From contig JAGVFW010000002.1 in the NCBI GenBank assembly GCA_020057405.1, positions 1,621 to 65,620 of the forward strand: DNA of 64,000 nt. The letters run 5' to 3'. The DNA is from an archaeon (lineage in GTDB: Archaea; Micrarchaeota; Micrarchaeia; Norongarragalinales; UBA97). The position numbers and the translations under genes are program-made. Shown piece after piece: positions 1 to 64,000 of the stretch (positions within the stretch are counted from its first letter, which is position 1; each line of letters begins with the position of its first letter). The notes beneath the pieces are model-generated. The model had not been told where the DNA came from. It made no database searches and saw nothing but the letters and a program-made list of their open reading frames with translations.

Positions 1-141
1 GCATTCGAGCAGGTGATTTCAACCAACGCCTCGATGCGAAAGAAACACAATCCCTATGGCAACGGCGATTCAGCAAAGCGCACACTAGTCGCGATTGAGA
101 AGTTCAAGGGCAAGCTCATCCAGTGGAAGCACCAAGAATAA
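1..141 (+). CDS. C-terminal fragment of a CDS truncated by the window start. The tail '...NPYGNGDSAKR...' resembles the C-terminus of UDP-GlcNAc 2-epimerase (WecB family).
   Basis: Frame 1 is open from base 1 to the TAA at 139-141. The NPYGDG-like motif is typical of non-hydrolysing UDP-GlcNAc 2-epimerase C-termini. Assignment from motif memory only. Confidence 0.4.
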   Translation, partial: AFEQVISTNASMRKKHNPYGNGDSAKRTLVAIEKFKGKLIQWKHQE

Positions 142-163
142 ACAATTCCGGCGGTAGACCAAA

Positions 164-964
164 ATGAAGCCATTACTCGGCGTTTTCGGCGGCAGCGGAT
201 TCTATTCCCTCGCCGGCGCCTCTCTGAAAAAGAAGTTCCGTACGCAATGGGGCGAGCCATCGGCGCCAGTGCAGTTTGCCAAAATCAACGGCGTGCCCCT
301 CGCTTTCCTCCCGCGCCACGGGGAAAAGCACTCCATCCCTCCGCACAAGATAAACTATCGCGCCAACGTCACCGCCCTCAAGCAGGCCGGCGCCACCCAG
401 ATTTTCGGTCCTTTTGCATGCGGCAGCCTGCAGCCTGGCGTGCGGCCAGGCGATTTCGTTGTCGCCGACCAGTTTGTCGACCGCACGGCCGGCCGCGCCG
501 ACACTTTCTTTGAAGGCCCCGATGTCGTGCACATCGGCGGTGCCGAGCCTTACTGCCCGCGCCTGCGCGCCACCTGCCTAACCGCCGCCAAGGAGGCCGG
601 CTTGCGAGTGCACGAGAAAGGAACTGCAGTTGTAGTCAACGGCCCGCGCTTTAGCACCAAAGCCGAGAGCAAGTGGTTCTCAAGGCAGGGCTGGGAAGTG
701 ATTACGATGACGCAGTATCCCGAAGTCGTCCTTGCCCGCGAGGCGGGGCTCTGCTACGCCGGCGTTGGCTTAGTCACCGACTACGACGCGGGCCTCGAGG
801 GCCATCCCGACGTGCCTGCAGTCACCGCGCGCGACGTGGTCAAGGTCTTCAAGGAGAACAACGCCAAGCTTGCAAAATTGCTTGAAAGCTTAGTCAAGCA
901 GCCGGCGCTCCAAAATCGCGGATGCAATTGCGCGAAAGCAGTTGAGGAAGGACGGATTCACTAA
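164..964 (+). CDS. mtnP: 5'-methylthioadenosine phosphorylase (MTAP/PNP family)
   Basis: 266 aa. N-terminus 'LGVFGGSGFY' and overall PNP/MTAP-family composition. ATG at 164, TAA at 962-964. Confidence 0.8.
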   Translation: MKPLLGVFGGSGFYSLAGASLKKKFRTQWGEPSAPVQFAKINGVPLAFLPRHGEKHSIPPHKINYRANVTALKQAGATQIFGPFACGSLQPGVRPGDFVVADQFVDRTAGRADTFFEGPDVVHIGGAEPYCPRLRATCLTAAKEAGLRVHEKGTAVVVNGPRFSTKAESKWFSRQGWEVITMTQYPEVVLAREAGLCYAGVGLVTDYDAGLEGHPDVPAVTARDVVKVFKENNAKLAKLLESLVKQPALQNRGCNCAKAVEEGRIH

Positions 965-979
965 GAGTTGACAGAAAGA

Positions 980-1510
980 ATGGAAGAAGAACTCAAGCGG
1001 CTCATCCGCAACATTCCTGATTTCCCAAAGCAGGGCGTCCAGTTTAAGGACATAACCCCGCTCTTGCAGAATGGCCCGGCGTTTAAGCGCGCGATTGACG
1101 CGATGGCAGCTCACTATTCCTCAAGCGGGGCGAACGTCATCGTGAGCATCGAGGCGCGCGGCTTCATCATAGGGGCGGCGCTTGCCTACTCGATGGGCAA
1201 GAGCTTCGTGCCCCTGCGCAAGCCAGGAAAGCTGCCGTTTACGAGCGTCCGCGCAGAACTTGAAAAGGAGTACGGCAAAGACGCCATTGAGATGCACATC
1301 GACGCGCTAAAAGCCGGCGACAAAGTACTCATCATTGACGACGTGCTTGCAACCGGCGGAACGCTCAACGCCGCAATCAAGCTTGTCGAGACTGCCGGTG
1401 CGTCAGTCGAAGGAATCGGCGTGCTAACCGAACTGTCATTCCTGCACGGCCGCGCCAACATCAAGGGCAAGCAAGGCGATTACAAAATCTTTTCGCTCCT
1501 CAAGTACTAG
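980..1510 (+). CDS. apt: adenine phosphoribosyltransferase
   Basis: 'IRNIPDFPKQGVQFKDITPLL' and the PRPP-binding 'VLIIDDVLATGGT' are APRT signatures. The track ORF begins at TTG 968; the first ATG (MEEELK) is at 980. Confidence 0.85.
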   Translation: MEEELKRLIRNIPDFPKQGVQFKDITPLLQNGPAFKRAIDAMAAHYSSSGANVIVSIEARGFIIGAALAYSMGKSFVPLRKPGKLPFTSVRAELEKEYGKDAIEMHIDALKAGDKVLIIDDVLATGGTLNAAIKLVETAGASVEGIGVLTELSFLHGRANIKGKQGDYKIFSLLKY

Positions 1511-1521
1511 TGTGATGGAAA

Positions 1522-2850
1522 ATGCGTTTTGACGGAAAACTCCTCCTCGCCCTGCTGCCTTTCCTGGCATTATGCGCCTACTCACTGACATTCAACGGCC
1601 ACGTGATGGACGAGTACACTTACATTCTCATGGCCCGCTCGTACGCGGCCAACGACTTTTTCAACGCTCCCGACCAAAGCAGGTTCCCGGCATTCCCATT
1701 TGCCTTGTCCCTAGTCTACCGAGTTTGGGACGGCGGGCTCCTCGCGGGCAGGCTCTTGGGTATTCTCTTTGGCCTGGCGGCGCTCGTGCTCGTCTATTCG
1801 ATGGGCAAGAAATTTTTCGGCGAGGAAGCGGGCTTTTGGGCAACCGCCCTGCTCGGCGCAAGTCCGGTCTTCGCGTTCTTTTCAGACAAAGTGCTTAGCG
1901 AGCCCATGTTTATCGCCTTGCTCGTCGCCTGCGCGTGGCTTGTCGTGAAGGCAGGTGAGGACCGCAAGTGGTTAATCGCCATTGGCGCAAGCGTTTCACT
2001 TTTGGTGCTAACGCGCTTTTTCGGCCTCTACCTCGCCCCAATCGCCCTCCTCTACTGGTGGCGGCGCGGGCAACTTCAAATCCTAGCCTCAACGGAATTT
2101 GCCATCGGCATTCTTGCCTTCCTCGCCGTCTCTGCACCGTGGCTGGCGTTTAGCACGGCAATCACGGGTAATCCGATTGGCCTTCTGCGCGAGTTCTTCT
2201 CAAGCAACGTGATTTTTGAGCAGGGCGGATTTGCCCTCGCCGACCGCATCCCGAGTTACTTGCTGCTAGCACCATTCATTGCCGGCGCAGCAATTGCCCT
2301 CATACTACTTTACCCCAAGCGCGTCTTTGCCGAAGTCTCAAGCGGCCCGGGCTTCATCGCACTGGCATCCGCAGTTGTCATTGCCGCGTCCCTTGAAGTC
2401 CACGGCTTTTTGCAGTTCCGCCTCCTGCGCTATCTCGTGCCGGCAGCACCCTTCGTCGCCTTGATTGCGGGCGCCGGGGCAGTTGCACTTGCGAAGAAAG
2501 GCAAGCCGCTTATCGGCAAGGCTGTCTCCTGGCGCTGGCTGCCGATTGCGCTTTTGGCCGCCAACTTCATTGCAGCCCTCATGGTGATGCACATATTTGG
2601 CGGCCTTGACAAGTACTCGGGTTACCACGAAGTCGGCGTCTTCGCCGCGGCAAACTGCCAAAGCCACTATTCTAACATCGAGCGCGTGCTCCAAGTGTAT
2701 TCCGGCAAGGCCCAAGTACCAATCGGGCAGGCCGACTGCGCGGTTGAAAGCAAGTTTAACCCGAACGTCGTTGGCGCAAACTTTTCCGCCGGCAGGGAAC
2801 TAATTTACAGCAACAAGGGAATGAGCGTCTGGAGGCTCAAGCATGCCTAG
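1522..2850 (+). CDS. polytopic GT-C glycosyltransferase, PMT/ArnT-like (GT39/GT83-type), probably Dol-P-sugar dependent
   Basis: 442 aa with more than 10 predicted TM segments. A conserved DE motif follows TM1 ('GHVMDEYTYILMARSY'), as in ArnT 'DETRYAEIARE' and Pmt 'DEVHF'. Its 3' end overlaps the downstream GT2 gene by 8 nt. Confidence 0.55.
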   Translation: MRFDGKLLLALLPFLALCAYSLTFNGHVMDEYTYILMARSYAANDFFNAPDQSRFPAFPFALSLVYRVWDGGLLAGRLLGILFGLAALVLVYSMGKKFFGEEAGFWATALLGASPVFAFFSDKVLSEPMFIALLVACAWLVVKAGEDRKWLIAIGASVSLLVLTRFFGLYLAPIALLYWWRRGQLQILASTEFAIGILAFLAVSAPWLAFSTAITGNPIGLLREFFSSNVIFEQGGFALADRIPSYLLLAPFIAGAAIALILLYPKRVFAEVSSGPGFIALASAVVIAASLEVHGFLQFRLLRYLVPAAPFVALIAGAGAVALAKKGKPLIGKAVSWRWLPIALLAANFIAALMVMHIFGGLDKYSGYHEVGVFAAANCQSHYSNIERVLQVYSGKAQVPIGQADCAVESKFNPNVVGANFSAGRELIYSNKGMSVWRLKHA

Positions 2851-3508
2851 GGAACTTACTGTCATCCTGCCTACCTTGAATGAGGAGGAGGGCGTTGAGA
2901 TTGTGATGAAGGCGCTAGCCAAGGCTGGGGCCACCCGCGTGCTGGTCCTTGACGGCGGGAGCACAGACAGGACTGTGGAGATTGCAAAGAAGCTTGGTGC
3001 GACAGTGATGGTGCAGGAGGGCCGCGGAAAGGGAATGGCTTTCCAGACTTTCCTCAAAAAATACCCCATCAAGGACGACGCGGCCTACGTAATGCTTGAC
3101 GCCGACGCAAGCTACGCCGGAAGCGAAATAATGAAAATCGCGGCGGCGCTAAAAGACGCCGACGTCGTCACCGGCTCGCGCCCTCCCCTCATCTTCGGCT
3201 TCCGAAGTTTCGTGCACTACATTGGCGGCTTCCTAATCTCCGTTTTTGCTTCAGTGCTCTTCCTGCGGTGGAATCCAGACATCACTAGCGGTTACTGGGG
3301 ATTCCGCGGTCTCGCGCTCAAAAAGCTCGACATCACTTCGCACGGCTTTGAACTCGAGGCCAACCTGTTTGCGCAGTCAGCCAAGAAGGGACTTAAAGCA
3401 GTTTGTGTTCCAATTACTTACGGCAAGCGCGTGGGCACGGCAAAACTGTCGTTTCTCGACGCGTTAAAAATCGTGCCGAAATTGCTAAGCGAAAGGTTGA
3501 GCGGGTAA
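2843..3508 (+). CDS. GT2 glycosyltransferase, dolichyl-phosphate hexose synthase-like (DPM1/AglD-type)
   Basis: 'LTVILPTLNEEEGV' and 'LVLDGGSTDRTVEIAKKLGA' form a GT2 DxD-type N-terminus. Translationally overlapped with the upstream GT-C gene. Confidence 0.75.
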   Translation: MPRELTVILPTLNEEEGVEIVMKALAKAGATRVLVLDGGSTDRTVEIAKKLGATVMVQEGRGKGMAFQTFLKKYPIKDDAAYVMLDADASYAGSEIMKIAAALKDADVVTGSRPPLIFGFRSFVHYIGGFLISVFASVLFLRWNPDITSGYWGFRGLALKKLDITSHGFELEANLFAQSAKKGLKAVCVPITYGKRVGTAKLSFLDALKIVPKLLSERLSG

Positions 3509-3510
3509 AG

Positions 3511-4827
3511 ATGAAGGTTTCAGTTGTCGGTTCCGGTTACGTCGGCCTAGTCACGGGCGCAGGCCTAGCCTCTCGCGGCCACGACGTGACTTGCATCGAC
3601 ATTGACGCAGAAAAAGTAAGGCGCATCAACGCAGGCGAGCCGCCTTTCCACGAGGACGGCCTGGCAGAGCTGCTCTCACGCGTCCTCAAGGCCGGCAAGT
3701 TTTCTGCAACAACTGGCTACGAGTCGGTTCGCGACGCCGACGCAGTGCTCATTTGCGTCGGCACCCCGTCGCGTGCAGACGGCGGCATTGACCTTGCGTA
3801 CGTCCGCGCGTCAGCAGAGTCTATTGGCAAAGAGCTTGCTGGCTCAAGCAAGTTCACCGTCGTTACCGTCAAGAGCACGGTCGTTCCCGGCACCACCCGC
3901 TCGCTCGTGCCGCTCCTTGAAAAAAACTCCGGCAAGAAAGTCGGCGCGGGCTTTGGCATTTCAATGGTTCCCGAATTCCTTCGCGAGGGAAGCGCGCTTG
4001 AGGACTTCGAGGCGCCCGATAGAGTCGTCATCGGCGCCGACGGCGAGAAATCATTTGAGGCAATGCGCAAGCTCCACGCTGGCTTTACCTGCCCGTTCCT
4101 TGAGACGACCGTCGAGACTGCCGAGATGGTCAAGTACGCCAGCAACGGCTTTCTAGCGACAAAGATTGGTTTTGTAAACGAGTTGTCCGCAATGTGCGAG
4201 CACATGGGCATCGACATCGACTCTGTCGCAAAAGGCATGGGCCTTGACAAGCGCATTTCCCCTCAATTCCTGCGCGCCGGCCCAGGCTGGGGCGGCTCGT
4301 GCTTCGGCAAGGACGTCCGCGCCATCGTCGCGGCCCAAAAGGACGCCGGTCTCTCGCCGCGCATCCTAGAAGCAGTGCTTGATGCCAACGATGCGCAGAA
4401 AAAGCGCGTCGTCGACCTCGCGCAGCAGGCAACTGGCGGCCTCTCAGGCAAGCTCGTGTGCGTCCTCGGCCTCGCATTCAAGGCAGGGACAGATGACATT
4501 CGCGAATCCCCTGCAATCACAATCGTCGGCGAGCTTCTTGCTCGTGGGGCGCGCGTCGTCGCCTACGACCCGGCCGCAACTGCAAACTTTAAGCGCCTCT
4601 ACGGCCAAATCGGTTACGCGAACTCAGTTGAGGAAGCACTCACGGGCGCGGATGCCTGCATCATCGTCACCGAATGGCCGGAGTTCAAGATTTCCGCCGC
4701 AGAATACAAGGCACTTATGGCAAAGCCGGTTGTCATCGACGGCAGGCGGCTGCTTGACCGCAAGTCGGCACACGCAGCAGGCCTCACTTACGTTGCAGTT
4801 GGCGTTGGAAACGGGGGTGCAGGCTGA
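3511..4827 (+). CDS. ugd: UDP-glucose 6-dehydrogenase family (nucleotide-sugar dehydrogenase)
   Basis: 'MKVSVVGSGYVGLVTGAGLA' Rossmann N-terminus, 'CVGTP' and 'GWGGSCFGKD' match the catalytic-Cys region of the UDPGDH family. The track ORF begins at 3403, but the canonical N-terminal Met is at 3511, immediately after the upstream stop. Confidence 0.8.
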   Translation: MKVSVVGSGYVGLVTGAGLASRGHDVTCIDIDAEKVRRINAGEPPFHEDGLAELLSRVLKAGKFSATTGYESVRDADAVLICVGTPSRADGGIDLAYVRASAESIGKELAGSSKFTVVTVKSTVVPGTTRSLVPLLEKNSGKKVGAGFGISMVPEFLREGSALEDFEAPDRVVIGADGEKSFEAMRKLHAGFTCPFLETTVETAEMVKYASNGFLATKIGFVNELSAMCEHMGIDIDSVAKGMGLDKRISPQFLRAGPGWGGSCFGKDVRAIVAAQKDAGLSPRILEAVLDANDAQKKRVVDLAQQATGGLSGKLVCVLGLAFKAGTDDIRESPAITIVGELLARGARVVAYDPAATANFKRLYGQIGYANSVEEALTGADACIIVTEWPEFKISAAEYKALMAKPVVIDGRRLLDRKSAHAAGLTYVAVGVGNGGAG

Positions 4828-5696
4828 TGGCAACTAAAATCCGAAAGGCAGTCATCCCTGCAGCCGGCCTTGGCACGCGCTTTTTGCCGGCGACAAAGGC
4901 GCAGCCAAAGGAAATGCTCCCCCTAGTCGACAAGCCCGTCATCCAGTACGTCGTTGAGGAAGCAATCGCAAGCGGCATCACCGACATTCTTATCGTCATC
5001 GGCAAAGGCAAGCACGCAATTGGTAATCACTTTGACCGCTCTAACGACTTGGAAGCCGCCCTGCGCGCCAGGGGCAACGACAAGCTTGCCGACGAGCTAA
5101 AGCGCATCAGCGAAATGGCGAAAATCACTTACGTTTTACAGCCCGAGCCCATCGGCCTCGGCCACGCAGTGTCTTTGGCTGAGAAGTTCGTTGGTGGCGA
5201 GCCGTTCGCAGTCCTCCTTGGCGACACAATCTTCGACTCAAAAGTTCCCTGCACCAAGCAGTTGATGACCGTCTTTGACCGCAAGGGCGGTTCAGTCATC
5301 GCAGCGCACGAAGTTTCCCCCGCCGACGTCAGCCGTTGGGGCATTGTCAAGGGCAAGCCCGCAGGTGCAGGCGTCATTGCTGTTCAAGACCTTGTCGAGA
5401 AGCCTGCCGTTGGCAGCGCGCCCTCCAATTTGGCCATCGCCGCGCGCTATGTCCTGACTCCCGGCGTTTTTGACTGCCTGAGAAAGACAAAGCCGGGCAA
5501 GAACGGCGAAGTGCAGCTCACTGACGCACTAAAGTTGCTCGCTGCAAAGGAACCTGTTTTCGCTTCTGTTGTCGAGGGCAAGTGGTACGACATTGGCACC
5601 AAACTCGATTACGCCGTAACTTTCGTTGAGTTCGGCCTCAAGCACCCGCAAGTCGGGGCGGAATTCAGGAAAAAACTGGAGAAACTGGTGAAGTAA
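4827..5696 (+). CDS. galU: UTP-glucose-1-phosphate uridylyltransferase
   Basis: 'KAVIPAAGLGTRFLPATKAQPKEMLPLVDKPVIQYVVEEA' is the classic GalU N-terminus. The start overlaps the ugd stop (TGATG). Confidence 0.85.
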   Translation: MATKIRKAVIPAAGLGTRFLPATKAQPKEMLPLVDKPVIQYVVEEAIASGITDILIVIGKGKHAIGNHFDRSNDLEAALRARGNDKLADELKRISEMAKITYVLQPEPIGLGHAVSLAEKFVGGEPFAVLLGDTIFDSKVPCTKQLMTVFDRKGGSVIAAHEVSPADVSRWGIVKGKPAGAGVIAVQDLVEKPAVGSAPSNLAIAARYVLTPGVFDCLRKTKPGKNGEVQLTDALKLLAAKEPVFASVVEGKWYDIGTKLDYAVTFVEFGLKHPQVGAEFRKKLEKLVK

Positions 5697-5697
5697 A

Positions 5698-6633
5698 ATG
5701 AAAACAGTAATTACTGGCGGAGCCGGCTTTATCGGAAGCCACCTTACCGACGCCCTCCTCAAGCGCGGGAATGCCGTGACCGTCGTCGACAACCTTAGCT
5801 CGGGCAAAAAAGAATTTCTCGCCCCGCACGCAAAGAATAAGCGATTCCGTTTCGTTAAGCGGGACTTGCGCGAGGCAAGCACGCTCAAGGGCGTCTTTGA
5901 CGATGCGGATACGGTCTACCACTTGGCCGCAGCAGTCGAGGTCCGCCGCTCTGCCCAAAAGCCCGAAGAAATGTACGAAAACAACATCCTGGCGACCTAC
6001 AACGTCCTCAACGCCCTCCGCAAGAGCAGCGCGAAGAAATTCGTGCTCTCCTCCTCAGTCACCGTCTTTGGCGAGGTAAAGAAAATCCCGACGCCGGAGG
6101 ACTACGGTCCCCTTCGGCCAATCTCGTTTTACGGTGCGAGCAAGCTTGCCGACGAGGCGATGGCATCGGCGTGCGCTGGCCTCTATGGCTTTGACGCAGT
6201 CACCTACCGCTTCGCCAACATCATCGGTCCGCGCGGCACGCATGGGGTCATCCGCGACTTCATCATGAAGCTGCGCGCCAACCCGAAAGTCATGGAAATC
6301 CTCGGGGACGGCAAGCAGAACAAGAGTTACCTGCATGTTGACGACTGCGTGGCGGCGCTACTGCTTGCAGGCAAGGCTGCAAAGCCTTACGACGTCCTCC
6401 ATGTCGGCAGCGACGACTCGACGACCGTGAAGCAAATCGCCGACATCGTCGCCGACGAGATGGGGTTAAAGAACGTCAAATACGCTTACACTGGCGGCCA
6501 CCGCGGCTGGCCTGGTGACATCATCCGCTCGCAGCTTGACGCATCACGGCTAAAGAAACTGGGCTGGAAGGCGCGCCACAACTCAAGCCAGGCGGTCAGG
6601 ATGACCGTGCGCGAGCTGCTAAAGGAAATCTAA
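5698..6633 (+). CDS. NAD-dependent nucleotide-sugar epimerase/dehydratase (extended SDR)
   Basis: 'MKTVITGGAGFIGSHL' glycine-rich motif plus a YxxxK catalytic region. Position after ugd-galU suggests a UDP-GlcA/UDP-Glc 4-epimerase or decarboxylase. Confidence 0.75.
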   Translation: MKTVITGGAGFIGSHLTDALLKRGNAVTVVDNLSSGKKEFLAPHAKNKRFRFVKRDLREASTLKGVFDDADTVYHLAAAVEVRRSAQKPEEMYENNILATYNVLNALRKSSAKKFVLSSSVTVFGEVKKIPTPEDYGPLRPISFYGASKLADEAMASACAGLYGFDAVTYRFANIIGPRGTHGVIRDFIMKLRANPKVMEILGDGKQNKSYLHVDDCVAALLLAGKAAKPYDVLHVGSDDSTTVKQIADIVADEMGLKNVKYAYTGGHRGWPGDIIRSQLDASRLKKLGWKARHNSSQAVRMTVRELLKEI

Positions 6634-6655
6634 AAAGAGCTTAGGGGCATTTGCC

Positions 6656-7873
6656 CTAGTTTTTCTTCAAAAACTCGCCGAACTTCTGCGCAACGTACTC
6701 CATGTCGCTAGCGCCGAGCTTCTGGTGCGTGCCCATGTAGAAGCCGCTGGAGTTCACCCACTTTGCAACCGGGAAGCTGTCCTCGAATTTCTCGCCAAAG
6801 AGTTTTTTGTAAATCGGTTGGTTGAGAAGCGGAACCATAGTGCGCGTCTCAATGCCGTTTTCCTCCAAAAAGTGCGTGAGGTCGTCACGGCTAAAGCCCG
6901 CATCAGGCCGCACGACGACGGGGTACATCATGAAAACGTGGTCGCGATCGCTTGGCACCGACGGGAGCTGAATTCGGTTAGCGTAGGGCGCGAGCAACTT
7001 CGAGAGAACTGCCGCATTCGCCTGCCTTGCGCTGATGATTTCCTGCCATCTTTCAAACTGCGCGCAGCCGATTGCGGCCTCAAGTTCAGTTACCCTGGCG
7101 CTGTAGCCAAGCCGGACGAAGCTAAAGCGCCTATCCATCACCATGCGCCTTTCCTCGGCAGTCGCCTTGTTGCTGTCTTCCATCTTGACGTAGATGGAGT
7201 CGCGGCCGTGGTTCATGAGGCTGCGCATGATGACTGCAAGATTGTCGTTGCTTGTCATCGACAAGCCGCCGACGCCGGTAACCAGCAGGTGGGCCACGTA
7301 AGTCGAGAAGCATCCGACGTCGCCGAAGCTGCCGACGGCCTTGCCCTTGTAGCGCGCGAACATCGTCTCGCAAGTGTCCTCGACTACCCGCAGCTTGTGC
7401 TTCTTTGCAATCGCCATTATTGGGTCCATGTCGCACGGCATGCCGAAGAGATGAACCGGCATTATCGCCCGCGTTCGGGGCGTGATTGCAGCCTCAATGA
7501 GCTTGGGGTCGAGGTTGTAAGTGTCTTTTTCAACGTCAACGAAGACGGGCGTAAGGTTGCTCTGCAGCACGACGTTTGAAGTCGCAACGAAAGTGAGCGC
7601 GGGAACGATTACTTCGTCGCCGTCCTTCCAGCCGTCGACTTCCTTTAGCGCGATGATTGCCAGGCGAAGGGCGTCCGTGCCGCTATTCGACATTATCGCG
7701 TGTCTGCTGTCGTGCGCCTCCGCCATTTCCTTCTCGAAACGCTGGGTGAAGGGGCCGTAGGAAAGCCGGCTGTTGTCTAGTGCCTGGTTGACGTACTTCT
7801 TCGCGTTGCCGTAGTTAGCGTCAAAGCAACCCACTTCGACCTTGAACTGCTTGATTTCGGTAGTCTGCGTCAT
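6656..7873 (-). CDS. DegT/DnrJ/EryC1/StrS-family PLP-dependent sugar aminotransferase
   Basis: The 'YGNAKKYVNQALDNSRLSYGPFTQRFEKEMAEAHDSRHAIMSNSGTDALRLA' pattern is typical of sugar aminotransferases. The start is taken at ATG 7873, which forms an ATGA overlap with the upstream gene's stop. The track ORF extends to 7903. Confidence 0.8.
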   Translation of the reverse strand: MTQTTEIKQFKVEVGCFDANYGNAKKYVNQALDNSRLSYGPFTQRFEKEMAEAHDSRHAIMSNSGTDALRLAIIALKEVDGWKDGDEVIVPALTFVATSNVVLQSNLTPVFVDVEKDTYNLDPKLIEAAITPRTRAIMPVHLFGMPCDMDPIMAIAKKHKLRVVEDTCETMFARYKGKAVGSFGDVGCFSTYVAHLLVTGVGGLSMTSNDNLAVIMRSLMNHGRDSIYVKMEDSNKATAEERRMVMDRRFSFVRLGYSARVTELEAAIGCAQFERWQEIISARQANAAVLSKLLAPYANRIQLPSVPSDRDHVFMMYPVVVRPDAGFSRDDLTHFLEENGIETRTMVPLLNQPIYKKLFGEKFEDSFPVAKWVNSSGFYMGTHQKLGASDMEYVAQKFGEFLKKN

Positions 7874-8847
7874 TTGCGCTCTCCCCCGTTCTTCAAGTAC
7901 CATTCAACCGTCTTGCCCAGGCCTTCCTTGAGGCCGACCTTGGGCGCAAAACCAATTTTGTCTTTGGCCTTCTCGATGCTCGCGCTTCTTCGCGGCTGGC
8001 CTTGCGGCTTGCTTGAATCAAAGACTAACTTTGCCGACGAGTGGCCAGCGGCGGCAAGCACTTCGCCGACCAGCTCCCGGATTGTCGTCTCCGTGCCGTT
8101 GCCAAGGTTGAGCGCGTCGCACTTGGCGTAATTTTCGCACGCAAGCATCATGCCTGCGGCAACGTCGGTGACGTAAATGAAGGCACGCGTCGCGTTCCCC
8201 GTGCCCCAAACGACAAACGGGTCCTGCTTCTCGACGGCGCGCCTGATGAGAGCCGGGATGACGTGCGACTCGGCGGGGTTGAAGTTGTCCCGCGGGCCGT
8301 ATGAGTTGAATGGCCGGACAATTGCAATGCGCATGCCGTACTGCTTGGCATAAGCGCCGCACTCAATTTCCCCAAGCCTCTTGCTCCAGCCGTATGGCGC
8401 GTTGCTTGGCTCGGGAAAGCCGTTGAAGAACTCCTCCTCGCGAAGGGGCACTTTAGCCTCAAGCGGGTATCCGCAGGCGGAACTCGTGAAAAGCAGCCGC
8501 TCAACCGACTCGGTCTTGGCAGCACCTTCAAGCACGCTAGCGTTGATGCGCACGTTTTCCGAAATCATCGTCGCCGGGTTGGCGGCGTTGAACCCGACGC
8601 CCCGCACAAGGCCCGCCAAGTGCATGACGACTTCAGCGTCCTTGAATGCGGACTGCGTGAATGCCGTGTCGCGCAGGTCGCCCTGAACGAACTTGAGCTT
8701 GTCCTTGACTGAAGCAAGGTTGCGCAGCGGGTCGCGGCCGACTATAGTTAAGCGCGCGCCCTGCGCCAAGAGCATTTCAGCCAGGTGGCTGCCGATGAAG
8801 CCGTCCCCGCCGGTAATTGCTACGTTTTTGTCTTTCCAAAATGCCAT
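7870..8847 (-). CDS. NAD-dependent nucleotide-sugar epimerase/dehydratase (extended SDR)
   Basis: 'VAITGGDGFIGSHLAEML' motif. Co-oriented and translationally coupled with the DegT aminotransferase, which fits a 4-keto sugar generated and then aminated. Confidence 0.75.
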   Translation of the reverse strand: MAFWKDKNVAITGGDGFIGSHLAEMLLAQGARLTIVGRDPLRNLASVKDKLKFVQGDLRDTAFTQSAFKDAEVVMHLAGLVRGVGFNAANPATMISENVRINASVLEGAAKTESVERLLFTSSACGYPLEAKVPLREEEFFNGFPEPSNAPYGWSKRLGEIECGAYAKQYGMRIAIVRPFNSYGPRDNFNPAESHVIPALIRRAVEKQDPFVVWGTGNATRAFIYVTDVAAGMMLACENYAKCDALNLGNGTETTIRELVGEVLAAAGHSSAKLVFDSSKPQGQPRRSASIEKAKDKIGFAPKVGLKEGLGKTVEWYLKNGGERK

Positions 8848-8866
8848 CTGTCATCCGCCACTCTTT

Positions 8867-9595
8867 CTACGGTTTCTTTTCAACAAATTTTAGCTGCAGA
8901 AGCCTCTTAAAGAATTTGAGCGCTTCCTTGCCAAGCCGCGTTTTAGTCGCGCCAGACTTGCGCTCGAGGAACTTTACCGGGATTTGCGCCACGCGCGCGC
9001 CCCTGGCCGCAGCCTCGACGACGACTTCAAGCATGAACGCGTTCCCCGTGCTCTTGCACTGCTCCGGGGCCCAGAACTTCTTCTTGAAGAGGCGGAAATT
9101 TAGCGAAAAGTCGTTTACCGGAATGCCGGTTATCGCGCGGGTGAATGCATTGCCCGCCTTGCTTACGGGGATGCGCACGAAGTTGTACCACTCTTCCTTC
9201 GCCTCGTAGTATCCTTCCTTGCAGTGGCGGCAGCCGACGACGAAGTCAAAGCCCTCGGCAATCTTCTCAAGTCCGTTCGTGATGTAGGCCGGCGCGACAG
9301 AGTTATCGGCGTCAGTCGAGACGATTACCTCGCCCCTTGCCGCAGTGTAGCCCAACGACAAGGCGTAGCCGATGCCGTTTCGTTTCAAGTTGTTGATGAG
9401 GTGGACTTCCGGCCACTTTGCGGACAGCTTCCTGACGACATCGCCCGTCTTGTCCGGGGAATTGTCGTCAACGACGATTATCTCAAAGGCCTGCTTTTCC
9501 CGCATCATCTCCTCGCGGATGGCAGTTATGGATGGTTCGATGTTGTCGTGCTCGTTATACGACGGGATGACGATTGAAACGTAGGGTTCTTTCAT
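8867..9595 (-). CDS. GT2 dolichyl-phosphate mannose/hexose synthase-like
   Basis: 'MKEPYVSIVIPSYNEHDNI' and 'IIVVDDNSPDKTGDVV' are DPM1-like. The start is taken at ATG 9595 (ATGA overlap with the upstream membrane-protein stop). The track ORF 9751 start would sit inside the upstream gene. Confidence 0.8.
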   Translation of the reverse strand: MKEPYVSIVIPSYNEHDNIEPSITAIREEMMREKQAFEIIVVDDNSPDKTGDVVRKLSAKWPEVHLINNLKRNGIGYALSLGYTAARGEVIVSTDADNSVAPAYITNGLEKIAEGFDFVVGCRHCKEGYYEAKEEWYNFVRIPVSKAGNAFTRAITGIPVNDFSLNFRLFKKKFWAPEQCKSTGNAFMLEVVVEAAARGARVAQIPVKFLERKSGATKTRLGKEALKFFKRLLQLKFVEKKP

Positions 9596-11391
9596 TTCTT
9601 GAGCACCACTAGCAACGCCAGCAAACCAATTAGCACGGAAAAGCTTATGAGTGCGAAAAACCCGCCCTTTGGCCCAACCGCCGCGTCGGGGACAAGCAGC
9701 CGCACCTTCATCTCGTGCGTTCCAGCTTCGACAAACTCGCAGCCGCGGCACTCAAGCGACGGGTAATAGCCCTCAAATATCGTGGCAATCGTTCCCGCCG
9801 TGCCATGAAGCGCAATTGAATTGCCGCTAACGTCATATGTTGCGCCCTGCACGAACGAGTAATTGCCTGGCTTTTCCCACACCACTGCCTCGTTGGTCAG
9901 CATTGCAGGAGAGGCGCCGTACGCGGCGTAGTTGCCGCCAACGCAGTCGACAATCCACCGCACCTGGTAGCTCGAGTCGGTCAAAAGCGGCTCGTCCTTG
10001 GCGGCAACGCCGCTGCTTTCAAACGCTCGGGCGGCCGGATCGAGGTTGGTGTAGAAGACCACGCCCTCGGCTGCAGGCTTGCCTGCCTGGATTGCCGAAT
10101 AGAAGTAAGGATAGGGGCACTTTGCGAAAAGCACTCGGCCAAAACCACTCTGGCCCGCAAGATATGCCGTCACCGCCTGCTTGGATGCCGCCTCGCCGGC
10201 GTAGTCAGTCGCCATGAGTGAAGCAAACGGCACGCTAATGACAATCAGCGCAATTGCAATCGCGTTATTTTTCGGCTCCCAGTTCCGCGCAAGCCAGCCG
10301 GCCGCGAAAAGCGCTGCGAACAAGACGTAAACAACGGGGTTGAGCGTTTGGAAGAACGGGATGAGGAAAGAGTTTGACAATCCCGCGGCAATGAGGACGC
10401 CGGTTGCAGCGAGTGCAAAGTCAACGCGGGGCTTGGCAGACTGGAAAATGCCTGCAAACTCCGCAACAAGCAAAAACGCCACGAACTCGCCAATCAGCAC
10501 GAACTGCTGGAGGTTCTGCCCCCAGTGCATGAGATAAAAAAGGCCTGCTGCGCCAACCGCGATTGCCAGCACTGCCGCCCGCCTGATGCCGGCGTTTGCG
10601 CGCAAAAAGTGGCGGAGCGCAAGCCACGCGATTGCGGTAGTGAAAAGCGGTCCGAGCCACGACAGGGCGACGACTGGCGTGTGCGGCTCGAACGAGAACG
10701 CGGGGCTGACGTACTTTCTAAATTCCAATAGCGACATTGCGAGGGGCGTGACGATGATTGCAAACACGAGCGCGCCCGCACCCGCGCCAAAGATTTCTGC
10801 CTTGCCCGCCTTTGACTTGCGCAAAAGCAGCCATGCAGCCGCGACGCCGGCAATGAGCGCAGTGTGCAGGCTCGCGAGGGCGGACAAGCCGAGCAGCGCG
10901 CCGGTTGCAACAGTCCCGCGCCAGTCGCCGAGGTTTTTCGCCCGCATTGCAGACTCGATGGCAAGCACTGCAAGCACGCCGCCTACTAGAGTCGGGAACC
11001 TGTCAACGCGAAGCCACGAGTAGAAGAACCCGTACGAGGCGATGAAGAGAAGGAGCATGAGCCCCTTGCGCTCGGCTTTGAGGCCCATCGCGTCAGCGAG
11101 TCGCCAGCAGGCGTAAGCGAGTCCGGCAACTGCGAGTGCGTCAACAAGCGCGTAAGCTGCAACCGGCCCGACGACTTGCCCGATGCCGTGCACTAGCCAA
11201 AAGCCTAGGATGTAGACGACGAGGATTGGCGAGCCGAGGTACCAGAGGCTAGTGTACTGGTCAAAGCCGTTTTGACTAGTAAGCATCACTGTTCCCAAGT
11301 GCGAGACGGTGTCAAGATTGTTTGGGAAGGATGAAAAGTAGATTGCCGCATAGGCCAAAAGCAGGACGGCAGCAGCGTGCAGGTAGCGCAT
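9592..11391 (-). CDS. large polytopic membrane protein with a C-terminal extracytoplasmic domain (about 220 aa) and a terminal TM anchor. Possibly a GT-C-like glycosyltransferase, polymerase or flippase-associated protein.
   Basis: About 13 hydrophobic segments within 450 aa, then a soluble domain and a final helix 'FFALISFSVLIGLLALLVVLKK'. The start is taken at 11391 (MRYLHAAAVLLL), directly after the upstream TAG. The longer track ORF to 11679 would overlap the upstream GT2 by 286 nt. Confidence 0.45.
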   Translation of the reverse strand: MRYLHAAAVLLLAYAAIYFSSFPNNLDTVSHLGTVMLTSQNGFDQYTSLWYLGSPILVVYILGFWLVHGIGQVVGPVAAYALVDALAVAGLAYACWRLADAMGLKAERKGLMLLLFIASYGFFYSWLRVDRFPTLVGGVLAVLAIESAMRAKNLGDWRGTVATGALLGLSALASLHTALIAGVAAAWLLLRKSKAGKAEIFGAGAGALVFAIIVTPLAMSLLEFRKYVSPAFSFEPHTPVVALSWLGPLFTTAIAWLALRHFLRANAGIRRAAVLAIAVGAAGLFYLMHWGQNLQQFVLIGEFVAFLLVAEFAGIFQSAKPRVDFALAATGVLIAAGLSNSFLIPFFQTLNPVVYVLFAALFAAGWLARNWEPKNNAIAIALIVISVPFASLMATDYAGEAASKQAVTAYLAGQSGFGRVLFAKCPYPYFYSAIQAGKPAAEGVVFYTNLDPAARAFESSGVAAKDEPLLTDSSYQVRWIVDCVGGNYAAYGASPAMLTNEAVVWEKPGNYSFVQGATYDVSGNSIALHGTAGTIATIFEGYYPSLECRGCEFVEAGTHEMKVRLLVPDAAVGPKGGFFALISFSVLIGLLALLVVLKK

Positions 11392-11393
11392 TG

Positions 11394-12392
11394 CTAAGCC
11401 CCTCCAGCTGCCTTCAGGGCCGACACTAGCTTGACTACATTCCTGACTACAAACAATTCCATGAACCCGAAAGAGTGCACGGGGTCGCCGGACTTTAGCG
11501 CGAGCCTGACTCCGTAGCCAAGCCACGGAATGAGGAGGAGCCCGAACGAAATCCCGATGACGGCGCCAAGGGTAACGCCAGTATATGCGCCCGTGAACTT
11601 GAGTGCCGACAGCCCGAGTGCGGCAAGCCCCGCCAGCAAAAGGACAAGGCAATATGTCGGTACAAGAAGCGGCCGCCATTCGCCGTAGCGCTTGAGCCTA
11701 AGGCCGATGCCCTTGCCGAACCACCGCGACTGGCGCATTGTCTCGCCAAAAGTTTCGGGGTCCTTGTGGTACTCGATTGCGGCGGGCTCGTAAACGGCTT
11801 TGAAGCCGGCAGCGTGGAAGCGCTGCGCCAGGTCGGTGTCCTCGAAGTAGAAAATCTTCTCGTTGAAGCCCTTTAGCTTGTCAATCGCTTTTCGCGAGTA
11901 AGTTCCAAGGCCAATCGGGCTTTGCGGGCCAATTGGCACCACTTGCGCCTGATTGGTGTCCCAAGTTACGCTTCGTTGTGCGGCAATGCAGCGCGCGATG
12001 AACGTGCGCGGCGGGTAGGCGAACACTTTATTGGCAATGCCGTCAAGTTCCGGGTTGGCAGCAAAGCGCTTTACCAGCGCCTCAAGGTATTTGCTGTCCG
12101 CAACCTGGTCGGCGTCGTGAAGCGTGATGAAATCGCCCTTGCTTCTCTCGATGCCGCGGTTTCTGGCAAAGGCTGCGCTGTGGCCGTTGGCGTAGCTCTT
12201 GAGCTTGATTCGCTTGTCTTTTTTCGCGTATTTTGCAACCAGTTCGGCAGTCCTGTCCGTGCTGCCATCGTCTGAGACGATTATTTCGAAGTTTTGGTAA
12301 GTCTGGCCCTGGATTGACTCAATGGCCTCGCCAACGTCCTTCTCCTCATTGTGGGCGGGGATAATGACGCTTGCGAGCGGATTTTTCTTCAT
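11394..12392 (-). CDS. GT2 glycosyltransferase with C-terminal TM helices (AglD/DPM-synthase-like architecture)
   Basis: 'ASVIIPAHNEEKDVGEAIESIQGQTYQNFEIIVSDDGSTDRT' GT2 domain, followed by 3-4 C-terminal TM segments. ATGA overlap with the upstream GT4. Confidence 0.8.
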   Translation of the reverse strand: MKKNPLASVIIPAHNEEKDVGEAIESIQGQTYQNFEIIVSDDGSTDRTAELVAKYAKKDKRIKLKSYANGHSAAFARNRGIERSKGDFITLHDADQVADSKYLEALVKRFAANPELDGIANKVFAYPPRTFIARCIAAQRSVTWDTNQAQVVPIGPQSPIGLGTYSRKAIDKLKGFNEKIFYFEDTDLAQRFHAAGFKAVYEPAAIEYHKDPETFGETMRQSRWFGKGIGLRLKRYGEWRPLLVPTYCLVLLLAGLAALGLSALKFTGAYTGVTLGAVIGISFGLLLIPWLGYGVRLALKSGDPVHSFGFMELFVVRNVVKLVSALKAAGGA

Positions 12393-13489
12393 TTCGGAGC
12401 CACCTCGCGATAGTGTGCAAGCGTGCGCTTCACCATGTGCTCTTTGGTGAAGCCCGAGAGGATGAGCTTTCGCGCGCTTCTGCCCATTGCCGAGCGCGCC
12501 CGCCTGTCGTTTGCCAGCTCAAGTACCGCCAACGCCATTGCCTTTGCGTCCCGCAGGGGCGTGATGCGGCCTTCGCGCTTGGAAATGATTTCCGCGTGCC
12601 CGCCACTGTCTGAGGCGATGACTGGCTTCTCGCACGACATTGCCTCAAGTAACGTCAGGCAGAATGGTTCGTAGACGCTTGAAAGCAAGTGAATGTCGCT
12701 GGCGTTGTAAAAACCGGCCAGGCTCTTTTCGATAGGCACTGGAAACACCCGCTCCACCGCTTCGGCAGTCATGCCGCGCTTCATTAGTCCGTGTTTGTCG
12801 AGAGGCGAGCGCAGTGCCAGTGCAATGCCCTTTCCGTGTTTGTCAGCAACAACTTGATTGAACGCAGAAATGAGGTAGTCGATTCCCTTGTTGAACTCCG
12901 CGTGGCCCACCCAAGTCAAAAGCATGGCGTTGGACGGGATTTTATGCCGCGCGCGAAACTCTTGCCCCGCCTTCGCGTCTGGCGAGAAGCGCTTTGAGTC
13001 AATGCCGTTGTAGACGGTCGTGACGTTGTCTTCCCGCGCGCCGTAGTACTTGACTAGCGCGTCCTTGACGTAATCGCTAACCGCCACGCACTTGTTTGCC
13101 CGCGCGCTTGCGCGCTCAAGCGACTTGTGTATGACGAAGTAGGGTTCCTGCTTGTGCCACGGCATTAGGCCTTCGGCGGGCTTTTGGCGATAGTAGTGCT
13201 CGCCGAGTGCCGCAACGCCGTGAAAAGTGCGGATGGCGCCAGCAGTGTTCCAGCTGATGTCGGTGTGAGCGTGGACAATGTCGTAAGCCTTGGCCTTCTT
13301 AGGCAGCTTTAGGCCATAAGTGAAGTCGGCCATTGCCATCGAGCGGCCGCTTGGGAAAAAGCCGTCGACTTGCAGTCCCGCGGCGCGCAGGCCAGTCATT
13401 AGGTTTAGCTCGACGTTGCCAACGCCGTTTGACTCTGCCGGCGGAACGGTGGATGCGAAGAGGACGCTAAGTGGCTGGTTAGTGGACAT
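12389..13489 (-). CDS. GT4 (group 1) glycosyltransferase
   Basis: 'EPFCLTLLEAMSCEKPVIASDSGGHAEII' is the GT-B E-x7-E motif region. First gene of a four-gene translationally coupled operon running 13489 to 8867. Confidence 0.85.
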   Translation of the reverse strand: MSTNQPLSVLFASTVPPAESNGVGNVELNLMTGLRAAGLQVDGFFPSGRSMAMADFTYGLKLPKKAKAYDIVHAHTDISWNTAGAIRTFHGVAALGEHYYRQKPAEGLMPWHKQEPYFVIHKSLERASARANKCVAVSDYVKDALVKYYGAREDNVTTVYNGIDSKRFSPDAKAGQEFRARHKIPSNAMLLTWVGHAEFNKGIDYLISAFNQVVADKHGKGIALALRSPLDKHGLMKRGMTAEAVERVFPVPIEKSLAGFYNASDIHLLSSVYEPFCLTLLEAMSCEKPVIASDSGGHAEIISKREGRITPLRDAKAMALAVLELANDRRARSAMGRSARKLILSGFTKEHMVKRTLAHYREVAPK

Positions 13490-13559
13490 TTTTTTCCCTT
13501 CTTTAAATAGACTTTTACTAGTAAATTACCCCTTCAAGGTTTTTATTTGCCTCGCTAGC

Positions 13560-16307
13560 CTAGGTGATGATGTCCTTTCGGGTGGTGTTGCCTGGTGAGT
13601 AGCCTATGGTTGTGGCCCATGAGGCGCTGTTGTTTGCGCGTAGTTCTAGCGTCTTGCTGTAGTCGGTGAAGTTTCCTTGTACGTCGAAGAGGCCGTATTG
13701 GCCTGTTGTGGTGACGTTGAACGTGCCTTTCATAACGCCTCCGATGTAGGCGGTTACGCTTGTGATTAAGTTCGCGTTGGCGCCAGTGAAGTAACCATAG
13801 ACCGTCATCGGTTGTGTGATTGTACCTGATTCCACGGAGTACCCTGGGCTGAAACTTACGGTGACGTTTTGCAGGAACGCCGTGTAGTTTTCGTTTACTG
13901 TACTGAATTTGGCTCGGTATTGGAGAAGTTTTCCGCTTACTACGGGTATGCTTAGGTTGCCTCCGTAGTATTCTTGGGAGAAGGTACTCCAGTTGCTTTC
14001 TAGTCCGCCGTTTCCAGCGGGGTTGCCAGAATTGTAGAGGGAGATTATTTCGGCTTCCGTGAGGGTTCGGTTCCATGCTTTAATGTCGTCAAGCGAGCCT
14101 TGGTAGTAGGATGAGGTTGTCCTGGCTTTTCCGAATGTTAGGGTGGTCGTGCCTTGCATTAGCCGGTACTGGTTGGTGCCGGAATTGAACGTCAGGCGAG
14201 TGCCGTTAATGTAGATTGCCCAGCCGCTTTGGTTTAGGAGTATTGTTACCATGCGCCACTTTCCGTCGTTGGGTAGGGCGCCTTCGTTAGTTACGGGGGT
14301 TACTCCCGTTGAGTTGACCAGGTAGTAGGTTAGCTGCAGGTGGCCTGTTCCGTTGACTGAGGCGGAGAATGCTTTGTTGCTGCTGTCGACATCTTGTCCT
14401 ACGAACATTGTTCTTGTGGTGTCTGAGCTTGATTGGCTTGGTTTCATCCACATGTTGATGGTGAGGTTGTCTGTGCTGACGTTGAAGAGTTGCTTTTCTG
14501 TGTCGATGAACGTTTGGCCGGCGGGGTAGAACGTGAGGCATTGTCCGATTACGCAGGTGCTAGTATTTAGGGTAAGGTTGCCGTAGAGTTTGCCGTTGGT
14601 CGTGTTTCCGGACAAATCGAGGGTCTTGTTGGTTACTGCTTCGTTGTCGCTTGAGTCGCCTAGGTCCCACCAGCCGGCTAGGGCGGTGTCGTTGAATAGG
14701 TAGGTCTTGGTTCTGAGTGCCAGGCTTACGTTGGTGAAGTTGTGGATGTATCCGCGGTTTCCTCGTCCGGTTGAGTCTTTTTCCCATTTGTAGACTTGGT
14801 TGACTTCGGAGTCAGTGAGGCTTCGGTTCCAAATGTGGAGTTCGTCTATGCTGCCGTTGAACGCGCGTGTGCAGGGAACGGCGTTTGAGTCGCAGCCGAC
14901 GTAGAGGTTGTTTACTGGTTTGCCGATTGTGATTGCCGCGACTGCGTTTACGGTTGAGTCGAGAGTTCCGTTGATGTAGTACCTGACTTTTCCGTCGGTT
15001 TTGCCGTAGGTCATTACGACGTGGACCCAGTTGCCGGTGTCGACGTTGGCGCTGGATGGTGGACAGGTTCCGCCGCTTACTCCGTCGTTTAGGTAGCAGG
15101 CTAGTTTGCCTGCTCCGTTGAAGCCCACGCCGAATAGCCATCCTGCGTAAGTTCCGTAGTCGTTGAATCGGCCTATTACTTCTGCTGGCGTTGAGACTGT
15201 TTTTATCCAAGCCATTACCGTGAAGTTGTTGAATCCTTCTGTGCTGTCTTTGTCGGTTACGTTTATGAAGTCTTTTTCTGAGCTGTTGTAGTTGTAGCAT
15301 CCGCCGATTATGCAGTCGTTGTTGTATGTGGGTTTGCCTGTGACGACTGATGAGAGGAAGCCGCTGTTGTTGAAGCGCGTTGAGTCGTGCGAGTCGTTCT
15401 CAAAGTGCATGCTCATGACGGCGTTGTCTATGGTGCTTAGTCCCATTGGCTCGTACCAGGCCCAGCTGACGGCGTCGATGTTGTCTGGCGTGTCGCGGTT
15501 TAGGACGAGTATTCTGCTGTAGTATGTTCCGTTGCCTGTAAAGGTTTGTTGGGTTGGGTAGTATGTGCCGTAGACGCTTTGGCTTTGAGCAGTTTGAGTA
15601 TTGTTGAACGCTCCGCTGGTGAATGTGTTGGCGCCAAAGTGGTCGACTGTGGGGTCTAGGAATAGCTGGTATCCCGGCTCTAGATGCGTGCCAGCATTAA
15701 AGTTAGTTAAGACGATACGGTAGGTGTTTCCTTCTTGTTCTTCTCTTGCCGTAAGTTGGTATCTGTTGGCCGCGTTTAGTATGTCGGAGAAGCTCCAGAC
15801 GTCGTAGTCGGAGTAGGTGCTAGTGTGTCCTGCTTCGTTTATTCCTTTGTAGTCTATTGGGAAGGTTACTGAGCCTGTGCCTGTTCGCATGAGTGGTTGT
15901 GTTGAGGTAATCTCGATTGTCAGGTTTGAGATGGACGTGAGGGTGTACGTTCCGGGGTTGAGTGTGGCTGTGAAGTTGAATTTGTAGGCTTGGGTGTCGG
16001 GCGAGTCGCCGCTTATTGAGCGGGTTTGGCCGTTTTCGGCTAGGATGTCGCGGGTGATTTGGCTTTTTGGTTTGTAGTAAGCGTCGCCTTGGAGGTATTG
16101 GGGTGGGATTGGTTGGCCGTTTATCTTTATGGCGACGGTTGCAGTGTACTCTGGTGAGGTGAATTGCACGCCTATTGGGGTTGTTTGGATTGTTGAGCCG
16201 CGGAAGCCGCGGGCTATGGCGTCGGCGTGTGCTATGGGGGTTATGAGGAAAAGTCCTACTAGGGCGACGGCCAGTAGGCGTAGCCATCTGGCGTGGTTTT
16301 CGTTCAT
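13560..16307 (-). CDS. secreted surface protein with two LamG/concanavalin-A-like lectin domains, extremely rich in N-X-S/T sequons (predicted N-glycoprotein)
   Basis: Signal peptide 'WLRLLAVALVGLFLITPIAHADA'. 'IDELHIWNRSLTDSEVNQVY' and 'LDDIKAWNRTLTEAEIISLY' are LamG_3-type signatures. About 35 sequons in roughly 915 aa. The start is taken at ATG 16307, preceded by a GGGAGAG Shine-Dalgarno-like element. The track ORF reaches 16442. Confidence 0.75.
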   Translation of the reverse strand: MNENHARWLRLLAVALVGLFLITPIAHADAIARGFRGSTIQTTPIGVQFTSPEYTATVAIKINGQPIPPQYLQGDAYYKPKSQITRDILAENGQTRSISGDSPDTQAYKFNFTATLNPGTYTLTSISNLTIEITSTQPLMRTGTGSVTFPIDYKGINEAGHTSTYSDYDVWSFSDILNAANRYQLTAREEQEGNTYRIVLTNFNAGTHLEPGYQLFLDPTVDHFGANTFTSGAFNNTQTAQSQSVYGTYYPTQQTFTGNGTYYSRILVLNRDTPDNIDAVSWAWYEPMGLSTIDNAVMSMHFENDSHDSTRFNNSGFLSSVVTGKPTYNNDCIIGGCYNYNSSEKDFINVTDKDSTEGFNNFTVMAWIKTVSTPAEVIGRFNDYGTYAGWLFGVGFNGAGKLACYLNDGVSGGTCPPSSANVDTGNWVHVVMTYGKTDGKVRYYINGTLDSTVNAVAAITIGKPVNNLYVGCDSNAVPCTRAFNGSIDELHIWNRSLTDSEVNQVYKWEKDSTGRGNRGYIHNFTNVSLALRTKTYLFNDTALAGWWDLGDSSDNEAVTNKTLDLSGNTTNGKLYGNLTLNTSTCVIGQCLTFYPAGQTFIDTEKQLFNVSTDNLTINMWMKPSQSSSDTTRTMFVGQDVDSSNKAFSASVNGTGHLQLTYYLVNSTGVTPVTNEGALPNDGKWRMVTILLNQSGWAIYINGTRLTFNSGTNQYRLMQGTTTLTFGKARTTSSYYQGSLDDIKAWNRTLTEAEIISLYNSGNPAGNGGLESNWSTFSQEYYGGNLSIPVVSGKLLQYRAKFSTVNENYTAFLQNVTVSFSPGYSVESGTITQPMTVYGYFTGANANLITSVTAYIGGVMKGTFNVTTTGQYGLFDVQGNFTDYSKTLELRANNSASWATTIGYSPGNTTRKDIIT

Positions 16308-16318
16308 TTTTCTCTCCC

Positions 16319-19300
16319 TCATTCGCTTAATCTCAACTCGCTTGTGACCGTGCTGTTTACGTAAATCCAGTAGCCGATTCCGGCTTCCATTCTCTTTAGG
16401 GTATTGAATGTCGAGTCCAAAGTCGGGTCGTAGGTTAGCCACTTTCCTGACGATTGGTTGTAGGCTTGTACTTTGGTGAAGTTGCTGGAGAGGTTTGCTA
16501 GCGCGTCGCTTGTGGCTCTGCCTTCGTATGGGTAGGCGAACATGTTCCAGCCGTGCGGGAATTGTAGTGTGGTGCTTGTTGGTCTAAAGCCGTTGTCTGT
16601 CATGAATGTGGCGTTTACGTTCATGAGTATCCAGTACCCTTCGCCGATGGAGAATTTGGATAAGGTTTGGAAGGATGAGCTGACGCTCGTGTCGTAGGTG
16701 AGCCATTTTCCTTGGGTTGCGTTGTAGGTTTGTATTTTAGTGTAATTTTCGTTTATTGGTGAGAGTACGCCTGTGATGTTTGCGTTTGTTGGCAGTACCA
16801 TGAATGAGGCGAGGTTCCAGCCTTTGGTGAGGTTGAGTCTCCAGACGTAGAGGTAGCCGGTCGAGTAGTTTTTGCTCGTGAGGTATGAGTTGTTGGCGCT
16901 GCACCAGATGTAGTACTTGCCTACTGGCCAGCTTCTGATGTCGCAGTTTCCTGCTCCGTCGTTTGGCGTGTCGCTAAAACAGGTTTGATTCTTGTTGAAG
17001 CTAGAGTTAGTAGAGTCGCCATAGCAACTGATGCTCAGCGTTAAGTTAGTTGGATCAGAGGCGCCATAGTAGATGTCAGTTGGCGCTCCCGTCACATAGG
17101 GCACTGAAGGTTCACTCAGCGTAATCGTAGGTGCACCGTACTGGTCGCTGAGGTTGATGCTCGTAGCCGTTAATCTGCCGTTGCTGGGATTGATGTAGGT
17201 CGTATATGTTTTCGTGCCGTTTGTTGTAGCGTTAAGTATCCACGTAGCTGACCTTATGTTAAAACCACCTCCGTACTTTATGTCGCCAAGATTGATGCTT
17301 GTGTTTCCAGGCCCGTAAGTTACGGTAACAGCGTCTTGCCGCGTAACTCGCATTCCTAAAACGCTCACTCCAGCTGGAGGGACGAAATCCATGAAAACGC
17401 TTGACGACATGTACTGCTGGGTGTTTGCAGAGGTTGTTATTTCAAATGGCTTTCCTACGGTTATAACCGAAACATTAGCCGTTGAGTGGAGAACAACTTC
17501 CGGTCTCAATTCGCCTCGGATAATCATATAGCCAATAACGAGGTTTCCCATAGTATCTGGAGTAGTACTAAAAGTGCAGGCCTTCAACTCTGTTGTGCCA
17601 CTAGGCGGGTTATCAATCGCCACGTACTGCTTATTATCAAAAGACTGAACTGAATCGTTCGTACCGGTTTGGCATAATCCCCCTGTCGCTCCAGGATCAA
17701 CGTATAGGCCAATATCGTTCCATACTGCCTTTGAATTCCCTACGTCGGCTGCTTTTTCACTCCAGGCTAGTACTACAACTAAGCGTTTGACGCCGCTAGG
17801 GAGGGTTAGGTTATACCTGAAAGCGCCACTGCCTCCGGAGACATTGCCAAAAAGAAGACCAGATTGCCATCCTGTCGGATCATTCGCTTGAAAGTGTGCA
17901 AGAACCGAGTCGACCTTCCCTGCACCAAAGGTGTTCATGAAATCCCGTCCAACGGTTTGGCTTAGATCGATCTTAGTTGAATTTAGGGGTATGGCACTCA
18001 TCATCAACAAAGCTTTAACCGCGGAAGCGTTGCCTTTCAACCAAGGATAATGATCCATCAAAGTCGCCACGACGCCGGCCACTGCGGGTGCAGCAAAACT
18101 AGTTCCCGAATCGGTTGTATAGCCCCCTGTCGTTGAATTTGCGGCAGTAATCAAGTAGCCGGGTGCGCTTATGTCTGGTTTAGTGCGATTATCTGGTGTA
18201 AATCCTCGGCTTGATTCATTATCGATGGTATCCCCCGAATTATTTCCGTTATCAAGAATGCTTCCGACAGTTATGGCGTTTTTAGCGCAGTTAGGTGCAT
18301 AGTTAATCGTTTGGAACGCAGGCCCATTATTAGCTGCTGAAATTACGTAAGTTTGGTTCTGAAAATAAGTTGCGTTATCTAAAGCCCTACTTACTGGATC
18401 CGTGCCGCAAACACCGCTAAGTAACCCGGCGGTATCGCTTATCGATACTAGGGTCGGATAAGGTGTGGTGTTTGAAATCCAACCTATATAGTAGGCTAAG
18501 CTGTGGTTGTCAGATTGATAAAGTGCGAAGGTAAGGTTACTAATTCCTGGCGCTATTCCTAAGTATTTTTGATTGCTAAGATTTCCTCTGCCAAGGAGGA
18601 TGCTTGCGACAAATGTCCCGTGGCTCTGATTTGATTGCACATAAGCCGCAGAGGCACATACTCCATTTGGACAAAGTGAGTTAGTATAGTTAGGTAAGTC
18701 TGGAAACGTGTTGTTATAGTCTAGATCTATTATGCCAACTGAAACGTTCCTTCCGTCATAGCGGAGGGGATTACCATCGAGATTAATGTTTCCTCTAAAA
18801 TAATCAGCACTAACTGCAGAGCTAGCCAGATTCATCGTTGGTTGACCGTGTTCTAAATCGAGTTCGACGTATACTACTTCGTTTCTATTGGCCATATTAC
18901 TTATTGATGCGAGTGGAATTTCGGCATGGTAGGCACTAATTATTGGAAGGTACGTTAGGGAATTGACTTCGATGGATTTTAGGTAGTTTTCTAAGTCTGA
19001 TTCAGCACCCCTGAATGGAGTAATGTATACTTTGACTTTCTCCGAAAGATCTGCTTTTGTTTTAATCATCTCGTAAAGTCCCGGAGTCATTTTTTGATTT
19101 TGTCGATTAACTCCGACCCACCTTACGAACGGAAGAGTTTGTAATCTGCTTAGGTCACTTAGTGGAATTTTTGCAAGTATCGAGTGATATGTGTGGTAGC
19201 CAAGAAAGACGGTGCCTTCTTGTTCGATAATTTTAAGCTTTTCTTTATCGATGCTATCGTTCACCATAATGAAGCCATAGAAATAGGGTTTTCCCGTTAC

Positions 19301-19561
19301 GTCGATCACAGATGAAATTTCAGAATCAAGTTTGACGGAAGGGTCCGGCGTATATTGTACGTTATCGAATACTAGAGAATACGGTTCAGTTCTTCTGTTT
19401 ACGTTATTTGCTGTGATTTCTTCTTGCGTTAATGGTTCTGCTTTTAAGTAGCCTAGAGCAATATCTTGGACGGCAGGTTCAAGATTATTTGAAAATTTGC
19501 TAAGGGCATTAACTGACGTAAATAAAATAAGTGCAATGGCCAAGATGGCAAACTTCCTCAT
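16319..19561 (-). CDS. secreted subtilisin-like serine protease (peptidase S8) with a long C-terminal multi-domain extension
   Basis: Signal 'MRKFAILAIALILFTSVNALS'. Catalytic triad motifs present: 'VGIIDLD' (Asp), 'HGTFVASI' (His), 'GTSFAAPAVAGVVATL' (Ser). Many N-X-S/T sequons. Low-GC gene. Confidence 0.85.
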   Translation of the reverse strand: MRKFAILAIALILFTSVNALSKFSNNLEPAVQDIALGYLKAEPLTQEEITANNVNRRTEPYSLVFDNVQYTPDPSVKLDSEISSVIDVTGKPYFYGFIMVNDSIDKEKLKIIEQEGTVFLGYHTYHSILAKIPLSDLSRLQTLPFVRWVGVNRQNQKMTPGLYEMIKTKADLSEKVKVYITPFRGAESDLENYLKSIEVNSLTYLPIISAYHAEIPLASISNMANRNEVVYVELDLEHGQPTMNLASSAVSADYFRGNINLDGNPLRYDGRNVSVGIIDLDYNNTFPDLPNYTNSLCPNGVCASAAYVQSNQSHGTFVASILLGRGNLSNQKYLGIAPGISNLTFALYQSDNHSLAYYIGWISNTTPYPTLVSISDTAGLLSGVCGTDPVSRALDNATYFQNQTYVISAANNGPAFQTINYAPNCAKNAITVGSILDNGNNSGDTIDNESSRGFTPDNRTKPDISAPGYLITAANSTTGGYTTDSGTSFAAPAVAGVVATLMDHYPWLKGNASAVKALLMMSAIPLNSTKIDLSQTVGRDFMNTFGAGKVDSVLAHFQANDPTGWQSGLLFGNVSGGSGAFRYNLTLPSGVKRLVVVLAWSEKAADVGNSKAVWNDIGLYVDPGATGGLCQTGTNDSVQSFDNKQYVAIDNPPSGTTELKACTFSTTPDTMGNLVIGYMIIRGELRPEVVLHSTANVSVITVGKPFEITTSANTQQYMSSSVFMDFVPPAGVSVLGMRVTRQDAVTVTYGPGNTSINLGDIKYGGGFNIRSATWILNATTNGTKTYTTYINPSNGRLTATSINLSDQYGAPTITLSEPSVPYVTGAPTDIYYGASDPTNLTLSISCYGDSTNSSFNKNQTCFSDTPNDGAGNCDIRSWPVGKYYIWCSANNSYLTSKNYSTGYLYVWRLNLTKGWNLASFMVLPTNANITGVLSPINENYTKIQTYNATQGKWLTYDTSVSSSFQTLSKFSIGEGYWILMNVNATFMTDNGFRPTSTTLQFPHGWNMFAYPYEGRATSDALANLSSNFTKVQAYNQSSGKWLTYDPTLDSTFNTLKRMEAGIGYWIYVNSTVTSELRLSE

Positions 19562-19659
19562 CTACTGCATATCCGTAGCGGTGTGGAGTTTAAATTACTT
19601 TGGTAGGGTTTGCATCAACTAGCAGTTTATTGCGAACATTAGTGGGAGTTGAGTGGCTT

Positions 19660-21114
19660 TTAGTGTACTGGCGTAAAGTAAAAAATTTGAAATTCTTTTT
19701 TACCATTTTTATCTATTAAGTTAATGGAGCATGTCTGATTAGAATTCGGATTTAAATTTCGTGGGGCAAATTTGCTCTGAAATTCAAACTGGTTTTCCTC
19801 TGTAAAGTTGTAGTTAAAAATAGGGGGATATTCATCGAGTGGAAAGCTGTAACCATTGTTTCCAGAATTATCGGTGCAATTTCCTGAAATCCATTCTTCG
19901 TCATTAGTGCTAGTATTGCTAATGATGTATAGATCTATAGGGTGCGGCGGAACATCAACGCAGCTATGGACTCCAGTTAGATTATAGTCAAATTTCAATG
20001 CTGGCGTGCCATTGTCGAGAAATAAATCTGAGAAACCACAATTTTTTAATCCGTATTCGGGATATGTGCTAATTGATATGCAGTAATTCTGAATAATTTT
20101 TGCGACTCCGCTTTCATTTACTTGGGTGCATCTTTGTTGTAGGGTTTGTTGTCTCCAGTCTGGTTCGGGTTTGTTCCAGTTGTTGGGCTCAGTTTCGTGA
20201 TAGGTGAAGTTAAGTGCTAGTTTTGTTTCACTATTTTCGTTCACTTCGAGGGCGCAAGCGTATTGGGTCGTGTTCCATTCTTGGTTTCCTTGGGTTGGGC
20301 GTAAGAGCCAGTATGTGAATGAGCGTGAGGCGTCAAGGGGGCAGTTGTCTTTTTCGAAGTGGGCGTAGGTCGTCGTTGTTTCTGGCGAGGTGCATTTGAC
20401 GGTTATGTTGGCGTTTGCTTGGTGGTCGGAGTAGATTTTGAAGCTTTGCCAGTGAGAGTTGGCAATTAGTCGGGCGTTTTCGAATGGTGCAGTGAACTGG
20501 GTTCGGCATATGTTTCCGATGCAATTCCACGGCCAGATTGAACTCCGGTCGTTTAAGTCAATCTGACTCCAGTTGATATTAATCGCAAAGTTTGTCTGCG
20601 GGTCAGAAGTTAAGTGTGAATAGCTAGAATCTAAGTCGCGTAGGTAGAGGCAGTAGCCGTTCTGAAAGAAGGCCAGTCCAGTTTCGTTTGCTAGGCCGTG
20701 GCATTGCGTTTCCGTTAAGTCGGCAATCTCGCTTCGGTCAACTAGATAGAAGTTTACTCCGTTGGGGTTGCTGTCGGGGCCAACTGTGAGGCCACAGTTA
20801 GTGGGATTGCGTTCAGGGCCTTGCTGCTCGCTTGTACCGTAACCGAGGCCTATATCGTTAGGTCCTCCGTTGCCACCCGAACCTGGGGTTGGAGTTGGCG
20901 TGACTTCTGGCGTTGGAGATGGTGTAGGTGACGGCGTGGCTGTAGGTTCGGGTGTGGGAGTTGGCGTGAGTGTGGTGTTTGATGAGCTGCCGTCAGTGTC
21001 GTTAAAGCCGCCGCCAAAGGTGTGTATGGTTTTGGAAACTTCTTCTATGCAGCCAGCAAAAATTAGTGCAAAAGATAGCGCAACTGCGCAAAATGCCAAA
21101 ACACTCAGTTTCAT
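19660..21114 (-). CDS. secreted Cys-rich protein with an N-terminal lipobox-like signal and a Pro/Thr-rich linker
   Basis: 'MKLSVLAFCAVALSFALIFAGCIEE' looks like a signal peptide with an [LI]-[AF]-A-G-C lipobox. It is followed by 'TPTPTPEPTATPSPTPSPTPEVTPTPTPGSGGNGG'. About 20 Cys in the C-terminal domain. Very low GC. Confidence 0.6.
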   Translation of the reverse strand: MKLSVLAFCAVALSFALIFAGCIEEVSKTIHTFGGGFNDTDGSSSNTTLTPTPTPEPTATPSPTPSPTPEVTPTPTPGSGGNGGPNDIGLGYGTSEQQGPERNPTNCGLTVGPDSNPNGVNFYLVDRSEIADLTETQCHGLANETGLAFFQNGYCLYLRDLDSSYSHLTSDPQTNFAININWSQIDLNDRSSIWPWNCIGNICRTQFTAPFENARLIANSHWQSFKIYSDHQANANITVKCTSPETTTTYAHFEKDNCPLDASRSFTYWLLRPTQGNQEWNTTQYACALEVNENSETKLALNFTYHETEPNNWNKPEPDWRQQTLQQRCTQVNESGVAKIIQNYCISISTYPEYGLKNCGFSDLFLDNGTPALKFDYNLTGVHSCVDVPPHPIDLYIISNTSTNDEEWISGNCTDNSGNNGYSFPLDEYPPIFNYNFTEENQFEFQSKFAPRNLNPNSNQTCSINLIDKNGKKEFQIFYFTPVH

Positions 21115-21178
21115 CCCAATTTACGTAAAGCTTAGTGTTGGGCGGAATTTAAGGACTTCGGAAAGACCAGCCCCGAGG

Positions 21179-22099
21179 CTAACCCTTAAGCACCTCGAAC
21201 TTGCTTTCGTAGTCGGATTCCTTTAGTTGCTTGAAGCGCGCGATGCCCTCCTTGAGCGTGGGGATCTTGCGGCCGAGCGTTTTCTCAAGCTTGCTTGAGT
21301 TTAGCGACACGTCGCGCGGGCGGTTTGCCGCAAGCATGCCGTCCTTTAGCTCAACTGGCTCGATTAGCGCCTTGTCAAAGCCGAAAGTCTCTGCCATTTG
21401 GGTTGCGAACTGCACGCGGTTGACGCGGTCGGGCGCCCCGCAGTGGAAAATTCCGGTCGCGTCGCTGACCACGAGCTCGCTAATCACCGCCGCCAAATCG
21501 TTTGCAAGCATCGGCGTGTTGAACTGGTTTGAAAACGCCTTGAATGGCGTTCCAGCGGAGAAGCTTTCGTAGAACATCATCGCGTAGTTTTTCTTGCCCC
21601 GCACGTTAAGGCCGTACATCGTCGTCCGCACTGCGGCGAAGTTGCCTCCTGCAGCGACGACGGCATTCTCGCCGTTGAACTTTGAAACAGAATAGTAGTT
21701 GGCCGGGTTCGTCTCGTCTGTCTCGACGTACATTCCTCCCGGTTTCTTGCCGTCGAAGACAAAGTCGGTCGAGACGTGAACGAGGCGAATGTCTTTTGCC
21801 TTGCAGTAGGCGGCGGCATTGGCGGGTGCAGTTGCGTTTAGCGCGTCCGCTTCGGCGTGGTGGTCTTCGCAGTAGTCGACGTTTGTAAGGGCCGCAGTGT
21901 GGATGATTGCGTCTGGTTTAGCGCTGTCGAATGCGGCCTTTAGGGCGGCAGGGTTGCAAATGTCGGCCTTGAGGCTACTGCAGTTGCCGTACTTGACGAC
22001 GCTTGCGTCGCTAAGTAAGTAAAGCTCATGGCTTTGCGAAAGTTTGTGGGCGAGTGCTGTGCCAAGCAGGCCAGTTCCGCCCGTTACTACAATGCGCAT
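21179..22099 (-). CDS. rmlD: dTDP-4-dehydrorhamnose reductase-like (RmlD family SDR)
   Basis: 'MRIVVTGGTGLLGTAL' and RmlD-like length/architecture (about 306 aa). The start is taken at 22099, after a G-rich SD-like stretch. The track ORF starts at 22138. Confidence 0.6.
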   Translation of the reverse strand: MRIVVTGGTGLLGTALAHKLSQSHELYLLSDASVVKYGNCSSLKADICNPAALKAAFDSAKPDAIIHTAALTNVDYCEDHHAEADALNATAPANAAAYCKAKDIRLVHVSTDFVFDGKKPGGMYVETDETNPANYYSVSKFNGENAVVAAGGNFAAVRTTMYGLNVRGKKNYAMMFYESFSAGTPFKAFSNQFNTPMLANDLAAVISELVVSDATGIFHCGAPDRVNRVQFATQMAETFGFDKALIEPVELKDGMLAANRPRDVSLNSSKLEKTLGRKIPTLKEGIARFKQLKESDYESKFEVLKG

Positions 22100-22116
22100 G
22101 CTTTTCTTGCCCCCCG

Positions 22117-23142
22117 TTAAATCAGCTTGTCTTTCCAAGTGAGGGGGATTTTGTCGCTGTGCAGCTCGAAGTCGTCGAGGTAAACCGGCTTTTGGGCGCC
22201 CATTGAGCGCGCCCAGGCTATCATCTTCTCGATTCCGTCTTCAAGGTGCACGGTTGTGTTGTAGCCAAGCATCTTGCGCGCCTTGTCAACGGTGCAGTAC
22301 GCTTCCTTGACTTCCTTTGGCCTTGGCGGCAGGTGCTTTGGAGTGTATTTCTTGTCCCAGTCCTTCGTGCCGAAGTACTTCTCGAGCACGATTTCCCCAA
22401 GGTGGTTGATCGTGACTTCCTCGACTGGCCCGATGTTGAAGATTTCGCCGTTGACCTTGTCGTCAAACCCGGCTTTGGTAATGTAAGGTGTGAAGTCGTC
22501 GATGTAGGAGAACGCGCGCGTTTGCTCGCCGTCGCCGTAAACGTAGAAGTTCTTGTTGTTCATCAGGCAGTTGATGAAGATGCTCATGACATTGCGGTAG
22601 GGGTCAGACAGGTTCTGTCGCGGGCCGTAGACGTTGTGAGGCCGGATAATCGTGTAGTCGAAGTTGTGCACTTCGCTCAAGATTTCCGTCGAGCGCTCCA
22701 TCGCGGTCTTGGCAAGGCCATAGATATCCTCGGGCTTGCGGTCAAGGTCCTCCGAGAAGGGTGGCGTCTGCGCGCCGTAGACGCTCATGCTGCTAGTCAG
22801 CACGACTTTCTTTAGCGCTCCGCTTCGGATTGCGGGGACTAGCGTGTTGAGGTACGCCATGTAATTGCGTTCGGTGCACTGCACAGGCGTGAATTGGCTT
22901 CTCCCTTCGGTCGCGTCGGCGGCCAGATGGTAAATGAGCTCTGGCTTGATTTCAGAAACGTACTTGTTCGTCGCCTCGCGGTCGCGCAGGTCGAGTTGCT
23001 TGAACTTGCAGGCAGGGTTGACGTTTCGCATAAAGCCGCCGCTAAGATCGTCGACGCTGTGCACTTCGTGGCCCTTGGCAACGAGGGCATCTGCTAGGTG
23101 AGAACCCATGAAACCGGCTGCGCCGGTGACTAGTATACGCAT
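22117..23142 (-). CDS. NAD-dependent nucleotide-sugar epimerase/dehydratase (extended SDR)
   Basis: 'MRILVTGAAGFMGSHLADALVAKGHEV' Rossmann motif with a YxxxK catalytic motif. Confidence 0.8.
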   Translation of the reverse strand: MRILVTGAAGFMGSHLADALVAKGHEVHSVDDLSGGFMRNVNPACKFKQLDLRDREATNKYVSEIKPELIYHLAADATEGRSQFTPVQCTERNYMAYLNTLVPAIRSGALKKVVLTSSMSVYGAQTPPFSEDLDRKPEDIYGLAKTAMERSTEILSEVHNFDYTIIRPHNVYGPRQNLSDPYRNVMSIFINCLMNNKNFYVYGDGEQTRAFSYIDDFTPYITKAGFDDKVNGEIFNIGPVEEVTINHLGEIVLEKYFGTKDWDKKYTPKHLPPRPKEVKEAYCTVDKARKMLGYNTTVHLEDGIEKMIAWARSMGAQKPVYLDDFELHSDKIPLTWKDKLI

Positions 23143-23168
23143 AGCACTTCCCCAAGTAAAGTTTGTCT

Positions 23169-24143
23169 TTAAGCTTTAATAAACTCGTTGTAAAGCCCCT
23201 CGTAATTCTCCCGCGAGGACTGCTTTAGCGCCATAGTTTGGGGCAAATGGACGATATTCCAAAGCAGGCTGTACGCCGCAAGCACGAGTAAAAATGGCCG
23301 GCGCACAAAACCCGCGAGCGCGTTTTTGAACACCTGCACTTGGTAGCGCGCGGCTTCGGCGAGAGTGAAGTGCTTGAGCATGAAGCGCAGGCCATTGCGG
23401 CTGCCGTGAAGCCTGATTTGCCAGTAGAACTTTGAGAAAATTCCTGCGCGCTTGTTCTTTGACGGGTCGGTCGTTCCCGACACTTCGTGCTCGACAATGG
23501 CGTCGGGCACGTAGACTGTCTTGAAGCCCGCTTTCTTGGCGCGCAGGCAGTAGTCGGGCCCTTCCATCAGGATGAACCACGCGGGGTCAAGCAGCCCGGT
23601 TCTTTCAAGCGCAGTGCGCTTTAGCGCAAAGGCGGGTTCGTAAATGTAGTCAAGCACCATCGGCTTGTTCCACTGCCCTTTGTCAACCTCATCCTGGCCG
23701 AAGTGCTTTGAGCCAAGCGGATTGTCTTTCGAGAACATTCCCCCGCCAGCCGCCTGAAGCTTGCGCGTGCCAATGTAGCGGATTTTGCAGCCGAAAACCC
23801 CGGCCTTCGGGTCCGCCTCGCCTGCCTTGATAATGGCAGAAAAGAAGTTCTTGTCAAGCAAAATGTCGGTGTTGAGGACAAAGACGTAATCGGCCCCGTG
23901 GGCAAGTGCGTAAGCGATGCCGGCGTTGTTGCCTCCCGCCCAGCCAAGGTTGTGCGGCAGTTGGATGAGCTTGACTTTCGGGTAGTGCTTTCGCAAAAAC
24001 GCAGTGCTGCCGTCGGAGCTTCCGCTGTCGACCACAATCGCCTGCACTTTCCCGCCAGCCGCCTTGCCAAACGCAGGCATGCAATATTGCAGGTAGCGCA
24101 GGCCGTTGTAGTTGAGGAACACTGCAGCCGCTTTCTTTGCCAT
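23169..24143 (-). CDS. GT2 glycosyltransferase
   Basis: 'AAAVFLNYNGLRYLQYCMPAF...AIVVDSGSSDGS' GT2 domain. ATG at 24143; the track ORF uses GTG 24152. Confidence 0.8.
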   Translation of the reverse strand: MAKKAAAVFLNYNGLRYLQYCMPAFGKAAGGKVQAIVVDSGSSDGSTAFLRKHYPKVKLIQLPHNLGWAGGNNAGIAYALAHGADYVFVLNTDILLDKNFFSAIIKAGEADPKAGVFGCKIRYIGTRKLQAAGGGMFSKDNPLGSKHFGQDEVDKGQWNKPMVLDYIYEPAFALKRTALERTGLLDPAWFILMEGPDYCLRAKKAGFKTVYVPDAIVEHEVSGTTDPSKNKRAGIFSKFYWQIRLHGSRNGLRFMLKHFTLAEAARYQVQVFKNALAGFVRRPFLLVLAAYSLLWNIVHLPQTMALKQSSRENYEGLYNEFIKA

Positions 24144-24152
24144 TCTAAACAC

Positions 24153-24236
24153 TCTATAATCCAGTCAAGAATATATATTCAAAAGCTGTAATTGTTTTGC
24201 AAGGCAAAACCGGTCTTGCAACTTAATGGTGGAATT
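24153..24236. promoter_or_regulatory. AT-rich divergent intergenic region with TATA-like elements serving GT2 (23169-24143, -) and GT2 (24237-24983, +)
   Basis: 'ctctataatcc' and 'gaatatatattc' sit in an otherwise 60% GC context. Archaeal TATA-box-like. Confidence 0.4.
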
Positions 24237-24983
24237 ATGTACGGCAAGCACAAAGTCATCGTAGTCATGCCCGGCCACAACGTCGAGCGCACGCTCAAGC
24301 GCACTTACGACGAGGTCATGGCGCAAAAAATCGTCGACAAAGTAATTCTAGTCGATGACGGCAGCACGGATAGGACTGCAGCCATCGGCAAGACGCTCAA
24401 GTCCGTGCAAGTCATTTCACACCCGAAGAACCGCGGCTACGGTGCTGCCCAAAAGACGGGCTACAACGCGGCCCTGAAGGCTGGTGGCGACATTGTCATC
24501 ATGGTCCACCCCGACTACCAGTACACGCCTAAACTCATTCCGCCACTGACGGCACTTTTGGCGACAGGACTCTACGATTGCGCCCTTGGCTCGCGCATCA
24601 TCGGCGGCCACCCCCTAAGCGGCGGAATGCCGCCCTGGCGCTACGTCTCAAACCGCCTCCTAACATTTTTTGAAAACGTCATGATGGGTTCGAAACTCTC
24701 GGAATTCCATTCAGGCTACCGGGCCTTCACGCGCAAACTACTGCAAACGGTTCCCTACAATCGGTGCTCGGATGACTTTGTTTTTGACAACCAGATGCTT
24801 GCGCAAATTCTCTGGTCGGGCCTCAACATTGGGGAAGTCACTTGCCCGACTCTCTATTTCGAGGAAGCTTCCTCAATGAGCATCAAGAAAAGCGTAAAGT
24901 ACGGCGTGGGCTGCGTTGAGACCGCGCTTACCTACCGGCTTGCCAAGCTGGGCCTCGCCGGCTCGTCCCTCTACAGCCGCTAA
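24237..24983 (+). CDS. GT2 dolichyl-phosphate hexose synthase-like
   Basis: 'HKVIVVMPGHNVERTL...VILVDDGSTDRTAAIG' is DPM1/Alg5-like. The start is taken at ATG 24237; the track ORF begins at 24192. Immediately upstream of a GT-C membrane protein. Confidence 0.75.
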   Translation: MYGKHKVIVVMPGHNVERTLKRTYDEVMAQKIVDKVILVDDGSTDRTAAIGKTLKSVQVISHPKNRGYGAAQKTGYNAALKAGGDIVIMVHPDYQYTPKLIPPLTALLATGLYDCALGSRIIGGHPLSGGMPPWRYVSNRLLTFFENVMMGSKLSEFHSGYRAFTRKLLQTVPYNRCSDDFVFDNQMLAQILWSGLNIGEVTCPTLYFEEASSMSIKKSVKYGVGCVETALTYRLAKLGLAGSSLYSR

Positions 24984-25022
24984 AGTCGCCTGCTTAAATT
25001 CCAGCGCCGGCAAAACAACTTA

Positions 25023-26465
25023 ATGGACAAGAAGTTCGCCGCGTTCTTCGTCGCGGCAGTGCTCGTTTACGCTTCAGTTGCCATTTTCTACCCGCTAGTC
25101 GGCGACGAGCAGATTCACGGCTACTTCGCGCGCTGGACTGCCGAGCATATGCAGTTGCCCATCAGCCAGAAAGTAAACGGCCTGCTTTGGTACCACTACC
25201 CGCCCGCCTATGCAGTCGTGGCAGGCTTCTTCGTCAAGCTCTTCTCCGGCTTAATCGGCGCGATTCTTTCCGCCCGCATCTACGCCTTCATCGCATCGCT
25301 TGCAACATTCGTCCTCGTCTACAAGTTCGTCACCAAGCGGCTGCCGCAGGCTGATACGACTATTCTTCTTGCCTACCTAGTCGCCTCGCCGTTTCTCTCA
25401 AGCAACGCCGGCATTGCCACAATCACTCCGCTAGGCCTGCTAACTAGTTTTGCGACAATCTACTTGCTCTACGAGTTCTTCGACAAGCCGACGACTCGCA
25501 GCGCGCTTTTGCTTGCTGGCGCACTCGCCGCGGCACTCCTCACACACTACTACCTCCTGACGCTGCCTCTTGCAATCCTCGCCGCCGCCTATTTCAACCG
25601 CGAGCGCGTCAACTGGCGGTTCCTCATCGGCGCCCTCGCCCTCGGCTGCGCGGTAGGTGGTTCGTTCTACGCCTACAACCTCATCACCTACGGCCAGTTC
25701 GGCGGCCCTAGCTCGTCAACAATCGGCCAGCTCGTCTCGCCCTTTGACCCAGGCTGCGTCTACATCGACGGTTGGCTAAGCGGGCTTAACGGATTTGTGC
25801 ACTTTGACGACTCTTTTGCCCGCATTGACGGCCGCCTCAAGTTTCTGCCAATCTCGACAAAGTGGCTCTGGAGCGCCGGAATCGCCTTCCTCTACCTGCT
25901 CATCGCAGCCGGCGCGGTTGCAAGCGCAAAGAAAGACCGCGGCCTAATCGCAATTGCATTCATTTCCCTGCCCACCCTCGTTCTCGGCAACTGCTTCATC
26001 CGCTATTCGGGCGTCCTGCCGTTGCTCTTCGGTGTGTTCCTCACCATCGGCGTAAACGCAGTCGGCCCGAAGCTGGAAAAGCCAGTCAAGGTAGTCGTGC
26101 TCCTCCTCCTTGCAGTACTGCTAGTGCAGACGTTCCTCACCATGCAGGGCGTACGGGAAAGCAAGGTTCCAATTTACGATTTCATCAAGGCAGTGCCCGA
26201 CCGCGTTGACGCGAAAGACTTGTGTTTCTTCTCGCACCCTGGCGAGCCGATTTCAGTTCTTGCGACGCTGCTTACCAACCAGGAAATCCAGCCCTGCCAC
26301 GACGGCGGCTATACTACAAACGTCCTCGTGCTCAAGGACCTGCGCACCTTTGAACGCGACTACACGCCTGAAGACCTGGCAAAACTCAACAACGATTACG
26401 TGCTAGTCGATTCGCAAAAGGGCGGGGACAACGAAATCGCCCTCTACAAGCTCAAAACCGGCTAG
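25023..26465 (+). CDS. polytopic GT-C glycosyltransferase, PMT/ArnT-like
   Basis: 480 aa, about 12 TM segments. DE motif after TM1: 'FYPLVGDEQIHGYFARW'. Confidence 0.55.
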   Translation: MDKKFAAFFVAAVLVYASVAIFYPLVGDEQIHGYFARWTAEHMQLPISQKVNGLLWYHYPPAYAVVAGFFVKLFSGLIGAILSARIYAFIASLATFVLVYKFVTKRLPQADTTILLAYLVASPFLSSNAGIATITPLGLLTSFATIYLLYEFFDKPTTRSALLLAGALAAALLTHYYLLTLPLAILAAAYFNRERVNWRFLIGALALGCAVGGSFYAYNLITYGQFGGPSSSTIGQLVSPFDPGCVYIDGWLSGLNGFVHFDDSFARIDGRLKFLPISTKWLWSAGIAFLYLLIAAGAVASAKKDRGLIAIAFISLPTLVLGNCFIRYSGVLPLLFGVFLTIGVNAVGPKLEKPVKVVVLLLLAVLLVQTFLTMQGVRESKVPIYDFIKAVPDRVDAKDLCFFSHPGEPISVLATLLTNQEIQPCHDGGYTTNVLVLKDLRTFERDYTPEDLAKLNNDYVLVDSQKGGDNEIALYKLKTG

Positions 26466-26515
26466 CCCGTCAGCCTGACGCAATTTATTACCCTGAAAGC
26501 AGTAAGGTTTTCACA

Positions 26516-27436
26516 ATGGCAAAGAAAGCGCCCCTCGTAGTCGCAGTCGTCCTCACCTGGAATGACTCCCAGGCTGCCCTAAAGTGCGTGCGGTCTGTGC
26601 TCGCAAGCGACTACGCCAACCTGCAGGTGGTGCTTTTAGACAACGCAAGCAACGACGGCACCCCCGCAGCTGCAGGAACGGCTTTCGGCGCAAACAAGCG
26701 CTTTTCGCTCATCGTGAATGACTCAAACCGCGGATACGTCGCCAACAACGTCGGCATCAAGGAAGGCCTCAAGCGCGGCGCCGACTTCGTCCTCATACTC
26801 AACAACGACACTGTAGTTGAGAAGAACGCCGTCTCGCGGATGGTTGCAACAGCCGTAGACTACCCAAACGCCGCGGCAATCGCCCCCTTACTTGTGCTTG
26901 GCAACGACCCGACGCGCGTCTGGAGCGCCGGCACTGGATTCAACAGCATCATCTTCAAGCCGGTCCTGTGGGGCCGCGGCAAGCCCGTCTCGTGTTTCAC
27001 CGAACCAAGGGAAGTGCCGCTCGCCGTTGGCGCAGCTCTACTCGTGCGCACCCAAGCCATCCGCAAAGTCGGCCTGCTTGACGAGAAGTACTTCATCTAC
27101 AATGAAGAGACGAAATGGGAGATTCTGATGAAGCGCGCTGGCTATACTTTTGTCCTTGAGCCTGCCGCACGCGTCGTCCACTCAGTTGGCGAGGCCTTCG
27201 GCGGCGGCGAGACGCCAGTTGCAACTTACTACCTCGTGCGAAACCGGGGTTACCTAATTGCCGACTTGTGCCCACTTTACCTAAAGCCCATCGCCTACGC
27301 CTCTCTTTTAGCTGAGACTGTGCTGCGGGCAGTCCGTGGCATCGTTTCCGGCAAGCACGGTCACGCAAGCGCGGCGCTAACGGGTTTGGGACACTTTCTT
27401 ACCGGCGTGACGGGCAGAAAGCCCGGAATGAAGTAA
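26516..27436 (+). CDS. GT2 glycosyltransferase
   Basis: 'LVVAVVLTWNDSQAALKCVRSVLASDYANLQVVLLDNASNDGT' GT2 domain. Confidence 0.85.
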   Translation: MAKKAPLVVAVVLTWNDSQAALKCVRSVLASDYANLQVVLLDNASNDGTPAAAGTAFGANKRFSLIVNDSNRGYVANNVGIKEGLKRGADFVLILNNDTVVEKNAVSRMVATAVDYPNAAAIAPLLVLGNDPTRVWSAGTGFNSIIFKPVLWGRGKPVSCFTEPREVPLAVGAALLVRTQAIRKVGLLDEKYFIYNEETKWEILMKRAGYTFVLEPAARVVHSVGEAFGGGETPVATYYLVRNRGYLIADLCPLYLKPIAYASLLAETVLRAVRGIVSGKHGHASAALTGLGHFLTGVTGRKPGMK

Positions 27437-27456
27437 CGCTTGCAGCAATCGCGGCC

Positions 27457-29025
27457 TTATTTTCTCTTTAGTATCGTGTAATTGCCGAACTGCGTTACCG
27501 GCGCGAAGTCCTTGCCGATGTAGTTGTACAAGTCGCCCTCAAATTCCGTCACGTAGCACCTGTCGACCTTGCTCATCGGCGAGGTGATGGCAAACTGCGC
27601 GTTGCTTGTGCGAATGTCGTTGATTATCTCCGCCTGCACTGCCGGTGCGCTTGTGATGCCCGGGTAAAGCTGGATGTACGACGATGCCGGGTCGTGGCCG
27701 GTAACCAAATAGAACGAGGCGGCCCCGCTTGCGACGTAAATCTCCTCACCCGGCGCAGCATTTGCACTAATGTATTCGGTAGCCTGCTTGAAATCGTCAA
27801 TCTGGCCCTTTGGAATAGTCATGCCAGCGAACTTTTCAGTCGGCCCAAGGTAGTCGCGGTAAGTGAATGCGACAAGGCTTGCCCCGAGCAAGGCGAAAAA
27901 CGCAAGGTACGCAAACGCCGCGAGGGCAAGCGCCTTTTTGCCACCAGTCGCCTTGGCAAAGCCACCCGCGAGCTTGTAGAGCAGGTAAGCGGCAATGATG
28001 TATGCAAGAAGCATGCTGAAAATCAGGTGGTTGCGGTCTGTGCGGGGATAGACGACCATGTGGAACTGGAAGAGCGCGACTAAAGTTGCAAGCAGCAGCG
28101 TCTTGCCCTCGACTTTGGAGAGCAGCGTGCGGTTGCGGTAAAGGTAGTAGAGCGCAGCGAAGTAGACGAGCAGGACCGCATAGTAGACTGAGTTGATTGC
28201 CGAGCGGTAAACGGATTCAATCGCGAGGCTGGGCGGGATGAGTGAGGCGACTGTCGGGAACGGCAGGCCCCAGCACTGGTGGCTGCCCTGCGTTGCCGAG
28301 CGCACCACCATCATGTCGTACATTCCGGTAAACGAGTTTGTTGCTGTAAAATACCCGACCGTGAGGAGCGGAATGACTGCAGCGGCGGCGAAGAAGAGCT
28401 TGCGGTCCCACAACTGGCCGACAACCGCCTTGACTTTCGGCCAGTTCTTGGCAAGTGCAGTGATTGCAAAATAGACGGTAATTCCCGCAAGCGTGTATGC
28501 GCCGACGTTCTGCTTGAAAAACGCGCTCGCTCCAACAGCGAAGCCGGCCAAAAGCAAGTGGCGCAGCTTGCCTGACTCCTCATTTCGGATTATGAAGTAA
28601 ACCGCGAGGACTTGGAAGAATACTGCCGGCCAGGTGGGCGTCGTGTAGTGCTGGAAGGGAATGCCCCAGATGAGCAAAAGAACCGGGGGCAAAAGCGCGT
28701 AAGGATGCGGCACCAAACGCCGTGCAATGAGGTAGAGGAGCGCGCCTGCGGAGGCGGCAAAGAGCGCCATGATGATGCGGGCGAAAAGAATCTCGTTTGG
28801 CGCAAAGAGGACGTGGACAAGGGCGCCGATTAGAAAGACGCCGGGCGTATAGATGTTCCGCACTTGAGTGTAGAGCACTTCGCCCTGCGAAATCAGCTTT
28901 CCGCTAAGGAGCGCCTGGCCCTCGTCGGTGCCGTCAAACATCTTGTCGACGAAGAACGCTGAGAACGCCAGGGACGCGACTAGCACTAGGAGAGCGACGA
29001 CGACAGGTCTGGAGCCAAGGTCCAT
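27457..29025 (-). CDS. polytopic GT-C glycosyltransferase, PMT/ArnT-like
   Basis: 522 aa, multi-TM. DE motif in the first loop: 'FVDKMFDGTDEGQALLSGKL'. Confidence 0.55.
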   Translation of the reverse strand: MDLGSRPVVVALLVLVASLAFSAFFVDKMFDGTDEGQALLSGKLISQGEVLYTQVRNIYTPGVFLIGALVHVLFAPNEILFARIIMALFAASAGALLYLIARRLVPHPYALLPPVLLLIWGIPFQHYTTPTWPAVFFQVLAVYFIIRNEESGKLRHLLLAGFAVGASAFFKQNVGAYTLAGITVYFAITALAKNWPKVKAVVGQLWDRKLFFAAAAVIPLLTVGYFTATNSFTGMYDMMVVRSATQGSHQCWGLPFPTVASLIPPSLAIESVYRSAINSVYYAVLLVYFAALYYLYRNRTLLSKVEGKTLLLATLVALFQFHMVVYPRTDRNHLIFSMLLAYIIAAYLLYKLAGGFAKATGGKKALALAAFAYLAFFALLGASLVAFTYRDYLGPTEKFAGMTIPKGQIDDFKQATEYISANAAPGEEIYVASGAASFYLVTGHDPASSYIQLYPGITSAPAVQAEIINDIRTSNAQFAITSPMSKVDRCYVTEFEGDLYNYIGKDFAPVTQFGNYTILKRK

Positions 29026-29138
29026 GCTTCATTATGTGGTAGGCAGAACCGATTTAAAATCCCGCAGAGCGGCCCATCTCAAGAAGCTTATATTTGCGGC
29101 GCACCATAATACCTTTCAAACACGATTTTTGGTGTGTG

Positions 29139-30383
29139 ATGCCGGTTATGTACCACAAACGAGAAGACTGCAGGGGCTGCCACAGCACCGGCGTAACTCC
29201 CTTTTTGGATTTGGGAGCCATGCCGTTAGCCGGAGGTTTCCTCACATCCGACCAAGTCGCTGGCGAACGCAAATATCCGCTTGTGCTCTACTACTGCAAA
29301 ACCTGTTCGCTCGTGCAGGTCCTTGACGTCGTCGACGCAGACACGCTCTTCAAGAATTACTTCTACCTCTCGTCAGTCACAAAGACGCTCTCAAGCCACT
29401 TTGCGCAATACGCTGGCGACGTGCACGAACGCTTCCTGACGGAGAAAAACGCCCTTGCAGTTGAGTTCGGCTGCAATGACGGCGTCCTCCTCATGCCTCT
29501 CAAGGAGCTAGGCGTTCGCACAGTCGGTGTCGAGCCGTCCAAAAACGTTTCTGAAATCGCGCGGGCAAAAGGCCTTGACATAATCAACGACTACTTCACC
29601 CCGAAAGTCGCAGGCGAAATTGCCCAAAAGCACGGCCACGCGGACGCAATCCTCGCCAACAACGTTTTTGCCCACATCGACGACCTTGACGCAGTCCTGA
29701 TGGGCGTGACTGACCTGCTAAAGCCCGACGGAGTGTTCGTCTTCGAGGTCCACTACCTGCCAAACCTGCTTGACGGCCTGCAGTACGACTTCTTTTACCA
29801 CGAGCACCTCTGCTACTACTCGCTTCACTCCCTCTCAGTCCTCCTCGGCCGATTCGGCTTGGCCATCTTCGACGCTACGCCAATGGCAATCCACTCGGGT
29901 TCAATCCGCGTGATGGCCTGCCGCAAGGAAAGCGCCAGGCCTGACGAGCCTGCGGTCAAGCAGCTCATGGCTCTTGAGGAATCAAAGGGTCTGGACAAAC
30001 TCGAGACTTACACTGAATTCGCCGACCGCGTCGCCGCGCATCGGACCGAGTTGCGCACGCTTTTGCAAAGTTTCAAGTCAAAAGGCAAGCGCATTGCCGG
30101 CTACGGCGCCTCCGGCCGCGCCAACACGCTCCTAAACTACTGCCAGATAGGCACCGAGACAATCGACTACATCGTCGACGACTCGCCATTGCGCCAGGGC
30201 CACCTCACGCCGGGCACGCACATTCCAGTCAAGCCGGCCTCCGAACTCTCGTCCAACCCTCCGGACGCAATCCTCGTCCTCGCCTGGAGCTACCTTGCAG
30301 AAATCATGGCCCGCCAAAAGGATTTCGCAAAGGCGGGTGGGACTTTCCTCGTGCCGTTTCCAGAACCGGGTGTAGTGAAATGA
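29139..30383 (+). CDS. NDP-hexose C-methyltransferase-like: N-terminal putative Zn-binding domain, class I SAM methyltransferase domain, and C-terminal C-methyltransferase domain (TylCIII/Coq-type)
   Basis: 'CRGCHSTGVTPFLDLGAMPLAGGFL' N-terminal Cys cluster, 'AVEFGCNDGVLL' SAM motif I, and a C-terminal domain of about 100 aa. Paralog of the protein encoded at 37843-39063. The start is taken at ATG 29139. Confidence 0.7.
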   Translation: MPVMYHKREDCRGCHSTGVTPFLDLGAMPLAGGFLTSDQVAGERKYPLVLYYCKTCSLVQVLDVVDADTLFKNYFYLSSVTKTLSSHFAQYAGDVHERFLTEKNALAVEFGCNDGVLLMPLKELGVRTVGVEPSKNVSEIARAKGLDIINDYFTPKVAGEIAQKHGHADAILANNVFAHIDDLDAVLMGVTDLLKPDGVFVFEVHYLPNLLDGLQYDFFYHEHLCYYSLHSLSVLLGRFGLAIFDATPMAIHSGSIRVMACRKESARPDEPAVKQLMALEESKGLDKLETYTEFADRVAAHRTELRTLLQSFKSKGKRIAGYGASGRANTLLNYCQIGTETIDYIVDDSPLRQGHLTPGTHIPVKPASELSSNPPDAILVLAWSYLAEIMARQKDFAKAGGTFLVPFPEPGVVK

Positions 30384-31456
30384 AAGTAGTCGAAATCATC
30401 CAAGGCTATTCCCACGGCGACGGCATCAACAAGGCCGCCGTTTCGATAGCTACTGCCCTCTCACACATCAAGGGCGTAGAAGTCACCCTCATCCACGAGC
30501 GCGGAGTGCCTCCAATGCGCACTGCGGTGCGCGAGACGTTCGTCGGCTCAATCCGCCGGGCAGCGAAAGAGGCGGACATTGTGCATTCCCACATCGGCAC
30601 GGGCGTCTTCAAAGCAAGTGCGGCGAAGCTAGTCAACCCTCGTATCAAGCACGTAACGACTTACAGCGTGATTGCGCCAAAAGAAATCTATGCCAAGTAT
30701 CACTTCACGCTCCTTTTCCACAAGCTCGTCTACGCGCATGGCATTGACGCTGTTGTCGGCATCAGCAAGTACGCCTGCGACGACTTCCACAAGCGCTTCG
30801 GCGGCCACGCGCAGCTCATTTACGACGGCGTTGACCTAAAAGAATTCAAGCCCGACGCGAAGGCCGGCGCAGCTTTCCGGCGCGTCCACGGCATTGGCGC
30901 AGAGAAGACCGTAATCGGATTTGTCTCGCGCTTTGACGCCCACAAAAACCACGCTGCAATCATCCGCGCCCTGCCGAAGCTGCCAAAGGACACTGTCGCG
31001 CTCTTGGGCGGCGTTGGGGGAGGCAAGTTTGACACAATGGCGGAGTGCAAGCAGCTTGCGCACTCGCTTGGCGTTTCCGACCGTGTTGTTTTTGCCGGCT
31101 TCATCCAAGAAAAGGACATGAACGCACTCTACAATTCCATGGACATTCACGCCTTCCCGTCGCTTTGGGAGGGCTTTGGGCTAAGCGTGCTTGAGGCAAG
31201 CGCGGTTGGCAAGCCAACCGTCGGGTTTCCAGTCTATTCAATCAAGGAACTCGTTGGAAGGGTGCCAAACAACGGCATTCTTGCCAAAGACCAGCACGCT
31301 TTCACCTCTGCCCTATCCCGGCTTTCAAGCGACAGCAAGCTTCGGCGAAAGTTCGGCGCAGGAGCGAAGGAATTTGCAAAAGACTTCGCCTGGGAGAAAG
31401 TCGCCATCCGCTACAAGCACCTTTTCGACGGCCTGATGGAGGAACGCGGGCGATGA
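30380..31456 (+). CDS. GT4 glycosyltransferase
   Basis: 'EGFGLSVLEASAVGKPTVGF' GT-B motif. ATGA overlap with the upstream gene. Confidence 0.85.
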   Translation: MKVVEIIQGYSHGDGINKAAVSIATALSHIKGVEVTLIHERGVPPMRTAVRETFVGSIRRAAKEADIVHSHIGTGVFKASAAKLVNPRIKHVTTYSVIAPKEIYAKYHFTLLFHKLVYAHGIDAVVGISKYACDDFHKRFGGHAQLIYDGVDLKEFKPDAKAGAAFRRVHGIGAEKTVIGFVSRFDAHKNHAAIIRALPKLPKDTVALLGGVGGGKFDTMAECKQLAHSLGVSDRVVFAGFIQEKDMNALYNSMDIHAFPSLWEGFGLSVLEASAVGKPTVGFPVYSIKELVGRVPNNGILAKDQHAFTSALSRLSSDSKLRRKFGAGAKEFAKDFAWEKVAIRYKHLFDGLMEERGR

Positions 31457-32538
31457 ACAAACCGGAGGGCGGCAAATTGCGCGTCAACTACGTTCTCGGC
31501 TCGCCAGTGCCGCCAAAGTCTGGCTACGGCAAGTACGCCCTAACAGTGCTTGACGAGCTGACGCACCTCAAAGGCCTTGGCGTCCGCGACATCCGCGCGC
31601 ATTTCCCCCTAAACTTTCCATTCCGAAACATGCTTCTTGACTTTTCAACAACTCCAGTAAAGACGCTTCTGCATTCGCGGGGTGCGATTACCCACGCAAG
31701 CTCCCAAGGCTTGGCTTTCCTAGGCTTGCTTGGAGTGCGGCCGTTTGTCGTCACTGCCTACGACGCCATTCCCTTCGCGCTAAAGGAGGAACGAAAGTCT
31801 CCGGCCAAGTCAGGTCTTCTTGCCATGATGAGGCAGGGCCTGCGTGGCGCCGACGCGATAATCACGATTTCACACTTCAGCAAGCGCGAGCTCGCAAAGC
31901 ACGCCGGTCTTGACGAACGCCGCATCCACATAGCTTACCCCGGCGTTGACCACGCAGTTTTCAAGCCACTGGCGACGGCAAAGCCCGACCTGCGCAAGGT
32001 GCTTTACGTCGGTTCCGAGCAGCCGCGAAAGAATGTTGGCGTCCTTTTGGAGGCGTTTGCAAAAGCACGCAAGAAACTGCCGGGGCTAAAGCTGCTAAAA
32101 GTCGGTTCCCCCCAGTGGCGTGGCGGCCGCGAGGCGTTTTTGGCCAAGGCGCGTGCGCTTGGCGTTGCGGATGCAATCACTTTTGTCGAAGGCCCAACCG
32201 AAGCGGAGCTTGCAGCAATCTACCGCTCTTGTGGCGTGCTCGTTTTCCCGTCGACTTACGAGGGTTTCGGCCTTCCTCCACTTGAGGCAATGGCCTGCGG
32301 CCTGCCCGTCGTGTGCAGCAATGCCGCGTCGTTGCCTGAAGTCGTCGGAAGCGCGGCAATCTCACTAAAGCCCAACGATGTCGACGGCTTTGCCAAAGGC
32401 ATTGTCAGCGTCCTCTCTAAACCCGCAGTCCGCAAGCGGCTAAAGGCCAAGGGCTTCGCGCAGGCGAAGAAGTTTTCGTGGCGCAAAGCTGCGCTTGACA
32501 CTCTTAAAGTCTACGAGTCGCTTGCGCCGAAAAACTAG
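31453..32538 (+). CDS. GT4 glycosyltransferase
   Basis: 'EGFGLPPLEAMACGLPVVCSNAASLPEVVG'. ATGA overlap with the upstream GT4. Confidence 0.85.
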   Translation: MNKPEGGKLRVNYVLGSPVPPKSGYGKYALTVLDELTHLKGLGVRDIRAHFPLNFPFRNMLLDFSTTPVKTLLHSRGAITHASSQGLAFLGLLGVRPFVVTAYDAIPFALKEERKSPAKSGLLAMMRQGLRGADAIITISHFSKRELAKHAGLDERRIHIAYPGVDHAVFKPLATAKPDLRKVLYVGSEQPRKNVGVLLEAFAKARKKLPGLKLLKVGSPQWRGGREAFLAKARALGVADAITFVEGPTEAELAAIYRSCGVLVFPSTYEGFGLPPLEAMACGLPVVCSNAASLPEVVGSAAISLKPNDVDGFAKGIVSVLSKPAVRKRLKAKGFAQAKKFSWRKAALDTLKVYESLAPKN

Positions 32539-33518
32539 ACCCATTTCGTGGCCTTAAGCAGGGCCAAAAGTTCACTATCGCTTAGCATGTGCGTGTTGTT
32601 TGAAGCGTATTCACGGATTTCATTTGCATTTCCCTTGTAGGCACTGCCTTCCTTGTGCGGGGGGATGACGAACTCTTCCTTTTGCTCAACAGCGCGGTAC
32701 ATTTCCTCCTCGCTGACAAGCACTTCGTGAATCTTCTCGCCCGGCCTGATGCCCACCATCTTGGTCGGATAGCCGGCCTTCCCGGTAACAGCCTTGCCCA
32801 TCACTTCAGCAAGTTGCGTGATGCGGCAGGCGCTCATCTTCTTGACGAAAATCTCGCCGCCCTTGCCCTCTTCCATTGCCTTGAAGACAAGCTTGATGGC
32901 GTCAGGGAGCGGCAGGAGAAAGCGCGTCATGCGAGCGTCGGTGATGGGCAGGGGCTTTTTCTCGTCGAGTAACTTCTTGAAGAACGGAATCACGCTTCCG
33001 CGGCTGCCTACGACGTTGCCGTAGCGCACGCACATGAACCGCGTCTTCCAGTGCGGAGAGTTCATGCTGATGAACACTTTTTCCTGCATGGCCTTTGACA
33101 TTCCCATGGCATTGACTGGCTTGACTGCCTTGTCTGTGCTCACGCCCACCACGCGGTCGACGCCAGCCGCGATTGCCGCCTTTGCAACATTATGCGCGCC
33201 CAAGATGTTAGTCTTGACTGCCTCAAGCGGGTGGCTCTCGCAGCTTGGAACGTGCTTTAGTGCAGCAGCGTGGAAGACGACGTCAACGCCTGCCATCGCC
33301 TCGCTAACGCGTTCGAAGTCGCGCACGTCGCCGATGACATACTCTAGTCCAGCGTTGCCGTCAAACTCCTGCGCCATGCGGTATTGCTTGTCCTCGTCGC
33401 GGCTAAAGATGACGATTGACTCCGGGGAAAAGGGCGCGAGCTGGCCCACAATCTGGTGGCCGAAGCTGCCGGTGCCCCCTGTGACCATGATGCGCTTTCC
33501 CTTGAGAAAAGATGCCAT
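32535..33518 (-). CDS. UDP-N-acetylglucosamine 4,6-dehydratase-like (CapD/PseB/FlaA1 family, Polysacc_synt_2)
   Basis: 'IMVTGGTGSFGHQIVGQL' and 'IFSRDEDKQYRMAQEF' are hallmarks of PseB/CapD short dehydratases. Confidence 0.8.
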   Translation of the reverse strand: MASFLKGKRIMVTGGTGSFGHQIVGQLAPFSPESIVIFSRDEDKQYRMAQEFDGNAGLEYVIGDVRDFERVSEAMAGVDVVFHAAALKHVPSCESHPLEAVKTNILGAHNVAKAAIAAGVDRVVGVSTDKAVKPVNAMGMSKAMQEKVFISMNSPHWKTRFMCVRYGNVVGSRGSVIPFFKKLLDEKKPLPITDARMTRFLLPLPDAIKLVFKAMEEGKGGEIFVKKMSACRITQLAEVMGKAVTGKAGYPTKMVGIRPGEKIHEVLVSEEEMYRAVEQKEEFVIPPHKEGSAYKGNANEIREYASNNTHMLSDSELLALLKATKWV

Positions 33519-33525
33519 AACAAAT

Positions 33526-34527
33526 TCAACTCCGTTTCTGCTTAAAGAGTTTGCCCTTGATGGTGCGCACGCCGTAAGCGGGCAAAAGCCACTTCTCCAG
33601 TTCGGCTACGGGAACTTTTCGCCCCGCCCCCAGTTTCCGCCGCCGTGAAATTATCCACGGCAGCATCAAAAACGCGTCAATCCTTGCCTTCACGCGCGCA
33701 ACGTTGGCGGTAGCAAGCCACCAAACGCTCATTGGGATTTCGAAAATGATGTAGTAAGCCAACATTGGCACAAGCAACTTGAGCGGAAACTCCGAGAGTG
33801 CAAAGAGCAGGCGGTTTCTGTGGCCCAAGTAAGTCGCGCGATAGCTAGTCTTGCCGTAAGACACTGAACCCGCGTGAAACGCCCGCACTTGGGGCACGAG
33901 CATGCACTTCCAACCGGCCGCGCGCGCACGCCAGGCGAGGTCGATGTCTTCCAAGTAAGCGCCGAACGCTTCCTCAAAATAGCCAATCTCGTCAAGCATC
34001 TGGCGTCGATAGAGCGTCGCCCCGCCGTAGCCGCCGAAAATTTCTACCGGCTTCTTGCCAAACTGTCCGCGGTTCTCCTCGCCACCGCCGACGTTAGCGC
34101 CGTAGCCGCTGCGGTCAACTGAAACGCCGGCTGCGTCAATTACGCTGGGTTCGCTTGAGCGGACAAGGAGGGGCACGGCCATTCCGACGCGGCTGTCCTT
34201 CTCGGCAGCCGCAACCATTTCAGAAATGACTTTGGGTTCAAGCGCCACGTCGTTAGTGACTGAAATGACGTACTTGCCTTTCGCCGCCCGCAGCCCGATG
34301 TTCATGCCGGCTGCAAAGCCTAAGTTAGTGGGATTGCGGATGACTTTCGTTTGCGGAAAGTTTTTCTTGACGTACGCGAGACTGTCGTCGGTGCTCGCGT
34401 TGTCGACAAGGAGGACTTGGAGCGGCCTGTAAGTCTGCTTGCCAAGGGCCGGCAGGCTTTTTTCAAGAAGTTTTCTGCCGTTCCAATTGAGTACAACGGC
34501 AGTTACTTCGGGGTGCTTGGGTTTCAT
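33526..34527 (-). CDS. GT2 glycosyltransferase
   Basis: 'VTAVVLNWNGRKLLEKSLPALGKQTYRPLQVLLVDNASTDDS'. Confidence 0.85.
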   Translation of the reverse strand: MKPKHPEVTAVVLNWNGRKLLEKSLPALGKQTYRPLQVLLVDNASTDDSLAYVKKNFPQTKVIRNPTNLGFAAGMNIGLRAAKGKYVISVTNDVALEPKVISEMVAAAEKDSRVGMAVPLLVRSSEPSVIDAAGVSVDRSGYGANVGGGEENRGQFGKKPVEIFGGYGGATLYRRQMLDEIGYFEEAFGAYLEDIDLAWRARAAGWKCMLVPQVRAFHAGSVSYGKTSYRATYLGHRNRLLFALSEFPLKLLVPMLAYYIIFEIPMSVWWLATANVARVKARIDAFLMLPWIISRRRKLGAGRKVPVAELEKWLLPAYGVRTIKGKLFKQKRS

Positions 34528-34556
34528 TTCCTTTCACCACACCGGGCTCCGCGGGC

Positions 34557-35690
34557 TCACTGGCCTATCGAGGGTGTTGAATCAGAAATAGTATCGGATG
34601 CAGAAGCCGGTTGGGCTTGCGCCATCGGTTGAATTGCGTTTTGTGCTGCCGGCGGGTCGATTGCCTCGACCTTCAAGATAATTCCGCCCTTCTTTGCCGG
34701 GTCGTGGGGAACGTAAACCGCGCTTGCGTCGGTGTTCCACCTGCGGTAGACGTAGCAGCGCTTGCAGAAGGAGTCGTCCTTGAAGTCTTTTTCGCGGAAT
34801 GGCTCGAGGTTCTTCCACACTTGCTTGGCGTCGCTCTCAAGGAGGTTGCCGTAGAACTTGTTGGGGTGGTGGCAGCACGGGGCCGCGTCGCCAGTCCAGT
34901 TGACGAAGAGGATGCCGGTGTTCATGTAGGGGCAGATGTCGCGCTGCTTTGAGAGCCAGTTGCGCCAGCTGTGCTTTCGGCTGTAGAAGACCGTCTCGAC
35001 GGGCACGCCGTACTTGGCTTCAAATGCCGGGAGCGCGTCGAGGAACGTTTGCGTCTCTTCGGGCGACAGGCTCGGCACTTTATGGCCGTGCAAGTCGTAG
35101 ATGGGTTCGAGGTTGATGCCGTTGATGCCCGCTTGCTTTGCAATCTTTAGTATGCCCTCGAATTGCTTGAAGTTAAGCGATGAGAGGACGACGCTGAAAA
35201 ACACTTTCTTGTCAGCCTTTGCGGCGCATATGCGCAGCACGCCCTCAAGGAGGGGGCCGAAGTGGGAGTTGCGCCGGATTGCCTCGAATTCCTCACTAGC
35301 GGGAAAGTCGAATGAGATGACAATGTTATGCACCTTGCTCGCCATTATCCTGCCAATCGTCTTTTCGTCAAGGAACGTGCCATTTGTAGTGAATGTGACT
35401 TCGAGGCCCATGTCTGCGGCGTAGTTGGCCATGTCAAAGAGCTGCGGGTGAAGCGTCGGCTCGCCCCAGCCGGTCAAGTTGATTGCCTTTAGCTTGTTGA
35501 ACTTGCTTAGAATGGTCTTGAAGTCATCTAGGGGCATGCGGCCGAGGCCCTTTGAGAAGCTCTTTCGCGGGCACATGACGCAGTCGAGGTTGCAAATGTT
35601 GGTCGGCTCAAGGTGGAGGATGATGGGCTCCTCTAGGGGCTCGTAAAGCGCGTACTTCGCCTGTTCCACTGGATTGAGTTGATAGGCCAT
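34557..35690 (-). CDS. radical SAM enzyme with a C-terminal SPASM/twitch Cys-rich domain
   Basis: 'LEPTNICNLDCVMCPRKSF' contains CxxxCxxC. C-terminal auxiliary-cluster cysteines lie in '...DAAPCCHHPNKFYGNLL...SFCKRCYVY'. Embedded among glycosyltransferase genes. Confidence 0.8.
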   Translation of the reverse strand: MAYQLNPVEQAKYALYEPLEEPIILHLEPTNICNLDCVMCPRKSFSKGLGRMPLDDFKTILSKFNKLKAINLTGWGEPTLHPQLFDMANYAADMGLEVTFTTNGTFLDEKTIGRIMASKVHNIVISFDFPASEEFEAIRRNSHFGPLLEGVLRICAAKADKKVFFSVVLSSLNFKQFEGILKIAKQAGINGINLEPIYDLHGHKVPSLSPEETQTFLDALPAFEAKYGVPVETVFYSRKHSWRNWLSKQRDICPYMNTGILFVNWTGDAAPCCHHPNKFYGNLLESDAKQVWKNLEPFREKDFKDDSFCKRCYVYRRWNTDASAVYVPHDPAKKGGIILKVEAIDPPAAQNAIQPMAQAQPASASDTISDSTPSIGQ

Positions 35691-35749
35691 TGCAAGAAGT
35701 ATTTGCGTTAATGGTCTTTTTTAAGCCCTGCATTTCGGCACTGCTGCTT

Positions 35750-36262
35750 TTAATCAAGGAAAGGAATCCGCACGGACTTTAGGCGCGGCAAGAGCCGCAA
35801 AGCGAGCCGGAATCCATAGGCGAAAATGAAGAGGAGCACTAAGTCGTTTAGGAAATCAAGGTAGATGTCAATCGAAGAGTGCATTACTCCCGTGAACCAG
35901 TAGCCGACGTTGTGCAGGACAACTGCGGCAAGAAAGAGCGGCATCAGCTGCTCGAGGTCAAGTTTTGTCGCGTCGCGGACGAAAAGAAACAGGCACAGCG
36001 TGATGAGGCCGTGCGCGAGGCCGTGAAAGACGATATCAAAAGCCGCATACGGTGAGATTGATGCGATTGCGAGCACGCGGCTAACGCCGTCAGCTGCAAA
36101 CACCGCGTTGAAGAACTTCATGTAGCCTTCAGTCGCGCCAACGCCAATCAACACATAGAAAATCGCGACTTTCGCCCAAATCGCAAGCTGGATGACGAGG
36201 TAGAAGCGCGTTAGGCGGTTAAACTGCTCGCCGCTCATGCCGAAGTCTTTAGCTGAAAACAA
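35750..36262 (-). CDS. small 4-TM membrane protein, possibly a GtrA-like lipid-linked sugar translocation factor
   Basis: 170 aa with four hydrophobic helices. The position beside GT2/RfbF genes is reminiscent of GtrA-family proteins. Weak inference. Confidence 0.35.
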   Translation of the reverse strand: MFSAKDFGMSGEQFNRLTRFYLVIQLAIWAKVAIFYVLIGVGATEGYMKFFNAVFAADGVSRVLAIASISPYAAFDIVFHGLAHGLITLCLFLFVRDATKLDLEQLMPLFLAAVVLHNVGYWFTGVMHSSIDIYLDFLNDLVLLFIFAYGFRLALRLLPRLKSVRIPFLD

Positions 36263-36294
36263 GTCAATTCACCTAAAACAAATTTGACTGGGCG

Positions 36295-37062
36295 CTACCA
36301 CTTGACCCAGGGCGCATGCCCGCTTGCAAACTCGGTGTTTAGCAGGTCTAGCTCGCGCACGGTGTCGACGCAGCGCCAGTAGCCCGAGTGGGGAAATGCC
36401 ATGAGCTGGCCGTCGCGCGCAATCTTTTCAAGCGGCTCGCGCTCTAGGATAGTCGCATCGCCGCCGATGTAGCGAAGGACGGATTTCTTCATCGCAAAGT
36501 AACCGCCATTGATTTTGCCCTCGCCTTCAACTGGCTTTTCTGAAAACGACTTGACGCGGCTACCCTCAAGCTTGAGGCTGCCGAACTTTGAGGGCGGGTT
36601 CACAGCAGTGACCGTCGCAATCTTGCCGTGCTGCTTGTGGAACTTTAGGAGTGCGCCAAGGTCAACGTCAGCCACGCCGTCTCCGTAAGTGAGGAAAAAG
36701 TCTTCCTGCAAGTAAGGCGCCGCGCGCTTGAGCCGTCCGCCGGTCATGGTGTTTAAGCCCGTGTCGACGAGCTTGACGTTCCAGTCGTCAACGGCCTTGC
36801 CCGCAAGCAGTTCGACCTTGTTTTTCTTGACGTCGACTTCGATGTCGTTGTTGATGTAAGCGTAGTTGAGGAAGTATTCCTTGATTGACTCGCCCTTGTA
36901 GCCAAGGAGGATGAGGAAATCACGCACGCCGTAGTGGCTGAACGTCTTCATGATGTGCCACAGGATGGGCTTGCCGCCGACCTCGACCATGGGCTTTGGC
37001 TTGATGATGGTCTCTTCCTTGAGACGAGTTCCAAGACCGCCGGCCAGAATTACCGCTTGCAT
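36295..37062 (-). CDS. rfbF: glucose-1-phosphate cytidylyltransferase
   Basis: 'MQAVILAGGLGTRLKEETIIKPKPMVEVGGKPILWHIMKTFSHYGVRDFLILLGYKGESIKEYF' is the diagnostic RfbF/DdhA signature. Confidence 0.85.
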   Translation of the reverse strand: MQAVILAGGLGTRLKEETIIKPKPMVEVGGKPILWHIMKTFSHYGVRDFLILLGYKGESIKEYFLNYAYINNDIEVDVKKNKVELLAGKAVDDWNVKLVDTGLNTMTGGRLKRAAPYLQEDFFLTYGDGVADVDLGALLKFHKQHGKIATVTAVNPPSKFGSLKLEGSRVKSFSEKPVEGEGKINGGYFAMKKSVLRYIGGDATILEREPLEKIARDGQLMAFPHSGYWRCVDTVRELDLLNTEFASGHAPWVKW

Positions 37063-37149
37063 GATATGATATAGTCGGCCGAAATTAATAAACCGGCAGG
37101 AAAGCCCAGTGGCTCCTTGGTTGCATGGCTGGGATTAAGGTCTGCTGGC

Positions 37150-37488
37150 TCAAGGCGTGATTTTGAGCACTGCGCCTACTTGCTGCTTGAGTTGCGGCAA
37201 GTCCTTCTCTACGGTAGCCCAGACGCTTTCGATGTCCACGCCGAGATAGTTGTGGATGAGCTTGTCGCGCATGCCCGCAATGTCCTTCCAAGGCACTTGC
37301 GCGTGCTTTTTCTTGAGTTCGGGTGAGACTTGCTTGCAGGCCTCGCCAATGATTTCGATTTGCCTGATGACCGCGTCCTGGATGAGCGAATTTCCCTTGA
37401 ATTCTTTTTCGGAAATGTCGGCCGTATAGTCTTCAATCTTGCCTATGGAGTCAAGGATGTGCTTCAGGTATACCGAATTGGCTTTCAA
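37150..37488 (-). CDS. hepT: HepT-like toxin (DUF86 nucleotidyltransferase substrate-binding protein)
   Basis: 'RDKLIHNY' matches the Rx4HxY HepT catalytic motif. 112 aa, 4-nt overlap with the upstream MNT gene. Confidence 0.85.
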   Translation of the reverse strand: MKANSVYLKHILDSIGKIEDYTADISEKEFKGNSLIQDAVIRQIEIIGEACKQVSPELKKKHAQVPWKDIAGMRDKLIHNYLGVDIESVWATVEKDLPQLKQQVGAVLKITP

Positions 37489-37775
37489 GCGTAGAGCACC
37501 TTGACTTCATCAGTAATTCTCTTTGCAATGTAGGGGCTGATGGACTTGTCTGTCAGAAGGTCTATTTTCTTGCCAGTTTTCTGAGCCAAGTCGTTCTCTA
37601 TGCGCACGAGCTCAAGCAGGCTTTTGGGTGCATCAAATTTGACGATGAGGTCAATGTCGCTATCCTTCCTTTCATCACCGCGCGCATGCGAGCCGAACAA
37701 CGAAATTTTTCGCGCGCCGTAACTAGATAGCACGGACACTATTTGCTTTGTCAGCAATTTTTTCATTTGCGTCAA
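37485..37775 (-). CDS. mnt: MNT-type minimal nucleotidyltransferase antitoxin
   Basis: 'LFGSHARGDERKDSDIDL' matches the GSx9-10DxD nucleotidyltransferase motif. 96 aa, upstream of and overlapping hepT. Confidence 0.85.
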   Translation of the reverse strand: MTQMKKLLTKQIVSVLSSYGARKISLFGSHARGDERKDSDIDLIVKFDAPKSLLELVRIENDLAQKTGKKIDLLTDKSISPYIAKRITDEVKVLYA

Positions 37776-37842
37776 CCTTTAGTATAACTTAGCGGCTGAG
37801 GCTATTAAAACCAGCTTTTCCCGTAGCCAAAAGCAAAGCGCT

Positions 37843-39063
37843 TCAGGCGACAATGCGTGGTTCGGGAACCGGAATGATGAACTTCCCGCCCCCAGCGCGG
37901 TAGGTGGAGAGCTGAGTCATAATCTCGTCAGCCAAGTTCCAGGCCAAAATGAGCACGTAGTCCGGCTTTCGCGCCATAATCTCTTCAGGAGGCACGACAG
38001 GCACGTGGTTGCCTGGCGCGTAGAGCCCCTGCTTTAGCGGGCTCTTGTCGGCAATGAAGTCAATAGTCTCCTTTCCGAGGCCGCAGTAGTTTAGAAGCGT
38101 GTTCCCCTTGGCAGCAGCGCCATAAGCCGCAACAGTCTTTCCCTGCGACTTGATTTCCCGCATGAGGCCAACGAGGCCATCCTTCAGGCTGTGAACCTTG
38201 GCGGCAAAAGCGTTCATCGCCGAAATGTCTGCAAGTCCGCTTGCGCGTTCCATCTCAAGAAGCGCGTCGACCGACTGTCCCTGCCGCGCCCCACCTGCAG
38301 TCTTCTTGACAAAAAGCAAAAGCGAGCCGCCGTGCATTGTCGTGCGGCGTGCCTCGACAATCACCATGCCGTGCATGTCAAAGAGCCGCACGAGTGGCGC
38401 GACGGCAAAGTAGGACAAGTGCTCGTGGTAAGTCGTGTCAAATTCCAGCTTGCCAACCATGTCGGCAAGGTAGGGAAACTCCAAAACGAGTGTGCCGTCG
38501 TCCGCAAGGAGGGCGCCGACGCCGTTAAGCAGGCCGTGCAGGTCGGGCACGTGGGCAAAGACATTGGTGCCAATGATTGCCGCCGCCCGGCCGCGCTCGA
38601 CCGCAATCGCTTTGGCGCTCTCCTCGTTGAAGAACTCGCAAATCGTCTCAACGCCGTTCTCGACCGCAATCTTCGCGACATTCTCGGCTGGCTCAACGCC
38701 AAGCGCTTTGATGCCGGTGCCAGCGAAGTTCTTCAAAAGCGTGCCGTCGTTGCTTGCAAACTCGACTACGAGGCTGCCCTTGGGTACCATTTCGACAATT
38801 TCGGCGGCAAGCTGTACGAAGTGAGCAGAGAGAGTTTTTGAAGTTGACGAAACGTAGAGGTAATTTCTAAACATCTTCTCAGGCGGTACGACGTAGCCGA
38901 GCTGCACGAGGCCGCAGACGGGGCACAGGCACAAGTCAAGGGGGAACTCCTCTTCCTTTCCCGTTAGCTGGCTTTCGCTAAGAAAAGAGTTTGCAAGCGG
39001 GGTCGGGCCGAGCTCGAGGAATTTCTCAACCTTGTCGCTTGAGCAAATGCGGCACGTAACCAT
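37843..39063 (-). CDS. NDP-hexose C-methyltransferase-like (paralog of the protein encoded at 29139-30383)
   Basis: 'CRICSSDKVEKFLELGPTPLANSFL...CPVCGLVQLGYVVPPEKMFRNYLYVSSTSKTLSAHF' is collinear with 'CRGCHSTGVTPFLDLGAMPLAGGFL...CKTCSLVQVLDVVDADTLFKNYFYLSSVTKTLSSHF'. The start is taken at ATG 39063, preceded by AAGGA. Confidence 0.7.
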   Translation of the reverse strand: MVTCRICSSDKVEKFLELGPTPLANSFLSESQLTGKEEEFPLDLCLCPVCGLVQLGYVVPPEKMFRNYLYVSSTSKTLSAHFVQLAAEIVEMVPKGSLVVEFASNDGTLLKNFAGTGIKALGVEPAENVAKIAVENGVETICEFFNEESAKAIAVERGRAAAIIGTNVFAHVPDLHGLLNGVGALLADDGTLVLEFPYLADMVGKLEFDTTYHEHLSYFAVAPLVRLFDMHGMVIVEARRTTMHGGSLLLFVKKTAGGARQGQSVDALLEMERASGLADISAMNAFAAKVHSLKDGLVGLMREIKSQGKTVAAYGAAAKGNTLLNYCGLGKETIDFIADKSPLKQGLYAPGNHVPVVPPEEIMARKPDYVLILAWNLADEIMTQLSTYRAGGGKFIIPVPEPRIVA

Positions 39064-39070
39064 CCTTAAC

Positions 39071-40414
39071 TCAGCCCCTGCCAATTGGGAAAACTTGCGC
39101 CTTGCTATAATCCGCACCGTCAAGCAAGCGCCTGCAGTCGACGATGACCGGCGTTTTCATTAGCTTGATGAACTCATCCTGCGGGAGCTTGAACTCCGGC
39201 CACGCGGTCAAAATCATTGCAACGTCAGCGCCAGTTAGGGCCGCCTGCGGCGTCGCTGCAAACGAGAGGTTCGTTTGCGCGCCCAGTTCCCGCGCGCCAT
39301 TTGCCTGCGCTTGCGGGTCGGCTGCAACTACGGTTGCCTCTTTGGCAAGTAGCATTGGAATGATGTAGAGCGACGCCGACTCGCGCACGTCATCAGTAAA
39401 CGGCTTGAATGCCAGGCCGAGGACAGCAACTTTCTTTCCGGCCAGGGACCCGCCGCACGCTTTTTGCGCAAGTGCCACGGCCGCCTTTCGCGCCCGCGCG
39501 TTTTCCTCAAGAACCGCCTCAAGCAATGGCGCGCCAAAGCCGGCTTCCTTTGCGTAAGCCGCAAGTGCCGCAACGTCTTTGGGGAAGCACGAGCCGCCAA
39601 AACCGGCGCCTGTTCGCAAGTAAGAGGTCCAGCCTAGGGTGGGCTTGCCGTCGCTTGTGATGCGCCTGTCAAATTCGACTGACTTTAGGACTTCGATGGC
39701 ATCCACGCCCGGATGCTTCTCCGCAACGCGAGCAATCTCGTTGCTGTAGGAAATGAGCGTCGCAAACAAGCTGTTGGCGGCGTACTTGATGAGTTCCGCA
39801 GTTTCAAGCCCGTAGTGAAGCATTGGTGCTTTGAGGGGCGCGTAGATTTCTTCCGCAGTCTTGCCGCTCTTGGCGTCCAACTCGCCGATGACCACGCGGT
39901 CGGCGTTGGCAAAGTCCTCGACGGCATTTCCCTCGCGCAGGAATTCGGGCGTCATGCACAGGCCGAAGTCCTTTCCGGCCTTTTTGCCGCTAGCTTTTTC
40001 GATTGCCGGCAAGACAAGCTTGCGGGTAGTGCCGGGCAGCACCGTGCTTCGGATGATTACTAGCTTGTAGCCGGTCGTCTTTGCGATTGCCGCGCCGATT
40101 TGGCCCGAGACCGCCTCGATTTGGCTCAAGTCAATGCTGCCGTCTTGCCGCGAGGGAGTGCCGACGCACACGAGCACTGCATCGGCTGGCTCGCAGGCTG
40201 CCTTCAGGTCGGTTGTTGCAGTGAGTTTGTCTGACTTGACTGCCGCCATGAGCACTTCGGCCAGCCCCGGTTCGCTGATGTGGGGCTTGCCTTCGGCAGT
40301 CATCTTGACAACTGCTTCCCGTGAGTCGACACAAACGACTTCGTGGCCAAGTTTTGCCAAGCACGCGCCAGTGACAGTGCCGACATAACCCGTGCCGATG
40401 ACTGCAATCTTCAT
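39071..40414 (-). CDS. nucleotide-sugar dehydrogenase (UDP-glucose/GDP-mannose dehydrogenase family; possibly UDP-ManNAc/UDP-GlcNAc 6-dehydrogenase)
   Basis: 'MKIAVIGTGYVGTVTGACLAKLGHEV', 'CVGTP' and 'GFGGSCFPKD' catalytic-Cys region. The start is taken at 40414. Confidence 0.8.
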   Translation of the reverse strand: MKIAVIGTGYVGTVTGACLAKLGHEVVCVDSREAVVKMTAEGKPHISEPGLAEVLMAAVKSDKLTATTDLKAACEPADAVLVCVGTPSRQDGSIDLSQIEAVSGQIGAAIAKTTGYKLVIIRSTVLPGTTRKLVLPAIEKASGKKAGKDFGLCMTPEFLREGNAVEDFANADRVVIGELDAKSGKTAEEIYAPLKAPMLHYGLETAELIKYAANSLFATLISYSNEIARVAEKHPGVDAIEVLKSVEFDRRITSDGKPTLGWTSYLRTGAGFGGSCFPKDVAALAAYAKEAGFGAPLLEAVLEENARARKAAVALAQKACGGSLAGKKVAVLGLAFKPFTDDVRESASLYIIPMLLAKEATVVAADPQAQANGARELGAQTNLSFAATPQAALTGADVAMILTAWPEFKLPQDEFIKLMKTPVIVDCRRLLDGADYSKAQVFPIGRG

Positions 40415-40419
40415 TTTCT

Positions 40420-41469
40420 TCACTTCCACTCCGTCTTTGCCCACTCGAGCATGCGGGCAAGGCCGGCTTTCAGTACAATCTTTGGTTCGTAGCCGAGTTT
40501 GCGGACTTTTGCCAAGTTTGGCGCGCGGCGCTTGGGGTTGTCGGCCAAGTAATCCGCTTCAGCACTCTTCTTGAACTCAACAGGCAGGCCGCCGGAAACT
40601 TCGGAAACTGCTTTTGCAAACTCAGCCATCGAAATTTCCTGCATGTCGTTGCCGACGTTGAACGGCTCTCCGCTGTGATCGCTTAGAAACACTCGCAAAA
40701 AGCCATCAATGGCGTCCGCAATGTAGCAGAAGCTTCGCGTGTCGGTGCCAGTGCTAAGGAGCACGAGCGGCTTTCCGTCAACCGCGTTGGCGATTAAGTC
40801 GGGCACCACCCTGCCGTCGTCCTTTCGCATGCCAGGGCCGTAGACGTTGAAGGGCCGCACAATTTTGCTCGGCACGCCGTACTGTTGGTTGAAGTAAACG
40901 CATAGCGTCTCGCCGTAGCGCTTTGACTCGTCGTAGCACGCGCGGGGCCCAGTGCAGGAGACAAAGCCGCGGTAGTCTTCTGCCGTCGGGATGTTTGCCG
41001 CGTCGGGGTCGCCGTAAATCTCGCTTGAGCTGAAGTAAAGCAGGCTCTTGACGCCGTGTTCGCGTGAGTACTCAAGCAAATGCCGTGTTCCAACGACGTT
41101 GACGTCCATAGTGTCAATCGGGTACTTGCGGTAGGTAATCGGGCTTGCGATGCCGGCAGCGTGGATGATGTAATCCGCATTTACGCCGGCAGGCAGGGGC
41201 TTTCGCACGTCGTGGCTAAGGAAAGTGAAGAAGGGCTTTCCCTTTAAGTGGTCAAGGCGGTTTGGAATGCCCCCTGCCATGTTGTCTAGTGCGACGATGT
41301 TGACTGCTACGCCAGCGTCATTTAGGGCGGCGAGCGTGTCAACCATGTAGGAGCCGAGCATGCCAACTGCACCAGTGACTAGGACGGTCTTGCCGTCTAG
41401 CTTGCGTGCCATGGGCAGGATGCTCTTTGCGATTGCTGCGCAGTCTTCGACAACGATTCGGGAAACCAT
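40420..41469 (-). CDS. NAD-dependent nucleotide-sugar epimerase/dehydratase (extended SDR)
   Basis: 'KTVLVTGAVGMLGSYMV' plus a YxxxK motif. The alternative start MARKLDGK at 41412 is more canonical. Confidence 0.8.
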   Translation of the reverse strand: MVSRIVVEDCAAIAKSILPMARKLDGKTVLVTGAVGMLGSYMVDTLAALNDAGVAVNIVALDNMAGGIPNRLDHLKGKPFFTFLSHDVRKPLPAGVNADYIIHAAGIASPITYRKYPIDTMDVNVVGTRHLLEYSREHGVKSLLYFSSSEIYGDPDAANIPTAEDYRGFVSCTGPRACYDESKRYGETLCVYFNQQYGVPSKIVRPFNVYGPGMRKDDGRVVPDLIANAVDGKPLVLLSTGTDTRSFCYIADAIDGFLRVFLSDHSGEPFNVGNDMQEISMAEFAKAVSEVSGGLPVEFKKSAEADYLADNPKRRAPNLAKVRKLGYEPKIVLKAGLARMLEWAKTEWK

Positions 41470-41556
41470 TGGCCTATCCCCTCACAAATTCAAAAGTGCC
41501 CTACAAACAGGTTAGTCGAATACTGTATTTTAAAGGTGCAGGGAGTGAGAAACTTT

Positions 41557-42255
41557 ATGGTAACCCTTAGCATCGTCACGTCAGTCTACAACGAGGAGGA
41601 CATCGTAGAGAAGTTCCTCGGCCGACTGCTTGCAGTGCGCATTCCCGACGCGGGGGTAGAGTTCGTCGTTGTCGACAACGGCAGCACCGACGGCACGCAC
41701 GCCATCCTCGAGCGGCTGGCGAAAAAACACGGCTTCAACCTCATCACCAATCCCTCGCCCTCAAAGGGCTTGACGCACGGAGTGATTACCGGCATCCGCG
41801 CGGCAAAAGGCGATTACGTCTGCATCATTAGAAGCGACTTTCAGGAAGACCCTGACGACATCCCGCCAGTTTTCGCAAAAATGCGTGCCGAGGGCCTTGG
41901 CCACATCATCGGCTGGCGAAAAGACAGGCACGACCCGTTCCCGCGCCTTGTCACGGCATTTCTCTACGTCAACCTCGTGCGCCTGCTGCACGGTTTCAAG
42001 CTGCCCGACATCAACGGCGCGCCCCGCATTTTCAAGGCAGAGTATTTCAAGAACTACGAGTTTCAGTCCCGCGGCATCATCATCGACGTCGAGACGCTCT
42101 GGCGCGTTCGCAAGAAGGGTGGCAAGCTCGGCTTCGCAGTCGTAAGGCATTACCCGCGCACAACGGGCAACAGTTTTGTCAAGCCCGGCACGGTTCTCGA
42201 GATTTTCGCAGACTTGATGGACTTCACCCTCAAGGCTTGGTTTTCAAAAGACTAA
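41557..42255 (+). CDS. GT2 dolichyl-phosphate hexose synthase-like
   Basis: 'LSIVTSVYNEEDIVEKFL...EFVVVDNGSTDGTHAILERL'. ATG 41557 lies about 25 nt downstream of the 'gtattttaaagg' TATA element. Confidence 0.8.
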   Translation: MVTLSIVTSVYNEEDIVEKFLGRLLAVRIPDAGVEFVVVDNGSTDGTHAILERLAKKHGFNLITNPSPSKGLTHGVITGIRAAKGDYVCIIRSDFQEDPDDIPPVFAKMRAEGLGHIIGWRKDRHDPFPRLVTAFLYVNLVRLLHGFKLPDINGAPRIFKAEYFKNYEFQSRGIIIDVETLWRVRKKGGKLGFAVVRHYPRTTGNSFVKPGTVLEIFADLMDFTLKAWFSKD

Positions 42256-42282
42256 ATTAGCGGCAAAAGAAATTCGATTTGC

Positions 42283-43191
42283 TTAAACTTTCTTTGCGAC
42301 TAGCAGGTACGTCCCGCCCTTGCCTACCAGACTTTCGGCAACCGCGGGGATTGTGAAAATCACCCGGCCAAGCGCCTTTAGCGCAGGATTGCCCTCGCCA
42401 GACATTCCAGAACGCAAGTGCAGCAAGTTTAGCACGCTCATGCCGATGCCCCACGCGTTGTAGTCATTCATGAATTGGTCGATTGACGTGGTTCGGAAGC
42501 CCTGCTCGCCCAAGCGCTTTGACAATTCCATTGGCGGCACGAGAATCAAGTGGCGTGGCGCGTCAAGGTGCGCCCAGAACCGCTTGAAGAGCCGGCCCTG
42601 GAGGCTCTCGGGGTTTGGCACTGCGATGAACAAGAGTCCGCCGGGCTTTAGGAGAGAGTGGGCTTTTGACGTTGCCGCAAAGGCGTTTGGAAGATGCTCT
42701 AGCGAGTGCCAGAAAGTTATTGCGTCAAAGAATTCGCGATTGAAGTGCGACTTGAGGAAATCGCCTTGCTCGACTTCGCCGAACTCCCTGCACTTTTTCG
42801 CACCATCTGGCGAAAATTCGTTGCCAAACGGCTCCATGCCGGCATTCTTGCACTCGGCCATGAAACCCCCCTGGCCGCTGCCGACGTCGAGGATTTTCTT
42901 GCCCTTGACGTCATTTCCAAGCGCCTTTAGGACTTTGCTGATTTTCTCGCGTTCAAGCGCCATTACCTCGGCCTCACCGACGCCCTTCCTGAAGAAGCGG
43001 TACTGCGAGTAGCGGGTGGGGTAGTGCTTTGAGATGTCCGCCGGCACTTTCTCAATGTAGACCGTGCCGCAGGCGACGCACTTGCGGTAGCTGAACTCCT
43101 CTTTGGAGGCCGCCTGGTTGTAGTCAATCGAGGTTGCCCACCTGCTGCTTCGCTTTGAGCCGCACGCAGGGCAGGAAAAATCGCTTGCCAT
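42283..43191 (-). CDS. class I SAM-dependent methyltransferase with an N-terminal zinc-ribbon
   Basis: 'CPACGS...CVACG' 4-Cys ribbon, then 'ILDVGSGQGGFMAECKNAGM' SAM motif I. The start is taken at ATG 43191. Confidence 0.75.
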   Translation of the reverse strand: MASDFSCPACGSKRSSRWATSIDYNQAASKEEFSYRKCVACGTVYIEKVPADISKHYPTRYSQYRFFRKGVGEAEVMALEREKISKVLKALGNDVKGKKILDVGSGQGGFMAECKNAGMEPFGNEFSPDGAKKCREFGEVEQGDFLKSHFNREFFDAITFWHSLEHLPNAFAATSKAHSLLKPGGLLFIAVPNPESLQGRLFKRFWAHLDAPRHLILVPPMELSKRLGEQGFRTTSIDQFMNDYNAWGIGMSVLNLLHLRSGMSGEGNPALKALGRVIFTIPAVAESLVGKGGTYLLVAKKV

Positions 43192-43243
43192 GACTAGAAC
43201 TGTCCCTCCACACTTTAAATAGTTAGCAGGGAAAACACTGTTT
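43192..43243. promoter_or_regulatory. divergent promoter region with an archaeal TATA box 'CTTTAAATAG'
   Basis: TATA-like 'cactttaaatagtta' lies about 25-30 nt from both flanking start codons (43191 on - and 43244 on +). The same 10-mer occurs upstream of the GT4 operon at 13504-13513. Confidence 0.5.
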
Positions 43244-44401
43244 ATGGGCAAGTTACGAATCGCACTCTACCAGCCGTGGGTCTACCAGAAGGGCGGCATG
43301 GAGCGCGTCATCCTCGAAATGACTTCGCCCAAGAGCCGCCACGACTGGACGATATTCACCAACCACTACGACCCAAAAGGCACTTTCGAGGAATTCAAGA
43401 ACCGCAAAGTCGTCGAGCTCAAGCGCGTCTCCGTTCGCCGGACTCCACTAGACCTGCTCAAAGTCACGGCCATAATCGCAGCCCAGAAGCTGCCGCTTGA
43501 CGGTTTTGATGTTCTCGTCGTCTCAACCGCGGGCTTTGGCGAGTTCATCACCCTTCGCAACCACTCCCTGCCAATCGCCTGCTTTTGCCACACGCCCCTG
43601 CGCGTGATTCACGACCCGGCGGCGCACCACGACCTGCTAAAGCACAAGATGCACACGCTGCCAGCCTACCTTGCCTTCGAGGCAGCCTACCGGGCGCTTG
43701 AAAAGCGCGCGTGGAAGCACTTTTCAAAAGTCGCGTGCAATAGCCTCGAGACCCGCCGCCGCATACTTAGGGCCGGGCTTGCATATGAAAAAGACATCAT
43801 CATCGCCCACCCGGGCGTCCACGTTTCTGGCTTCAAGCCGTCAAAGGAGTTCGGCAAGTATTTCTTCCTGCCAGGCCGTATCTCAAAACTCAAGAACAAC
43901 CTGCTTGCCATCGAGGCGTTCAAACAATTCCGAGTCAAGGCACCCCGGGCGGCCAAGGGATTAAAGCTAGTTATCGCCGGTGGCGTTGGCGAAAAGGACT
44001 TGCCGTACCTCAAGGAACTCAAAGCCGCCGCAGGCAACGACAAATCCATTATCTTCCGCACCGACGTTTCCGACAAGGAGCTCTTCAGCCTCTACGGCGG
44101 CAGCTTCGCAGTCCTCTTCACGGCCTTAAACGAGGATTGGGGCATCGTGCCCCTTGAGGCAATGGCGTTTGGCAAGCCCGTAATCGCAGTCAACGAGGGC
44201 GGGCCGCGCGAGAGCGTGATTGACGGCAAGACTGGCTTTCTTGTTCCCGGCACGTCGGCGGCATTCGCAGGCGCAATGGCCGACTTGGCCAAAAACCCGA
44301 GCAAGGCAAGGAAGATGGGCGCAAACGGCAGGCAACACGTCGGAAAGTTTGACTGGAGCTATTTTGTTTCCGCAATCGACTCGATGGTAGAAGGGGCCTG
44401 A
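43244..44401 (+). CDS. GT4 glycosyltransferase
   Basis: 'NEDWGIVPLEAMAFGKPVIAVNEGGPRESVIDGKTGFL'. Confidence 0.85.
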   Translation: MGKLRIALYQPWVYQKGGMERVILEMTSPKSRHDWTIFTNHYDPKGTFEEFKNRKVVELKRVSVRRTPLDLLKVTAIIAAQKLPLDGFDVLVVSTAGFGEFITLRNHSLPIACFCHTPLRVIHDPAAHHDLLKHKMHTLPAYLAFEAAYRALEKRAWKHFSKVACNSLETRRRILRAGLAYEKDIIIAHPGVHVSGFKPSKEFGKYFFLPGRISKLKNNLLAIEAFKQFRVKAPRAAKGLKLVIAGGVGEKDLPYLKELKAAAGNDKSIIFRTDVSDKELFSLYGGSFAVLFTALNEDWGIVPLEAMAFGKPVIAVNEGGPRESVIDGKTGFLVPGTSAAFAGAMADLAKNPSKARKMGANGRQHVGKFDWSYFVSAIDSMVEGA

Positions 44402-44444
44402 AAGCGCGGTATATAAGTTTTTTGAGCCAAAAGTTGTTTATCAA

Positions 44445-45458
44445 ATGATGAAAGCTAACGAAGCGTATTGGAAGGACAAGCGCGTGCTCATCACCGGCAT
44501 TACCGGAATGGCCGGCTCGTGGCTAGCAGAAGCGCTCCTGCCACTCGGCGCTAAAGTTTACGGCACCGTCAGGCGCCATGCAGTTCCAAACTTCGACAAC
44601 CTCGACGCGGTAATCGACAAGGTCAACCTCGTCGGTGCGGACCTAAGTGACATGCGCAGCCTCTACGACGCGCTCAAGAAGAGCGAGGCCGAAGTTGTCT
44701 TCCACCTAGCGGCCCAGAGCTTCGTGCCGCAGAGCTTCCGCGCTCCAATTGACACTTACCAGACTAACGTAATCGGCACGGTAAACGTGCTTGAGGCAGT
44801 CCGCCTTTACGATGGCATCGAAAAGATGCAGTTTGCCGGCTCAAGCGAGGAATACGGCCTTGTGCTGCCCGACGAAGTGCCCATCCGCGAGACCAACCCG
44901 CTTCGCCCGCTCTCGCCCTACGCCGTCACCAAAGTTGCCGGCGACTTTGCCTGCTACAACCACTTCAAGTCCTACGGCGTGCCCGTAGTCCGCACGCGCG
45001 GCTTCAACCACACCGGTCCCAGACGCGGCCAGTCTTTCGTCACCGCAACCGTCGCAAGGCAGGCAGCTGAAATGAAGCTCGGCAAGCGCGACGCTTTCGA
45101 GCTTGGCAACATGGACGCCCAGCGCGACTTTAGCGACGTGCGCGACATCGTCCTAGGGTACATGCTGGCGATTGAGAAGGCCGAGAAGGGCGAAGTGTAC
45201 AATTTGTGCAGCGGCAAGTCCTACAGCATCAAGCAATTAGTCGAACTCGCCTGCAAGCTCACCGGCGTTGCCAACAAAGTCCGCCAGGACCCGACCAAGA
45301 TGCGCCCCAGCGACGTTCCAGTCCTCCAAGGCGACTGCACCAAGGCGCAAAAGGCCTTCGGCTACTCTCCAACTATTCCCTTCGAAAAGACCTTCGCCGA
45401 CCTCCTAGAGTGGCAAACGAAGAACGTCGCTTCAGGAAAGTCAATGCTGGTCGTTTAG
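44445..45458 (+). CDS. gmd: GDP-mannose 4,6-dehydratase-like (extended SDR)
   Basis: 'RVLITGITGMAGSWLAEALL' resembles the Gmd 'ITGITGQDGSYLAEFLL' motif. TATA 'ggtatataag' about 30 nt upstream. Confidence 0.65.
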   Translation: MMKANEAYWKDKRVLITGITGMAGSWLAEALLPLGAKVYGTVRRHAVPNFDNLDAVIDKVNLVGADLSDMRSLYDALKKSEAEVVFHLAAQSFVPQSFRAPIDTYQTNVIGTVNVLEAVRLYDGIEKMQFAGSSEEYGLVLPDEVPIRETNPLRPLSPYAVTKVAGDFACYNHFKSYGVPVVRTRGFNHTGPRRGQSFVTATVARQAAEMKLGKRDAFELGNMDAQRDFSDVRDIVLGYMLAIEKAEKGEVYNLCSGKSYSIKQLVELACKLTGVANKVRQDPTKMRPSDVPVLQGDCTKAQKAFGYSPTIPFEKTFADLLEWQTKNVASGKSMLVV

Positions 45459-45515
45459 AAGAAACTAGCGTCCAATCTAGAAAGATACGCGAACTTTAGA
45501 CTTCCCTAACTTGAG

Positions 45516-45965
45516 TTATGCTATTCCAAACCCAAAAAATGTTTTTAGGAAGTCGAGTATTGAATCTAACGTGCTGCGTTGTCTTTGTTGTTCCTTTTTT
45601 ATTTCTTCAACTTCTTGGCGCAGTTGTTTTGTTTCTGATTTTGGAATAGGCTCGTAGGTAACCGTGGGAGTTGGCGTATTAGAGACTGATGGCGCGGGTT
45701 CCATTGTTGGCCTTGATGTAGGTGAAGGAACCGGCGTACTAGTGGCTGATGGTTTCGGTGTTGGCGAAGCTGGCTGTAAAGTTGATTTTCCATTCAGACA
45801 ATATTCGTTATCTGGGCACTGGGAACAATAGCCCCAATCTCCACACGTATAACTTCCACTGTCAGAAATGCAGCTGTGCCACCTATGGCAGCCATTCTGG
45901 TGTGCTAAAGAAAAGGTTACGAAAATCAAGAGTAGCGCTAAAATTACTTTTCTTAGGATAGTCAT
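45516..45965 (-). CDS. small secreted Cys-rich protein with a PT-rich linker and a charged C-terminal helix
   Basis: Signal 'MTILRKVILALLLIFVTFSLA', then 8 Cys in 40 aa, 'PTPKPSATSTPVPSPTSRPT...', and 'LRQEVEEIKKEQQRQR'. Locally low GC. Confidence 0.5.
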   Translation of the reverse strand: MTILRKVILALLLIFVTFSLAHQNGCHRWHSCISDSGSYTCGDWGYCSQCPDNEYCLNGKSTLQPASPTPKPSATSTPVPSPTSRPTMEPAPSVSNTPTPTVTYEPIPKSETKQLRQEVEEIKKEQQRQRSTLDSILDFLKTFFGFGIA

Positions 45966-46676
45966 TTAGTGCCCTTCACTTTCAGCCACTAGCGTGGTTG
46001 CGCGCAAAAGGCTGGGGAAAGTTCCCGCGTCGGTCCAGTAGCCTTTGAGTTGGGCGTGGGCGAGCTTGCCTTGCTTGATGTAGTGGTTGTTGACATCCGT
46101 AATCTCGAGCTCGCCGCGGGCGCTGGGCTTGAGCGTCTTGACGATTTGAAAGACCGTCTTGTCGTAAACGTAGATGCCCGTGACGGCGAAGTTGCTCGCC
46201 GGTGACTTCGGCTTTTCGTCAATGCGGGTTATCTTCCCGCCCTCAATTACGGGCACGCCGAAGCGATGTGGGTCCGGAACTTCCTTGATGAAGACAAGCG
46301 CGCCGCCCTTGAAGGCCTTGATTGCCGGGCCGATGTCGTCCTGCACGATGTTGTCGCCTAGGATGACGACGCAATTGTCATCGCCGACGAAGTCAGCGCC
46401 AAGGCCGAGCGCCTGCGCGATGCCGCCCGCTTCGTCCTGCACGCGGTAGGTAAAGTGCATGCCGAATTCCTTGCCACTGCCTAGAAGCTTGAGAAAGTCG
46501 CCAGCGCTCTCTGCGCCAGTGACGATGAGCACGTTAGTCACGCCTGCCTTTTTCAGCGTCTGGATGGGGTAGTAAATCATGGGCTTGTCGTGGACTGGCA
46601 GCAAGTGCTTGTTGGTGACTCTAGTGATTGGAGCTAGGCGCGAGCCAGTACCGCCAGCAAGAATGATTCCCTTCAT
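45966..46676 (-). CDS. rmlA: glucose-1-phosphate thymidylyltransferase (short form)
   Basis: 'MKGIILAGGTGSRLAPITRVTNKHLLPVHDKPMIYYPIQTL' is the RmlA signature. Confidence 0.85.
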   Translation of the reverse strand: MKGIILAGGTGSRLAPITRVTNKHLLPVHDKPMIYYPIQTLKKAGVTNVLIVTGAESAGDFLKLLGSGKEFGMHFTYRVQDEAGGIAQALGLGADFVGDDNCVVILGDNIVQDDIGPAIKAFKGGALVFIKEVPDPHRFGVPVIEGGKITRIDEKPKSPASNFAVTGIYVYDKTVFQIVKTLKPSARGELEITDVNNHYIKQGKLAHAQLKGYWTDAGTFPSLLRATTLVAESEGH

Positions 46677-46751
46677 TTATTGGTCTAATATCAAGTAGGT
46701 AATGCGAAGGTATTAACGCTTTGGGAAGCATACTTTTTTCGGTGAAAAGTG

Positions 46752-47222
46752 ATGTTTAACGGCGTCGAAGTCAAGGAACTCAAGCCTCTTACAGACAACC
46801 GCGGATTCCTAATGGAAATACTGCGCGGAAGCGACAAAATAAAGGAAGGCGGCTCGGCAGCCTTCGGCCAGTACTACCTGATGACCGTCAATCCCGGCGT
46901 AATCAAGGGCAAGCACTTCCACAAGCTCCAAATCGACCACATGACCGCAATCAAGGGTCACGCAGTGCTGCATTTGGAGGACGGCCGCGAGGGAAGCCCG
47001 ACGAAGGGGCAAAAAGAGAAGATTGTGTTCGGCGAGGGCGCATGGAAGCTCGTTAAAATTCCGCCGGGGGTCTGGCACAGCGTGGAAAACACTGGCACTG
47101 ACGTTGTCTACATCATCAACTACGTCACCCGCGAGTACGACCACAAGGACCCCGACGAGTACCGCGCGGAGTTCGACATTGACGACCGGACGACGCTCTG
47201 GAAGCCGTCGGTCACGGGTTGA
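46752..47222 (+). CDS. rmlC: dTDP-4-dehydrorhamnose 3,5-epimerase-like cupin
   Basis: 'LKPLTDNRGFLMEIL' and the His/Lys/Tyr spacing fit the RmlC family. ATG at 46752; the track uses GTG 46749. Confidence 0.7.
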   Translation: MFNGVEVKELKPLTDNRGFLMEILRGSDKIKEGGSAAFGQYYLMTVNPGVIKGKHFHKLQIDHMTAIKGHAVLHLEDGREGSPTKGQKEKIVFGEGAWKLVKIPPGVWHSVENTGTDVVYIINYVTREYDHKDPDEYRAEFDIDDRTTLWKPSVTG

Positions 47223-47231
47223 GCTGCTAAA

Positions 47232-48197
47232 ATGAAAATTCTAGTCACCGGCGGTGCCGGCTTCATTGGCTGCAATTTCGTGCGTCAAGTGCTTGCGCAA
47301 GGCAAAGTCGAGCGCATAGTCAACCTCGACGCGCTGACTTACGCCGGCTCATTGAGCAACCTTGAGAGCCTGCCGAATTCCGAGCGCCACGTTTTCGTCA
47401 GGGGCGACATTTGCGACGAGAAGCTCGTTGAGATGTTGTTTGCCGAGCACGGCTTTGACGCGGTAATCAATTTTGCAGCAGAGAGCCACGTCGACAGGTC
47501 GATTAGCTCGTCAGCGCCTTTTGTCCACACTAATGTCGAGGGCACGCGCGTGCTTCTTGACGCGGCGTTGTACCACGGCGTCAAGCGTTTCGTGCAAATC
47601 TCGACTGACGAAGTCTACGGCAGCAGAAAAGAGGGGTCTTTTGGAGAGGAATCGCGGCTTGAGCCGCGAAGCCCGTATTCGGCAACCAAGGCGGCCGCCG
47701 ATTTGCTCGCGCTTTCCTATTATTCCACCCACGGGCTTGACGTTGTCATCACGCGGAGCACGAACAACTACGGCCCCTACCAGCATCCCGAAAAATTCAT
47801 TCCGCTTTTCATCACAAACGCCCTGCAGGGGCATGACTGCCCGCTTTATGGCAATGGCGAGAACGTGCGCGATTGGCTGTTTGTTGGCGACAATTGCAGT
47901 GGCATCTGGACGGTTTTTGAGAAAGGCGTTGCCGGCAGTGTTTACAACATTGGCGGGGGCAACGAGCGCAAGAACGCCGACGTGGCGCGCTTGGTTGTGA
48001 CGCTTGCAGGCGGCAGCGAGTCGCTCATCAAGAGCGTAGCCGACCGCAAGGGCCACGACTTCCGATACAGTGTCGACTGCGGCAAGGCTCGCGCGCTTGG
48101 GTGGTCGGCGAAGACGAAGTTCGATGAAGGCTTGGTGGCGACTGTAAAGTGGTACCGGCAGAACGAGGGCTGGTGGAGAAGCCGGCTTTCTCATTAG
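47232..48197 (+). CDS. rmlB: dTDP-glucose 4,6-dehydratase
   Basis: 'MKILVTGGAGFIGCNFVRQVL', 'NLDALTYAGSLSNL' and YxxxK are classic RmlB signatures. Confidence 0.9.
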   Translation: MKILVTGGAGFIGCNFVRQVLAQGKVERIVNLDALTYAGSLSNLESLPNSERHVFVRGDICDEKLVEMLFAEHGFDAVINFAAESHVDRSISSSAPFVHTNVEGTRVLLDAALYHGVKRFVQISTDEVYGSRKEGSFGEESRLEPRSPYSATKAAADLLALSYYSTHGLDVVITRSTNNYGPYQHPEKFIPLFITNALQGHDCPLYGNGENVRDWLFVGDNCSGIWTVFEKGVAGSVYNIGGGNERKNADVARLVVTLAGGSESLIKSVADRKGHDFRYSVDCGKARALGWSAKTKFDEGLVATVKWYRQNEGWWRSRLSH

Positions 48198-48260
48198 CTC
48201 TAACTCTTGCATTTATATTCTTTTGAGAACAACTTCCTACCGTCTTAGATTATTGGTGGT

Positions 48261-51200
48261 GTGGGTTTAGTGGTCGATACTTTAGTTCTTGCTATCTCGG
48301 TCATTCTCTTCGCAATTCCGGGCATTTTCCTCTCGGCAGCGCTATTTCGGCGAACGTCGCTTGACTGGCTTGAGAAGGGGTTACTTGGTGTAGTCTTAAG
48401 CTGCGTGGCAATGCCCGTGCTTGCCATCCTCGAGCTCGTCTTTTTCGCAATCAAGTTCAACGGCATGCTGCTTTTCGCCAACTTCCTTCTCCTGGTACTC
48501 GTCGCCATCGTCGCCTACGCTTACCAGGGAATGCCAAAGCTAGAGTTTCACCGCCCGCGCATACCATTCCTTGACGGAAAGTTTGAGTGGGAAAAGGACA
48601 AGAATCTAGTCTTCGGCGCGGTTCTGTTAATCCTGCTGCTCATTACCTTCTGGGTCAGGTTCGCACCCGCCTGGGCGGATAACTTTTTTGAGTTCGACCC
48701 TATTTTCTACAGCCACGTTACGGAAATACTGGCGAAGAACGGCGTCATCCCTGCCGAGTCAAGCGAAGTTTACTACCCGCTGACGAAAGACCTGCGTGTT
48801 TACCCTATTGTGCCCTACTTGGGGGCGCATATTTACGCGATTTACCACGCGATTGTCGGCGGCCCGTTCATCAAGTCAGACTTTCACTTAGTCATCGAGA
48901 TTTACCCGCCCCTTATGGCAATACTCACTTCATTTGCAGTCTACCTGCTCTTCCGCCGGCAGGCGAATGACTGGATTGGCCTGATAGCGGCTGGCACGCT
49001 GGCGACAATGCCGCAGCTAGTCAGCAAGTTCGGTGCAGGTGTCAACGAACTGCAGCCGTGGGGCCTCTTCAGCGCCGTTTTCGTCATCGCAGCCACCTTC
49101 CTTGCAATGTCGCAAAAGAGCTACCGCTTCGCAGTCTTGGCCGGCATCGGACTCTTCGGAGCCATGCTTGGCACGGCGCAGGGCCTCTGGCCTGCAGCAG
49201 CAATCGCCTCTTTCTTCCTGCTTCACGCGCTCGTTTCCTACCTTCGCGAGGAGTTAGATTTCCGTGCGGTCGCCATTTACGCCATCATCGCCCTTCCGGG
49301 AGTCCTCGGCGCGCTCTTGTTTAACTTCTACCGCTCGGGCCTGACGCTCGGAATTGGCAACCTGATGTCGAATGCAGGTGCGTTGTTCAAACTCGGCACA
49401 CTCCAGTACCTGCTTATCGCCGCAGTTGCAGTCGCCGTGTTCCTGCTTGCAGTTCAGCAGTTCGTCCTGCCCAGGCTAAGGCAGGTCACGCCTCACCCGA
49501 AGCCCGTCAGCGTTGCTGCAATGCTGATTGCGCTGGCAATAGTCTTCATCGCAGTCCCGGCTGTTCCCGGCATGCTCGGCGATTTTCTCAACAGTTCCGC
49601 CGGCTTTGCCCGACAGGGGAGTGCCCTGGGCATGACGATTGCAGAGGAAAACGCGACCACGCCCGGCCTGTACTTCGGCGCGTTTGGCAACATCAATCCC
49701 GATGTCCTCCTTCCTGCCGCCGCGCTTCTAATCTCCCTCTTCGCGTTCATCAAGCTCTTGATTGCCGGTAGACGGATTGCGGCTGGCGCTGTTGTATTGG
49801 GTGTGCTGCTTATCACGGCGTTCAACTCGTTTACCGACTCGATGCTTTTGTGGGTTGCCAACAACCTGTTGAGCGGCTATTCGCTTTTCACGCAGTTTGT
49901 CACCGGCAACGACTTGTTCGTCTACATGCTTGTTTCCATCATCTCGCTATTGCTTGCCATGCTCCTCGTCAGGGAAGACCCGATTCCGTCGGAGCTTCTC
50001 TACCTCGTCATCGCAATTTTCCCCGTCGCCTACATCGGCTTAAACAAGCTCAAGTTCATGCCGCACCTGGCACTTGCCCTGGCAATCGCGTTCCCGTTCG
50101 CCCTCTCTATGGGCCTCAAAATCATCCAGACGCTCTCGACCGAGCTTAAGGGCGAGAGTGGCCGCAAGATTGCTGTGAAGGCCGGCCTTGCCCTCATCGT
50201 CATCATCGGCGGTCTAGTGCTTTACGCGCAGTCAAACACGCTTGACAACTCAATGGCAGGCCTGCAGTACACCCGCATCTCGAGCGACTGGCTGTCAAGC
50301 TACGAGTGGATGCGCACGGCACCCTCGTTTGACAAGTCATTCTGCACCAACACTTACGGTTACGACTGCCGCGTGCTCTCATGGTGGGATTACGGCCACT
50401 GGACTACGTTCTTCGGCGAGCAAAAGAGCGTGCTTGACCCCGGCAACCGCTATCCTGACTTCAACCAAGGCACGGCAAGGGCTTTTGTCCAAGGCAACAT
50501 CACTGACCTGCTTTACACCGTTCGCTACCACCAGGCGACGCACATTCTTGCCGACGCGCAGCTAGTGCAGAAGTGGGGCGCACTCGTGTTCCTAAGCGGC
50601 ACGTGCGCGCACTCGCAGTACGCAACCTGTCCAGAGAAGCCCGAGATTGACTACAAGAACGGCGCCGGCAGAAGCACTTACGAGGCCGAGCACTACTTCG
50701 AGTTCCTCACGAGTTCCGGCACCTGCCCAGCGCAGTTGACCGGCGTGGCGTTACCCGCATTCAAGAGCAGCCTGACGAACGCCGTCTACTGCTTTACCGA
50801 CACGGAGTACCTGCTTTTGACTTCGCAGGGCATCGACCCGAACTTCAAGCGCAAGTACAAGATAATCGGCCGCGACACTGTCGACGCCGCGCGCCTAGAG
50901 AAGGACACGGCTTACCTCTTCGGCTACACGCAAGGCCAGTTCATCAACGTGAACCCCGACCTCACCTACGTCGGCCTGAACAACACGGTCATCGACTCGG
51001 CCTTCACGCGCCTCTTCTTCTTCGAGTACATGCCTGGAATGCAGCTTGACCACCGCTCGCCAAGCGGCGAAGTAAAGATATTCCGCATCCTACCGGAGTT
51101 CATCAGCGGCTCTACAATCGCAAGCAGCAGCAACTTAGCGTCGACGCCAAGCCCGACTCCGATACCCTCGGCAACTCCCGAGCCAACGCCGAGTGCAAAC

Positions 51201-51320
51201 GAGACTGGAACTAACCTGACCTCATCAAGCCCCACTCCTTCGGCTAGCTCGTCAGTAACGCCGAGCCCAACGCCGGCGCCTTCAACAAGCCCGACGCCCG
51301 TTCCCTCGCCCACGCCATAG
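48261..51320 (+). CDS. aglB: archaeal oligosaccharyltransferase AglB (STT3 homologue) with a C-terminal Pro/Thr/Ser-rich tail
   Basis: About 13 N-terminal TM segments. The diagnostic 'WWDYGHW' (in 'CRVLSWWDYGHWTTFFGE') sits in the C-terminal soluble domain. The final about 65 aa are 'PSPTPIPSATPEPTPS...SPTPVPSPTP'. Confidence 0.9.
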   Translation: MGLVVDTLVLAISVILFAIPGIFLSAALFRRTSLDWLEKGLLGVVLSCVAMPVLAILELVFFAIKFNGMLLFANFLLLVLVAIVAYAYQGMPKLEFHRPRIPFLDGKFEWEKDKNLVFGAVLLILLLITFWVRFAPAWADNFFEFDPIFYSHVTEILAKNGVIPAESSEVYYPLTKDLRVYPIVPYLGAHIYAIYHAIVGGPFIKSDFHLVIEIYPPLMAILTSFAVYLLFRRQANDWIGLIAAGTLATMPQLVSKFGAGVNELQPWGLFSAVFVIAATFLAMSQKSYRFAVLAGIGLFGAMLGTAQGLWPAAAIASFFLLHALVSYLREELDFRAVAIYAIIALPGVLGALLFNFYRSGLTLGIGNLMSNAGALFKLGTLQYLLIAAVAVAVFLLAVQQFVLPRLRQVTPHPKPVSVAAMLIALAIVFIAVPAVPGMLGDFLNSSAGFARQGSALGMTIAEENATTPGLYFGAFGNINPDVLLPAAALLISLFAFIKLLIAGRRIAAGAVVLGVLLITAFNSFTDSMLLWVANNLLSGYSLFTQFVTGNDLFVYMLVSIISLLLAMLLVREDPIPSELLYLVIAIFPVAYIGLNKLKFMPHLALALAIAFPFALSMGLKIIQTLSTELKGESGRKIAVKAGLALIVIIGGLVLYAQSNTLDNSMAGLQYTRISSDWLSSYEWMRTAPSFDKSFCTNTYGYDCRVLSWWDYGHWTTFFGEQKSVLDPGNRYPDFNQGTARAFVQGNITDLLYTVRYHQATHILADAQLVQKWGALVFLSGTCAHSQYATCPEKPEIDYKNGAGRSTYEAEHYFEFLTSSGTCPAQLTGVALPAFKSSLTNAVYCFTDTEYLLLTSQGIDPNFKRKYKIIGRDTVDAARLEKDTAYLFGYTQGQFINVNPDLTYVGLNNTVIDSAFTRLFFFEYMPGMQLDHRSPSGEVKIFRILPEFISGSTIASSSNLASTPSPTPIPSATPEPTPSANETGTNLTSSSPTPSASSSVTPSPTPAPSTSPTPVPSPTP

Positions 51321-51367
51321 GCTAAGCGCGGAACGTAATCTTAGCGAATCCAGCCCGCGGGCCCCGT

Positions 51368-51398
51368 AGTTGCCTTATAGTGTTTTCCCTAGGCAACT
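51368..51398. terminator. hairpin between the convergent aglB and aglH-like genes (candidate bidirectional terminator)
   Basis: Perfect 8-bp inverted repeat 'agttgcct'(51368-75) / 'aggcaact'(51391-98) with a 15-nt T-rich loop 'tatagtgttttccct'. The 3' half overlaps the GPT stop codon. Confidence 0.3.
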
Positions 51399-52435
51399 GC
51401 GCTCTTTACTAGGATGAGTGAAGCCACGACTATTACGGCTTCAGCGAGAATGAGCGTCGCAACCGCGTTTCGCTCAGTCGGCCTCACGCCAAGCTTCGGT
51501 AGGCCCTTTAGCACGACGTGCGTGAGCGAGTAAATCTTTTCGTAAGGCGCCTTTAGCGTGCCGTCGGGCTGCAGCACTCCATATGAGCGGGCAGTAAAGC
51601 CGCTGCGCAGCTTCAAAAACGCCTCGACAATCCAAGGCAGGAAGATGTAGAAGCCGATTTTCTCGACGTTGCCGACGATTACCGCGCTTGCGTACATCGC
51701 ACCGGCAAAGTAGGTGAGGCTGTCGCCCGGCAGCATTCGCGCCGGCACCATGTTGAACGAGTAAAACGCGAGCAGAGCGCCTGCGCCGAGAAAGGCGATT
51801 GCAGCGCCCTCAATCGAGCCGTTTAGGTAACTCCAGATGCCGACGCCGACTGAGGCAACCGCCATCATGCCTGACTCTAGGCCGTTCATGCCGGCAAGCA
51901 TGTTGGCGGCATTGCTCACGACGACCACGCCGATTGGCACGAGAATGAGCGGGTAGAGGATGCCTAAGCTGACGGGGCCGACGAGGGGCACGTTCATTGT
52001 CTCGACCCCCGCGCTGACTGCGACGAGCGGTATGGCCGCGACGAGGGTAAGGAGCGGCTTTTGCCATTGCGCCAGGCCCACGCGGTATTCCTTGCTGCCG
52101 TACTTGTTCGCAACCATCTGGCGGCGCACGTACAAGTCGTCAAAAAAGCCGACGAGGGCAATCGCGAGGGTGCTTAGCGATGCCGCCAGCAGTTCAATCA
52201 TGCTTAGGGGGTACTTGAAGAAGAAAGTGTTGAGCGCAAGTAGCGCCATCATGCCGAAGAAGAAACCAAATGCAACCGCAATCCCGCCGCTTGTTGCGAC
52301 TTTGCGCTTGTCCGCCTTCTGCTGGTCAATGCCAACTATGCCGATGTTCCAAAGAAAGTGCAGGAAGTAGGGTGTGATGTAGAGGGTTACCACTGCGGTC
52401 AGAAGCACGCCTATCGAGAGCAGCAGTAGAGTCAT
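51389..52435 (-). CDS. aglH: UDP-GlcNAc:dolichyl-phosphate GlcNAc-1-phosphate transferase (AglH/GPT; MraY/WecA superfamily)
   Basis: About 10-TM protein. 'FFDDLYVRR' (DDxxY) and 'SNAANMLAGMNGLESG' correspond to MraY/WecA/GPT motifs. The start is taken at ATG 52435 (MTLLLL); the longer track ORF would run through the divergent promoter and into nucS. Confidence 0.7.
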   Translation of the reverse strand: MTLLLLSIGVLLTAVVTLYITPYFLHFLWNIGIVGIDQQKADKRKVATSGGIAVAFGFFFGMMALLALNTFFFKYPLSMIELLAASLSTLAIALVGFFDDLYVRRQMVANKYGSKEYRVGLAQWQKPLLTLVAAIPLVAVSAGVETMNVPLVGPVSLGILYPLILVPIGVVVVSNAANMLAGMNGLESGMMAVASVGVGIWSYLNGSIEGAAIAFLGAGALLAFYSFNMVPARMLPGDSLTYFAGAMYASAVIVGNVEKIGFYIFLPWIVEAFLKLRSGFTARSYGVLQPDGTLKAPYEKIYSLTHVVLKGLPKLGVRPTERNAVATLILAEAVIVVASLILVKSAVA

Positions 52436-52487
52436 CGAAATGATTTGCGCGGGCAAATTATATAGATTGCTGCCCCAAGCCATATTC
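52436..52487. promoter_or_regulatory. bidirectional archaeal promoter with a central TATA box 'AAATTATATAGA' for aglH-like (-) and nucS (+); both transcripts predicted leaderless
   Basis: 52-nt gap. The TATA-like 'caaattatatagattg' is centred about 26-27 nt from each start codon (52435 and 52488). Confidence 0.5.
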
Positions 52488-53288
52488 ATGGTTCCTTTGG
52501 GGGAAGCTGCAAAAGCAATCCAAACCGGCATGGCCAGGCGCGAGCTCGTCCTCGTCGTCGGCCGCTGCAAAGTAAGCTACGAGGGCCGGGCCGCAAGCAA
52601 GCTCTCCGAGGGCGACAGGCTCCTAATCATCAAGCACGACGGCACTTTCCTCGTCCACCAGAGCGCCAAGATGTCGGCAATAAACTACCAGGGCCCGGGT
52701 GCATTCGTCAGCTGTGAACTGGCTCTCGACCCCAACGACCGAAAGAAGCGCGAGCCGGTCGCAATCGTCCTCTCGGCAAAGCGAAAGCTGGCCAACGGCG
52801 CAGTTGAGCAAATCGTCGTCAGGTTTACCGAAATTCTTTACGCCGGCGCCTACGGGCTAAAAGACGATTCCCACCTCAAGCTCTTCGGCACTGAAAAAGA
52901 GTTGGCTGACCTCCTCATGTCGGACCTGCACCTGATAGAGCCCGGCATGGTGCCCCTCAAGCAGGAAAGCGACGTGCGAAAAGGCACCATCGACATCCTC
53001 GCCCGCGATGCGGCGGGAAATACGGTGGTTATTGAGGTCAAGCGCCGCATTGCCGGGCTAGAGGCAGTCACGCAGCTCGAACGGTACGTAAAGGAGCTTT
53101 CCCAGCGCCGCGGCTCTAAAATCCGCGGCATCTTGTGCGCACCCGACGTAACCGCAAGCGCCCTCAAAATGCTTGAGGAGTCAGGCGGCCTTGAGTTTGC
53201 CAAGCTCGACTACGAAATTGCCAACCCGAGTGCGAAAATCCGCGGCCTGCAGAAAAAGCAGAAGATAATCACCGAGTACTTCGGGTGA
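52488..53288 (+). CDS. nucS: endonuclease NucS (mismatch/branched-DNA nuclease, RecB-fold)
   Basis: N-terminal 'LVLVVGRCKVSYEGRAASKLSEGDRLLIIKHDG' matches NucS 'ARCKVHYDGRA..GDRVIIIKPDG'. C-terminal 'IDILARDAAGNTVVIEVKRR' is a RecB-like D...EVK nuclease motif. The start is taken at ATG 52488. Confidence 0.85.
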   Translation: MVPLGEAAKAIQTGMARRELVLVVGRCKVSYEGRAASKLSEGDRLLIIKHDGTFLVHQSAKMSAINYQGPGAFVSCELALDPNDRKKREPVAIVLSAKRKLANGAVEQIVVRFTEILYAGAYGLKDDSHLKLFGTEKELADLLMSDLHLIEPGMVPLKQESDVRKGTIDILARDAAGNTVVIEVKRRIAGLEAVTQLERYVKELSQRRGSKIRGILCAPDVTASALKMLEESGGLEFAKLDYEIANPSAKIRGLQKKQKIITEYFG

Positions 53289-53292
53289 CTAA

Positions 53293-53676
53293 ATGCCAGC
53301 GCAAAAACAAGAAAAACCTGCACGGCTGCTCGCGTGCGTTCCCGGCGGTCACACGAGCGCCCCGCAGCTGACGCCCGAGGACGTTGCAATGCTTCTCCGT
53401 TCGCAAGACAAGCCGATGCTGCTTGACGTGCGCGAGCGTGACGAGTTTGCCGACGGCAAGATTGCCGGCAGCTTCAACATTCCCATCGGCACTATCTTGG
53501 CCGGCGTCCTTGACCGGCAATTGCCGCGCGAGAAGCTCATCATCACCATTTGTGAGCACGGGGTTCGCGCGAATCGGGCGGCAAGCGAGCTTTCATCCCG
53601 TGGTTTTGTCGTCGCCGTCTTGGCGGGCGGCATGGAAGCGTGGCGCAGACACGCTAGGGACAAACGCCACGGTTAG
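53293..53676 (+). CDS. rhodanese-domain sulfurtransferase
   Basis: 'LLDVRERDEFADGKIAGSFNIP' rhodanese fold with the active-site loop 'CEHGVRA' (Cx2Gx1R). Confidence 0.75.
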   Translation: MPAQKQEKPARLLACVPGGHTSAPQLTPEDVAMLLRSQDKPMLLDVRERDEFADGKIAGSFNIPIGTILAGVLDRQLPREKLIITICEHGVRANRAASELSSRGFVVAVLAGGMEAWRRHARDKRHG

Positions 53677-53709
53677 CTTTTATAAGTGCAGCGTGCGTAA
53701 ACCCATATT

Positions 53710-54669
53710 ATGGCCCCCTCAAAGTCTCGCCTCGCCCTACGCAAGGCGCCGTTTATCGGCAAGGCGGGAGGTTCGCTTTTCTCAAAGCCGGCTTCGGTGA
53801 AAGAAAAGCCAGAAGAGGAAGAGCCAGTAGTCGAGGCCGTAGCCGAGCCAAAGCCCGCGCCAAAGGCGTCCAAAAAAGACGACGCCGATCTTGACGCAAA
53901 GCTGCGTGAAGTTAAGAGCAACCTTGCGGCGATTACCGCCAAGACGCGCAAGGGCGCCGACATAAGCGATGTCCCGCGCATCCCAACCGGCGTTCCGGGG
54001 CTCGACGAGCTCATTCCCGGCGGCATCCCGAAGGGCAGCGTCATTCTCGTCGTCGGGGGACCCGGCAGCGGCAAGAGCATTTTCTCGCTCCAGTTTCTCC
54101 TAAACGGCGCGCTAAAGTACGGAGAGCCAGGCGCCTACATTTCGATGGAAGAATCGGAAGAGAGCATCAAGCGCACGGGCGAGATGTTCGGCTGGGACGT
54201 CGATGATTTGGAGAAAAAAGGGCTTTTCCACGTGGTGTGGCGCGACCCTTATGATGTGAAGAGCTTCGCAAAAGTCATGGGCGGCCAGCTCTACTACCTC
54301 ATCAAAGACGCCGGCATCAAGCGCATCGCCTTTGACAGCATCACCTACTTTACGCTCACAGAAGAGAACCGCTTCAAGCTAAGAAAGGAAATCGCGGAAC
54401 TTAGCACGCGGCTAAAGGCGGTCGGCGTGACTAGCCTCTTCATCTCCGAAGTACCGCAGGCGGAAATGCGAAAAGGACGCTACGGCATGGAGGAATTCGT
54501 CGCCGACGGCATCATCCTGCTAAACAATTTCATGGTGCGCGATACCCACGTGCGTGCGGTCGAAGTGCTCAAAATGAGGCACACGCACCACGACACGCTG
54601 CTCCATCCCTTCGCGATTACGAAGAAGGGCCTTGAAATCTATCCTCATGAGCTCGTCTTTAAGGACTAG
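53710..54669 (+). CDS. KaiC-like/RecA-superfamily ATPase (single-domain archaeal KaiC homologue) with a disordered Lys/Glu/Ala-rich N-terminal extension
   Basis: 'GVPGLDELIPGGIPKGSVILVVGGPGSGKSIFSLQFL' (Walker A) and '...GIKRIAFDSITYF...' fit KaiC architecture. The N-terminal about 95 aa are low-complexity. Confidence 0.85.
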   Translation: MAPSKSRLALRKAPFIGKAGGSLFSKPASVKEKPEEEEPVVEAVAEPKPAPKASKKDDADLDAKLREVKSNLAAITAKTRKGADISDVPRIPTGVPGLDELIPGGIPKGSVILVVGGPGSGKSIFSLQFLLNGALKYGEPGAYISMEESEESIKRTGEMFGWDVDDLEKKGLFHVVWRDPYDVKSFAKVMGGQLYYLIKDAGIKRIAFDSITYFTLTEENRFKLRKEIAELSTRLKAVGVTSLFISEVPQAEMRKGRYGMEEFVADGIILLNNFMVRDTHVRAVEVLKMRHTHHDTLLHPFAITKKGLEIYPHELVFKD

Positions 54670-54688
54670 TGCCTGCGGGGAGGCCGGG

Positions 54689-55513
54689 CTATTGGGCGTC
54701 CGAAGCGGGCCCGCCGGCTTCGCCTGTGCTTCCCTCTTTTGCAACCGGCGAGTCAAACGAGTGGCGCTTGACGAACTTCTTGATGTGCTTCCACGAAATT
54801 GCCTTGTCAATCTCGACAATGGCAACAAACGCGAGCAAGCCGATTACGCCAAGCAGCTGCACCATCGAGTCAGGAATTAGGCCGAGGCGCAAAAGAATGT
54901 CAAGCTGGCTTAGGAGCAGCACCGAGAGCATCAAGAGCGCGTGGGCGGGAAGGTACGCTTTTAGGTTCGGCTCATTAAATGACGCGCCAAGCCTCATGCC
55001 TGCGTAGTAGTAAAGCACCGCCCCAGTTGCCGTTGCGAGGGCAACCGCCACCGCCACCGGATAGGCCTGGGCGGGTGCCAGTGACGGCATTGAAAGGGCA
55101 AGCATCGTCGCGGCCAGCATGAAGAAGAATAGCACGAGCTCTGTAGCGACGGGCTTCTTGACTGAAAACGAGTAGGCGTGGCTCAAATCGAACAGGGGCT
55201 TTATCGAGAGGAACGCCGCGACGATGAAGAAGGAGAAGACGAAGCTGCGCAAAAGCGCGTACTCGCCTGCAGGAATGGCCAGGAGGAACGCCGCGATTGG
55301 CAGCTCGTAGAATGCCGTGACGGACAAAAGCGCAAGCGAGTGCCACATGAGGTGGCGTTTTACGAGCGGCTCTTTGACGCTTTTGACCAAGTCATGGCGC
55401 TGGCGGATGCTGCCGTAAAGCGAATAGATGACGAGGACTGCCGTCAGAAGGTAGATTGCAGCAACGTCCGCGGCCACTCCCCAAATCACCCGTACTCTAT
55501 TGTCTTGTCGCAA
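54689..55513 (-). CDS. 7-TM integral membrane protein of unknown function
   Basis: 274 aa with about 7 hydrophobic helices and a hydrophilic C-terminus 'KRHSFDSPVAKEGSTGEAGGPASDAQ'. Its first 28 nt overlap the upstream degenerate RecA-like gene. Confidence 0.5.
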   Translation of the reverse strand: MRQDNRVRVIWGVAADVAAIYLLTAVLVIYSLYGSIRQRHDLVKSVKEPLVKRHLMWHSLALLSVTAFYELPIAAFLLAIPAGEYALLRSFVFSFFIVAAFLSIKPLFDLSHAYSFSVKKPVATELVLFFFMLAATMLALSMPSLAPAQAYPVAVAVALATATGAVLYYYAGMRLGASFNEPNLKAYLPAHALLMLSVLLLSQLDILLRLGLIPDSMVQLLGVIGLLAFVAIVEIDKAISWKHIKKFVKRHSFDSPVAKEGSTGEAGGPASDAQ

Positions 55514-56028
55514 ACGCCTTCAAGGAGCGACAGGAGTTCCTTTGACAGCTCGCCGGTTGAGATTAGCACGCAGCTGGCGTTTTTCAGCCGAATCTTGTTC
55601 GTGGTAAAGTGCGCGAACTTCTCAATCGTGGCAAGCGGGTTGTAGACCAAAAGCGTGTTCATAGAGTCAAACACGACCGCCCTCTTTCCCTTTAGTTCGT
55701 CGAGCAACTCGTTGATTGCCAGGCTCAGGCCCGTCAGGTTTTGCGGCGCGACAGAAATTAGCTTGTCCTTGCGCTCGGTTTCCCCGCTTACGGCAGCGGT
55801 GGCGCAGTCGATGAAGTAAATGCCCTTTGAGTCGACTTCGGACTCCTTTAGCCGCGCAATAATTGCAGGGGCGGGCTTGTTGACTGAAACATAGATGATG
55901 TTGGCGTCCTCGCGCAAGAGCCGCCGGATGATGTCAACCGTGGCACCAGCGTAGTCACTGGGCTCGACGAGGAGCAAGTAAATCACTGAATCGCGCTTGA
56001 GGTTTAACTCGTCGCGCGCCGATGCCAT
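55486..56028 (-). CDS. RecA/KaiC-fold protein lacking a canonical P-loop (degenerate KaiC-like, probable regulatory partner)
   Basis: 'SVIYLLLVEPSDYAGATVDIIRRLL...IIYVSVNKPAPAIIARLKESEVDSKGIYFIDCAT' has KaiC-like beta-alpha topology but no GxxxxGK[ST]. Confidence 0.45.
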   Translation of the reverse strand: MASARDELNLKRDSVIYLLLVEPSDYAGATVDIIRRLLREDANIIYVSVNKPAPAIIARLKESEVDSKGIYFIDCATAAVSGETERKDKLISVAPQNLTGLSLAINELLDELKGKRAVVFDSMNTLLVYNPLATIEKFAHFTTNKIRLKNASCVLISTGELSKELLSLLEGVCDKTIEYG

Positions 56029-56091
56029 CCAATCATCCCCGCTTTACGAACTCCGTTGAAGTTAAAAAAACGCTGTGTTGCCCCCGCCGGC

Positions 56092-56583
56092 TCACGCCTC
56101 GACGTAGACGATGCCGTTCCCTGCAATCCCGACGCCATCGTGGTACTCAAACTTGCCGGCCGTGTTAAACGCGCGGCTCCATGACTGGCCCCCTCCAAGA
56201 TTGTGCGAATCGAATTCCTCGCTGCTGCCGGCATCGCTCTTGATGTCGTGCAGCCGGCCGTCCTGGTTTTGCCAAGTCACTTTAGTGCCCGCCTTGACCC
56301 AGATGGCCCGCGGATTGAAGCCCGCATTCACAATCAACACGGTGTCGGTGCCGATGACTCCCGGAATCTCGTGCGGCGCTGGTGTAGGAAGCGGAGTCAA
56401 AACCGGCGTTGGGGTGGGTACGGGCGTGGCCGTGGGCTCAGGGGTCGGTGGCATTGGCGTGCGGTAAGCTTTTTTGCCAAAAAGCGTGCCCTGAACGTCG
56501 TTGGCCAGATTGTCCACCGTGTACGAAACGCATCCGGCCATGATTATCGCGACAAGCGCCAGTGCAATAAGTGGCTTGTTCAT
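56092..56583 (-). CDS. secreted lipobox protein with a PT linker and a cupredoxin-like domain lacking the type-1 copper ligands
   Basis: 'MNKPLIALALVAIIMAGCVSY' lipobox-like signal, then 'PTPEPTATPVPTPTPVLTPLPTPAP'. The C-terminal 'FNPRAIWVKAGTKVTWQNQDGRLHDI...GKFEYHDGVGIAGNGIVYVEA' parallels amicyanin/halocyanin topology, but the Cys ligand position is Asp. Confidence 0.5.
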   Translation of the reverse strand: MNKPLIALALVAIIMAGCVSYTVDNLANDVQGTLFGKKAYRTPMPPTPEPTATPVPTPTPVLTPLPTPAPHEIPGVIGTDTVLIVNAGFNPRAIWVKAGTKVTWQNQDGRLHDIKSDAGSSEEFDSHNLGGGQSWSRAFNTAGKFEYHDGVGIAGNGIVYVEA

Positions 56584-57314
56584 GCTGAGGGCGTGGCCAG
56601 CGGCAGGCGCCTGTCAACGCGCACGAACCCGGGCGCCTTTAGCCGAGAGAGAACCGCGTTAAACGCCACGTAGGACACGGCAATGCCCGCGGCAAAGAGC
56701 AGCCGCTCGTAAGCAACGACAGGCACGAGGCCAGCCCAAAACGCTGGCGTCGTGGGCAGGCTGTAAATCCACACGACCCCACCAACCGCGTGGGCAGTCA
56801 TTGTCGCACCCAGGCTGCGGGCAAACAAGTTGTTCGCAAAGAAAAGCGCGACAACAACCGGAATGCCCCAAAACATTAGCGGATAGTACCAAACCTGCCC
56901 GCCAACAGGATGCAGCAGGAATAGCGCAATTGCGGCAAGCGGCACTACTGCAGTCAATTTGCTCTTGCGCGGAGTGCTGAAATACCATGCCGCAAACGCA
57001 AGCGGGAGGAGCCGGGCAAGGTTAAGGAGCGTAAAGGCCTTTCCAGTCAGCAGCATGTCGGCCACTTGGGCGGCGATTACCACTCCTGCGCCGACCATGC
57101 CGCCGAGGAACGCACCTGCGACTGGAGCAAAGAACTGAAAGCCGGTGAAAAACTGGTTTGGTGCGCCTAAGAGCTGTGAGAAGTTCGCGTGCATGGCAAG
57201 CAGGCCTGCGGCGGCAAAAAGAACCAGGAATGCAATGCTCTTCGAGTCCTTTAGGTAATCCATTTTTCCCACTCTCCCCCACTTAAGCAAACTATGAATA
57301 AGGCTTTTCATCAA
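56580..57314 (-). CDS. polytopic membrane protein (ECF-transporter S-component-like, uncertain)
   Basis: Six or more hydrophobic helices, small size, no soluble domains. The family assignment is a guess. Confidence 0.4.
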   Translation of the reverse strand: MMKSLIHSLLKWGRVGKMDYLKDSKSIAFLVLFAAAGLLAMHANFSQLLGAPNQFFTGFQFFAPVAGAFLGGMVGAGVVIAAQVADMLLTGKAFTLLNLARLLPLAFAAWYFSTPRKSKLTAVVPLAAIALFLLHPVGGQVWYYPLMFWGIPVVVALFFANNLFARSLGATMTAHAVGGVVWIYSLPTTPAFWAGLVPVVAYERLLFAAGIAVSYVAFNAVLSRLKAPGFVRVDRRLPLATPSA

Positions 57315-57369
57315 ATGAGTTATTTAAACGTGACAGGTTGCGGGTGGTGATGGCGTGCGATTTAACGGG

Positions 57370-58089
57370 ATGCAAGTTCTGGTAACCGGCGGTGCAAGCG
57401 GCATAGGTGCCGCCATTTGCCGCGCTTTTGCGCAAGAAGGCGCCCTAGTTTTCGTCCACTACAACAAGTCGTCCGAAAAAGCCAAGGTTCTGGCCGACGA
57501 GCTTGGCGGAATCGCAGTTTGCGCCGACCTGACGAAAGCCGCCGACGTCGCGCGCCTCAAAAAACGGGTTCTCTTGCGAACAACGAACAAGCTTGACGTG
57601 CTCGTAAACAACGCCGGCGACATCGACTGGGTACGCTCGTACTCCGAGGTGACTGAGGCAATGTGGGACCGCGTCGTCGACTCAAACCTGAAGAGCGTCT
57701 TTTTAGCAACAAAAGCTTTTGCCCCCGCGCTTTTACTTTCGCGGGGCGCCGTTGTCAACCTCGCCTCAACCGCCTTCTTTGAAGGCAAATTCCCGGCAGT
57801 CCACTACAACGCCTCGAAAGCCGGCGTCGTGGCTCTCACAAAGTCTTTCGCGCGCCAGCTTGGCCCGAGCGTGCGGGTAAACGCGGTTGCACCTGGCTTC
57901 ATCCCCACCAACTTCCAAAAGCACTACCCGCCCGCGCAGCAAAAGAAGCTACTTGATGGCATTTCTCTCTCTCGGTTCGGTCGGCCGCAGGAAGTCGCCG
58001 ACGCAGTCACCTTCCTCTCATCCCCGGAGGCGTCATACATTACCGGCCAGACCCTCGTTGTAGACGGAGGCCGCGTGATGATTCCATGA
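57370..58089 (+). CDS. short-chain dehydrogenase/reductase (FabG-like)
   Basis: '[16 protein letters not shown]', 'NNAG' and 'YNASKAGV' classical SDR motifs. ATG at 57370; the track ORF begins at 57355. Confidence 0.85.
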
Positions 58090-58255
58090 AAAAAGCAACG
58101 CCAAAATCGTCAAGTCAATCTTCGGGAGTTGCCGAACCTTTGGAAAAGTGCGGCCGTTTTTAGATAACTTTTTAATTGAGCTACTGCCTTTACGATGCGT
58201 GAATCCAGAAGGGCTACTCTCCTTTCCAGACGAAGTGCCGTCATTCAAGACCAAG

Positions 58256-59722
58256 ATGACTGAGCCCATACGTGCCGCGGGGTTAAGCGCTGCCGAGCGG
58301 CTCAAGCTTCTCAAGTCCGCAAACTACAACGTCTTTAGCCTCTCTTCAGCGGACGTCTCAATCGACTTTCTTACCGACTCGGGCACTGGGGCAATGAGCC
58401 AGGAGCAGTGGAGTGCCATGATGCTTGGCGACGAGTCGTACGCAGGTGCGACAAGCTTCGCGAAATTCGAGGCGGCCTTTCGGCGCATCACCGGCCTCGA
58501 GTTTGTGTTGCCCGCGCACCAGGGCCGGGCTGCAGAACGCACTCTCTTTGAGGGACTCGCTTCCCTTGGCGTGCTGACGCCGGACTCGATAATCGCGTCG
58601 AACGCGCTTTTTGACACTACGATGGGCTGGGGCACGCACTTTGCGCGCTGCGTCAACCTTTACTGCGACGCGTTCGACGCGGGCCACGCTTTTGAAGCGG
58701 ACTTCAAGGGCAACCTCGGCCTCAACAGGCTAAAGGCGCTTGTGGGGGAGAACCCCGGCAAGGTGAAAGTCGTCATGCTAACGATTACGAACAACACCGG
58801 GGGCGGCCAGCCGGCAAGCATGCAAAACATCCGCGAGCTCTCGGGCTACTGCCGGCAAAACGGCATCCTGTTCTTCTTCGACGCCGCCCGCTTTGCCGAA
58901 AACGCGTTTTTCATCAAGGACCGCGAGCCCGGGTACGCTGAGAAGCCGATAAAGGAAATAGTGCTTGAAATGTTCTCTTACGTGGATGGTGCCACTTTTA
59001 GTGCAAAGAAGGACGCCCGCGCCAACATCGGCGGTGCAGTGCTTTTCTCCAGCCGACACGAGGGCCTCTTTTTCGCCTGCCGCCCGTCAGTCATACGCAA
59101 CGAGGGCCTCTTCACTTACGGCGGCATGGCTGGCCGGGACATGGAAGCGATAGCGCAGGGAATTGACGAGACGACCGAATACCCTTACCTGAAAAACCGC
59201 ATCGGACAAGTGCAGCTCCTCCACGCGCTTTTGGAAAAGCAGGGAATACCTGTGCTCAAGCCCTCCGGGGGCCACGCGGTCTACATCGACGCCCGCGAGT
59301 ACTTAAAAGCCGTTCCCGAGGCAGAGTACCGGGCCGACACCCTCGCGCTCTTCCTCTACGCAGTCGGCGGCGTGCGCGCGGTTGCAATAGGGAACATGAT
59401 GTATGCCGAAAAGGACGGTGCGGGCCGGATTACCAAGCCCGCGTCAAGCGAATTTCTGCGCATGGCCGTGCCGCGAAACGTCTATTCACTCGAGCACGTG
59501 CTCTACGTCGCAGGGGTTTTCAAAAAAGTCCACGCCGCTCGCGAGGGCCTTTCGTACGGCATCGAAGTTGTTGGCACGTTTAGAAACGACCATTTCGACC
59601 ACTTTGACTGCAAGTCCAAGCTCGTTGACGAAGGAAATTTCGCCGCCGCAGTTGCCCACGCCGTGGCGGCAAAGCCGGCGCTTGATGCAGCCGAGCGCGT
59701 GCGCCTCGAAGTTCCCAAGTGA
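58256..59722 (+). CDS. tnaA: tryptophanase / tyrosine phenol-lyase family (beta-eliminating lyase, PLP-dependent)
   Basis: '[32 protein letters not shown]' and '[11 protein letters not shown]' align with the tryptophanase '[29 protein letters not shown]...IPTHQGRGAE'. The start is taken at ATG 58256 ([10 protein letters not shown]). Confidence 0.8.
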   Translation: [488 protein letters not shown]

Positions 59723-59734
59723 CGGCGAACGTTA

Positions 59735-60409
59735 CTATTTTTTGAGCAGTATCGAATGGTTCGGGTCGGTTAGCAGGTTCGAGTGGAAGCGCAAGCCCTT
59801 TACTCGCCGGTGCTTCAATCCCGGGTCAACGAGCTTGTGGTGCTTCGCGTCATTGAGCGCGTCGTGCAAAAACTCTATCGCCCCGTCACCGGCCATCCAG
59901 TTTTCCTTGTCGAAATCGCGCAAGTCAATTGGGTCAGAATATTCCTTTAGCGTGCGCTCGCCCGCGTAGTTGTAGAAATGCTCAAAGTAGCTCATCACAA
60001 GCTCCCGCAAACTTGCGTAAACGGGTTCCCGGCACCCAAGCCAGACGAATTTCGACTTCGCAATGCTTCCCCACAAGCCCGTCTTTGTTTGGAACACGCA
60101 AATGGCGTGGTCCTCGTCCCTCACGCTACGCAAATCAACCAAGAGCGGCGCGAGGCCGTTAAACCGCAGCGCGCAGGCGCCGAAGACGGCGCCCTCAAGG
60201 CAGTTGGCCTTGCCGAGCTCAAGCACTTGCCTTGGAGAATAGCCCGTCTCCACCCCGTCAAGGTTGTAGCCGAGCCCGTCAACAAAGTCCTGGATTTTCG
60301 CCGGCGTCGACAGGGCTGCGAGCGTGCGTCTTTGCCTCGGGCTAAAGCCATCGTAATCTCCTGCCGCCCCGCCGCGCGCTTGCCGGCGCCGCTTATTTGC
60401 TGTTGCCAA
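59735..60409 (-). CDS. transglutaminase-like / Cys-His-Asp hydrolase-fold protein (uncertain)
   Basis: 'GKANCLEGAVFGACALRFNGLAPLLV', 'DEDHAICVF' and a downstream Asp resemble the transglutaminase-like core, with the order C, then H, then D. Confidence 0.4.
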   Translation of the reverse strand: MATANKRRRQARGGAAGDYDGFSPRQRRTLAALSTPAKIQDFVDGLGYNLDGVETGYSPRQVLELGKANCLEGAVFGACALRFNGLAPLLVDLRSVRDEDHAICVFQTKTGLWGSIAKSKFVWLGCREPVYASLRELVMSYFEHFYNYAGERTLKEYSDPIDLRDFDKENWMAGDGAIEFLHDALNDAKHHKLVDPGLKHRRVKGLRFHSNLLTDPNHSILLKK

Positions 60410-61145
60410 CCAGCATCACTTCGCCGCGGGTGTCAAAATAAACTACGGTGCGGCAGTTCTTGCCCGGCACGCCCGAGTTGCAAACAAAGTTGGCGACCGT
60501 AACCGGCGTGCCCTTGAAAACCTCGGAGTAAACCGAGTAGTCGGTGTAGCTACGGCTTGAGCCCGCAATAAACGACTTGATGCTGGCGTCAAGCTGTGTC
60601 TTGTTTACTTTTGGCTCTGAAACGCAGGAATCCTTGGCGTAATTGCAGAAGTTGCCCTTGGTGCAGCCGCAGTCGGTGCAGCAATTGCCCCCCGACTCGA
60701 GAGACGTGCAAATCGCGTCGCCGCACTGCTCGACCGCATCACAGGTTCCTTGCGCGGTGCAGTATTTGTCCCCGGCACAGCCGCAGTCGGCAGCGCAGTT
60801 CCCGCAGGCCTCATCGGCATTGCATGTGCCGTCGCCGCATGAAGAAAGCTCAACGCGGGGCGCCAGAAACGCACCCGACGCGGAGGCGCCGCCGGTGCCC
60901 GCATCTGCTGTTGGCTTGGCGGTTGCGGCAGGCGAGCCTGCAGGGCCGCCGCCGCTTGCGCCAATTTCCTTCCAACCGCTATTTTGCTCGCCCGGGAGCG
61001 GGGCGACAGTCGGGTGTGGAGTCAAAACTGGTTTGAGTGCAACCGGCTTTGTAACGCCAAGGCCCGCCGTCCCTCCAAGTGATGCGACGACGACTACGAT
61101 AAGCACCATTGCCGCAACTGCAATCAGTGCATTAGTGGCAACCAT
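60393..61145 (-). CDS. membrane-anchored secreted protein with two tandem Cys-rich 'CGDGxC...NCxxDCGC' modules
   Basis: N-terminal TM 'IAVAAMVLIVVVVASLGG', a Gly/Ala/Pro-rich linker, then 'CGDGTCNADEACGNCAADCGCAGDKYC' and 'CGDAICTSLESGGNCCTDCGCTKGNFC'. Confidence 0.55.
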   Translation of the reverse strand: MVATNALIAVAAMVLIVVVVASLGGTAGLGVTKPVALKPVLTPHPTVAPLPGEQNSGWKEIGASGGGPAGSPAATAKPTADAGTGGASASGAFLAPRVELSSCGDGTCNADEACGNCAADCGCAGDKYCTAQGTCDAVEQCGDAICTSLESGGNCCTDCGCTKGNFCNYAKDSCVSEPKVNKTQLDASIKSFIAGSSRSYTDYSVYSEVFKGTPVTVANFVCNSGVPGKNCRTVVYFDTRGEVMLVGNSK

Positions 61146-61150
61146 GTTCG

Positions 61151-62500
61151 CTAGTTTCCCCTCAATCTTGCAACAGCTGCAGCGTCGGTAAGACCAATAG
61201 TCGGGTCCCCGAAGAATTCAATTTCAGACGCCAGTTGGCGCGAGAGCGTGCTTTCCTCTGGCCGCAAAACGGAATTGCCGACGTGGACGGAACCAGCCGG
61301 GTTAGCGTAAAGGGCGGTTGTCTGTGCTGCCATCTGCACTGACTCGCTTGTGCTCTTGCCCGCAGCCGAGAAAACCATTGCCGCGCCAACGCCGCTAAAG
61401 CCCGCCGACTCGACCGTGTCGCCAGTGCCTTGCTTCCACCAGTCAAACCCAAGCCCGCTTGGGGCAACGACCGCCAGGGCGCCGTTCTCTAGAGCTATCG
61501 TCGCTGGGAAAGCCGCGTCTGCGTAAAGAATTGTGTTCTTGAAATTCCCGTTCGCAATTGAATCCGGTGCGGAAACCAAAAACATTCTTGAACCGGCCGT
61601 AAGCTTTGAAGCAAACGCGTTGAAGGACTCGGCTGGCGGTGAGCTTAAGCAAAAGGTCGACGGGCACTTGGAGCCCGAAAGCCCGGCGAGCGCATTAGCG
61701 GTTGCCTTGCAGGCCGCGTCGCCGCCGCAGAATTCAACTACAACCGGCTTAGCGTTTGACATTGGCGCCTTTCTGGCCTCAGCAGCGCGCGCCAAGTAGC
61801 TAACCGAGCCGTCAACCGACAGCGGCAGCTTTGAAAAGACAACGCGCGGGTTTGAAACCTGCGCCAACTTTTCCGGCCCTGCAGGGAATTCGCCGACCAA
61901 AAGAACCATCGCGGGTGCGGAGACCGCCACGACGCGCTTTAGCGCACCAGCCGTGTCGCCAGCGGCAAAGGACATTGCCTCCTGACTGCGGGCGCTTGAG
62001 AGGGACGCCCACCTTGCGGTAATCCCGTCTGCAGCAAGGGCGTCAAAATAACTTCTTAGGGCGTCCCTAAACGCGCCCTGTTCCGAGGCAGCTTTTTCAA
62101 ACGCCGGGTCGGCGGCAACGACGAGCACGTCGGTCCTGCAGCTTGCAACAAGGCGTTCCTGGATTTCGTAGTCTTTTGAAGACGCTGCCGTCCACGAGTA
62201 CTTGAGGCGGCCGTCCCCGCAAACGCCGCAAAGCGGGTCAAAGGACACCACCAACTGGCTGTCGCGTGAAAGCCCGCCAAAGCAGGCGCCAATGCCGTGC
62301 CTGCCTTCAATCGCCGCGTCACCCAAAAGCACGGTGCCGGCCTGTTCCGGCGTGAGTCCGGCGGGGGCAATGCCGTCAACCGCTTGACGTACGTGCATTG
62401 AGTCAAAAGTGAGGGTGCGGGGAGTGGGTGCCTCAACTGCGGTTGAAAACGCAAGCGTGGCCAGCAGCATTATTGCCAAAATGGGCGTGAGCCTATTCAC
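61151..62500 (-). CDS. secreted Ala-rich protein of unknown function
   Basis: Signal 'MNRLTPILAIMLLATLAFSTAVEA'. 449 aa, Ala/Gly/Ser-rich, with scattered Cys including 'CGVCGDG'. A TATA box lies about 27 nt upstream of the ATG. Confidence 0.5.
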   Translation of the reverse strand: MNRLTPILAIMLLATLAFSTAVEAPTPRTLTFDSMHVRQAVDGIAPAGLTPEQAGTVLLGDAAIEGRHGIGACFGGLSRDSQLVVSFDPLCGVCGDGRLKYSWTAASSKDYEIQERLVASCRTDVLVVAADPAFEKAASEQGAFRDALRSYFDALAADGITARWASLSSARSQEAMSFAAGDTAGALKRVVAVSAPAMVLLVGEFPAGPEKLAQVSNPRVVFSKLPLSVDGSVSYLARAAEARKAPMSNAKPVVVEFCGGDAACKATANALAGLSGSKCPSTFCLSSPPAESFNAFASKLTAGSRMFLVSAPDSIANGNFKNTILYADAAFPATIALENGALAVVAPSGLGFDWWKQGTGDTVESAGFSGVGAAMVFSAAGKSTSESVQMAAQTTALYANPAGSVHVGNSVLRPEESTLSRQLASEIEFFGDPTIGLTDAAAVARLRGN

Positions 62501-62739
62501 GAAAAGCTTTTCAGGCTGACACTATAAAAATAGTGCGGGTGGTTTGGGCGAGCTTCAAATTCAGGCAAGTGCGGGTAACCGGTTACATTACCGACCCATC
62601 CTCGGATTCGGCAAAGCGGGTGCAGAGTGCAAGGCGCAAATCCGCGGTGGCTATAGCCCTATTCGCCCCCTCTCCCGGGGCAAGGCACTATGAGGTATTA
62701 GTTGCGAAAGATTTTGATCCTTCCGCCCGTTCGCAGGAA

Positions 62740-62949
62740 ATGCGGGCTCTGGAGGAATTCAAACAACGGCTTTTGCCACGTTCGGTGGTTTTGCTTAGGA
62801 AGGAAAAACGCGAATTCAAGCTAGTGCCCAGCCACCCGGCCGTGCACAATCCGGGCGAGTTTACGCAAACGCACTGGGCCGAACTAGGGAAAGAGCTAAA
62901 CGCAAGCGTCATCTATCATGGCCGACGGAAGGTCTTTGAGGAAAAATAA
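62740..62949 (+). CDS. small basic protein (69 aa), translationally coupled to msrB (TAATG overlap)
   Basis: First in-frame ATG of the 62533 ORF downstream of the TATA/palindrome leader. Its stop TAA overlaps the msrB ATG. No recognisable domain. Confidence 0.3.
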
Positions 62950-63404
62950 TGGTGCCAAAAGACGGCAAGTGGCGAAAGACGCTCACCCCCGCGCAGTACC
63001 GCGTGCTTGTCGAGAAGGGAACCGAAGCGCCGTTCTCAGGCAAGCTTTTGCACAACGAAGCAAGGGGCGACTACGCGTGCGCCGCTTGCGGCACCAAGCT
63101 GTTTGCTTCTGACGCGAAATTCGATAGTGGCACCGGCTGGCCGAGTTTTGAGGCGCCAGCCAACCGAGAGAACGTCGAACTCAAGGCGGACTCAAGCCAC
63201 GGCATGGCCCGCACCGAAGTCGCCTGTAAGAAGTGCGGCGGCCACTTGGGCCACGTTTTTGACGACGGGCCGACCGGCACGGGCAAGCGCTACTGCATCA
63301 ACTCGTGCGCCCTTGACTTTAAGGCCTCCAAGCCTGCTGCCAAAAGCCCTCAACACGCGCAAAAAGCAAACCGGCGAAATAAGCGCCCTTTTAGTGGCAA
63401 TTAA
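62949..63404 (+). CDS. msrB: peptide-methionine (R)-S-oxide reductase MsrB (zinc-containing)
   Basis: 'CAACGTKLF', 'GTGWPSF', '[16 protein letters not shown]' and 'RYCINS' are MsrB signatures with two CxxC zinc motifs. Confidence 0.9.
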
Positions 63405-63432
63405 AATCCTAGCACACGCATCATACTGTCTT

Positions 63433-64000
63433 ATGGTAGTCTGTTTTATCGCAGCCGGCGTGCTTGGAGTCCTGGCCCTCTTTAGCGCCCGCTATCGGCC
63501 GATGGCGAAAGAAGCGTTCGGCTGCGTCTTAAGGAAGGCAACGCTAAGGCCGTGCGAAAGCGATTTTGAGGAGAGAATCAAGTCGCGGATTGTCGCCAAG
63601 CTGCTCGTGCACTCGCCCCCGGCGGCCAAGTTTGTCAACCGCAACGCCGAAGCGCTCGCGTGGCTCATGATTTTAATCACTTTAGTAAGCACGGCGTTTT
63701 TCGTCCAGGGCCTCTACAACTACATTCAGTTCGGCAACTGCAACGGCCCGCTTTCAAACGAGTTCTGCATCTTCGACCCGCTTGGCACCGGCCGCCACCA
63801 GATTAACTCGATAATCGCCCCCGGCATTGGGCCGACAATCGGCAACGGCAGCGTGAGGCTAGTTGAGTTCGGCTGCTTTAGCTGTCCCTACACCAAGCAA
63901 GCGGAATCAACTCTAAAGTCGCTTGTTGCGAACGGGAACATCACCCTTGAATTCCGCTTCTTCCCGCTTCCCTCGCACGACAAGTCGCGGTTAGCTGCCG
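63433..64000 (+). CDS. membrane-anchored thioredoxin-fold (DsbA-like) thiol-disulfide oxidoreductase, 3'-truncated by the window end
   Basis: Manual translation gives two TM helices ('MVVCFIAAGVLGVLALF', 'ALAWLMILITLVSTAFFV') followed by 'VRLVEFGCFSCPYTKQ' (CxxC thioredoxin motif). The frame stays open to the window end. Confidence 0.5.
   Translation, partial: MVVCFIAAGVLGVLALFSARYRPMAKEAFGCVLRKATLRPCESDFEERIKSRIVAKLLVHSPPAAKFVNRNAEALAWLMILITLVSTAFFVQGLYNYIQFGNCNGPLSNEFCIFDPLGTGRHQINSIIAPGIGPTIGNGSVRLVEFGCFSCPYTKQAESTLKSLVANGNITLEFRFFPLPSHDKSRLAA

Follow-up and report, generated by a model that had tools for sequence, protein, structure and literature searches.

Two distinct sugar C-methyltransferases and a radical SAM enzyme in an archaeal protein-glycosylation island suggest branched surface sugars

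The window analysed here, a stretch of 64,000 nucleotides from an archaeal contig, encodes two different sugar C-methyltransferases, which we term MT-A and MT-B. They lie in an island of about 50 kb that ends at AglB (WWDYG motif) and also carries an AglH-like glycosyltransferase (GT) and many other GTs (Table 1). The reading that we cautiously favour, and consider moderately probable, is that this region forms the core of an AglB-linked glycan island in this archaeon, where two C-methyl-branched 6-deoxy sugars would be made by two separate routes and a radical SAM enzyme (rSAM) would act on the sugar or the glycan.

Table 1. Features of the glycan island, with positions in the window
Feature	Position	Strand	Basis
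RmlD-like NDP-4-keto-6-deoxyhexose reductase	21179-22138	-	TIGR01214 219.8 bits, under 224 cut-off
PMT_2-family GT-C glycosyltransferase, divergent from MT-A	27457-29025	-	Pfam PF13231
MT-A, NDP-hexose C-methyltransferase, clade A	29139-30383	+	Pfam, structure matches, conserved residues
GT4 glycosyltransferase, start overlaps MT-A stop codon	30380-31456	+	Pfam
Second GT4 of MT-A operon	31453-32538	+	Pfam
PseB/FlaA1/CapE-like NDP-HexNAc 4,6-dehydratase (SDR; PseB/FnlA-like)	32535-33518	-	Polysacc_synt_2 344 bits
GT2 glycosyltransferase, operon with rSAM	33526-34527	-	Pfam; kept beside rSAM in L085/L086
rSAM, radical SAM enzyme with Twitch-like 5-Cys C-terminal Fe-S domain	34557-35690	-	Radical_SAM and SPASM Pfam match
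Small multi-helix membrane protein (170 aa) between RfbF and rSAM	35750-36262	-	Conserved upstream of rSAM
RfbF, glucose-1-phosphate cytidylyltransferase (makes CDP-glucose)	36295-37062	-	TIGR02623
HepT (HEPN) toxin	37150-37488	-	PF01934 E 6e-30
MntA nucleotidyltransferase antitoxin	37485-37766	-	PF18765, PF01909
MT-B, NDP-hexose C-methyltransferase, clade B	37843-39063	-	Pfam, structure matches, conserved residues
UDP-glucose 6-dehydrogenase (UGDH, AglM-like)	39071-40444	-	TIGR03026 408 bits, above 189.8 cut-off
UDP-glucuronate decarboxylase-like SDR	40420-41469	-	PDB 2b69, 4gll (UXS), E 4e-61
Zn-ribbon class I SAM methyltransferase	42283-43191	-	CPAC...CVAC ahead of Methyltransf_23
GT4 glycosyltransferase (GT4_43244)	43244-44401	+	Pfam
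Rmd/GMD-like SDR	44445-45458	+	PDB 2pk3 (GDP-6-deoxy-D-lyxo-4-hexulose reductase), E 2e-63
Short RmlA-like glucose-1-P thymidylyltransferase	45966-46676	-	TIGR01207 251 bits, under 360 cut-off
Cupin, RmlC/FdtA-like NDP-4-keto-sugar epimerase or isomerase	46749-47222	+	Pfam
RmlB, dTDP-glucose 4,6-dehydratase	47232-48197	+	TIGR01181 432 bits, above 365 cut-off
AglB/STT3 oligosaccharyltransferase	48261-51320	+	WWDYG at residue 708

Judged by their sequences, MT-A and MT-B are clearly intact SAM-dependent NDP-4-keto-sugar C-methyltransferases of the TylCIII/TcaB9/MtmC family. Each combines a zinc-binding domain (PF08421), a class I SAM methyltransferase domain and a C-methyltransferase C-terminal domain (PF08484), with Pfam E-values of 1e-19 to 1e-59, and the two can be aligned along their whole length (41% identity, E 6e-115). 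Both match the solved sugar 3-C-methyltransferases MtmC (PDB 4rv9), KijD1 (5t64) and TcaB9 (3ndi) over the full length, with 35-41% identity and E-values of 1e-76 to 1e-104. All zinc ligands (C11/C14/C53/C56 in MT-A, C4/C7/C47/C50 in MT-B) and catalytic residues (Y74, H179, Y220, E222 and H223 in MT-A; Y68, H171, Y212, E214 and H215 in MT-B) are retained, and the four-cysteine zinc site and the equivalents of TcaB9 Tyr76/His181/Tyr222/Glu224/His225 are kept in about 119 of the 119 members per clade. YHEH is found in MT-A, MT-B and MtmC, and YDEH in TcaB9 and KijD1. In this family, an active-site histidine deprotonates the carbon beside the 4-keto group and the enolate then attacks the SAM methyl. 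The initial annotation had described two collinear paralogs of this three-domain architecture and had assigned them to the NDP-hexose C-methyltransferases and not to the O- or N-methyltransferases; both statements are borne out by the domains, the alignments and the retained residues. The sequences of MT-A and MT-B do not reveal which nucleotide the substrate carries or whether C3 or C5 is methylated.

When comparing the two enzymes to their relatives, we observed that MT-A and MT-B belong to separate clades with different conserved neighbours, rather than being recent duplicates that serve a single pathway. Both are about 50-55% identical to proteins of other organisms, which is above their mutual 41%; for all 119 proteins in each of the two match lists (MT-A and MT-B), the protein's own paralog scores higher, and an NJ tree (no bootstrap support) puts the two types in separate clades. 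The closest MT-A orthologue (70% identity) is found in a groundwater metagenome (L081), inside a conserved block. Neighbourhoods could be compared in few informative contexts, namely five loci for clade A and two plus the window for clade B. Five clade-A loci have sufficient flanking sequence (the window, L093, L094/95, L130 and L131); in each of them the MT-A-like gene has a PseB-like gene (43-56% identity) no farther than about 2.2 kb away, and none of the five contains an RfbF-like gene. The clade-A neighbour set consists of a PseB-like UDP-HexNAc 4,6-dehydratase, a reductase, a PMT_2 glycosyltransferase and AglB. L093 and L131 also share an RmlD-like SDR, PMT_2, GT2, GT4 and STT3 in an identical arrangement, and a PMT_2-type gene adjoins the clade-A C-methyltransferase in L081, L093 and L131 and lies within 3 kb of it in L130.

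Clade-B genes have other partners. Cassettes in two archaeal contigs (L091 and L092) contain RfbF, a CDP-glucose 4,6-dehydratase-like SDR, the C-methyltransferase and an RmlD-like reductase; a cupin, an MT322-like methyltransferase, a GT similar to GT4_43244 and an Rmd-like SDR are optional members. In 16 of the 34 metagenome loci carrying MT-B-like genes, an RfbF-like gene lies no more than 6 kb away; among the MT-B-like loci flanked by 1.5 kb or more on each side, this holds for 8 of 9 (L091 and L092 included). The RfbF-rich metagenome loci fall outside clade B in the NJ tree, which has no bootstrap support. On a second contig, 17 kb separate a clade-A gene from a clade-B gene, and each has its own set of partners. 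Both in many metagenome loci and in other archaea, MT-B-type genes adjoin a glucose-1-P cytidylyltransferase gene, which fits a CDP route resembling that of CDP-cereose.

In the window, MT-A forms an operon with two GT4s on the strand opposite to the RfbF block. This operon is conserved in L081 without the RfbF block, and its first GT4 has an 83% identical orthologue there. The PseB-like dehydratase and the GT2 and GT4 enzymes are present between the methyltransferases, as previously annotated (Pfam). The dehydratase stays under the cut-off of the NCBIfam PseB model (342.5 versus 407.75 bits), matches 4j2o and 2gn4 (E about 3e-79) and is likely the source of the 4-keto-6-deoxy substrate of MT-A. 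We propose that it would produce UDP-2-acetamido-2,6-dideoxy-4-ketohexose, which MT-A would C-methylate and a reductase would complete; the sugar could then be transferred by the adjacent PMT_2 GT-C, by the two GT4s whose translation is coupled to that of MT-A, or by both. The RmlD-like gene is the window's best BLAST match to the reductases adjoining MT-A-like and MT-B-like genes elsewhere.

For MT-B, the starting point would be CDP-glucose made by RfbF, whose previous assignment is confirmed by a score above the TIGR02623 equivalog cut-off (343.8 versus 300.25 bits, NCBIfam). A 4,6-dehydratase would convert CDP-glucose to CDP-4-keto-6-deoxyglucose, MT-B would C-methylate this product, and the cupin epimerase and an Rmd- or RmlD-like reductase would complete the sugar. 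The Zn-ribbon methyltransferase may add an O-methyl group, and GT4_43244 may carry out the transfer. We found no recognisable CDP-glucose 4,6-dehydratase in the window: the top score with TIGR02622 is 139.8 (cut-off 278), and the closest BLAST match to the RfbF-adjacent SDRs of relatives has about 30% identity. The Rmd/GMD-like SDR, which is under the cut-offs for gmd and CDP-glucose 4,6-dehydratase and has a 37% identical homologue in L092, is a candidate NDP-4-keto-6-deoxyhexose 4-reductase, or else possibly the missing dehydratase. The Zn-ribbon methyltransferase, whose annotation from CPAC...CVAC and Methyltransf_23 we could reproduce, has generic PDB matches only and a 27% identical homologue inside the L092 RfbF/MT-B-like cassette; it is a candidate O-methyltransferase of the CDP-sugar gene set. 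Homologues of GT4_43244 accompany MT-B-like genes in L092 (35% identity) and an rSAM homologue in L084 (65%), and homologues of the cupin occur in the L091 and L092 cassettes and beside the L084 rSAM homologue. A MntA/HepT toxin-antitoxin pair (37150-37766), outside the sugar pathway, is inserted between MT-B and RfbF. The UDP-glucuronate decarboxylase-like SDR, together with UGDH, would give UDP-xylose, a separate branch of the island.

The reading of two routes has to be weighed against two others that involve the same genes. The initial annotation had treated both methyltransferases as partners in one CDP pathway, and one could extend this to a single CDP-linked sugar that uses both C-methyltransferases, RfbF and rSAM, such as a doubly methylated or radical-modified CDP-deoxyhexose. 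The four genes do lie inside 10 kb, RfbF is a true cytidylyltransferase, and a single RfbF accompanies two MT-B-like genes in metagenome locus L100. Such a sugar is nevertheless quite improbable given that the MT-A clade sits beside PseB-like dehydratases and not RfbF in five of five loci, that MT-A has its own opposite-strand operon, kept in L081 without the RfbF block, and that the second contig separates the clades. The annotated CDP link is supported for MT-B by RfbF synteny in relatives, and MT-A does not appear to share that pathway. The annotated interpretation also fits poorly with a window that has RmlB and no recognisable CDP-glucose 4,6-dehydratase.

Two observations speak against the CDP route itself: the toxin-antitoxin pair splits MT-B from RfbF, and RfbF seems to be preceded by a TATA-like element of its own (TTTATTAA, about 25-33 nt upstream of the ATG). 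The two-route reading as a whole is opposed by the solved homologues MtmC, KijD1 and TcaB9, which all use dTDP-sugars, and by RmlB and the RmlA-, RmlC- and RmlD-like genes in the island. These favour a canonical TylCIII-type scheme, in which one or both methyltransferases would act on dTDP-4-keto-6-deoxyglucose made by RmlA/RmlB to give dTDP-3-C-methyl-6-deoxyhexoses, with RfbF and the PseB-like enzyme serving unrelated sugars. The missing CDP-glucose 4,6-dehydratase also agrees with this scheme, as does L130, where a clade-A locus contains FdtA, DegT and an acetyltransferase, a set typical of dTDP-sugar routes. We consider it unlikely, as the synteny of both clades in relatives indicates RfbF or PseB-like partners and not RmlA/RmlB, and the rml genes of the window are 8-17 kb from the methyltransferases.

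The gene for the radical SAM enzyme shares an operon with those for RfbF, the small membrane protein, GT2 and the PseB-like SDR. The enzyme contains the CX3CX2C motif (C33/C37/C40), the C-terminal cysteines C253, C272, C273, C309 and C312, and a disordered tail (residues 318-377). Both parts of the previous radical-SAM/SPASM assignment have Pfam matches; the C-terminal domain, with five of the seven canonical cysteines, is Twitch-like and not a full SPASM. Like BtrN (4m7t), DesII (8hzv) and BlsE (7vob), it has a radical SAM core followed by a C-terminal Fe-S domain, and its CX18-GX4C...CX2C pattern is compatible with one auxiliary cluster, like that of BtrN. The Foldseek matches to these sugar enzymes (E 1e-9 to 7e-15) have just 16-19% identity, and peptide maturases match equally. 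Outside the assemblies of its own lineage, the enzyme has a single close family. L085/L086 keep the order membrane protein-rSAM-GT2-PseB-like, the L084 homologue adjoins a cupin and the GT4_43244 homologue, and the 31-32% identical relatives in L087 and L089 lie among GTs, NTP-transferases and STT3. The membrane protein, which had no match in Pfam or NCBIfam, has a 56% identical partial orthologue in L085 and five helices in a low-confidence AF2 model. We suggest that rSAM would most likely catalyse a radical oxidation, epimerisation or dehydration of a sugar or glycan intermediate, which is the weakest part of our proposal. That it is instead a protein, peptide or cofactor maturase or a lipid modifier merely located in the island is a rather unlikely alternative: its four nearest relatives are all in glycan clusters, flanked by GTs or NDP-sugar genes, and its gene is tightly packed between RfbF and GT2, whereas more distant homologues occur in non-sugar contexts. 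Its best similarity in NCBIfam is to a tungsten-cofactor oxidoreductase maturase family (relatives reach E 9e-82), although no curated family cut-off was reached; the RiPP maturases SuiB and CteB are the top fold matches and the archaeal lipid enzyme GDGT-MAS the best PDB sequence match, yet rSAM has no N-terminal RRE domain, because CX3CX2C begins at residue 33, and just five C-terminal cysteines, unlike anSME or SPASM maturases. The context of the nearest relatives also argues against the anaerobic sulfatase-maturase or peptide-modifying homologue that the initial annotation had considered.

Parts of the two proposed routes resemble known systems. The cereose operon of Bacillus cereus reportedly encodes a CDP-glucose synthase, a CDP-glucose 4,6-dehydratase, a SAM C-methyltransferase and a 4-reductase. 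All four functions are held by the archaeal MT-B-like cassettes L091 and L092. The window likewise has a glucose-1-P cytidylyltransferase near a TcaB9-family C-methyltransferase (about 407 aa), with SDR reductase candidates close by; unlike the operon, it has no recognisable CDP-glucose 4,6-dehydratase, its genes are split by the toxin-antitoxin pair, and it has an extra Zn-ribbon methyltransferase, a cupin and a radical SAM enzyme. The bacterial pathway decorates spore glycoproteins, whereas the window is an AglB-linked island. CDP-vinelose of Azotobacter vinelandii, said in the literature of the 1960s to be 6-deoxy-3-C-methyl-2-O-methyl-L-talose, would be a C- and O-methylated CDP-sugar matching RfbF, a C-methyltransferase and an extra SAM methyltransferase; it is bacterial, and its genes are undefined. 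The actinomycete enzymes TylCIII, MtmC, KijD1 and TcaB9 share the three domains, zinc site and Tyr/His/Glu/His residues of MT-A and MT-B and make antibiotic deoxysugars from dTDP-4-keto-2,6-dideoxy or 3-amino sugars; in contrast, MT-A and MT-B belong to archaeal cell-surface glycan assembly, with CDP- and UDP-HexNAc-linked substrates probable. The Agl pathway of Haloferax volcanii includes AglB, an AglD/AglS Dol-P-mannose branch and the methyltransferase AglP. The window is similarly an AglB-anchored island with pairs of GT2 and PMT_2-type genes and SAM methyltransferases; whereas AglP O-methylates a hexuronic acid, MT-A and MT-B are of a family that C-methylates sugars while they are still NDP-linked.

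C-methyl sugars linked to CDP are already known. CDP-cereose/cillose of B. cereus is a characterised CDP-sugar C-methyltransferase pathway (PMC7725333, whose supplement lists Q81B31), encoded by the four-gene operon BC3358-61 (Li et al., J Biol Chem 2017, as cited in PMC6976573). Any novelty would lie in the archaeal setting. Two different sugar C-methylating enzymes and a radical enzyme occur in a protein-glycosylation island, and branched surface sugars are therefore probable: the surface of this archaeon probably carries a type of branched sugar that bacteria are known to have and that is not yet reported in archaea.

The proteins MT-A and MT-B, which the initial annotation had described as paralogous C-methyltransferases, both consist of three domains: an N-terminal Zn domain (PF08421; 70.7 bits for MT-A and 79.0 bits for MT-B), a class I SAM-binding domain and a C-terminal C-methyltransferase domain (PF08484; 188.9 and 200.0 bits), with all four Pfam scores above the gathering cut-off. 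They align with each other end to end (41% identity, E 6e-115). Furthermore, both give full-length matches to the solved sugar 3-C-methyltransferases MtmC (4rv9; E 3e-92 for MT-A and 1e-103 for MT-B), KijD1 (5t64) and TcaB9 (3ndi; E 1e-76 to 1e-86 for the latter two), to which they are 35–41% identical. In the alignment to TcaB9, where residues were mapped with a 2-residue chain offset, the Zn-site cysteines are C11, C14, C53 and C56 of MT-A and C4, C7, C47 and C50 of MT-B, and counterparts of TcaB9 Tyr76, His181, Tyr222, Glu224 and His225 are present in both proteins. Bruender and colleagues, in 2010 and 2012, are said to have described His181, Tyr222, Glu224 and His225 (and Tyr76) as sugar-binding or catalytic residues of TcaB9. 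The cysteines and these aligned residues are kept in about 119 of the 119 closest database homologues of each clade. Given the conserved residues and the full-length matches, the proteins do not group with O- or N-methyltransferases; judged by sequence, MT-A and MT-B are new members of the well-understood NDP-hexose C-methyltransferase family (TylCIII/TcaB9/MtmC), as had been proposed. The HMM for nucleotide-sugar C-methyltransferases also includes NovU, and the family has C3- and C5-methylating members (PMC7725333, supplement). The carbon adjoining the 4-keto group that MT-A and MT-B would methylate (C3 or C5) and the nucleotide of their substrates cannot be read from their sequences.

MT-A and MT-B appear as two clades and not as one duplicated gene. 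The best matches of MT-A are 50–54% identical, with one orthologue at 70%, and those of MT-B are 50–55% identical. In each of the two match lists, the own paralog outscores the other paralog for 119 of 119 proteins. In a neighbour-joining tree (no bootstrap), MT-A and MT-B fall into two distinct sister clades, and the actinomycete enzymes branch outside both. As each paralog is closer to proteins of other organisms than to the other paralog, a recent tandem duplication is ruled out as their origin. The family is very large: of the 8,000 candidates scored, more than 5,000 and more than 7,900 matched at E ≤ 1e-20. Few members of either clade have a name, and those that do are mostly from archaeal MAGs (Thermoplasmata, Aenigmarchaeota, Micrarchaeota and Nanoarchaeia). 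Among the proteins found, we also observed two natural fusions: P0066 (657 aa) joins a C-methyltransferase to an RmlD/epimerase-type SDR, and P0125 (636 aa) joins a radical SAM protein, 28% identical to that of the window, to a short-chain dehydrogenase. Such fusions may reflect a coupling of redox steps that act on small-molecule (sugar) substrates.

The two clades have different neighbours. In the window, MT-B ends 780 bp from the glucose-1-phosphate cytidylyltransferase gene RfbF (TIGR02623, 343.8 bits against the NCBIfam equivalog cut-off of 300.25), which is on the same strand. The gap is filled by an MntA/HepT toxin–antitoxin pair with a 4-nt overlap between start and stop codons, where the GC content is lower (0.53). 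We found an RfbF-like gene at most 6 kb from the MT-B-like gene in 16 of 34 metagenome loci, the remaining loci being mostly short contigs, and in eight of the nine loci that are flanked by 1.5 kb or more of sequence on each side (here the homologue loci L091 and L092 are counted too). For instance, the cassette of L092, from an uncultured archaeon, consists of RfbF (53% identical to that of the window; TIGR02623, 429 bits), an SDR nearest to CDP-glucose 4,6-dehydratase, a methyltransferase like the Zn-ribbon one of the window, a cupin, an RmlD-like SDR, an MT-B-like gene (54%), a glycosyltransferase like GT4_43244 (a GT4 of the window) and an Rmd-like SDR. L091 contains RfbF, an SDR, an MT-B-like gene and an RmlD-like SDR. 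In the neighbour-joining tree, the RfbF-rich metagenome loci are placed outside clade B; the link to RfbF thus extends to more of the family than clade B. In a further metagenome locus, L100 (Ga0194132_10002438, 2486–11218), two MT-B-like genes (44% and 47%) lie downstream of one RfbF-like gene, and an RmlA-like gene is present as well.

In clade A, the partner is a PseB-like gene. In five loci (the window, L093, L094/95, L130 and L131) it is found no more than about 2.2 kb from the MT-A-like gene; the copies outside the window are 43–56% identical to that of the window, and none of the five loci has an RfbF-like gene. The order AglH-like, PseB-like, RmlD-like, MT-A-like, PMT_2 (-), GT2, GT4, STT3 is common to L093 and L131, and L081, the locus of the 70% orthologue, keeps the order of the window (GT2, GT2, PMT_2 (-), MT-A, GT4, GT4). 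The PseB-like protein of the window, a PseB/FnlA-like Polysacc_synt_2 SDR encoded between MT-A and MT-B, matches the UDP-GlcNAc 4,6-dehydratases 4j2o, FlaA1 (2gn4) and CapE with E 1e-70 to 3e-79. One archaeal contig of 133.5 kb (Logan SRR22388089 contig 14984, with histone, RadA and STT3) includes both L091 and L093; on it, the clade-A and clade-B C-methyltransferases are 17 kb apart and have separate partners: PseB-like, RmlD-like, PMT_2 and AglB for clade A, and RfbF, an SDR and RmlD-like for clade B. With this second contig, the arrangement of two methyltransferases is recurrent. In L130 (Logan SRR7615342, 6355–10742), the clade-A C-methyltransferase is accompanied by FdtA, a DegT aminotransferase, a hexapeptide acetyltransferase and the PseB-like SDR. 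This gene set points to a C-methylated 3-acetamido-type deoxysugar in the organism of L130.

Features of the glycosylation island and its surroundings, with positions in the window
Feature	Position	Strand	Remarks
PMT_2 GT-C + GT2 pair	1522-3508		
Second nucleotide-sugar block	3403-8847		UDP-glucose/GDP-mannose dehydrogenase-family gene, NTP-transferase, SDR, DegT (best score RfbH-like, 268 bits, below cut-off), GDP-fucose-synthase-like SDR
Putative surface protein region	13560-21114	-	LamG protein (960 aa), S8 subtilase (1080 aa), 484-aa protein with weak acidic-repeat match
RmlD-like SDR	21179-22138		4-reductase candidate
PMT_2 GT-C + GT2 pair	24192-26465		
PMT_2 GT-C + GT2 pair	26516-29025		
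MT-A	29139-30383	+	C-methyltransferase, clade A
PseB-like SDR	32535-33518	-	
Radical SAM protein	34557-35690	-	
Tail of radical SAM protein	34557-34736	-	residues 318-377
RfbF	36295-37062	-	
MntA/HepT pair	37150-37766	-	
HepT/HEPN toxin	37150-37488	-	PF01934; RDKLIHNY motif
MntA antitoxin	37485-37766	-	PF18765/PF01909
MT-B	37843-39063	-	C-methyltransferase, clade B
UGDH + UXS-like SDR	39071-41469	-	
Zn-ribbon methyltransferase	42283-43191	-	CPAC...CVAC Zn-ribbon ahead of Methyltransf_23
GT4_43244	43244-44401		GT4
Rmd-like SDR	44445-45458		4-reductase candidate

The C-methyltransferase region is at the centre of a glycosylation island of about 50 kb (about 1.5–52.5 kb). Every element listed in the initial annotation was recovered by the ORF map and the domain scans. 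The island contains many GT2 and GT4 genes (two GT4 genes and a GT2 between MT-A and MT-B), three PMT_2 + GT2 pairs, several SDRs, a DegT aminotransferase, RmlA-like, a cupin and an RmlD-like reductase; RmlB scores 432 bits against an equivalog cut-off of 365. With the WWDYG motif of AglB/STT3 at residue 708, an AglH-like PF00953 initiating glycosyltransferase and its many glycosyltransferases, the island has the gene content of an archaeal AglB-dependent N-glycosylation locus, and the predicted C-methyl sugars may be part of its N-glycans or of other surface glycans. The PMT_2 + GT2 pairs resemble a Dol-P-sugar synthase and outer-face transferase (AglD/AglS logic), which suggests several sugars with lipid-phosphate donors. 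The putative surface protein region is strongly GC-skewed and low in GC (0.41 at 18–20 kb versus about 0.57 elsewhere); its proteins could be glycoprotein substrates, either secreted or at the surface, or the region may be acquired DNA. NucS and a KaiC/RadB-like gene follow the island; an archaeal source is indicated by AglB, NucS and the homologues. The closest relatives of the source genome come from a groundwater metagenome. Rfam detected no RNA genes in the window, and a bacterial promoter/terminator scan, whose promoter model is unsuited to archaea, gave terminator-like sites at chance level.

The initial annotation had suggested one CDP-linked sugar pathway around both methyltransferases. 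The enzyme family and RfbF of that interpretation are retained, whereas the single pathway gives way to two clades with distinct partners. The most economical reading of the island is that there are two routes: the route of clade B would resemble the CDP-cereose/cillose pathway of Bacillus cereus, and the route of clade A would start from the 4-keto product of the PseB-like enzyme. The CDP-cereose/cillose pathway is established in Bacillus cereus (the original paper is cited in PMC6976573); it is listed in PMC7725333, where Q81B31 belongs to the nucleotide-sugar C-methyltransferase profile of the supplement. The window shares with this pathway the glucose-1-phosphate cytidylyltransferase and a C-methyltransferase that is genetically linked to it, but no CDP-glucose 4,6-dehydratase can be recognised: TIGR02622 scores in the window reach at most 139.8 (cut-off 278.45), and the window protein most similar to the SDRs next to RfbF in the homologue loci L091, L092, L096 and L099 is about 30% identical to them. 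The candidates for the NDP-4-keto-3-C-methyl-6-deoxyhexose 4-reductase would be the RmlD-like SDR and the Rmd-like SDR, the latter with the Rmd 4-reductase 2pk3 as its nearest PDB match. The canonical dTDP route for C-methylation stays a serious rival, as a complete dTDP-4-keto-6-deoxyglucose supply is encoded in the window. Upstream of MT-B and in the same direction of transcription, a UDP-glucose 6-dehydrogenase gene overlaps by 25 nt that of a UDP-glucuronate decarboxylase-like SDR (PDB UXS, E 4e-61); these two point to a putative separate UDP-xylose branch next to the two routes.

The protein that had been called a radical-SAM/SPASM enzyme is a radical SAM protein (CX3CX2C at C33/C37/C40) but not a true SPASM protein. 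The C-terminal cysteines are only C253, C272, C273, C309 and C312, that is, five of the seven, and this pattern is invariant in 44 relatives. The seven-cysteine SPASM motif CX9-15GX4C...CX2CX5CX3C...C is absent from the protein, with no CX5CX3C, and the Pfam SPASM match is weak (33.3 bits). The pattern fits a putative Twitch-like single auxiliary cluster, similar to BtrN. Of 1.8 billion representatives searched exhaustively with HMMER, only seven reached E ≤ 1e-30: the protein, a single fragment that is 64% identical to it, and others with identities of about 26–33%. A scan of the contigs of representative genomes gave no match closer than 30% identity. No NCBIfam model reached its cut-off for the protein or the 44 relatives; the nearest named family is an uncharacterised tungsten-cofactor oxidoreductase maturase. 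In a PDB search with the AF2 model (pLDDT 82.7), SuiB, DesII, CteB, BlsE, SkfB, viperin, anSME and BtrN were about equal (TM ~0.6), so that the fold does not discriminate between peptide maturases and sugar radical SAM enzymes. The tail of about 60 residues is rich in Ala, Gln, Pro and Ser and predicted to be disordered (pLDDT < 50).

The functional evidence for this protein is gene context only. In the window it adjoins a membrane protein, with RfbF beyond, and a GT2. Around an orthologue of about 87% identity, which belongs to the same 90%-identity cluster, the order membrane protein, radical SAM protein, GT2, PseB-like is conserved. A 63% homologue adjoins a cupin and a 65% identical homologue of GT4_43244, and two representatives at 31–32% lie among glycosyltransferases, ManC/PMM, an NTP-transferase, a GHMP kinase and STT3. 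The distant bacterial homologues (L002–L080) have B12-radical SAM proteins, unknowns, hexapeptide transferases and methyltransferases as neighbours and no sugar genes; these contexts are uninformative for the window protein. An anaerobic sulfatase maturase or a peptide maturase had been named as the reading that would speak against a sugar-related role. The radical SAM protein has no RRE/PqqD-like domain and no sulfatase or precursor peptide neighbour; the CX3CX2C motif starts at residue 33, which leaves no room for an RRE, and no maturase family reached its cut-off. Given these absences, a glycan-related radical reaction is plausible. The 170-aa helical membrane protein encoded between RfbF and the radical SAM protein is without family assignment: a Pfam search gave no match even at E ≤ 1, and the single-sequence AF2 model (pLDDT 66.5) is too low in confidence for a fold search. 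It is conceivable, though rather unlikely, that the radical SAM protein and this co-conserved membrane protein represent an uncharacterised class of radical enzymes for archaeal surface-glycan biosynthesis, acting through keto-sugar supply or a new modification. The radical SAM protein would then oxidise or dehydrate CDP-glucose or a glycan-bound sugar; this reaction would either replace the absent CDP-glucose 4,6-dehydratase as the source of the keto-sugar or add a modification beyond the known Agl enzymes.

Lastly, CDP-linked C-methylated sugars are not new in bacteria, where cereose and cillose are known and CDP-vinelose is another example; of the novelty originally claimed, the archaeal AglB-linked setting is the part that would be new. 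Two clades that occur together, each with its own partners, would also be new, as would a glycan-associated Twitch radical SAM lineage, and a C-methylated 6-deoxy-HexNAc is a possible addition. We know of no archaeal glycan with a C-methyl-branched sugar and, among described sugars, of no match to a C-methylated 6-deoxy-HexNAc. In an incomplete literature collection, which makes this a weak negative, no report linked archaeal glycosylation to C-methyl or other branched sugars or to radical SAM enzymes, and nothing relevant emerged on radical SAM enzymes with CDP-glucose or with AglB. As the enzymology of C-methyltransferases is well established, the advance would be in archaeal glycobiology and not in mechanism. 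Two enzyme/substrate pairs can be tested: clade B with CDP-4-keto-6-deoxyglucose, and clade A with the product of the PseB-like UDP-HexNAc dehydratase, which would yield a C-methylated 6-deoxy-HexNAc. In addition, a small radical SAM lineage associated with glycan clusters is flagged, with its chemistry unassigned. From the genes of the window and the many homologues in archaeal MAGs (DPANN lineages and Thermoplasmata), C-methyl sugars are predicted to be widespread on archaeal surfaces.

Follow-up and report, generated by a model that had tools for sequence, protein, structure and literature searches.

What might a radical SAM enzyme be doing among the glycan genes of an archaeon? The gene that raises this question lies at 34557..35690 on the minus strand of the window, by which we mean the whole stretch of DNA analyzed (64 kb), and from its ATG start it encodes a protein of 377 aa that was already predicted in public data with an identical sequence (P0001). 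Pfam Radical_SAM (PF04055) matches residues 28-182 with 61.5 bits against a cutoff of 29.5, and the CX3CX2C motif, present as C33-x3-C37-x2-C40, is kept in 51 of 52 homologues and occurs in no other window ORF of at least 150 aa. A family HMM likewise picks out this ORF as its single match in the 64-kb window. The GGE-type motif G76-E77-P78 is invariant in the homologue alignment, and the fold of the AF2 model (pLDDT 80.8; tail below 50) matches radical SAM structures, with their partial TIM barrel, at E values down to 2e-16. On these sequence features we regard the gene as a genuine member of the radical SAM superfamily, in agreement with a sequence-only reading that had recognized such an enzyme here from its cysteine motif, and its product is predicted to cleave SAM. 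Comparison with an 83%-identical relative from groundwater gives dN/dS values of 0.09 (core) and 0.27 (tail), the tail being a disordered segment rich in P, A, Q and S that begins at about residue 321, and the gene is under purifying selection.

The C-terminal part of the protein had been described in the same reading as a SPASM/twitch domain, and of these two labels it is the twitch that holds up. We define a full SPASM domain as the seven-cysteine arrangement CX9-15GX4C ... CX2CX5CX3C ... C, which ligates AuxI and AuxII. Pfam SPASM does match residues 253-313 (33.3 bits against a cutoff of 21.5), but this profile also covers truncated forms, hence the match despite only four of the cysteines being present. 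The C-terminal cysteines are C253, C272, C273, C309 and C312, with none beyond C312, and the auxiliary-domain pattern reads C253-x13-G267-x4-C272 ... C309-x2-C312, its cysteines being kept in at least 49 of 52 homologues. C273, which sits beside the predicted cluster ligand C272, is semi-conserved (34 of 52). The CX5CX3C segment and the seventh cysteine of a second auxiliary cluster are absent, both from the sequence itself and from the homologue alignment. Because four conserved auxiliary cysteines occur here without CX5CX3C or a seventh cysteine, we conclude that the protein carries a one-cluster twitch domain, with four predicted ligand cysteines, and we rejected a full two-cluster SPASM domain. 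A twitch is a truncated SPASM domain with one auxiliary cluster (PMC9012708).

Which characterized enzyme is closest? When two family profiles (A2 and A3) were compared with the PDB, the top match was BtrN in both cases, with E values of 2.6e-27 and 3.7e-20, and the alignments span the core and the twitch, in that order in both proteins, with the four auxiliary cysteines of BtrN paired to C253/C272/C309/C312. We take BtrN to be the 2-deoxy-scyllo-inosamine dehydrogenase of the butirosin pathway (PDB 4M7S/4M7T). Its auxiliary cluster has four cysteine ligands, and the enzyme oxidizes a carbohydrate-like substrate by two electrons (PMC9012708). The likeness is remote (75-99 bits with the profiles, E 0.0096 in a single-sequence search). 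BtrN is shorter, at about 250 aa, its barrel is more abbreviated, it lacks the disordered tail, and it belongs to a Bacillus antibiotic pathway. With this single-sequence E value, and with no aminoglycoside or butirosin-type genes in the window, we rejected the idea that the protein is a BtrN (DOIA dehydrogenase) orthologue. The homology and structure comparison, which had been proposed at the outset as a check on a sugar-acting enzyme, came out divided: the family profiles put BtrN first, but the fold search mixes the sugar enzymes DesII, BlsE and BtrN with peptide maturases, and SkfB, CteB, SuiB, PqqE and anSME appear among the fold or profile matches at similar scores. None of the curated NCBIfam family cutoffs is reached by the protein. 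Among the sub-threshold matches are GeoRSP (47 bits against 400) and N_Twi_rSAM (63.4 against 170), the latter a model of a different architecture with an N-terminal twitch.

The gene is the eighth in a run of ten co-directional genes, all on the minus strand (32535-41469), with spacings of -4 to 87 bp as measured over 32.5-39.1 kb. At the head of this array, at 39071..41469, are a UXS/dTDP-glucose-dehydratase-like SDR and an AglM-like UDP-glucose 6-dehydrogenase (UGDH), recognized by Pfam Epimerase and UDPG_MGDP_dh domains; the UGDH itself, at 39071..40444, scores 408 bits on the NDP-sugDHase model, above the cutoff of 189.8. There follow a TylC3-type NDP-sugar C-methyltransferase (37843..39123; Pfam Methyltransf_13, Methyltransf_23 and Methyltransf_14), an inserted TA pair of HepT (HEPN RNase) and MNT nucleotidyltransferase (37150..37775; Pfam HepT-like at 103.9 bits and Polbeta/NTP_transf_2), and RfbF, a glucose-1-phosphate cytidylyltransferase that makes CDP-glucose (36295..37062; TIGR02623 at 343.8 bits against 300.25, covering residues 1-255 of 255). 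The next gene upstream of the radical SAM one encodes a membrane protein of 170 aa (35750..36262, annotated as 162 aa), and the next one downstream, 29 bp away, a GT2 (33526..34527; Pfam Glycos_transf_2 at 82.2 bits) with one C-terminal hydrophobic segment (251-269). The last array gene encodes a PseB/FnlA/FlaA1-like NDP-sugar 4,6-dehydratase of the SDR type (32535..33518; Pfam Polysacc_synt_2 at 343.8 bits), which scores 342.5 bits on the PseB model, under the 407.75 cutoff. The sequence-only reading had been right to see sugar enzymes around the gene, GT2 and rfbF among them, and it had their order reversed: with transcription along the minus strand, rfbF and the membrane gene lie upstream and the GT2 downstream. 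Its GtrA-like label for the membrane protein finds no support. The resemblance amounts to size and about four hydrophobic segments, there is no NCBIfam match, Pfam at E<=5 offers a chance-level ETR1_N alone, and a search of 5.8 billion proteins returned nothing but the protein itself. We list it as an ORFan; it is 56% identical to a partial ORF in L010, the locus of a close relative.

The array is part of a larger glycan island. Sugar-pathway genes extend from about 1.5 kb to 52.6 kb of the window (more than 45 kb), and the island also holds an AglH-like Glycos_transf_4 gene, many GT2 and GT4 genes and NDP-sugar enzymes. At 48261..51320 on the plus strand is an AglB/STT3-type oligosaccharyltransferase of 1019 aa, with WWDYG at residue 708 (Pfam STT3 at 38.5 bits against 24.5). 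Its best NCBIfam match, archaeo_STT3, reaches 92 bits where the cutoff is 450, so the AglB of the window is divergent. Judged from its sequence, an AglB with WWDYG marks the island as an N-glycosylation locus. Together with NucS and KaiC-type genes in the window, the AglB/STT3 and the AglH-like glycosyltransferase are consistent with an archaeal origin. The stretch at 13.5-21 kb encodes large secreted-type proteins. Scans of the window for tRNAs and Rfam families found nothing.

Is the association with glycan genes seen in other genomes? This is a near-orphan lineage: among 1.84 billion representatives a single further protein is more than 33% identical, and an exhaustive HMMER search of about 15 billion proteins yields two clusters at 50% identity, so that the conserved context rests on very few independent loci. 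In the 83%-identical relative (L010/L011) the order membrane protein, radical SAM, GT2, dehydratase is kept, and a 63% orthologue adjoins a GT4 and an FdtA-like keto-sugar isomerase, a different glycan context; both known orthologue contexts are sugar clusters. Further out, a scan of GTDB representatives gave relatives of at most 30% identity, except for one partial match at 41%. The best-scoring distant relatives whose flanks are informative also lie in sugar clusters. Of the relatives in named genomes, the four with the highest scores (L012, L013, L016 and L017) are each flanked within 5 kb by 4-5 glycan genes, among them SDRs, a cupin, GT2, Wzx, DegT, an NTP-transferase and a GHMP kinase, and at L012 an orthologous-looking GT2 (3e-42) adjoins the radical SAM gene. 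A general two-gene module of GT2 and radical SAM was considered and rejected, with a radical SAM gene in none of four contexts of GT2 homologues at 35-45% identity. Glycan genes are enriched about 4-fold (35 of 498 within 4 kb versus 7 of 374 beyond 6 kb; p=3e-4), and a recurring arrangement among the relatives is a cluster in which several twitch radical SAM genes stand together with B12-radical SAM genes and glycosyltransferases. At 25-30% identity the relatives are functionally mixed: at 63 of their 80 genome loci no glycan gene was detected within 5 kb, and in some archaea the partner is FmdE. A neighbor-joining tree is star-like, with the window protein on a long isolated branch nearest to FmdE-linked archaeal proteins; this topology is uninformative, and we rejected it as a basis for placing the protein in a glycan-associated clade.

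On balance, we think it somewhat probable that the gene product is a BtrN-type twitch sugar-tailoring enzyme of the surrounding cell-surface/N-glycan pathway, which oxidizes or epimerizes a sugar carbon. We infer a sugar substrate from gene context, at this locus, at the two orthologue loci and around the best-scoring distant relatives with informative flanks, and from the fusion partners of distant relatives, namely sulfotransferase, class III aminotransferase, GT28, SDR and methyltransferase domains; the identity of the sugar and the type of reaction are proposals. Oxidation, epimerization, decarboxylation and dehydration are not separable by sequence, and all are possible. In the mechanism that we propose, one [4Fe-4S] cluster on C33/C37/C40 would cleave SAM, and an auxiliary cluster would be fully ligated by C253/C272/C309/C312. 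The 5'-deoxyadenosyl radical would remove the hydrogen at a secondary carbinol carbon. The sugar attacked may be nucleotide-activated, most plausibly derived from the CDP-glucose of rfbF two genes upstream, or already part of the dolichol-linked glycan. From there the reaction might go in either of two directions: the substrate radical could give an electron to the auxiliary cluster, yielding a keto-sugar by a BtrN-like two-electron oxidation, or a cysteine thiol could quench the radical from the opposite face, yielding an epimer as in HygY and NeoN. Compared by description, HygY, NeoN and AviX12 are radical SAM sugar epimerases with a cysteine hydrogen donor, and the window protein has the semi-conserved C273, which we name, speculatively, as the candidate donor in the epimerase option; the substrates of those enzymes differ, being aminoglycoside or orthosomycin intermediates. 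For NeoN this donor is Cys249, according to a source that also cites the paper on HygY (PMC10991966). In both options the product would be passed to the adjacent GT2 and the other array enzymes. We speculate further, and more tentatively, that radical, NAD-independent oxidation or epimerization of a CDP-glucose-derived or dolichol-linked sugar may be an unrecognized step of archaeal N-glycosylation, its keto or epimeric center being used by the neighboring C-methyltransferase and GT2 for a branched or rare sugar, and that the enzyme may found a wider class of twitch glycan-tailoring enzymes, which recur in the polysaccharide loci of bacteria and archaea (L004, L012, L016/17, L065 and L069), often several to a locus and alongside B12-radical SAM partners.

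It is also conceivable, though unlikely, that the substrate is a glycan sugar as proposed and the chemistry is another one: BlsE-like decarboxylation of a hexuronate, or, as in AprD4 and DesII, a 1,2-diol dehydration or a deamination on the way to a deoxy-sugar. BlsE is the second-best PDB match in the single-sequence search (E 6e-9), and BlsE and DesII, which we take to be cytosylglucuronate decarboxylase and TDP-4-amino-4,6-dideoxyglucose deaminase, are both among the top fold matches and both act on nucleoside- or nucleotide-linked sugars. Their alignments, however, are confined to the radical SAM core, DesII is larger (about 490 aa), the NCBIfam BlsE model gives 49.9 bits against a cutoff of 400, and the family profile favors BtrN with the auxiliary domain included. 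In favor of this reading, the UGDH of the array makes UDP-GlcA; against it, a UXS-like NAD-dependent decarboxylase already adjoins the UGDH. As for deoxy-sugars, rfbF could feed such a route without the classical E1/E3: no CDP-glucose 4,6-dehydratase that passes its model was found, and a PMP-dependent 3-dehydrase (E1) is not among the annotated ORFs.

Two further readings take the enzyme away from sugars altogether, and we hold both to be less likely again. In one, which we judge improbable, the location is incidental and the protein is a maturase of a cofactor or metalloenzyme, or a modifier of dolichol or archaeol lipids (cf. Tes, HpnH). The best NCBIfam match is indeed TIGR04317 (W_rSAM_matur), the single-sequence PDB search is led by the tetraether synthase Tes/GDGT-MAS (E 1.8e-9), the archaeal proteins closest to the window protein in the neighbor-joining tree pair with FmdE and not with sugar genes, and most relatives at 25-30% identity have no glycan neighbors. 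But TIGR04317 reaches 122.7 bits against a cutoff of 380, and the Tes model NF045702 reaches 38.8 against 450; the Tes alignment covers core residues 22-197 alone, and the Tes architecture spans about 500 aa against 377 aa here. The annotated ORFs of the window include no AOR-family, FmdE or lipid-synthesis gene, and we rejected both a tungsten-cofactor oxidoreductase maturase and a Tes/GDGT-MAS. The radical SAM gene is also translationally packed between glycan genes in an order that L010/L011 keep, and the 63% orthologue sits in another glycan context. Least likely of all, in our estimate, is a peptide or protein maturase of the SkfB, anSME or sactisynthase type, acting on a substrate encoded elsewhere, such as a surface glycoprotein or a cryptic RiPP, with the island location reflecting co-regulation. 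SuiB, CteB, SkfB, anSME and PqqE do rank high in fold or profile searches, anSME, PqqE, MftC, SuiB and CteB belong to the superfamily of the window protein and have half of the SPASM motif, the first, in common with it, and the large secreted-type proteins at 13.5-21 kb could be counted in its favor. A twitch domain can moreover serve a RiPP pathway, as in SkfB (PMC6231123). The window protein, however, lacks the AuxII cysteines, and its CX3CX2C begins at residue 33, with no N-terminal extension of RRE size. Nor is there room for a precursor-peptide gene in the intergenic gaps of 7-87 bp near the radical SAM gene, which bears out the earlier statement that no RiPP precursor lies nearby, and no sulfatase, MftA/B/D/E or peptidase/transporter cassette adjoins it. 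The strong anSME/PqqE-type homology that would have spoken for such a maturase was looked for, and what appears is weak, sub-threshold similarity to anSME, PqqE and MftC: MftC scores 81 bits against 265 and StsB 34 against 625, and PqqE is not among the listed NCBIfam matches. The best NCBIfam match of the GT2 is MftF (68.8 bits), and the pair superficially recalls MftC and MftF; with scores far under the cutoffs, none of the MftA/B/D/E genes and no second auxiliary cluster, we rejected a mycofactocin-like pair.

Like archaeal Agl pathways, the window has an AglB with WWDYG, an AglH-like Glycos_transf_4, an AglM-like UGDH, GT2 and GT4 enzymes and NDP-sugar enzymes. We know of no radical SAM enzyme among the described Agl enzymes, and in the library that we searched no paper ties radical SAM enzymes to archaeal N-glycan or polysaccharide loci. 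What we offer is a well-supported annotation together with a testable hypothesis of predicted function. To our knowledge, radical SAM sugar chemistry comes so far almost only from antibiotic pathways (BtrN, HygY, NeoN, BlsE, DesII and AprD4). Should the enzyme work in an AglB-dependent pathway, the radical tailoring of sugars would extend to the cell-surface glycans of archaea and would help explain unusual sugars in uncultured anaerobes. Glyco-engineering would also gain a route to keto or epimeric sugars that is oxygen-sensitive and independent of NAD. The clusters in which twitch and B12-radical SAM genes recur with glycosyltransferases suggest a larger, unexplored class of enzymes.

The radical SAM gene of the window (34557-35690, minus strand) belongs to an AglB locus, where genes for nucleotide-sugar enzymes and glycosyltransferases surround it in an operon-like arrangement. 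It sits in a tightly packed minus-strand array in which the gaps measured between 32.5 and 39.1 kb run from -4 to 87 bp. In transcription order, the array encodes a UXS-like SDR (40420-41469), a UDP-glucose 6-dehydrogenase (39071-40444), a TylC3-type sugar C-methyltransferase (37843-39123), an MNT/HepT toxin-antitoxin pair (37150-37775), the glucose-1-phosphate cytidylyltransferase RfbF (36295-37062; TIGR02623, 343.8 against a cutoff of 300.25), a 170-aa membrane protein (35750-36262), next to it the radical SAM enzyme itself, a GT2 directly downstream (33526-34527), and finally a PseB/FnlA-like 4,6-dehydratase-type SDR (32535-33518). The sequence-only reading had placed the enzyme among sugar genes, and the GT2 and rfbF bear this out; its labels of upstream for the GT2 and downstream for rfbF and the membrane gene are reversed relative to transcription. 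Its description of the membrane gene as GtrA-like finds no support, as the product has no Pfam match at E≤5. The sole match of this protein among 5.8 billion proteins is itself, and it is an ORFan membrane protein, sharing 56% amino acid identity, with saturated dS, with its counterpart at the locus of the 83%-identical groundwater metagenome relative, where the flanking genes are 83-91% identical with dS of about 0.8. The pair of a HepT (HEPN RNase) and an MNT nucleotidyltransferase splits the C-methyltransferase from rfbF within this glycan array; on an unrelated 824-kb contig (L092, 4974-5661), a HEPN and nucleotidyltransferase pair closely precedes a GT2 homologous to that of the window.

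The ORF starts with ATG and encodes 377 aa, and an identical protein, known to JGI simply as a "MoaA/NifB/PqqE/SkfB family radical SAM enzyme", is present in public collections on a 69.9-kb contig. That it is a radical SAM enzyme, as first read, holds up: Pfam Radical_SAM matches residues 28-182 (61.5 bits; cutoff 29.5), SPASM matches residues 253-313 (33.3 bits; cutoff 21.5), and the SAM-cluster motif is C33-x3-C37-x2-C40. Among all window ORFs of at least 150 aa it is the only one with CX3CX2C, and it is the single window match to the family HMM, which excludes a chance motif. The gene is under purifying selection, with a dN/dS of 0.09 over the catalytic part (codons 1-325) and 0.27 over the C-terminal tail in comparison with the 83% relative. 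This tail (34557-34720, about 50-55 codons) is rich in P, A, Q and S and predicted to be disordered; the two closest relatives cannot be aligned over it, and all other homologues lack it.

Nine cysteines occur in the protein (33, 37, 40, 155, 253, 272, 273, 309 and 312). In an alignment of 52 homologues, C253, G267, C272, C309 and C312 are each retained in 49 or more and C273 is kept in 34, while C155 shows no conservation. The auxiliary pattern, C-x13-G-x4-C ... C-x2-C, is the first half of the SPASM signature, and inspection of the cysteines and the alignment finds the second-cluster ligands, CX5CX3C and a final Cys, missing. SPASM domains hold two auxiliary clusters and twitch domains are truncated versions with one (PMC9012708); by that definition the sequence is that of a twitch enzyme, with a predicted two-cluster architecture and an auxiliary site fully ligated by cysteine. 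Of the initial SPASM/twitch assignment, then, the twitch alternative with four conserved auxiliary cysteines stands and the full two-cluster SPASM does not. In profile searches the best solved relative is BtrN, the twitch dehydrogenase of the butirosin pathway (E 2.6e-27 with a profile of 11 sequences, 3.7e-20 with a narrower one of 10); with both, the alignment spans core and auxiliary domain, and all four auxiliary cysteines match BtrN counterparts. BtrN carries out a two-electron oxidation of a carbohydrate-like aminocyclitol, and four cysteines supply all the ligands of its auxiliary cluster (PMC9012708). The structure prediction that had been proposed as a check gave an AlphaFold model (pLDDT 80.8, pTM 0.79) that confirms the radical SAM class but does not tell functions apart, its fold-search scores being comparable for SuiB, DesII, BlsE, CteB, SkfB, anSME, BtrN, viperin and MoaA. 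No curated NCBIfam cutoff is reached by the window protein (best, a tungsten-cofactor maturase, 122.7 bits against 380) or by ten tested homologues. In kind, the protein resembles the twitch radical SAM enzymes that act on carbohydrates, and it is an orthologue of none.

Sugar-pathway genes extend from about 1.5 kb to 52.6 kb of the window. This island holds seven GT2 and three GT4 genes, an uncharacterised glycosyltransferase named by JGI only (12389-13489), two PMT_2 proteins, an ArnT-like glycosyltransferase, RmlA-like, RmlB and RmlD-like genes, a GMD-like SDR, a second nucleotide-sugar dehydrogenase, a DegT aminotransferase, and two TylC3-type NDP-sugar C-methyltransferases (Methyltransf_13/14; 29094-30383, plus strand, and that of the array), which suggest that this surface glycan, apparently archaeal, contains a sugar with a C-methyl branch. 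A trio of rfbF-like NTP-transferase, SDR and C-methyltransferase recurs at L093, another context of a GT2 homologue. The island also encodes a divergent STT3/AglB of 1019 aa (WWDYG at residue 708; 92 bits against the archaeo_STT3 cutoff of 450), which adjoins an AglH-like Glycos_transf_4 gene in convergent orientation (48261-52570), and is followed directly by NucS endonuclease and KaiC/RadA-like ATPase genes (52440-54669, plus strand). From this gene content we infer an archaeal N-glycosylation or surface-glycan locus, the NucS and KaiC-type genes after it serving simply as pointers to an archaeal source. A minus-strand segment at about 13500-21100 is lower in GC (0.41-0.52, compared with about 0.57) and has a strongly positive GC skew; its products, a 960-aa LamG/ConA-like protein, a 1080-aa S8 subtilase and a 484-aa protein with no significant Pfam match, could be secreted to the cell surface, or the block could have been acquired horizontally, and they are candidate glycosylation targets.

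Searched exhaustively with HMMER, 1.84 billion cluster representatives gave 27,143 relatives at E≤0.001 and just seven at E≤1e-30; leaving aside the protein itself, a 224-aa fragment (P0002) is alone in exceeding 33% identity (64% by HMMER, 63% by BLASTP). When the GTDB species were scanned, each through a single genome, no match rose above 30% identity except one 41% partial match, which places the source genome outside that set. An enzyme of this type is not in itself surprising, as many thousands of uncharacterised SPASM/twitch proteins exist; we regard this one as an orphan twitch radical SAM lineage whose context is unusual and interesting. In the 83% relative, membrane protein, radical SAM enzyme, GT2 and dehydratase follow one another as in the window, and the 63% orthologue adjoins a GT4 and an FdtA-like keto-sugar isomerase, an independent glycan context. 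Among 80 named-genome loci, the four top-scoring are all sugar clusters: one from a proteobacterial MAG (B12-radical SAM, three SDRs, FdtA-like cupin and a GT2 like that of the window, then the radical SAM gene), one from Actinomycetota (GT2, radical SAM gene, Wzx flippase, GT4s), and L016 and L017 from Scalindua (NTP-transferase, GHMP kinase, SDR, three twitch radical SAM genes, DegT aminotransferase, B12-radical SAM gene). Three to six twitch/SPASM radical SAM genes per locus occur at L016 (6890-16032), L017 (58-9425) and L004 (1117-17116), with B12-radical SAM, DegT aminotransferase, GHMP kinase, NTP-transferase and GT2/GT4 genes; such loci resemble a so far uncharacterised class of sugar pathways with extensive radical tailoring. 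Two metagenomic relatives (P0015, P0007) neighbour GT2/GT4, DegT, WbqC and many more radical SAM genes. Across the 80 loci, whose counts are phylogenetically non-independent, the density of glycan-type genes within 4 kb is about four times that beyond 6 kb (35/498 versus 7/374, Fisher p=3e-4). In distant relatives the fusion partners are sulfotransferases, a class III aminotransferase, GT28, SDR, methyltransferases and B12-radical SAM domains, a set typical of small-molecule or glycan tailoring. Giant fusions (P0151, 1798 aa; P0153, 1423 aa; P0279, 1380 aa; P0219, 734 aa) join one or two rSAM/SPASM modules to sulfotransferase and methyltransferase, TPR and sulfotransferase, class III aminotransferase, or GT28 C-terminal domains.

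Some evidence speaks against a sugar role. The family at 25-30% identity is functionally mixed, because no glycan neighbour was detected at 63 of the 80 loci, a subset of archaeal relatives appears to pair with FmdE, the neighbour-joining tree is star-like, and none of four contexts of homologues of the neighbouring GT2 carries a paired radical SAM gene. In that tree the window protein sits on a long branch, nearest the archaeal sequences of that subset. When 63 neighbour ORFs of 18 non-glycan loci were pooled, four of them matched FmdE (best E 1.5e-42). In Methanoregula, Bathyarchaeia and Hadesarchaea MAGs (L014, L015, L021), a radical SAM subgroup of about 280 aa is followed by a gene of ~188 aa that is probably FmdE, which would make this a different, uncharacterised pairing. 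A sugar assignment would therefore draw mainly on the window locus, the two orthologue contexts and the top-scoring relatives.

We lean, at somewhat better than even chances, towards a tailoring role in which a sugar or glycan is oxidised or epimerised. The enzyme would abstract a hydrogen from a sugar carbon of an NDP-sugar, plausibly derived from the CDP-glucose made two genes upstream, or of a dolichol-linked glycan. Passing an electron to the auxiliary cluster would then yield a keto-sugar, as in BtrN. TylC3-type sugar C-methyltransferases work on keto-sugars, so such a product would fit the neighbouring C-methyltransferase. Alternatively, return of a hydrogen from a cysteine would give an epimer, with C273 as candidate donor; NeoN uses Cys249 as hydrogen donor, and HygY is described as a twitch epimerase with latent dehydrogenase activity (both as cited in PMC10991966).

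Other sugar chemistry, either decarboxylation as by BlsE or dehydration/deamination as by AprD4 or DesII, strikes us as improbable; BlsE and DesII are among the enzymes with comparable fold scores, and the window protein lies far under the cutoff of the NCBIfam BlsE model, as it does for the MftC, Tes and sactisynthase models. A peptide, cofactor or lipid role, also unlikely, takes whatever probability these two leave. The sequence-only reading had seen no RiPP precursor nearby, and indeed the intergenic gaps around the gene have no room for an unannotated one; neither an adjacent precursor nor strong homology to anSME- or PqqE-type maturases, named there as evidence against a sugar role, was found. 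CX3CX2C starts at residue 33, and the protein therefore lacks an RRE-size N-terminal domain; the absent ligands of a second auxiliary cluster also speak against a peptide substrate, and no transporter, peptidase, sulfatase or mycofactocin gene is adjacent. A protein substrate keeps a small probability, because a twitch domain occurs in one RiPP enzyme, SkfB (PMC6231123).

Returning to sugar or glycan tailoring, we found no paper in the literature searched that ties a radical SAM enzyme to an archaeal N-glycan pathway. We put this function forward as a hypothesis, and as an orphan twitch lineage in an unusual glycan context, the enzyme is worth testing in vitro.

Follow-up and report, generated by a model that had tools for sequence, protein, structure and literature searches.

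Genomic organisation of the locus

The window analysed here is a stretch of archaeal DNA of 64,000 nucleotides, in which an earlier note, made from the sequence alone, had proposed a candidate membrane-associated signalling module built from a KaiC-like ATPase, a KaiC-fold protein without P-loop and a membrane protein. The open reading frame scan of the window recovered the three frames concerned, at 53710-54669 on the plus strand and at 54689-55513 and 55486-56028 on the minus strand. The clade to which the window belongs appears to be Micrarchaeota-like, judging by its nearest named relative (L005, at 52%). The features considered in this work are the following, with the evidence for each in brackets:

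53677..53686, plus strand: TATA-box-like element CTTTTATAAG, about 28 nt 5' of the KaiC ATG (read off the sequence)
53710..54669, plus strand: KaiC-family ATPase, single-domain and CI-like, 319 aa, here KaiC319 (PF06745, phmmer against the PDB, motif alignment)
54689..55477, minus strand: 7-TM membrane protein, 262 aa from GTG 55477, longest ORF to TTG 55513 (ORF, orthologue starts, Shine-Dalgarno site, AF2)
55485..55490, minus strand: GGTGAT, Shine-Dalgarno-like site of the 7-TM gene, overlapping the iKaiC TGA stop (sequence)
55486..56028, minus strand: iKaiC (Pfam DUF7504), 180 aa, here iKaiC180 (Pfam, AF2, Foldseek, hhalign, family alignment)
56092..56583, minus strand: lipoprotein-like protein with a cupredoxin domain, 163 aa, gene 63 nt 5' of iKaiC (PF00127, PF13473)
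56580..57314, minus strand: 5-6-TM membrane protein, up to 244 aa (ORF; no Pfam match)

The genes of KaiC319 and of the 7-TM protein are convergent and their stop codons are 19 nt apart. The 28-nt overlap between iKaiC and the 7-TM gene, from which co-translation had been deduced in the earlier note, turned out to be an artefact of taking the longest ORF, because both the starts of the orthologues and the GGTGAT site place the start of the 7-TM protein at GTG 55477, TTG 55513 being simply the first possible start of the frame. The orthologous proteins begin at the residue matching GTG 55477 (P0009 has 262 aa and P0010 begins MAEEV), and GGTGAT at 55490-55485, which we take to be a match to the archaeal anti-Shine-Dalgarno sequence, is located 7 nt upstream of this codon. 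With this start there is an 8-nt spacer after the iKaiC stop, and the ribosome-binding site spans the iKaiC stop codon. Gaps of 4-5 nt separate the two genes in L001, L002 and L034, and such tight packing is compatible with coupled translation. On the other strand, the TATA-like element suggests, as read from the sequence, that KaiC319 is transcribed from a promoter of its own into a leaderless mRNA. Scanning with a sigma-70 model, which is uninformative for an archaeon, yielded 0 promoters and terminators at chance level, and searches of the window for Rfam families and tRNAs came back empty. Pfam annotation of the window did identify the rhodanese and NucS that had been described upstream.

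An active KaiC and a KaiC-fold protein without P-loop

Examination of KaiC319 agreed with its earlier description as an intact single-domain KaiC homologue. Residues 91-314 matched PF06745 (E = 3.5e-66; 223.3 bits against a cut-off of 26.6) over model positions 1-230 of 231, and the Walker A (GGPGSGKS), catalytic (MEESEES) and Walker B (IAFDS) motifs are all intact. In the alignment of KaiCs (A3), G119, G121, K122 and D209 are invariant and E147/E148 are nearly so (at least 90%). The K/E/A-rich N-terminal extension was likewise borne out by the composition of residues 1-87 (15 A, 14 K, 8 P, 8 S and 8 E), this extension comprising about 90 aa, being basic, K/A/E/P-rich and of low complexity and containing a conserved helix of the [AE][EQ]IKEQR type. 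The protein scored below the equivalog cut-offs of the NCBIfam models circ_KaiC (174 bits against 408) and PRK09302 (135 against 546), and the phmmer search against the PDB gave 147 bits with the CI domain of KaiC against 82 bits with CII, together with matches to PH0186 and PH0284 at about 1e-41. KaiC319 hence aligns best with cyanobacterial KaiC CI, with which it shares Walker A, the EE pair, Walker B and the YG.EEFV.D motif, but it differs from cyanobacterial KaiC in having a single domain where circadian KaiC has two (CI+CII, about 500 aa), in lacking the autokinase S/T sites of CII and in carrying the basic extension. Because it is CI-like and presents EEF where KaiC-CII has its S/T phospho-sites, a phosphorylation relay is not implied, and as a working analogy we took the CI domain, in which a slow ATPase drives a conformational switch and thereby the recruitment of partners.

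In the case of iKaiC180, Pfam assigned the protein to DUF7504 (54.1 bits; gathering cut-off 27), while the matches to DUF835 (PF05763; 25.2 against 33.1 bits), DUF7090 (24.8 against 27) and the KaiC model were all below threshold. By these scores the protein would be a relative of DUF835, and not a member of it. Most of the iKaiC relatives were already annotated as PF24336, and a full-text literature search on DUF7504, PF24336 and DUF7090 found no paper. The AF2 model of iKaiC180 (pLDDT 86.5) was most similar in Foldseek to SSO2452 and PH0284 (2w0m and 2dr3; TM 0.77), followed by FlaH (4yds) at rank 3 and by KaiC-CI, all with probability 1.00. Alignment of the iKaiC180 profile with that of the partner KaiCs in hhalign (93.8% probability, E = 1.7e-7) set EPSDYAGAT opposite the P-loop GPGSGKS and VNKPAPA opposite MEESEES, and the family alignment of 19 members (A2) contains no invariant G/K column. 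The aspartate of Walker B is kept, and the C-terminal 45 aa or so of KaiC, comprising the arginine-finger region, are missing. The predicted fold and the loss of motifs seen in hhalign therefore confirm for iKaiC180 the KaiC/RecA fold lacking Walker A that had been claimed from the sequence, and the non-RecA fold that would have spoken against the module was not observed. Such a protein would be a pseudo-ATPase unable to bind or hydrolyse ATP or to donate an arginine finger. The family is further distinguished by the invariant motif KF[AS]HF..[NT]K.

Among proteins of solved structure, PH0284, PH0186 and SSO2452 are the nearest to both KaiC319 and iKaiC180 (E of about 1e-41 for KaiC319; TM 0.67-0.77 for the iKaiC model). 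Presumably they keep the P-loop, which fits their annotation as RecA-superfamily ATPases, and iKaiC180 differs from them in lacking it and in being about 45 aa shorter at the C-terminus. To our knowledge these are solved structures of unknown function for which no membrane partner is known.

The membrane protein and a family of small 3-TM proteins

The membrane protein encoded after iKaiC showed in its AF2 model (pLDDT 66.8) seven long helices, in agreement with the seven TM segments counted before, and a C-terminal amphipathic helix. Counts of K and R in the loops (positive-inside) gave an N-out/C-in topology, in which all the conserved and positively charged loops are predicted to lie on the cytoplasmic side, where iKaiC is located; the same side is predicted for the motifs conserved in the loops and tails of the 3-TM proteins described below. 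Two of the cytoplasmic juxtamembrane segments carry ..YSF/..HSF motifs, namely DLSHAYSF after TM3 and KKFVKRHSF after TM7. The protein had no match in Pfam or NCBIfam and is restricted to its clade, with 3 relatives among 1.84 billion representatives. Membership in a rhodopsin- or GPCR-like 7-TM family was considered and rejected: the best Foldseek match against the PDB had E = 0.095, and the similarity to proteorhodopsin (TM about 0.58, for a model with the pLDDT given above) is that of a generic 7-helix bundle.

In other DPANN genomes iKaiC is accompanied by small 3-TM proteins that we define here as a partner family, characterised by the motifs RRF.KG.F and KFS..YGF and having no Pfam or NCBIfam model. 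This family accounts for many of the genes left as hypothetical in DPANN genomes. Comparison of the 7-TM protein with the family profile was non-significant (hmmsearch E = 0.01-0.6; hhalign E = 0.005, probability 7%), so that what the two have in common, gene position, a 3-TM N-terminal unit and the ..YSF tail motif, is a resemblance only. An internal duplication of the 7-TM protein, sought by comparing its N- and C-terminal units through the 3-TM profile, gave weak values (E = 0.1-0.4) and is not claimed.

Co-occurrence of the genes across archaeal lineages

We examined 28 non-redundant lineages carrying DUF7504 (iKaiC). All are archaeal metagenome-assembled genomes where named and most belong to DPANN, archaea that are tiny symbionts (Micr-, Aenigm-, Parv-, Woese-, Pace- and Nanoarchaeota), with one Altiarchaeota. 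A small multi-TM gene is found on the same strand immediately downstream of iKaiC in 18 of the 28, against a background of 10 in 134 genes (7.5%; p = 3e-14), and in some proteins the two parts are fused, either as iKaiC with a C-terminal 2-TM region (P0059, P0060) or as an N-terminal 2-TM region followed by iKaiC (P0043). Both observations favour the view, already put forward for the window, that the 180-aa protein is functionally tied to a polytopic membrane protein.

KaiC was present in the locus in 13 of the 28 lineages (p = 4e-6 against a generous chance expectation of 11%), in four arrangements. A KaiC gene of the same orientation follows iKaiC in L003, L013, L014 and L026 and precedes it in L015; the two genes are divergent in L007 and convergent in the window. 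Active KaiC is thus a recurrent neighbour of iKaiC across distant lineages, and the lack of co-occurrence that would have spoken against the module was not observed. Among the closer relatives, the order iKaiC, 7-TM gene and convergent KaiC is kept at 85% and 72% iKaiC identity (L001, L033, L034), and the pair formed by iKaiC and the 7-TM gene is retained at 52% (L002).

Sensor domains also occur in the related loci. In L013, L026 and L039 a HAMP or HAMP-PAS membrane sensor is followed by iKaiC and then, with or without a 3-TM gene in between, by a hemerythrin-KaiC fusion; HAMP-PAS, iKaiC and a 3-TM gene follow one another in L025 and L030; and the fusion P0059 adjoins a che/two-component cluster. 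These sensors and the hemerythrin-KaiC fusions favour the signalling role suggested for the module. The window's own candidate inputs are the uncharacterised 7-TM protein and the cupredoxin only.

A probable membrane-bound KaiC switch and its alternatives

Active KaiC proteins and inactivated ones (iKaiC: DUF835, MEDS) were proposed to act as archaeal signalling hubs by Makarova, Galperin and Koonin (mBio 2017, cited in PMC5847659), a concept that we take from the citing papers PMC5847659, PMC8978795 and PMC10983859. As the hubs are presented there, the locus is similar to them in being archaeal, in encoding an active KaiC with a KaiC-fold protein lacking the ATPase motifs and in the sensor domains (HAMP, PAS, hemerythrin) of its related loci. 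It differs in that iKaiC is a stand-alone DUF7504 protein instead of DUF835 or MEDS fused to REC or PAS, in that its characteristic partner is a small multi-TM protein encoded by a gene of its own, and in that the lineages are mostly DPANN. The locus is best read as a variant, found in DPANN, of the signalling hubs formed by KaiC and iKaiC. The statement in the earlier note that this is not a described system consequently holds in part: the general principle was proposed in 2017 (PMC5847659), and the form combining DUF7504 with a small TM protein looks undescribed when set against the hubs as the citing papers portray them.

Taking the results from the motif, structure and neighbourhood analyses, KaiC319, its inactive copy and the small membrane protein together probably form a membrane-bound signalling switch. 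More precisely, we give a probability of roughly 0.55 to the reading of the locus as a DPANN-type membrane-associated KaiC module, composed of a membrane-tethered pseudo-ATPase adaptor and a KaiC ATPase switch. We infer each physical contact, the direction of the signal, the stimulus and the output in what follows. The iKaiC protein would be expressed together with the 7-TM protein, to which it would be tethered most probably by the aromatic motifs conserved in that protein's cytoplasmic juxtamembrane segments, for which DLSHAYSFSVKK and KKFVKRHSFDS are the candidate iKaiC-binding peptides. It would serve as an adaptor between this membrane component and the hexameric CI-like KaiC encoded next door, whose state of ATP hydrolysis, acting by analogy with KaiC-CI as a slow switch of conformation, would be controlled by the tethered iKaiC or read through it. 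The outcome would be a transmembrane signalling device in lineages with few two-component systems. Several observations were counted against the module: no sensor domain could be recognised in the 7-TM protein, which is confined to one clade; KaiC is read from the other strand and has a TATA-like element to itself; and large secreted proteins often come after KaiC in related loci, which would fit envelope biogenesis too.

These secreted proteins lead to the question of whether the locus encodes instead a machine for the biogenesis or remodelling of the envelope or its surface proteins, with a KaiC hexamer doing ATP-driven work at the membrane, iKaiC and the TM proteins as its platform and the secreted neighbours as its clients, an alternative that we consider rather unlikely. 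Large proteins with a signal peptide, Ig-like domains or abundant N-glycosylation sequons are encoded right after KaiC in L003 (605 aa), L021 (389+ aa), L026 (984+ aa) and L039 (1713+ aa), AglB and GT4 are 2-5 kb away in the window, and the tandem arrays of 3-TM genes in L007, L016 and L021 are more reminiscent of structural subunits than of receptors. Giant surface proteins are, however, very common in DPANN genomes and their adjacency is therefore weak evidence; a secretion or pilus ATPase, a pilin and a peptidase are all absent, nearby HAMP, PAS and hemerythrin domains speak for sensing, and AglB and GT4 are adjacent in the window only, being found in no related locus (the contig of L001, the closest relative, stops just past nucS in a truncated ORF of 107 aa). 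The link to glycosylation that had been suggested for the module was not supported, and neither was a link to the rhodanese or NucS, for which synteny is confined to the relative with 85% identity. Rhodanese, NucS, AglB and GT4 were accordingly rejected as module members, since each is tied to it by an adjacency that is kept in close relatives or in the window alone.

More doubtful still is that the pair of iKaiC and TM protein alone constitutes the functional unit, the KaiC of the window being an unrelated housekeeping ATPase that is convergent by chance. The separate strand and putative promoter of KaiC fit such a scenario, as does the absence of KaiC from the flank examined in 15 of the 28 lineages, many of whose contigs are short but some of which offered ±6 kb of flank (L006, L009, L016/L038, L040), and in the comparison of the window with L033/L034 the conservation of KaiC (93% identity) far exceeds that of the genes around it (62-72%). 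Against this scenario, chance would have to explain an adjacency that recurs in four arrangements and in distant phyla with the significance given above, and that in L003, L013, L014 and L015 takes the form of operon-like strings with gaps of 10-40 nt.

We regard as very improbable that the locus serves the motor of an archaellum or type IV pilus as an accessory module similar to ArlH (FlaH), the KaiC-like RecA-fold protein that regulates a membrane complex and does not hydrolyse ATP (PMC8978795). This comparison draws on the FlaH structures at rank 3 among the matches of iKaiC and on the fact that ArlH works at the polytopic membrane protein ArlJ, but ArlH has an intact Walker A with which it binds ATP, a motif that iKaiC lacks, and its partners are ArlI and ArlJ (PMC8978795). 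The NCBIfam ArlH model (cut-off 215) gave KaiC319 37.6 bits and did not match iKaiC, and the ArlI, ArlJ and pilin genes appear in none of the locus maps, nor does any gene for a secretion-type ATPase unrelated to KaiC. A recombination mediator similar to RecA/Rad51 paralogues and linked to the mismatch endonuclease NucS is close to refuted, and with it the Rad51-paralogue analogy of the earlier note: the two proteins share the fold of the RecA superfamily, NucS is encoded at a distance of two genes and KaiC319 has weak RadA, RadB and RecA matches, but its 223 bits on the KaiC model compare with 19-23 bits on RecA and RadB (cut-offs 27 and 172; RadB exactly 22.6 against 172.4) and 18-20 bits on two RadA models (cut-offs 259 and 361), the partner of iKaiC is a membrane protein, and the adjacency of NucS is absent beyond the closest relative. 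A defence system was also considered and rejected, PADLOC having returned nothing relevant (mad8 at 19 bits, limited to the P-loop).

Returning to the membrane-associated KaiC module, its interest is that no other candidate signalling proteins of archaea are as expanded, or as little understood, as the KaiC-like ATPases, and that the idea of KaiC hubs is still almost wholly computational. Here the module is compact, consisting of a membrane protein, a pseudo-ATPase and an ATPase, and its small parts recur in DPANN phyla either separate or fused, which makes a direct test feasible by reconstituting iKaiC-dependent membrane recruitment or ATPase control of KaiC. The neighbourhood data also give a context to Pfam DUF7504, which is a family name without function.

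Classical two-component systems are few in DPANN archaea. As a tentative generalisation, which we hold with less confidence than the reading of the locus itself, these archaea may carry an undescribed kind of transmembrane signalling in which a small 3-TM receptor or anchor (a 7-TM derivative in the clade of the window) acts through an obligatory DUF7504 iKaiC coupler on a CI-like KaiC switch, and which may sense redox state, O2, metal or host contact. For the window the stimulus could be redox, O2 or a metal, given the cupredoxin here and the hemerythrin elsewhere. The cupredoxin gene upstream of iKaiC is conserved within the Micrarchaeota-like clade, in L001, L033, L034 and L035 (62-67% identity), and its product might, speculatively, provide an extracytoplasmic redox or copper input. 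Whether the 5-6-TM protein is part of the module is uncertain, as its gene is syntenic only in close relatives (L001 and L033); in the window the end of this gene runs 4 nt into the start of the cupredoxin gene. A cupredoxin gene precedes iKaiC in L002 as well.

A KaiC ATPase and a KaiC-fold protein without a P-loop

An ORF check of the window recovered all three open reading frames at the coordinates listed in the earlier note. They are given here with the start codon that we prefer for the second:

53710-54669, + strand: KaiC319, a KaiC ATPase of 319 aa (ORF and Pfam KaiC, PF06745)
54689-55477, - strand: the 7-TM protein, from GTG 55477; first possible start TTG 55513 (ORF, orthologues, Shine-Dalgarno)
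55486-56028, - strand: iKaiC, 180 aa, DUF7504 (Pfam, AlphaFold2 model, structure matches)

The Pfam KaiC domain covers residues 91-314 of KaiC319 (E = 3.5e-66), with Walker A (GGPGSGKS), the catalytic glutamates (MEESEES) and Walker B (IAFDS) all intact. Of the solved structures, the best aligned were cyanobacterial KaiC, through its CI half (147 bits versus 82 for CII), and PH0186 and PH0284, single-domain proteins of archaea (about 1e-41). Because EEF occupies the CII phospho-site position, KaiC319 appears to be an ATPase switch and not an autokinase of the CII type, and because it has one domain and scores under the equivalog cut-offs we class it, by sequence, as a member of the KaiC family and not a circadian KaiC. 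Its N-terminal ~90 residues have a high content of A, K, P, S and E, in agreement with the K/E/A-rich N-terminal extension noticed earlier, and a TATA-like CTTTTATAAG ~28 nt 5' of the ATG suggests that the gene has its own promoter.

The 180-aa protein passed the Pfam threshold of DUF7504 (54.1 versus 27 bits); matches to DUF835, DUF7090 and KaiC were sub-threshold, that to DUF835 scoring 25.2 against 33.1 bits, so that it is not a DUF835 member. Its profile match makes it a DUF7504 protein that fits the definition of iKaiC. The AlphaFold2 model, for which seven homologues were the input, is confident (pLDDT 86.5, pTM 0.84), and the solved structures that it matches best are SSO2452, PH0284 (TM 0.77), FlaH/ArlH and KaiC-CI. 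Profile-profile alignment of 19 iKaiC family members with 10 neighbouring KaiC ATPases (93.8% probability, E = 1.7e-7) placed EPSDYAGAT where the P-loop GPGSGKS was and VNKPAPA where MEESEES was, retained the Walker-B aspartate, and left iKaiC without the last ~45 KaiC residues, that is, the KMR/arginine-finger region. These structure matches and motif losses confirm the P-loop-less RecA/KaiC fold that had been claimed for this protein. The family has an invariant signature, DS..TL..YN followed by KF[AS]HF..[NT]K.

The 7-TM protein and its start codon

The 28-nt overlap described between the iKaiC and 7-TM genes arises if translation is assumed to begin at TTG 55513, the earliest start codon available. 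In the public annotation the gene product has 262 aa, orthologues begin at the residue matching GTG 55477 (for example, MAEEV.., MAEAT..), the spacers of orthologous gene pairs are 4-5 nt, and a GGTGAT Shine-Dalgarno lies over the upstream TGA, 7 nt before GTG 55477. We therefore place the start at this GTG, which sets the two genes 8 nt apart; an alternative in-frame GTG at 55489 would create a GTGA 4-nt overlap. With either start the packing of the two genes is tight and leaves coupled expression plausible; the overlap aside, the original observation was essentially right.

The AlphaFold2 model of the protein has seven long helices and a short C-terminal amphipathic helix (pLDDT 66.8), and the loop K+R counts (0/6/0/2/0/2/0/7) predict an N-out/C-in topology. 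Neither Pfam nor NCBIfam gave a match, no fold match was significant (best Foldseek E = 0.095, a generic 7-helix-bundle similarity only), and 1.84 billion representatives contained three relatives. As far as sequence comparison reaches, the protein is confined to the window's clade and lies outside every described family.

Co-occurrence of the genes across archaea

Close relatives of iKaiC are rare, with 8 in a word-indexed search of 5.8 billion sequences and 58 by profile search. Scans of genome and metagenome collections and contig look-ups yielded 41 loci (L001-L041), in all of which we located ORFs, hydrophobic segments and any homologues of the proteins encoded in the window. The named source organisms are all archaeal MAGs, most of them DPANN (Micr-, Aenigmat-, Parv-, Woese-, Pace- and Nanoarchaeota, and one Altiarchaeota). 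In the window's clade, loci whose iKaiC is 85% (L001) or 72% (L033, L034) identical to that of the window retain the string of memb244 (a 5-6-TM membrane protein), a cupredoxin, iKaiC, the 7-TM protein and the convergent KaiC; at 52% identity (L002) the genes for the cupredoxin, iKaiC and the 7-TM protein are retained. Across 28 non-redundant iKaiC lineages, a small multi-TM gene lies directly downstream on the same strand in 18 (binomial p = 3e-14, against a background of 10/134 genes >2.5 kb away in the same loci), and a KaiC ATPase falls within the fetched locus in 13 (p = 4e-6, with chance expectation set at a generous 11%). The clade synteny, these counts and the gene fusions described below thus remove the objection, foreseen in the earlier note, that the genes might not occur together elsewhere. 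The link between iKaiC and the TM gene is strong and that between KaiC and iKaiC is good. That KaiC is an unrelated neighbour of an iKaiC-TM pair would agree with its opposite strand in the window and with its absence from the flank of 15/28 lineages, but the adjacency recurs in four arrangements: downstream on the same strand (L003, L013, L014, L026/L039), upstream on the same strand (L015), divergent (L007) and convergent (window clade).

Between L033/L034 and window positions 53710-57314, identity is 93% for KaiC, 72% for iKaiC, 70% for 7-TM, 62% for the cupredoxin and 66% for memb244, the ATPase being much more constrained than its putative partners across this block. In most KaiCs encoded beside iKaiC, the N-terminus is extended by a basic segment of low complexity (window 53710-53985; L003, L007, L013, L021, L026). 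The segment includes a helix of weak conservation, with the approximate consensus [AE][EQ]IKEQRxPL (window: AKLREVKSNL), ~25 aa ahead of the KaiC domain, and the KaiCs of L013, L026 and L039 have a hemerythrin domain inserted N-terminal to this helix.

Membrane partners in other lineages

Outside the window's clade the usual gene right after iKaiC encodes ~105-125 aa with three TM helices, sometimes in tandem in 2-6 copies.

Tandem 3-TM arrays (3-6 paralogues, 105-125 aa, tail motif KFS..YGF)
L007, 6497-8369
L016, 5378-6338
L021, 1065-3154
L038, 6558-7518

Their common cytoplasmic motifs are RRF.KG.F after TM1 and KFS..YGF after TM3, and these DPANN proteins have no Pfam match or model. Comparison of the 7-TM with the 3-TM partners was non-significant (E = 0.005-0.6), leaving homology unproven; the 7-TM protein has the same gene position and a comparable 3-TM N-terminal unit, and its ..YSF/..HSF tails after TM3 and TM7 are conserved among its orthologues. 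In the fusion proteins P0059 and P0060 iKaiC is followed by two TM helices, and in P0043 (Altiarchaeota) two TM helices precede it. The fusion variants, which include P0059 (L041 6001-6885) and P0043, also comprise P0038, P0046 and P0051, and iKaiC is further found fused to a K-rich N-terminal extension resembling that of the KaiC partners.

Proposed function and alternative readings

Several loci place iKaiC among signalling domains. It lies between a 2-TM HAMP protein and a hemerythrin-KaiC fusion in L013; the order is TM-HAMP-PAS protein, iKaiC, 3-TM and hemerythrin-KaiC in L026 and L039, and HAMP-PAS, iKaiC and 3-TM in L025 and L030; and P0059 adjoins a cluster of PAS-histidine kinase, REC, CheD, CheR and a CheX-like protein. 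Moreover, every conserved segment of the membrane partners is placed in the cytoplasm by predicted topology. Given these loci, the cytoplasmic segments and the loss of the catalytic motifs from iKaiC, the best-supported reading is a three-part model, of which we infer the contacts, stimulus and output: the membrane protein would anchor iKaiC and perhaps also be its sensor, iKaiC would be an adaptor docking to the KaiC hexamer, and the KaiC conformational cycle, powered by its ATPase, would be the switch. A redox, O2 or metal input is speculation, hinted at by the clade's upstream cupredoxin and the hemerythrin fused to KaiC elsewhere.

Hubs of KaiC and iKaiC have been proposed for archaea (Makarova et al. 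2017, as described in PMC5847659; also PMC10983859), and the three-part model matches that concept as those papers present it. A membrane-associated KaiC signalling module is the best reading, and calling it an undescribed system was an overstatement. Our literature search found no paper mentioning DUF7504, and relative to the 2017 proposal as conveyed by citing papers, the DUF7504, small-TM protein and KaiC module across DPANN and the 3-TM family appear undescribed. The module places this orphan Pfam family in a context and offers a minimal, tractable system in which the KaiC-hub hypothesis could be tested.

An envelope or surface-protein machine would agree with the large secreted proteins encoded after KaiC in several unrelated lineages, but such genes are common in DPANN, which these cases may merely reflect, and no secretion components are present.

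Large secreted proteins (Ig-like or N-x-S/T, glycosylation-sequon, rich) directly downstream of the module KaiC
L003, 2149-3966
L021, 4864-6030
L026, 7560-10511
L039, 8578-12540

A recombination mediator tied to NucS was rejected, as RadA, RadB and RecA scores are far under cut-offs, iKaiC is partnered with a membrane protein, and NucS is syntenic in the closest relative only; the suggested links to NucS, the rhodanese and glycosylation are likewise unsupported. An ArlH-like motor accessory (37.6 bits, cut-off 215; ArlH requires Walker A to bind ATP, whereas iKaiC lacks it) and a defence system (nothing from PADLOC) were also discarded.

Surroundings in the window

At 48261-52570 an AglB/STT3 oligosaccharyltransferase of 1019 aa, whose C-terminal tail is long and rich in P, T and S, is followed by a convergent GT4 (AglH-like) glycosyltransferase, both 1-5 kb from the module; we left them outside it because no related locus holds a homologue of either. 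In the 63-nt gap that separates the cupredoxin gene from that of iKaiC (56029-56091) there is a T7 run (GCGTTTTTTTAAC), which might act as an archaeal terminator, as a TATA-like element or as both. No tRNA genes or Rfam families were found in the whole window (1-64000). A low-GC stretch on the - strand (13560-21114; GC 0.41-0.52 versus ~0.57 elsewhere, GC skew positive) carries genes for three large proteins, namely a Laminin_G_3/ConA-like protein (960 aa), a subtilase S8 protein (1080 aa) and one without Pfam match (484 aa). The stretch may be an island of surface-protein genes, either acquired horizontally or evolving fast, and it is followed by genes for RmlD and an RmlB-like epimerase (21179-23142).
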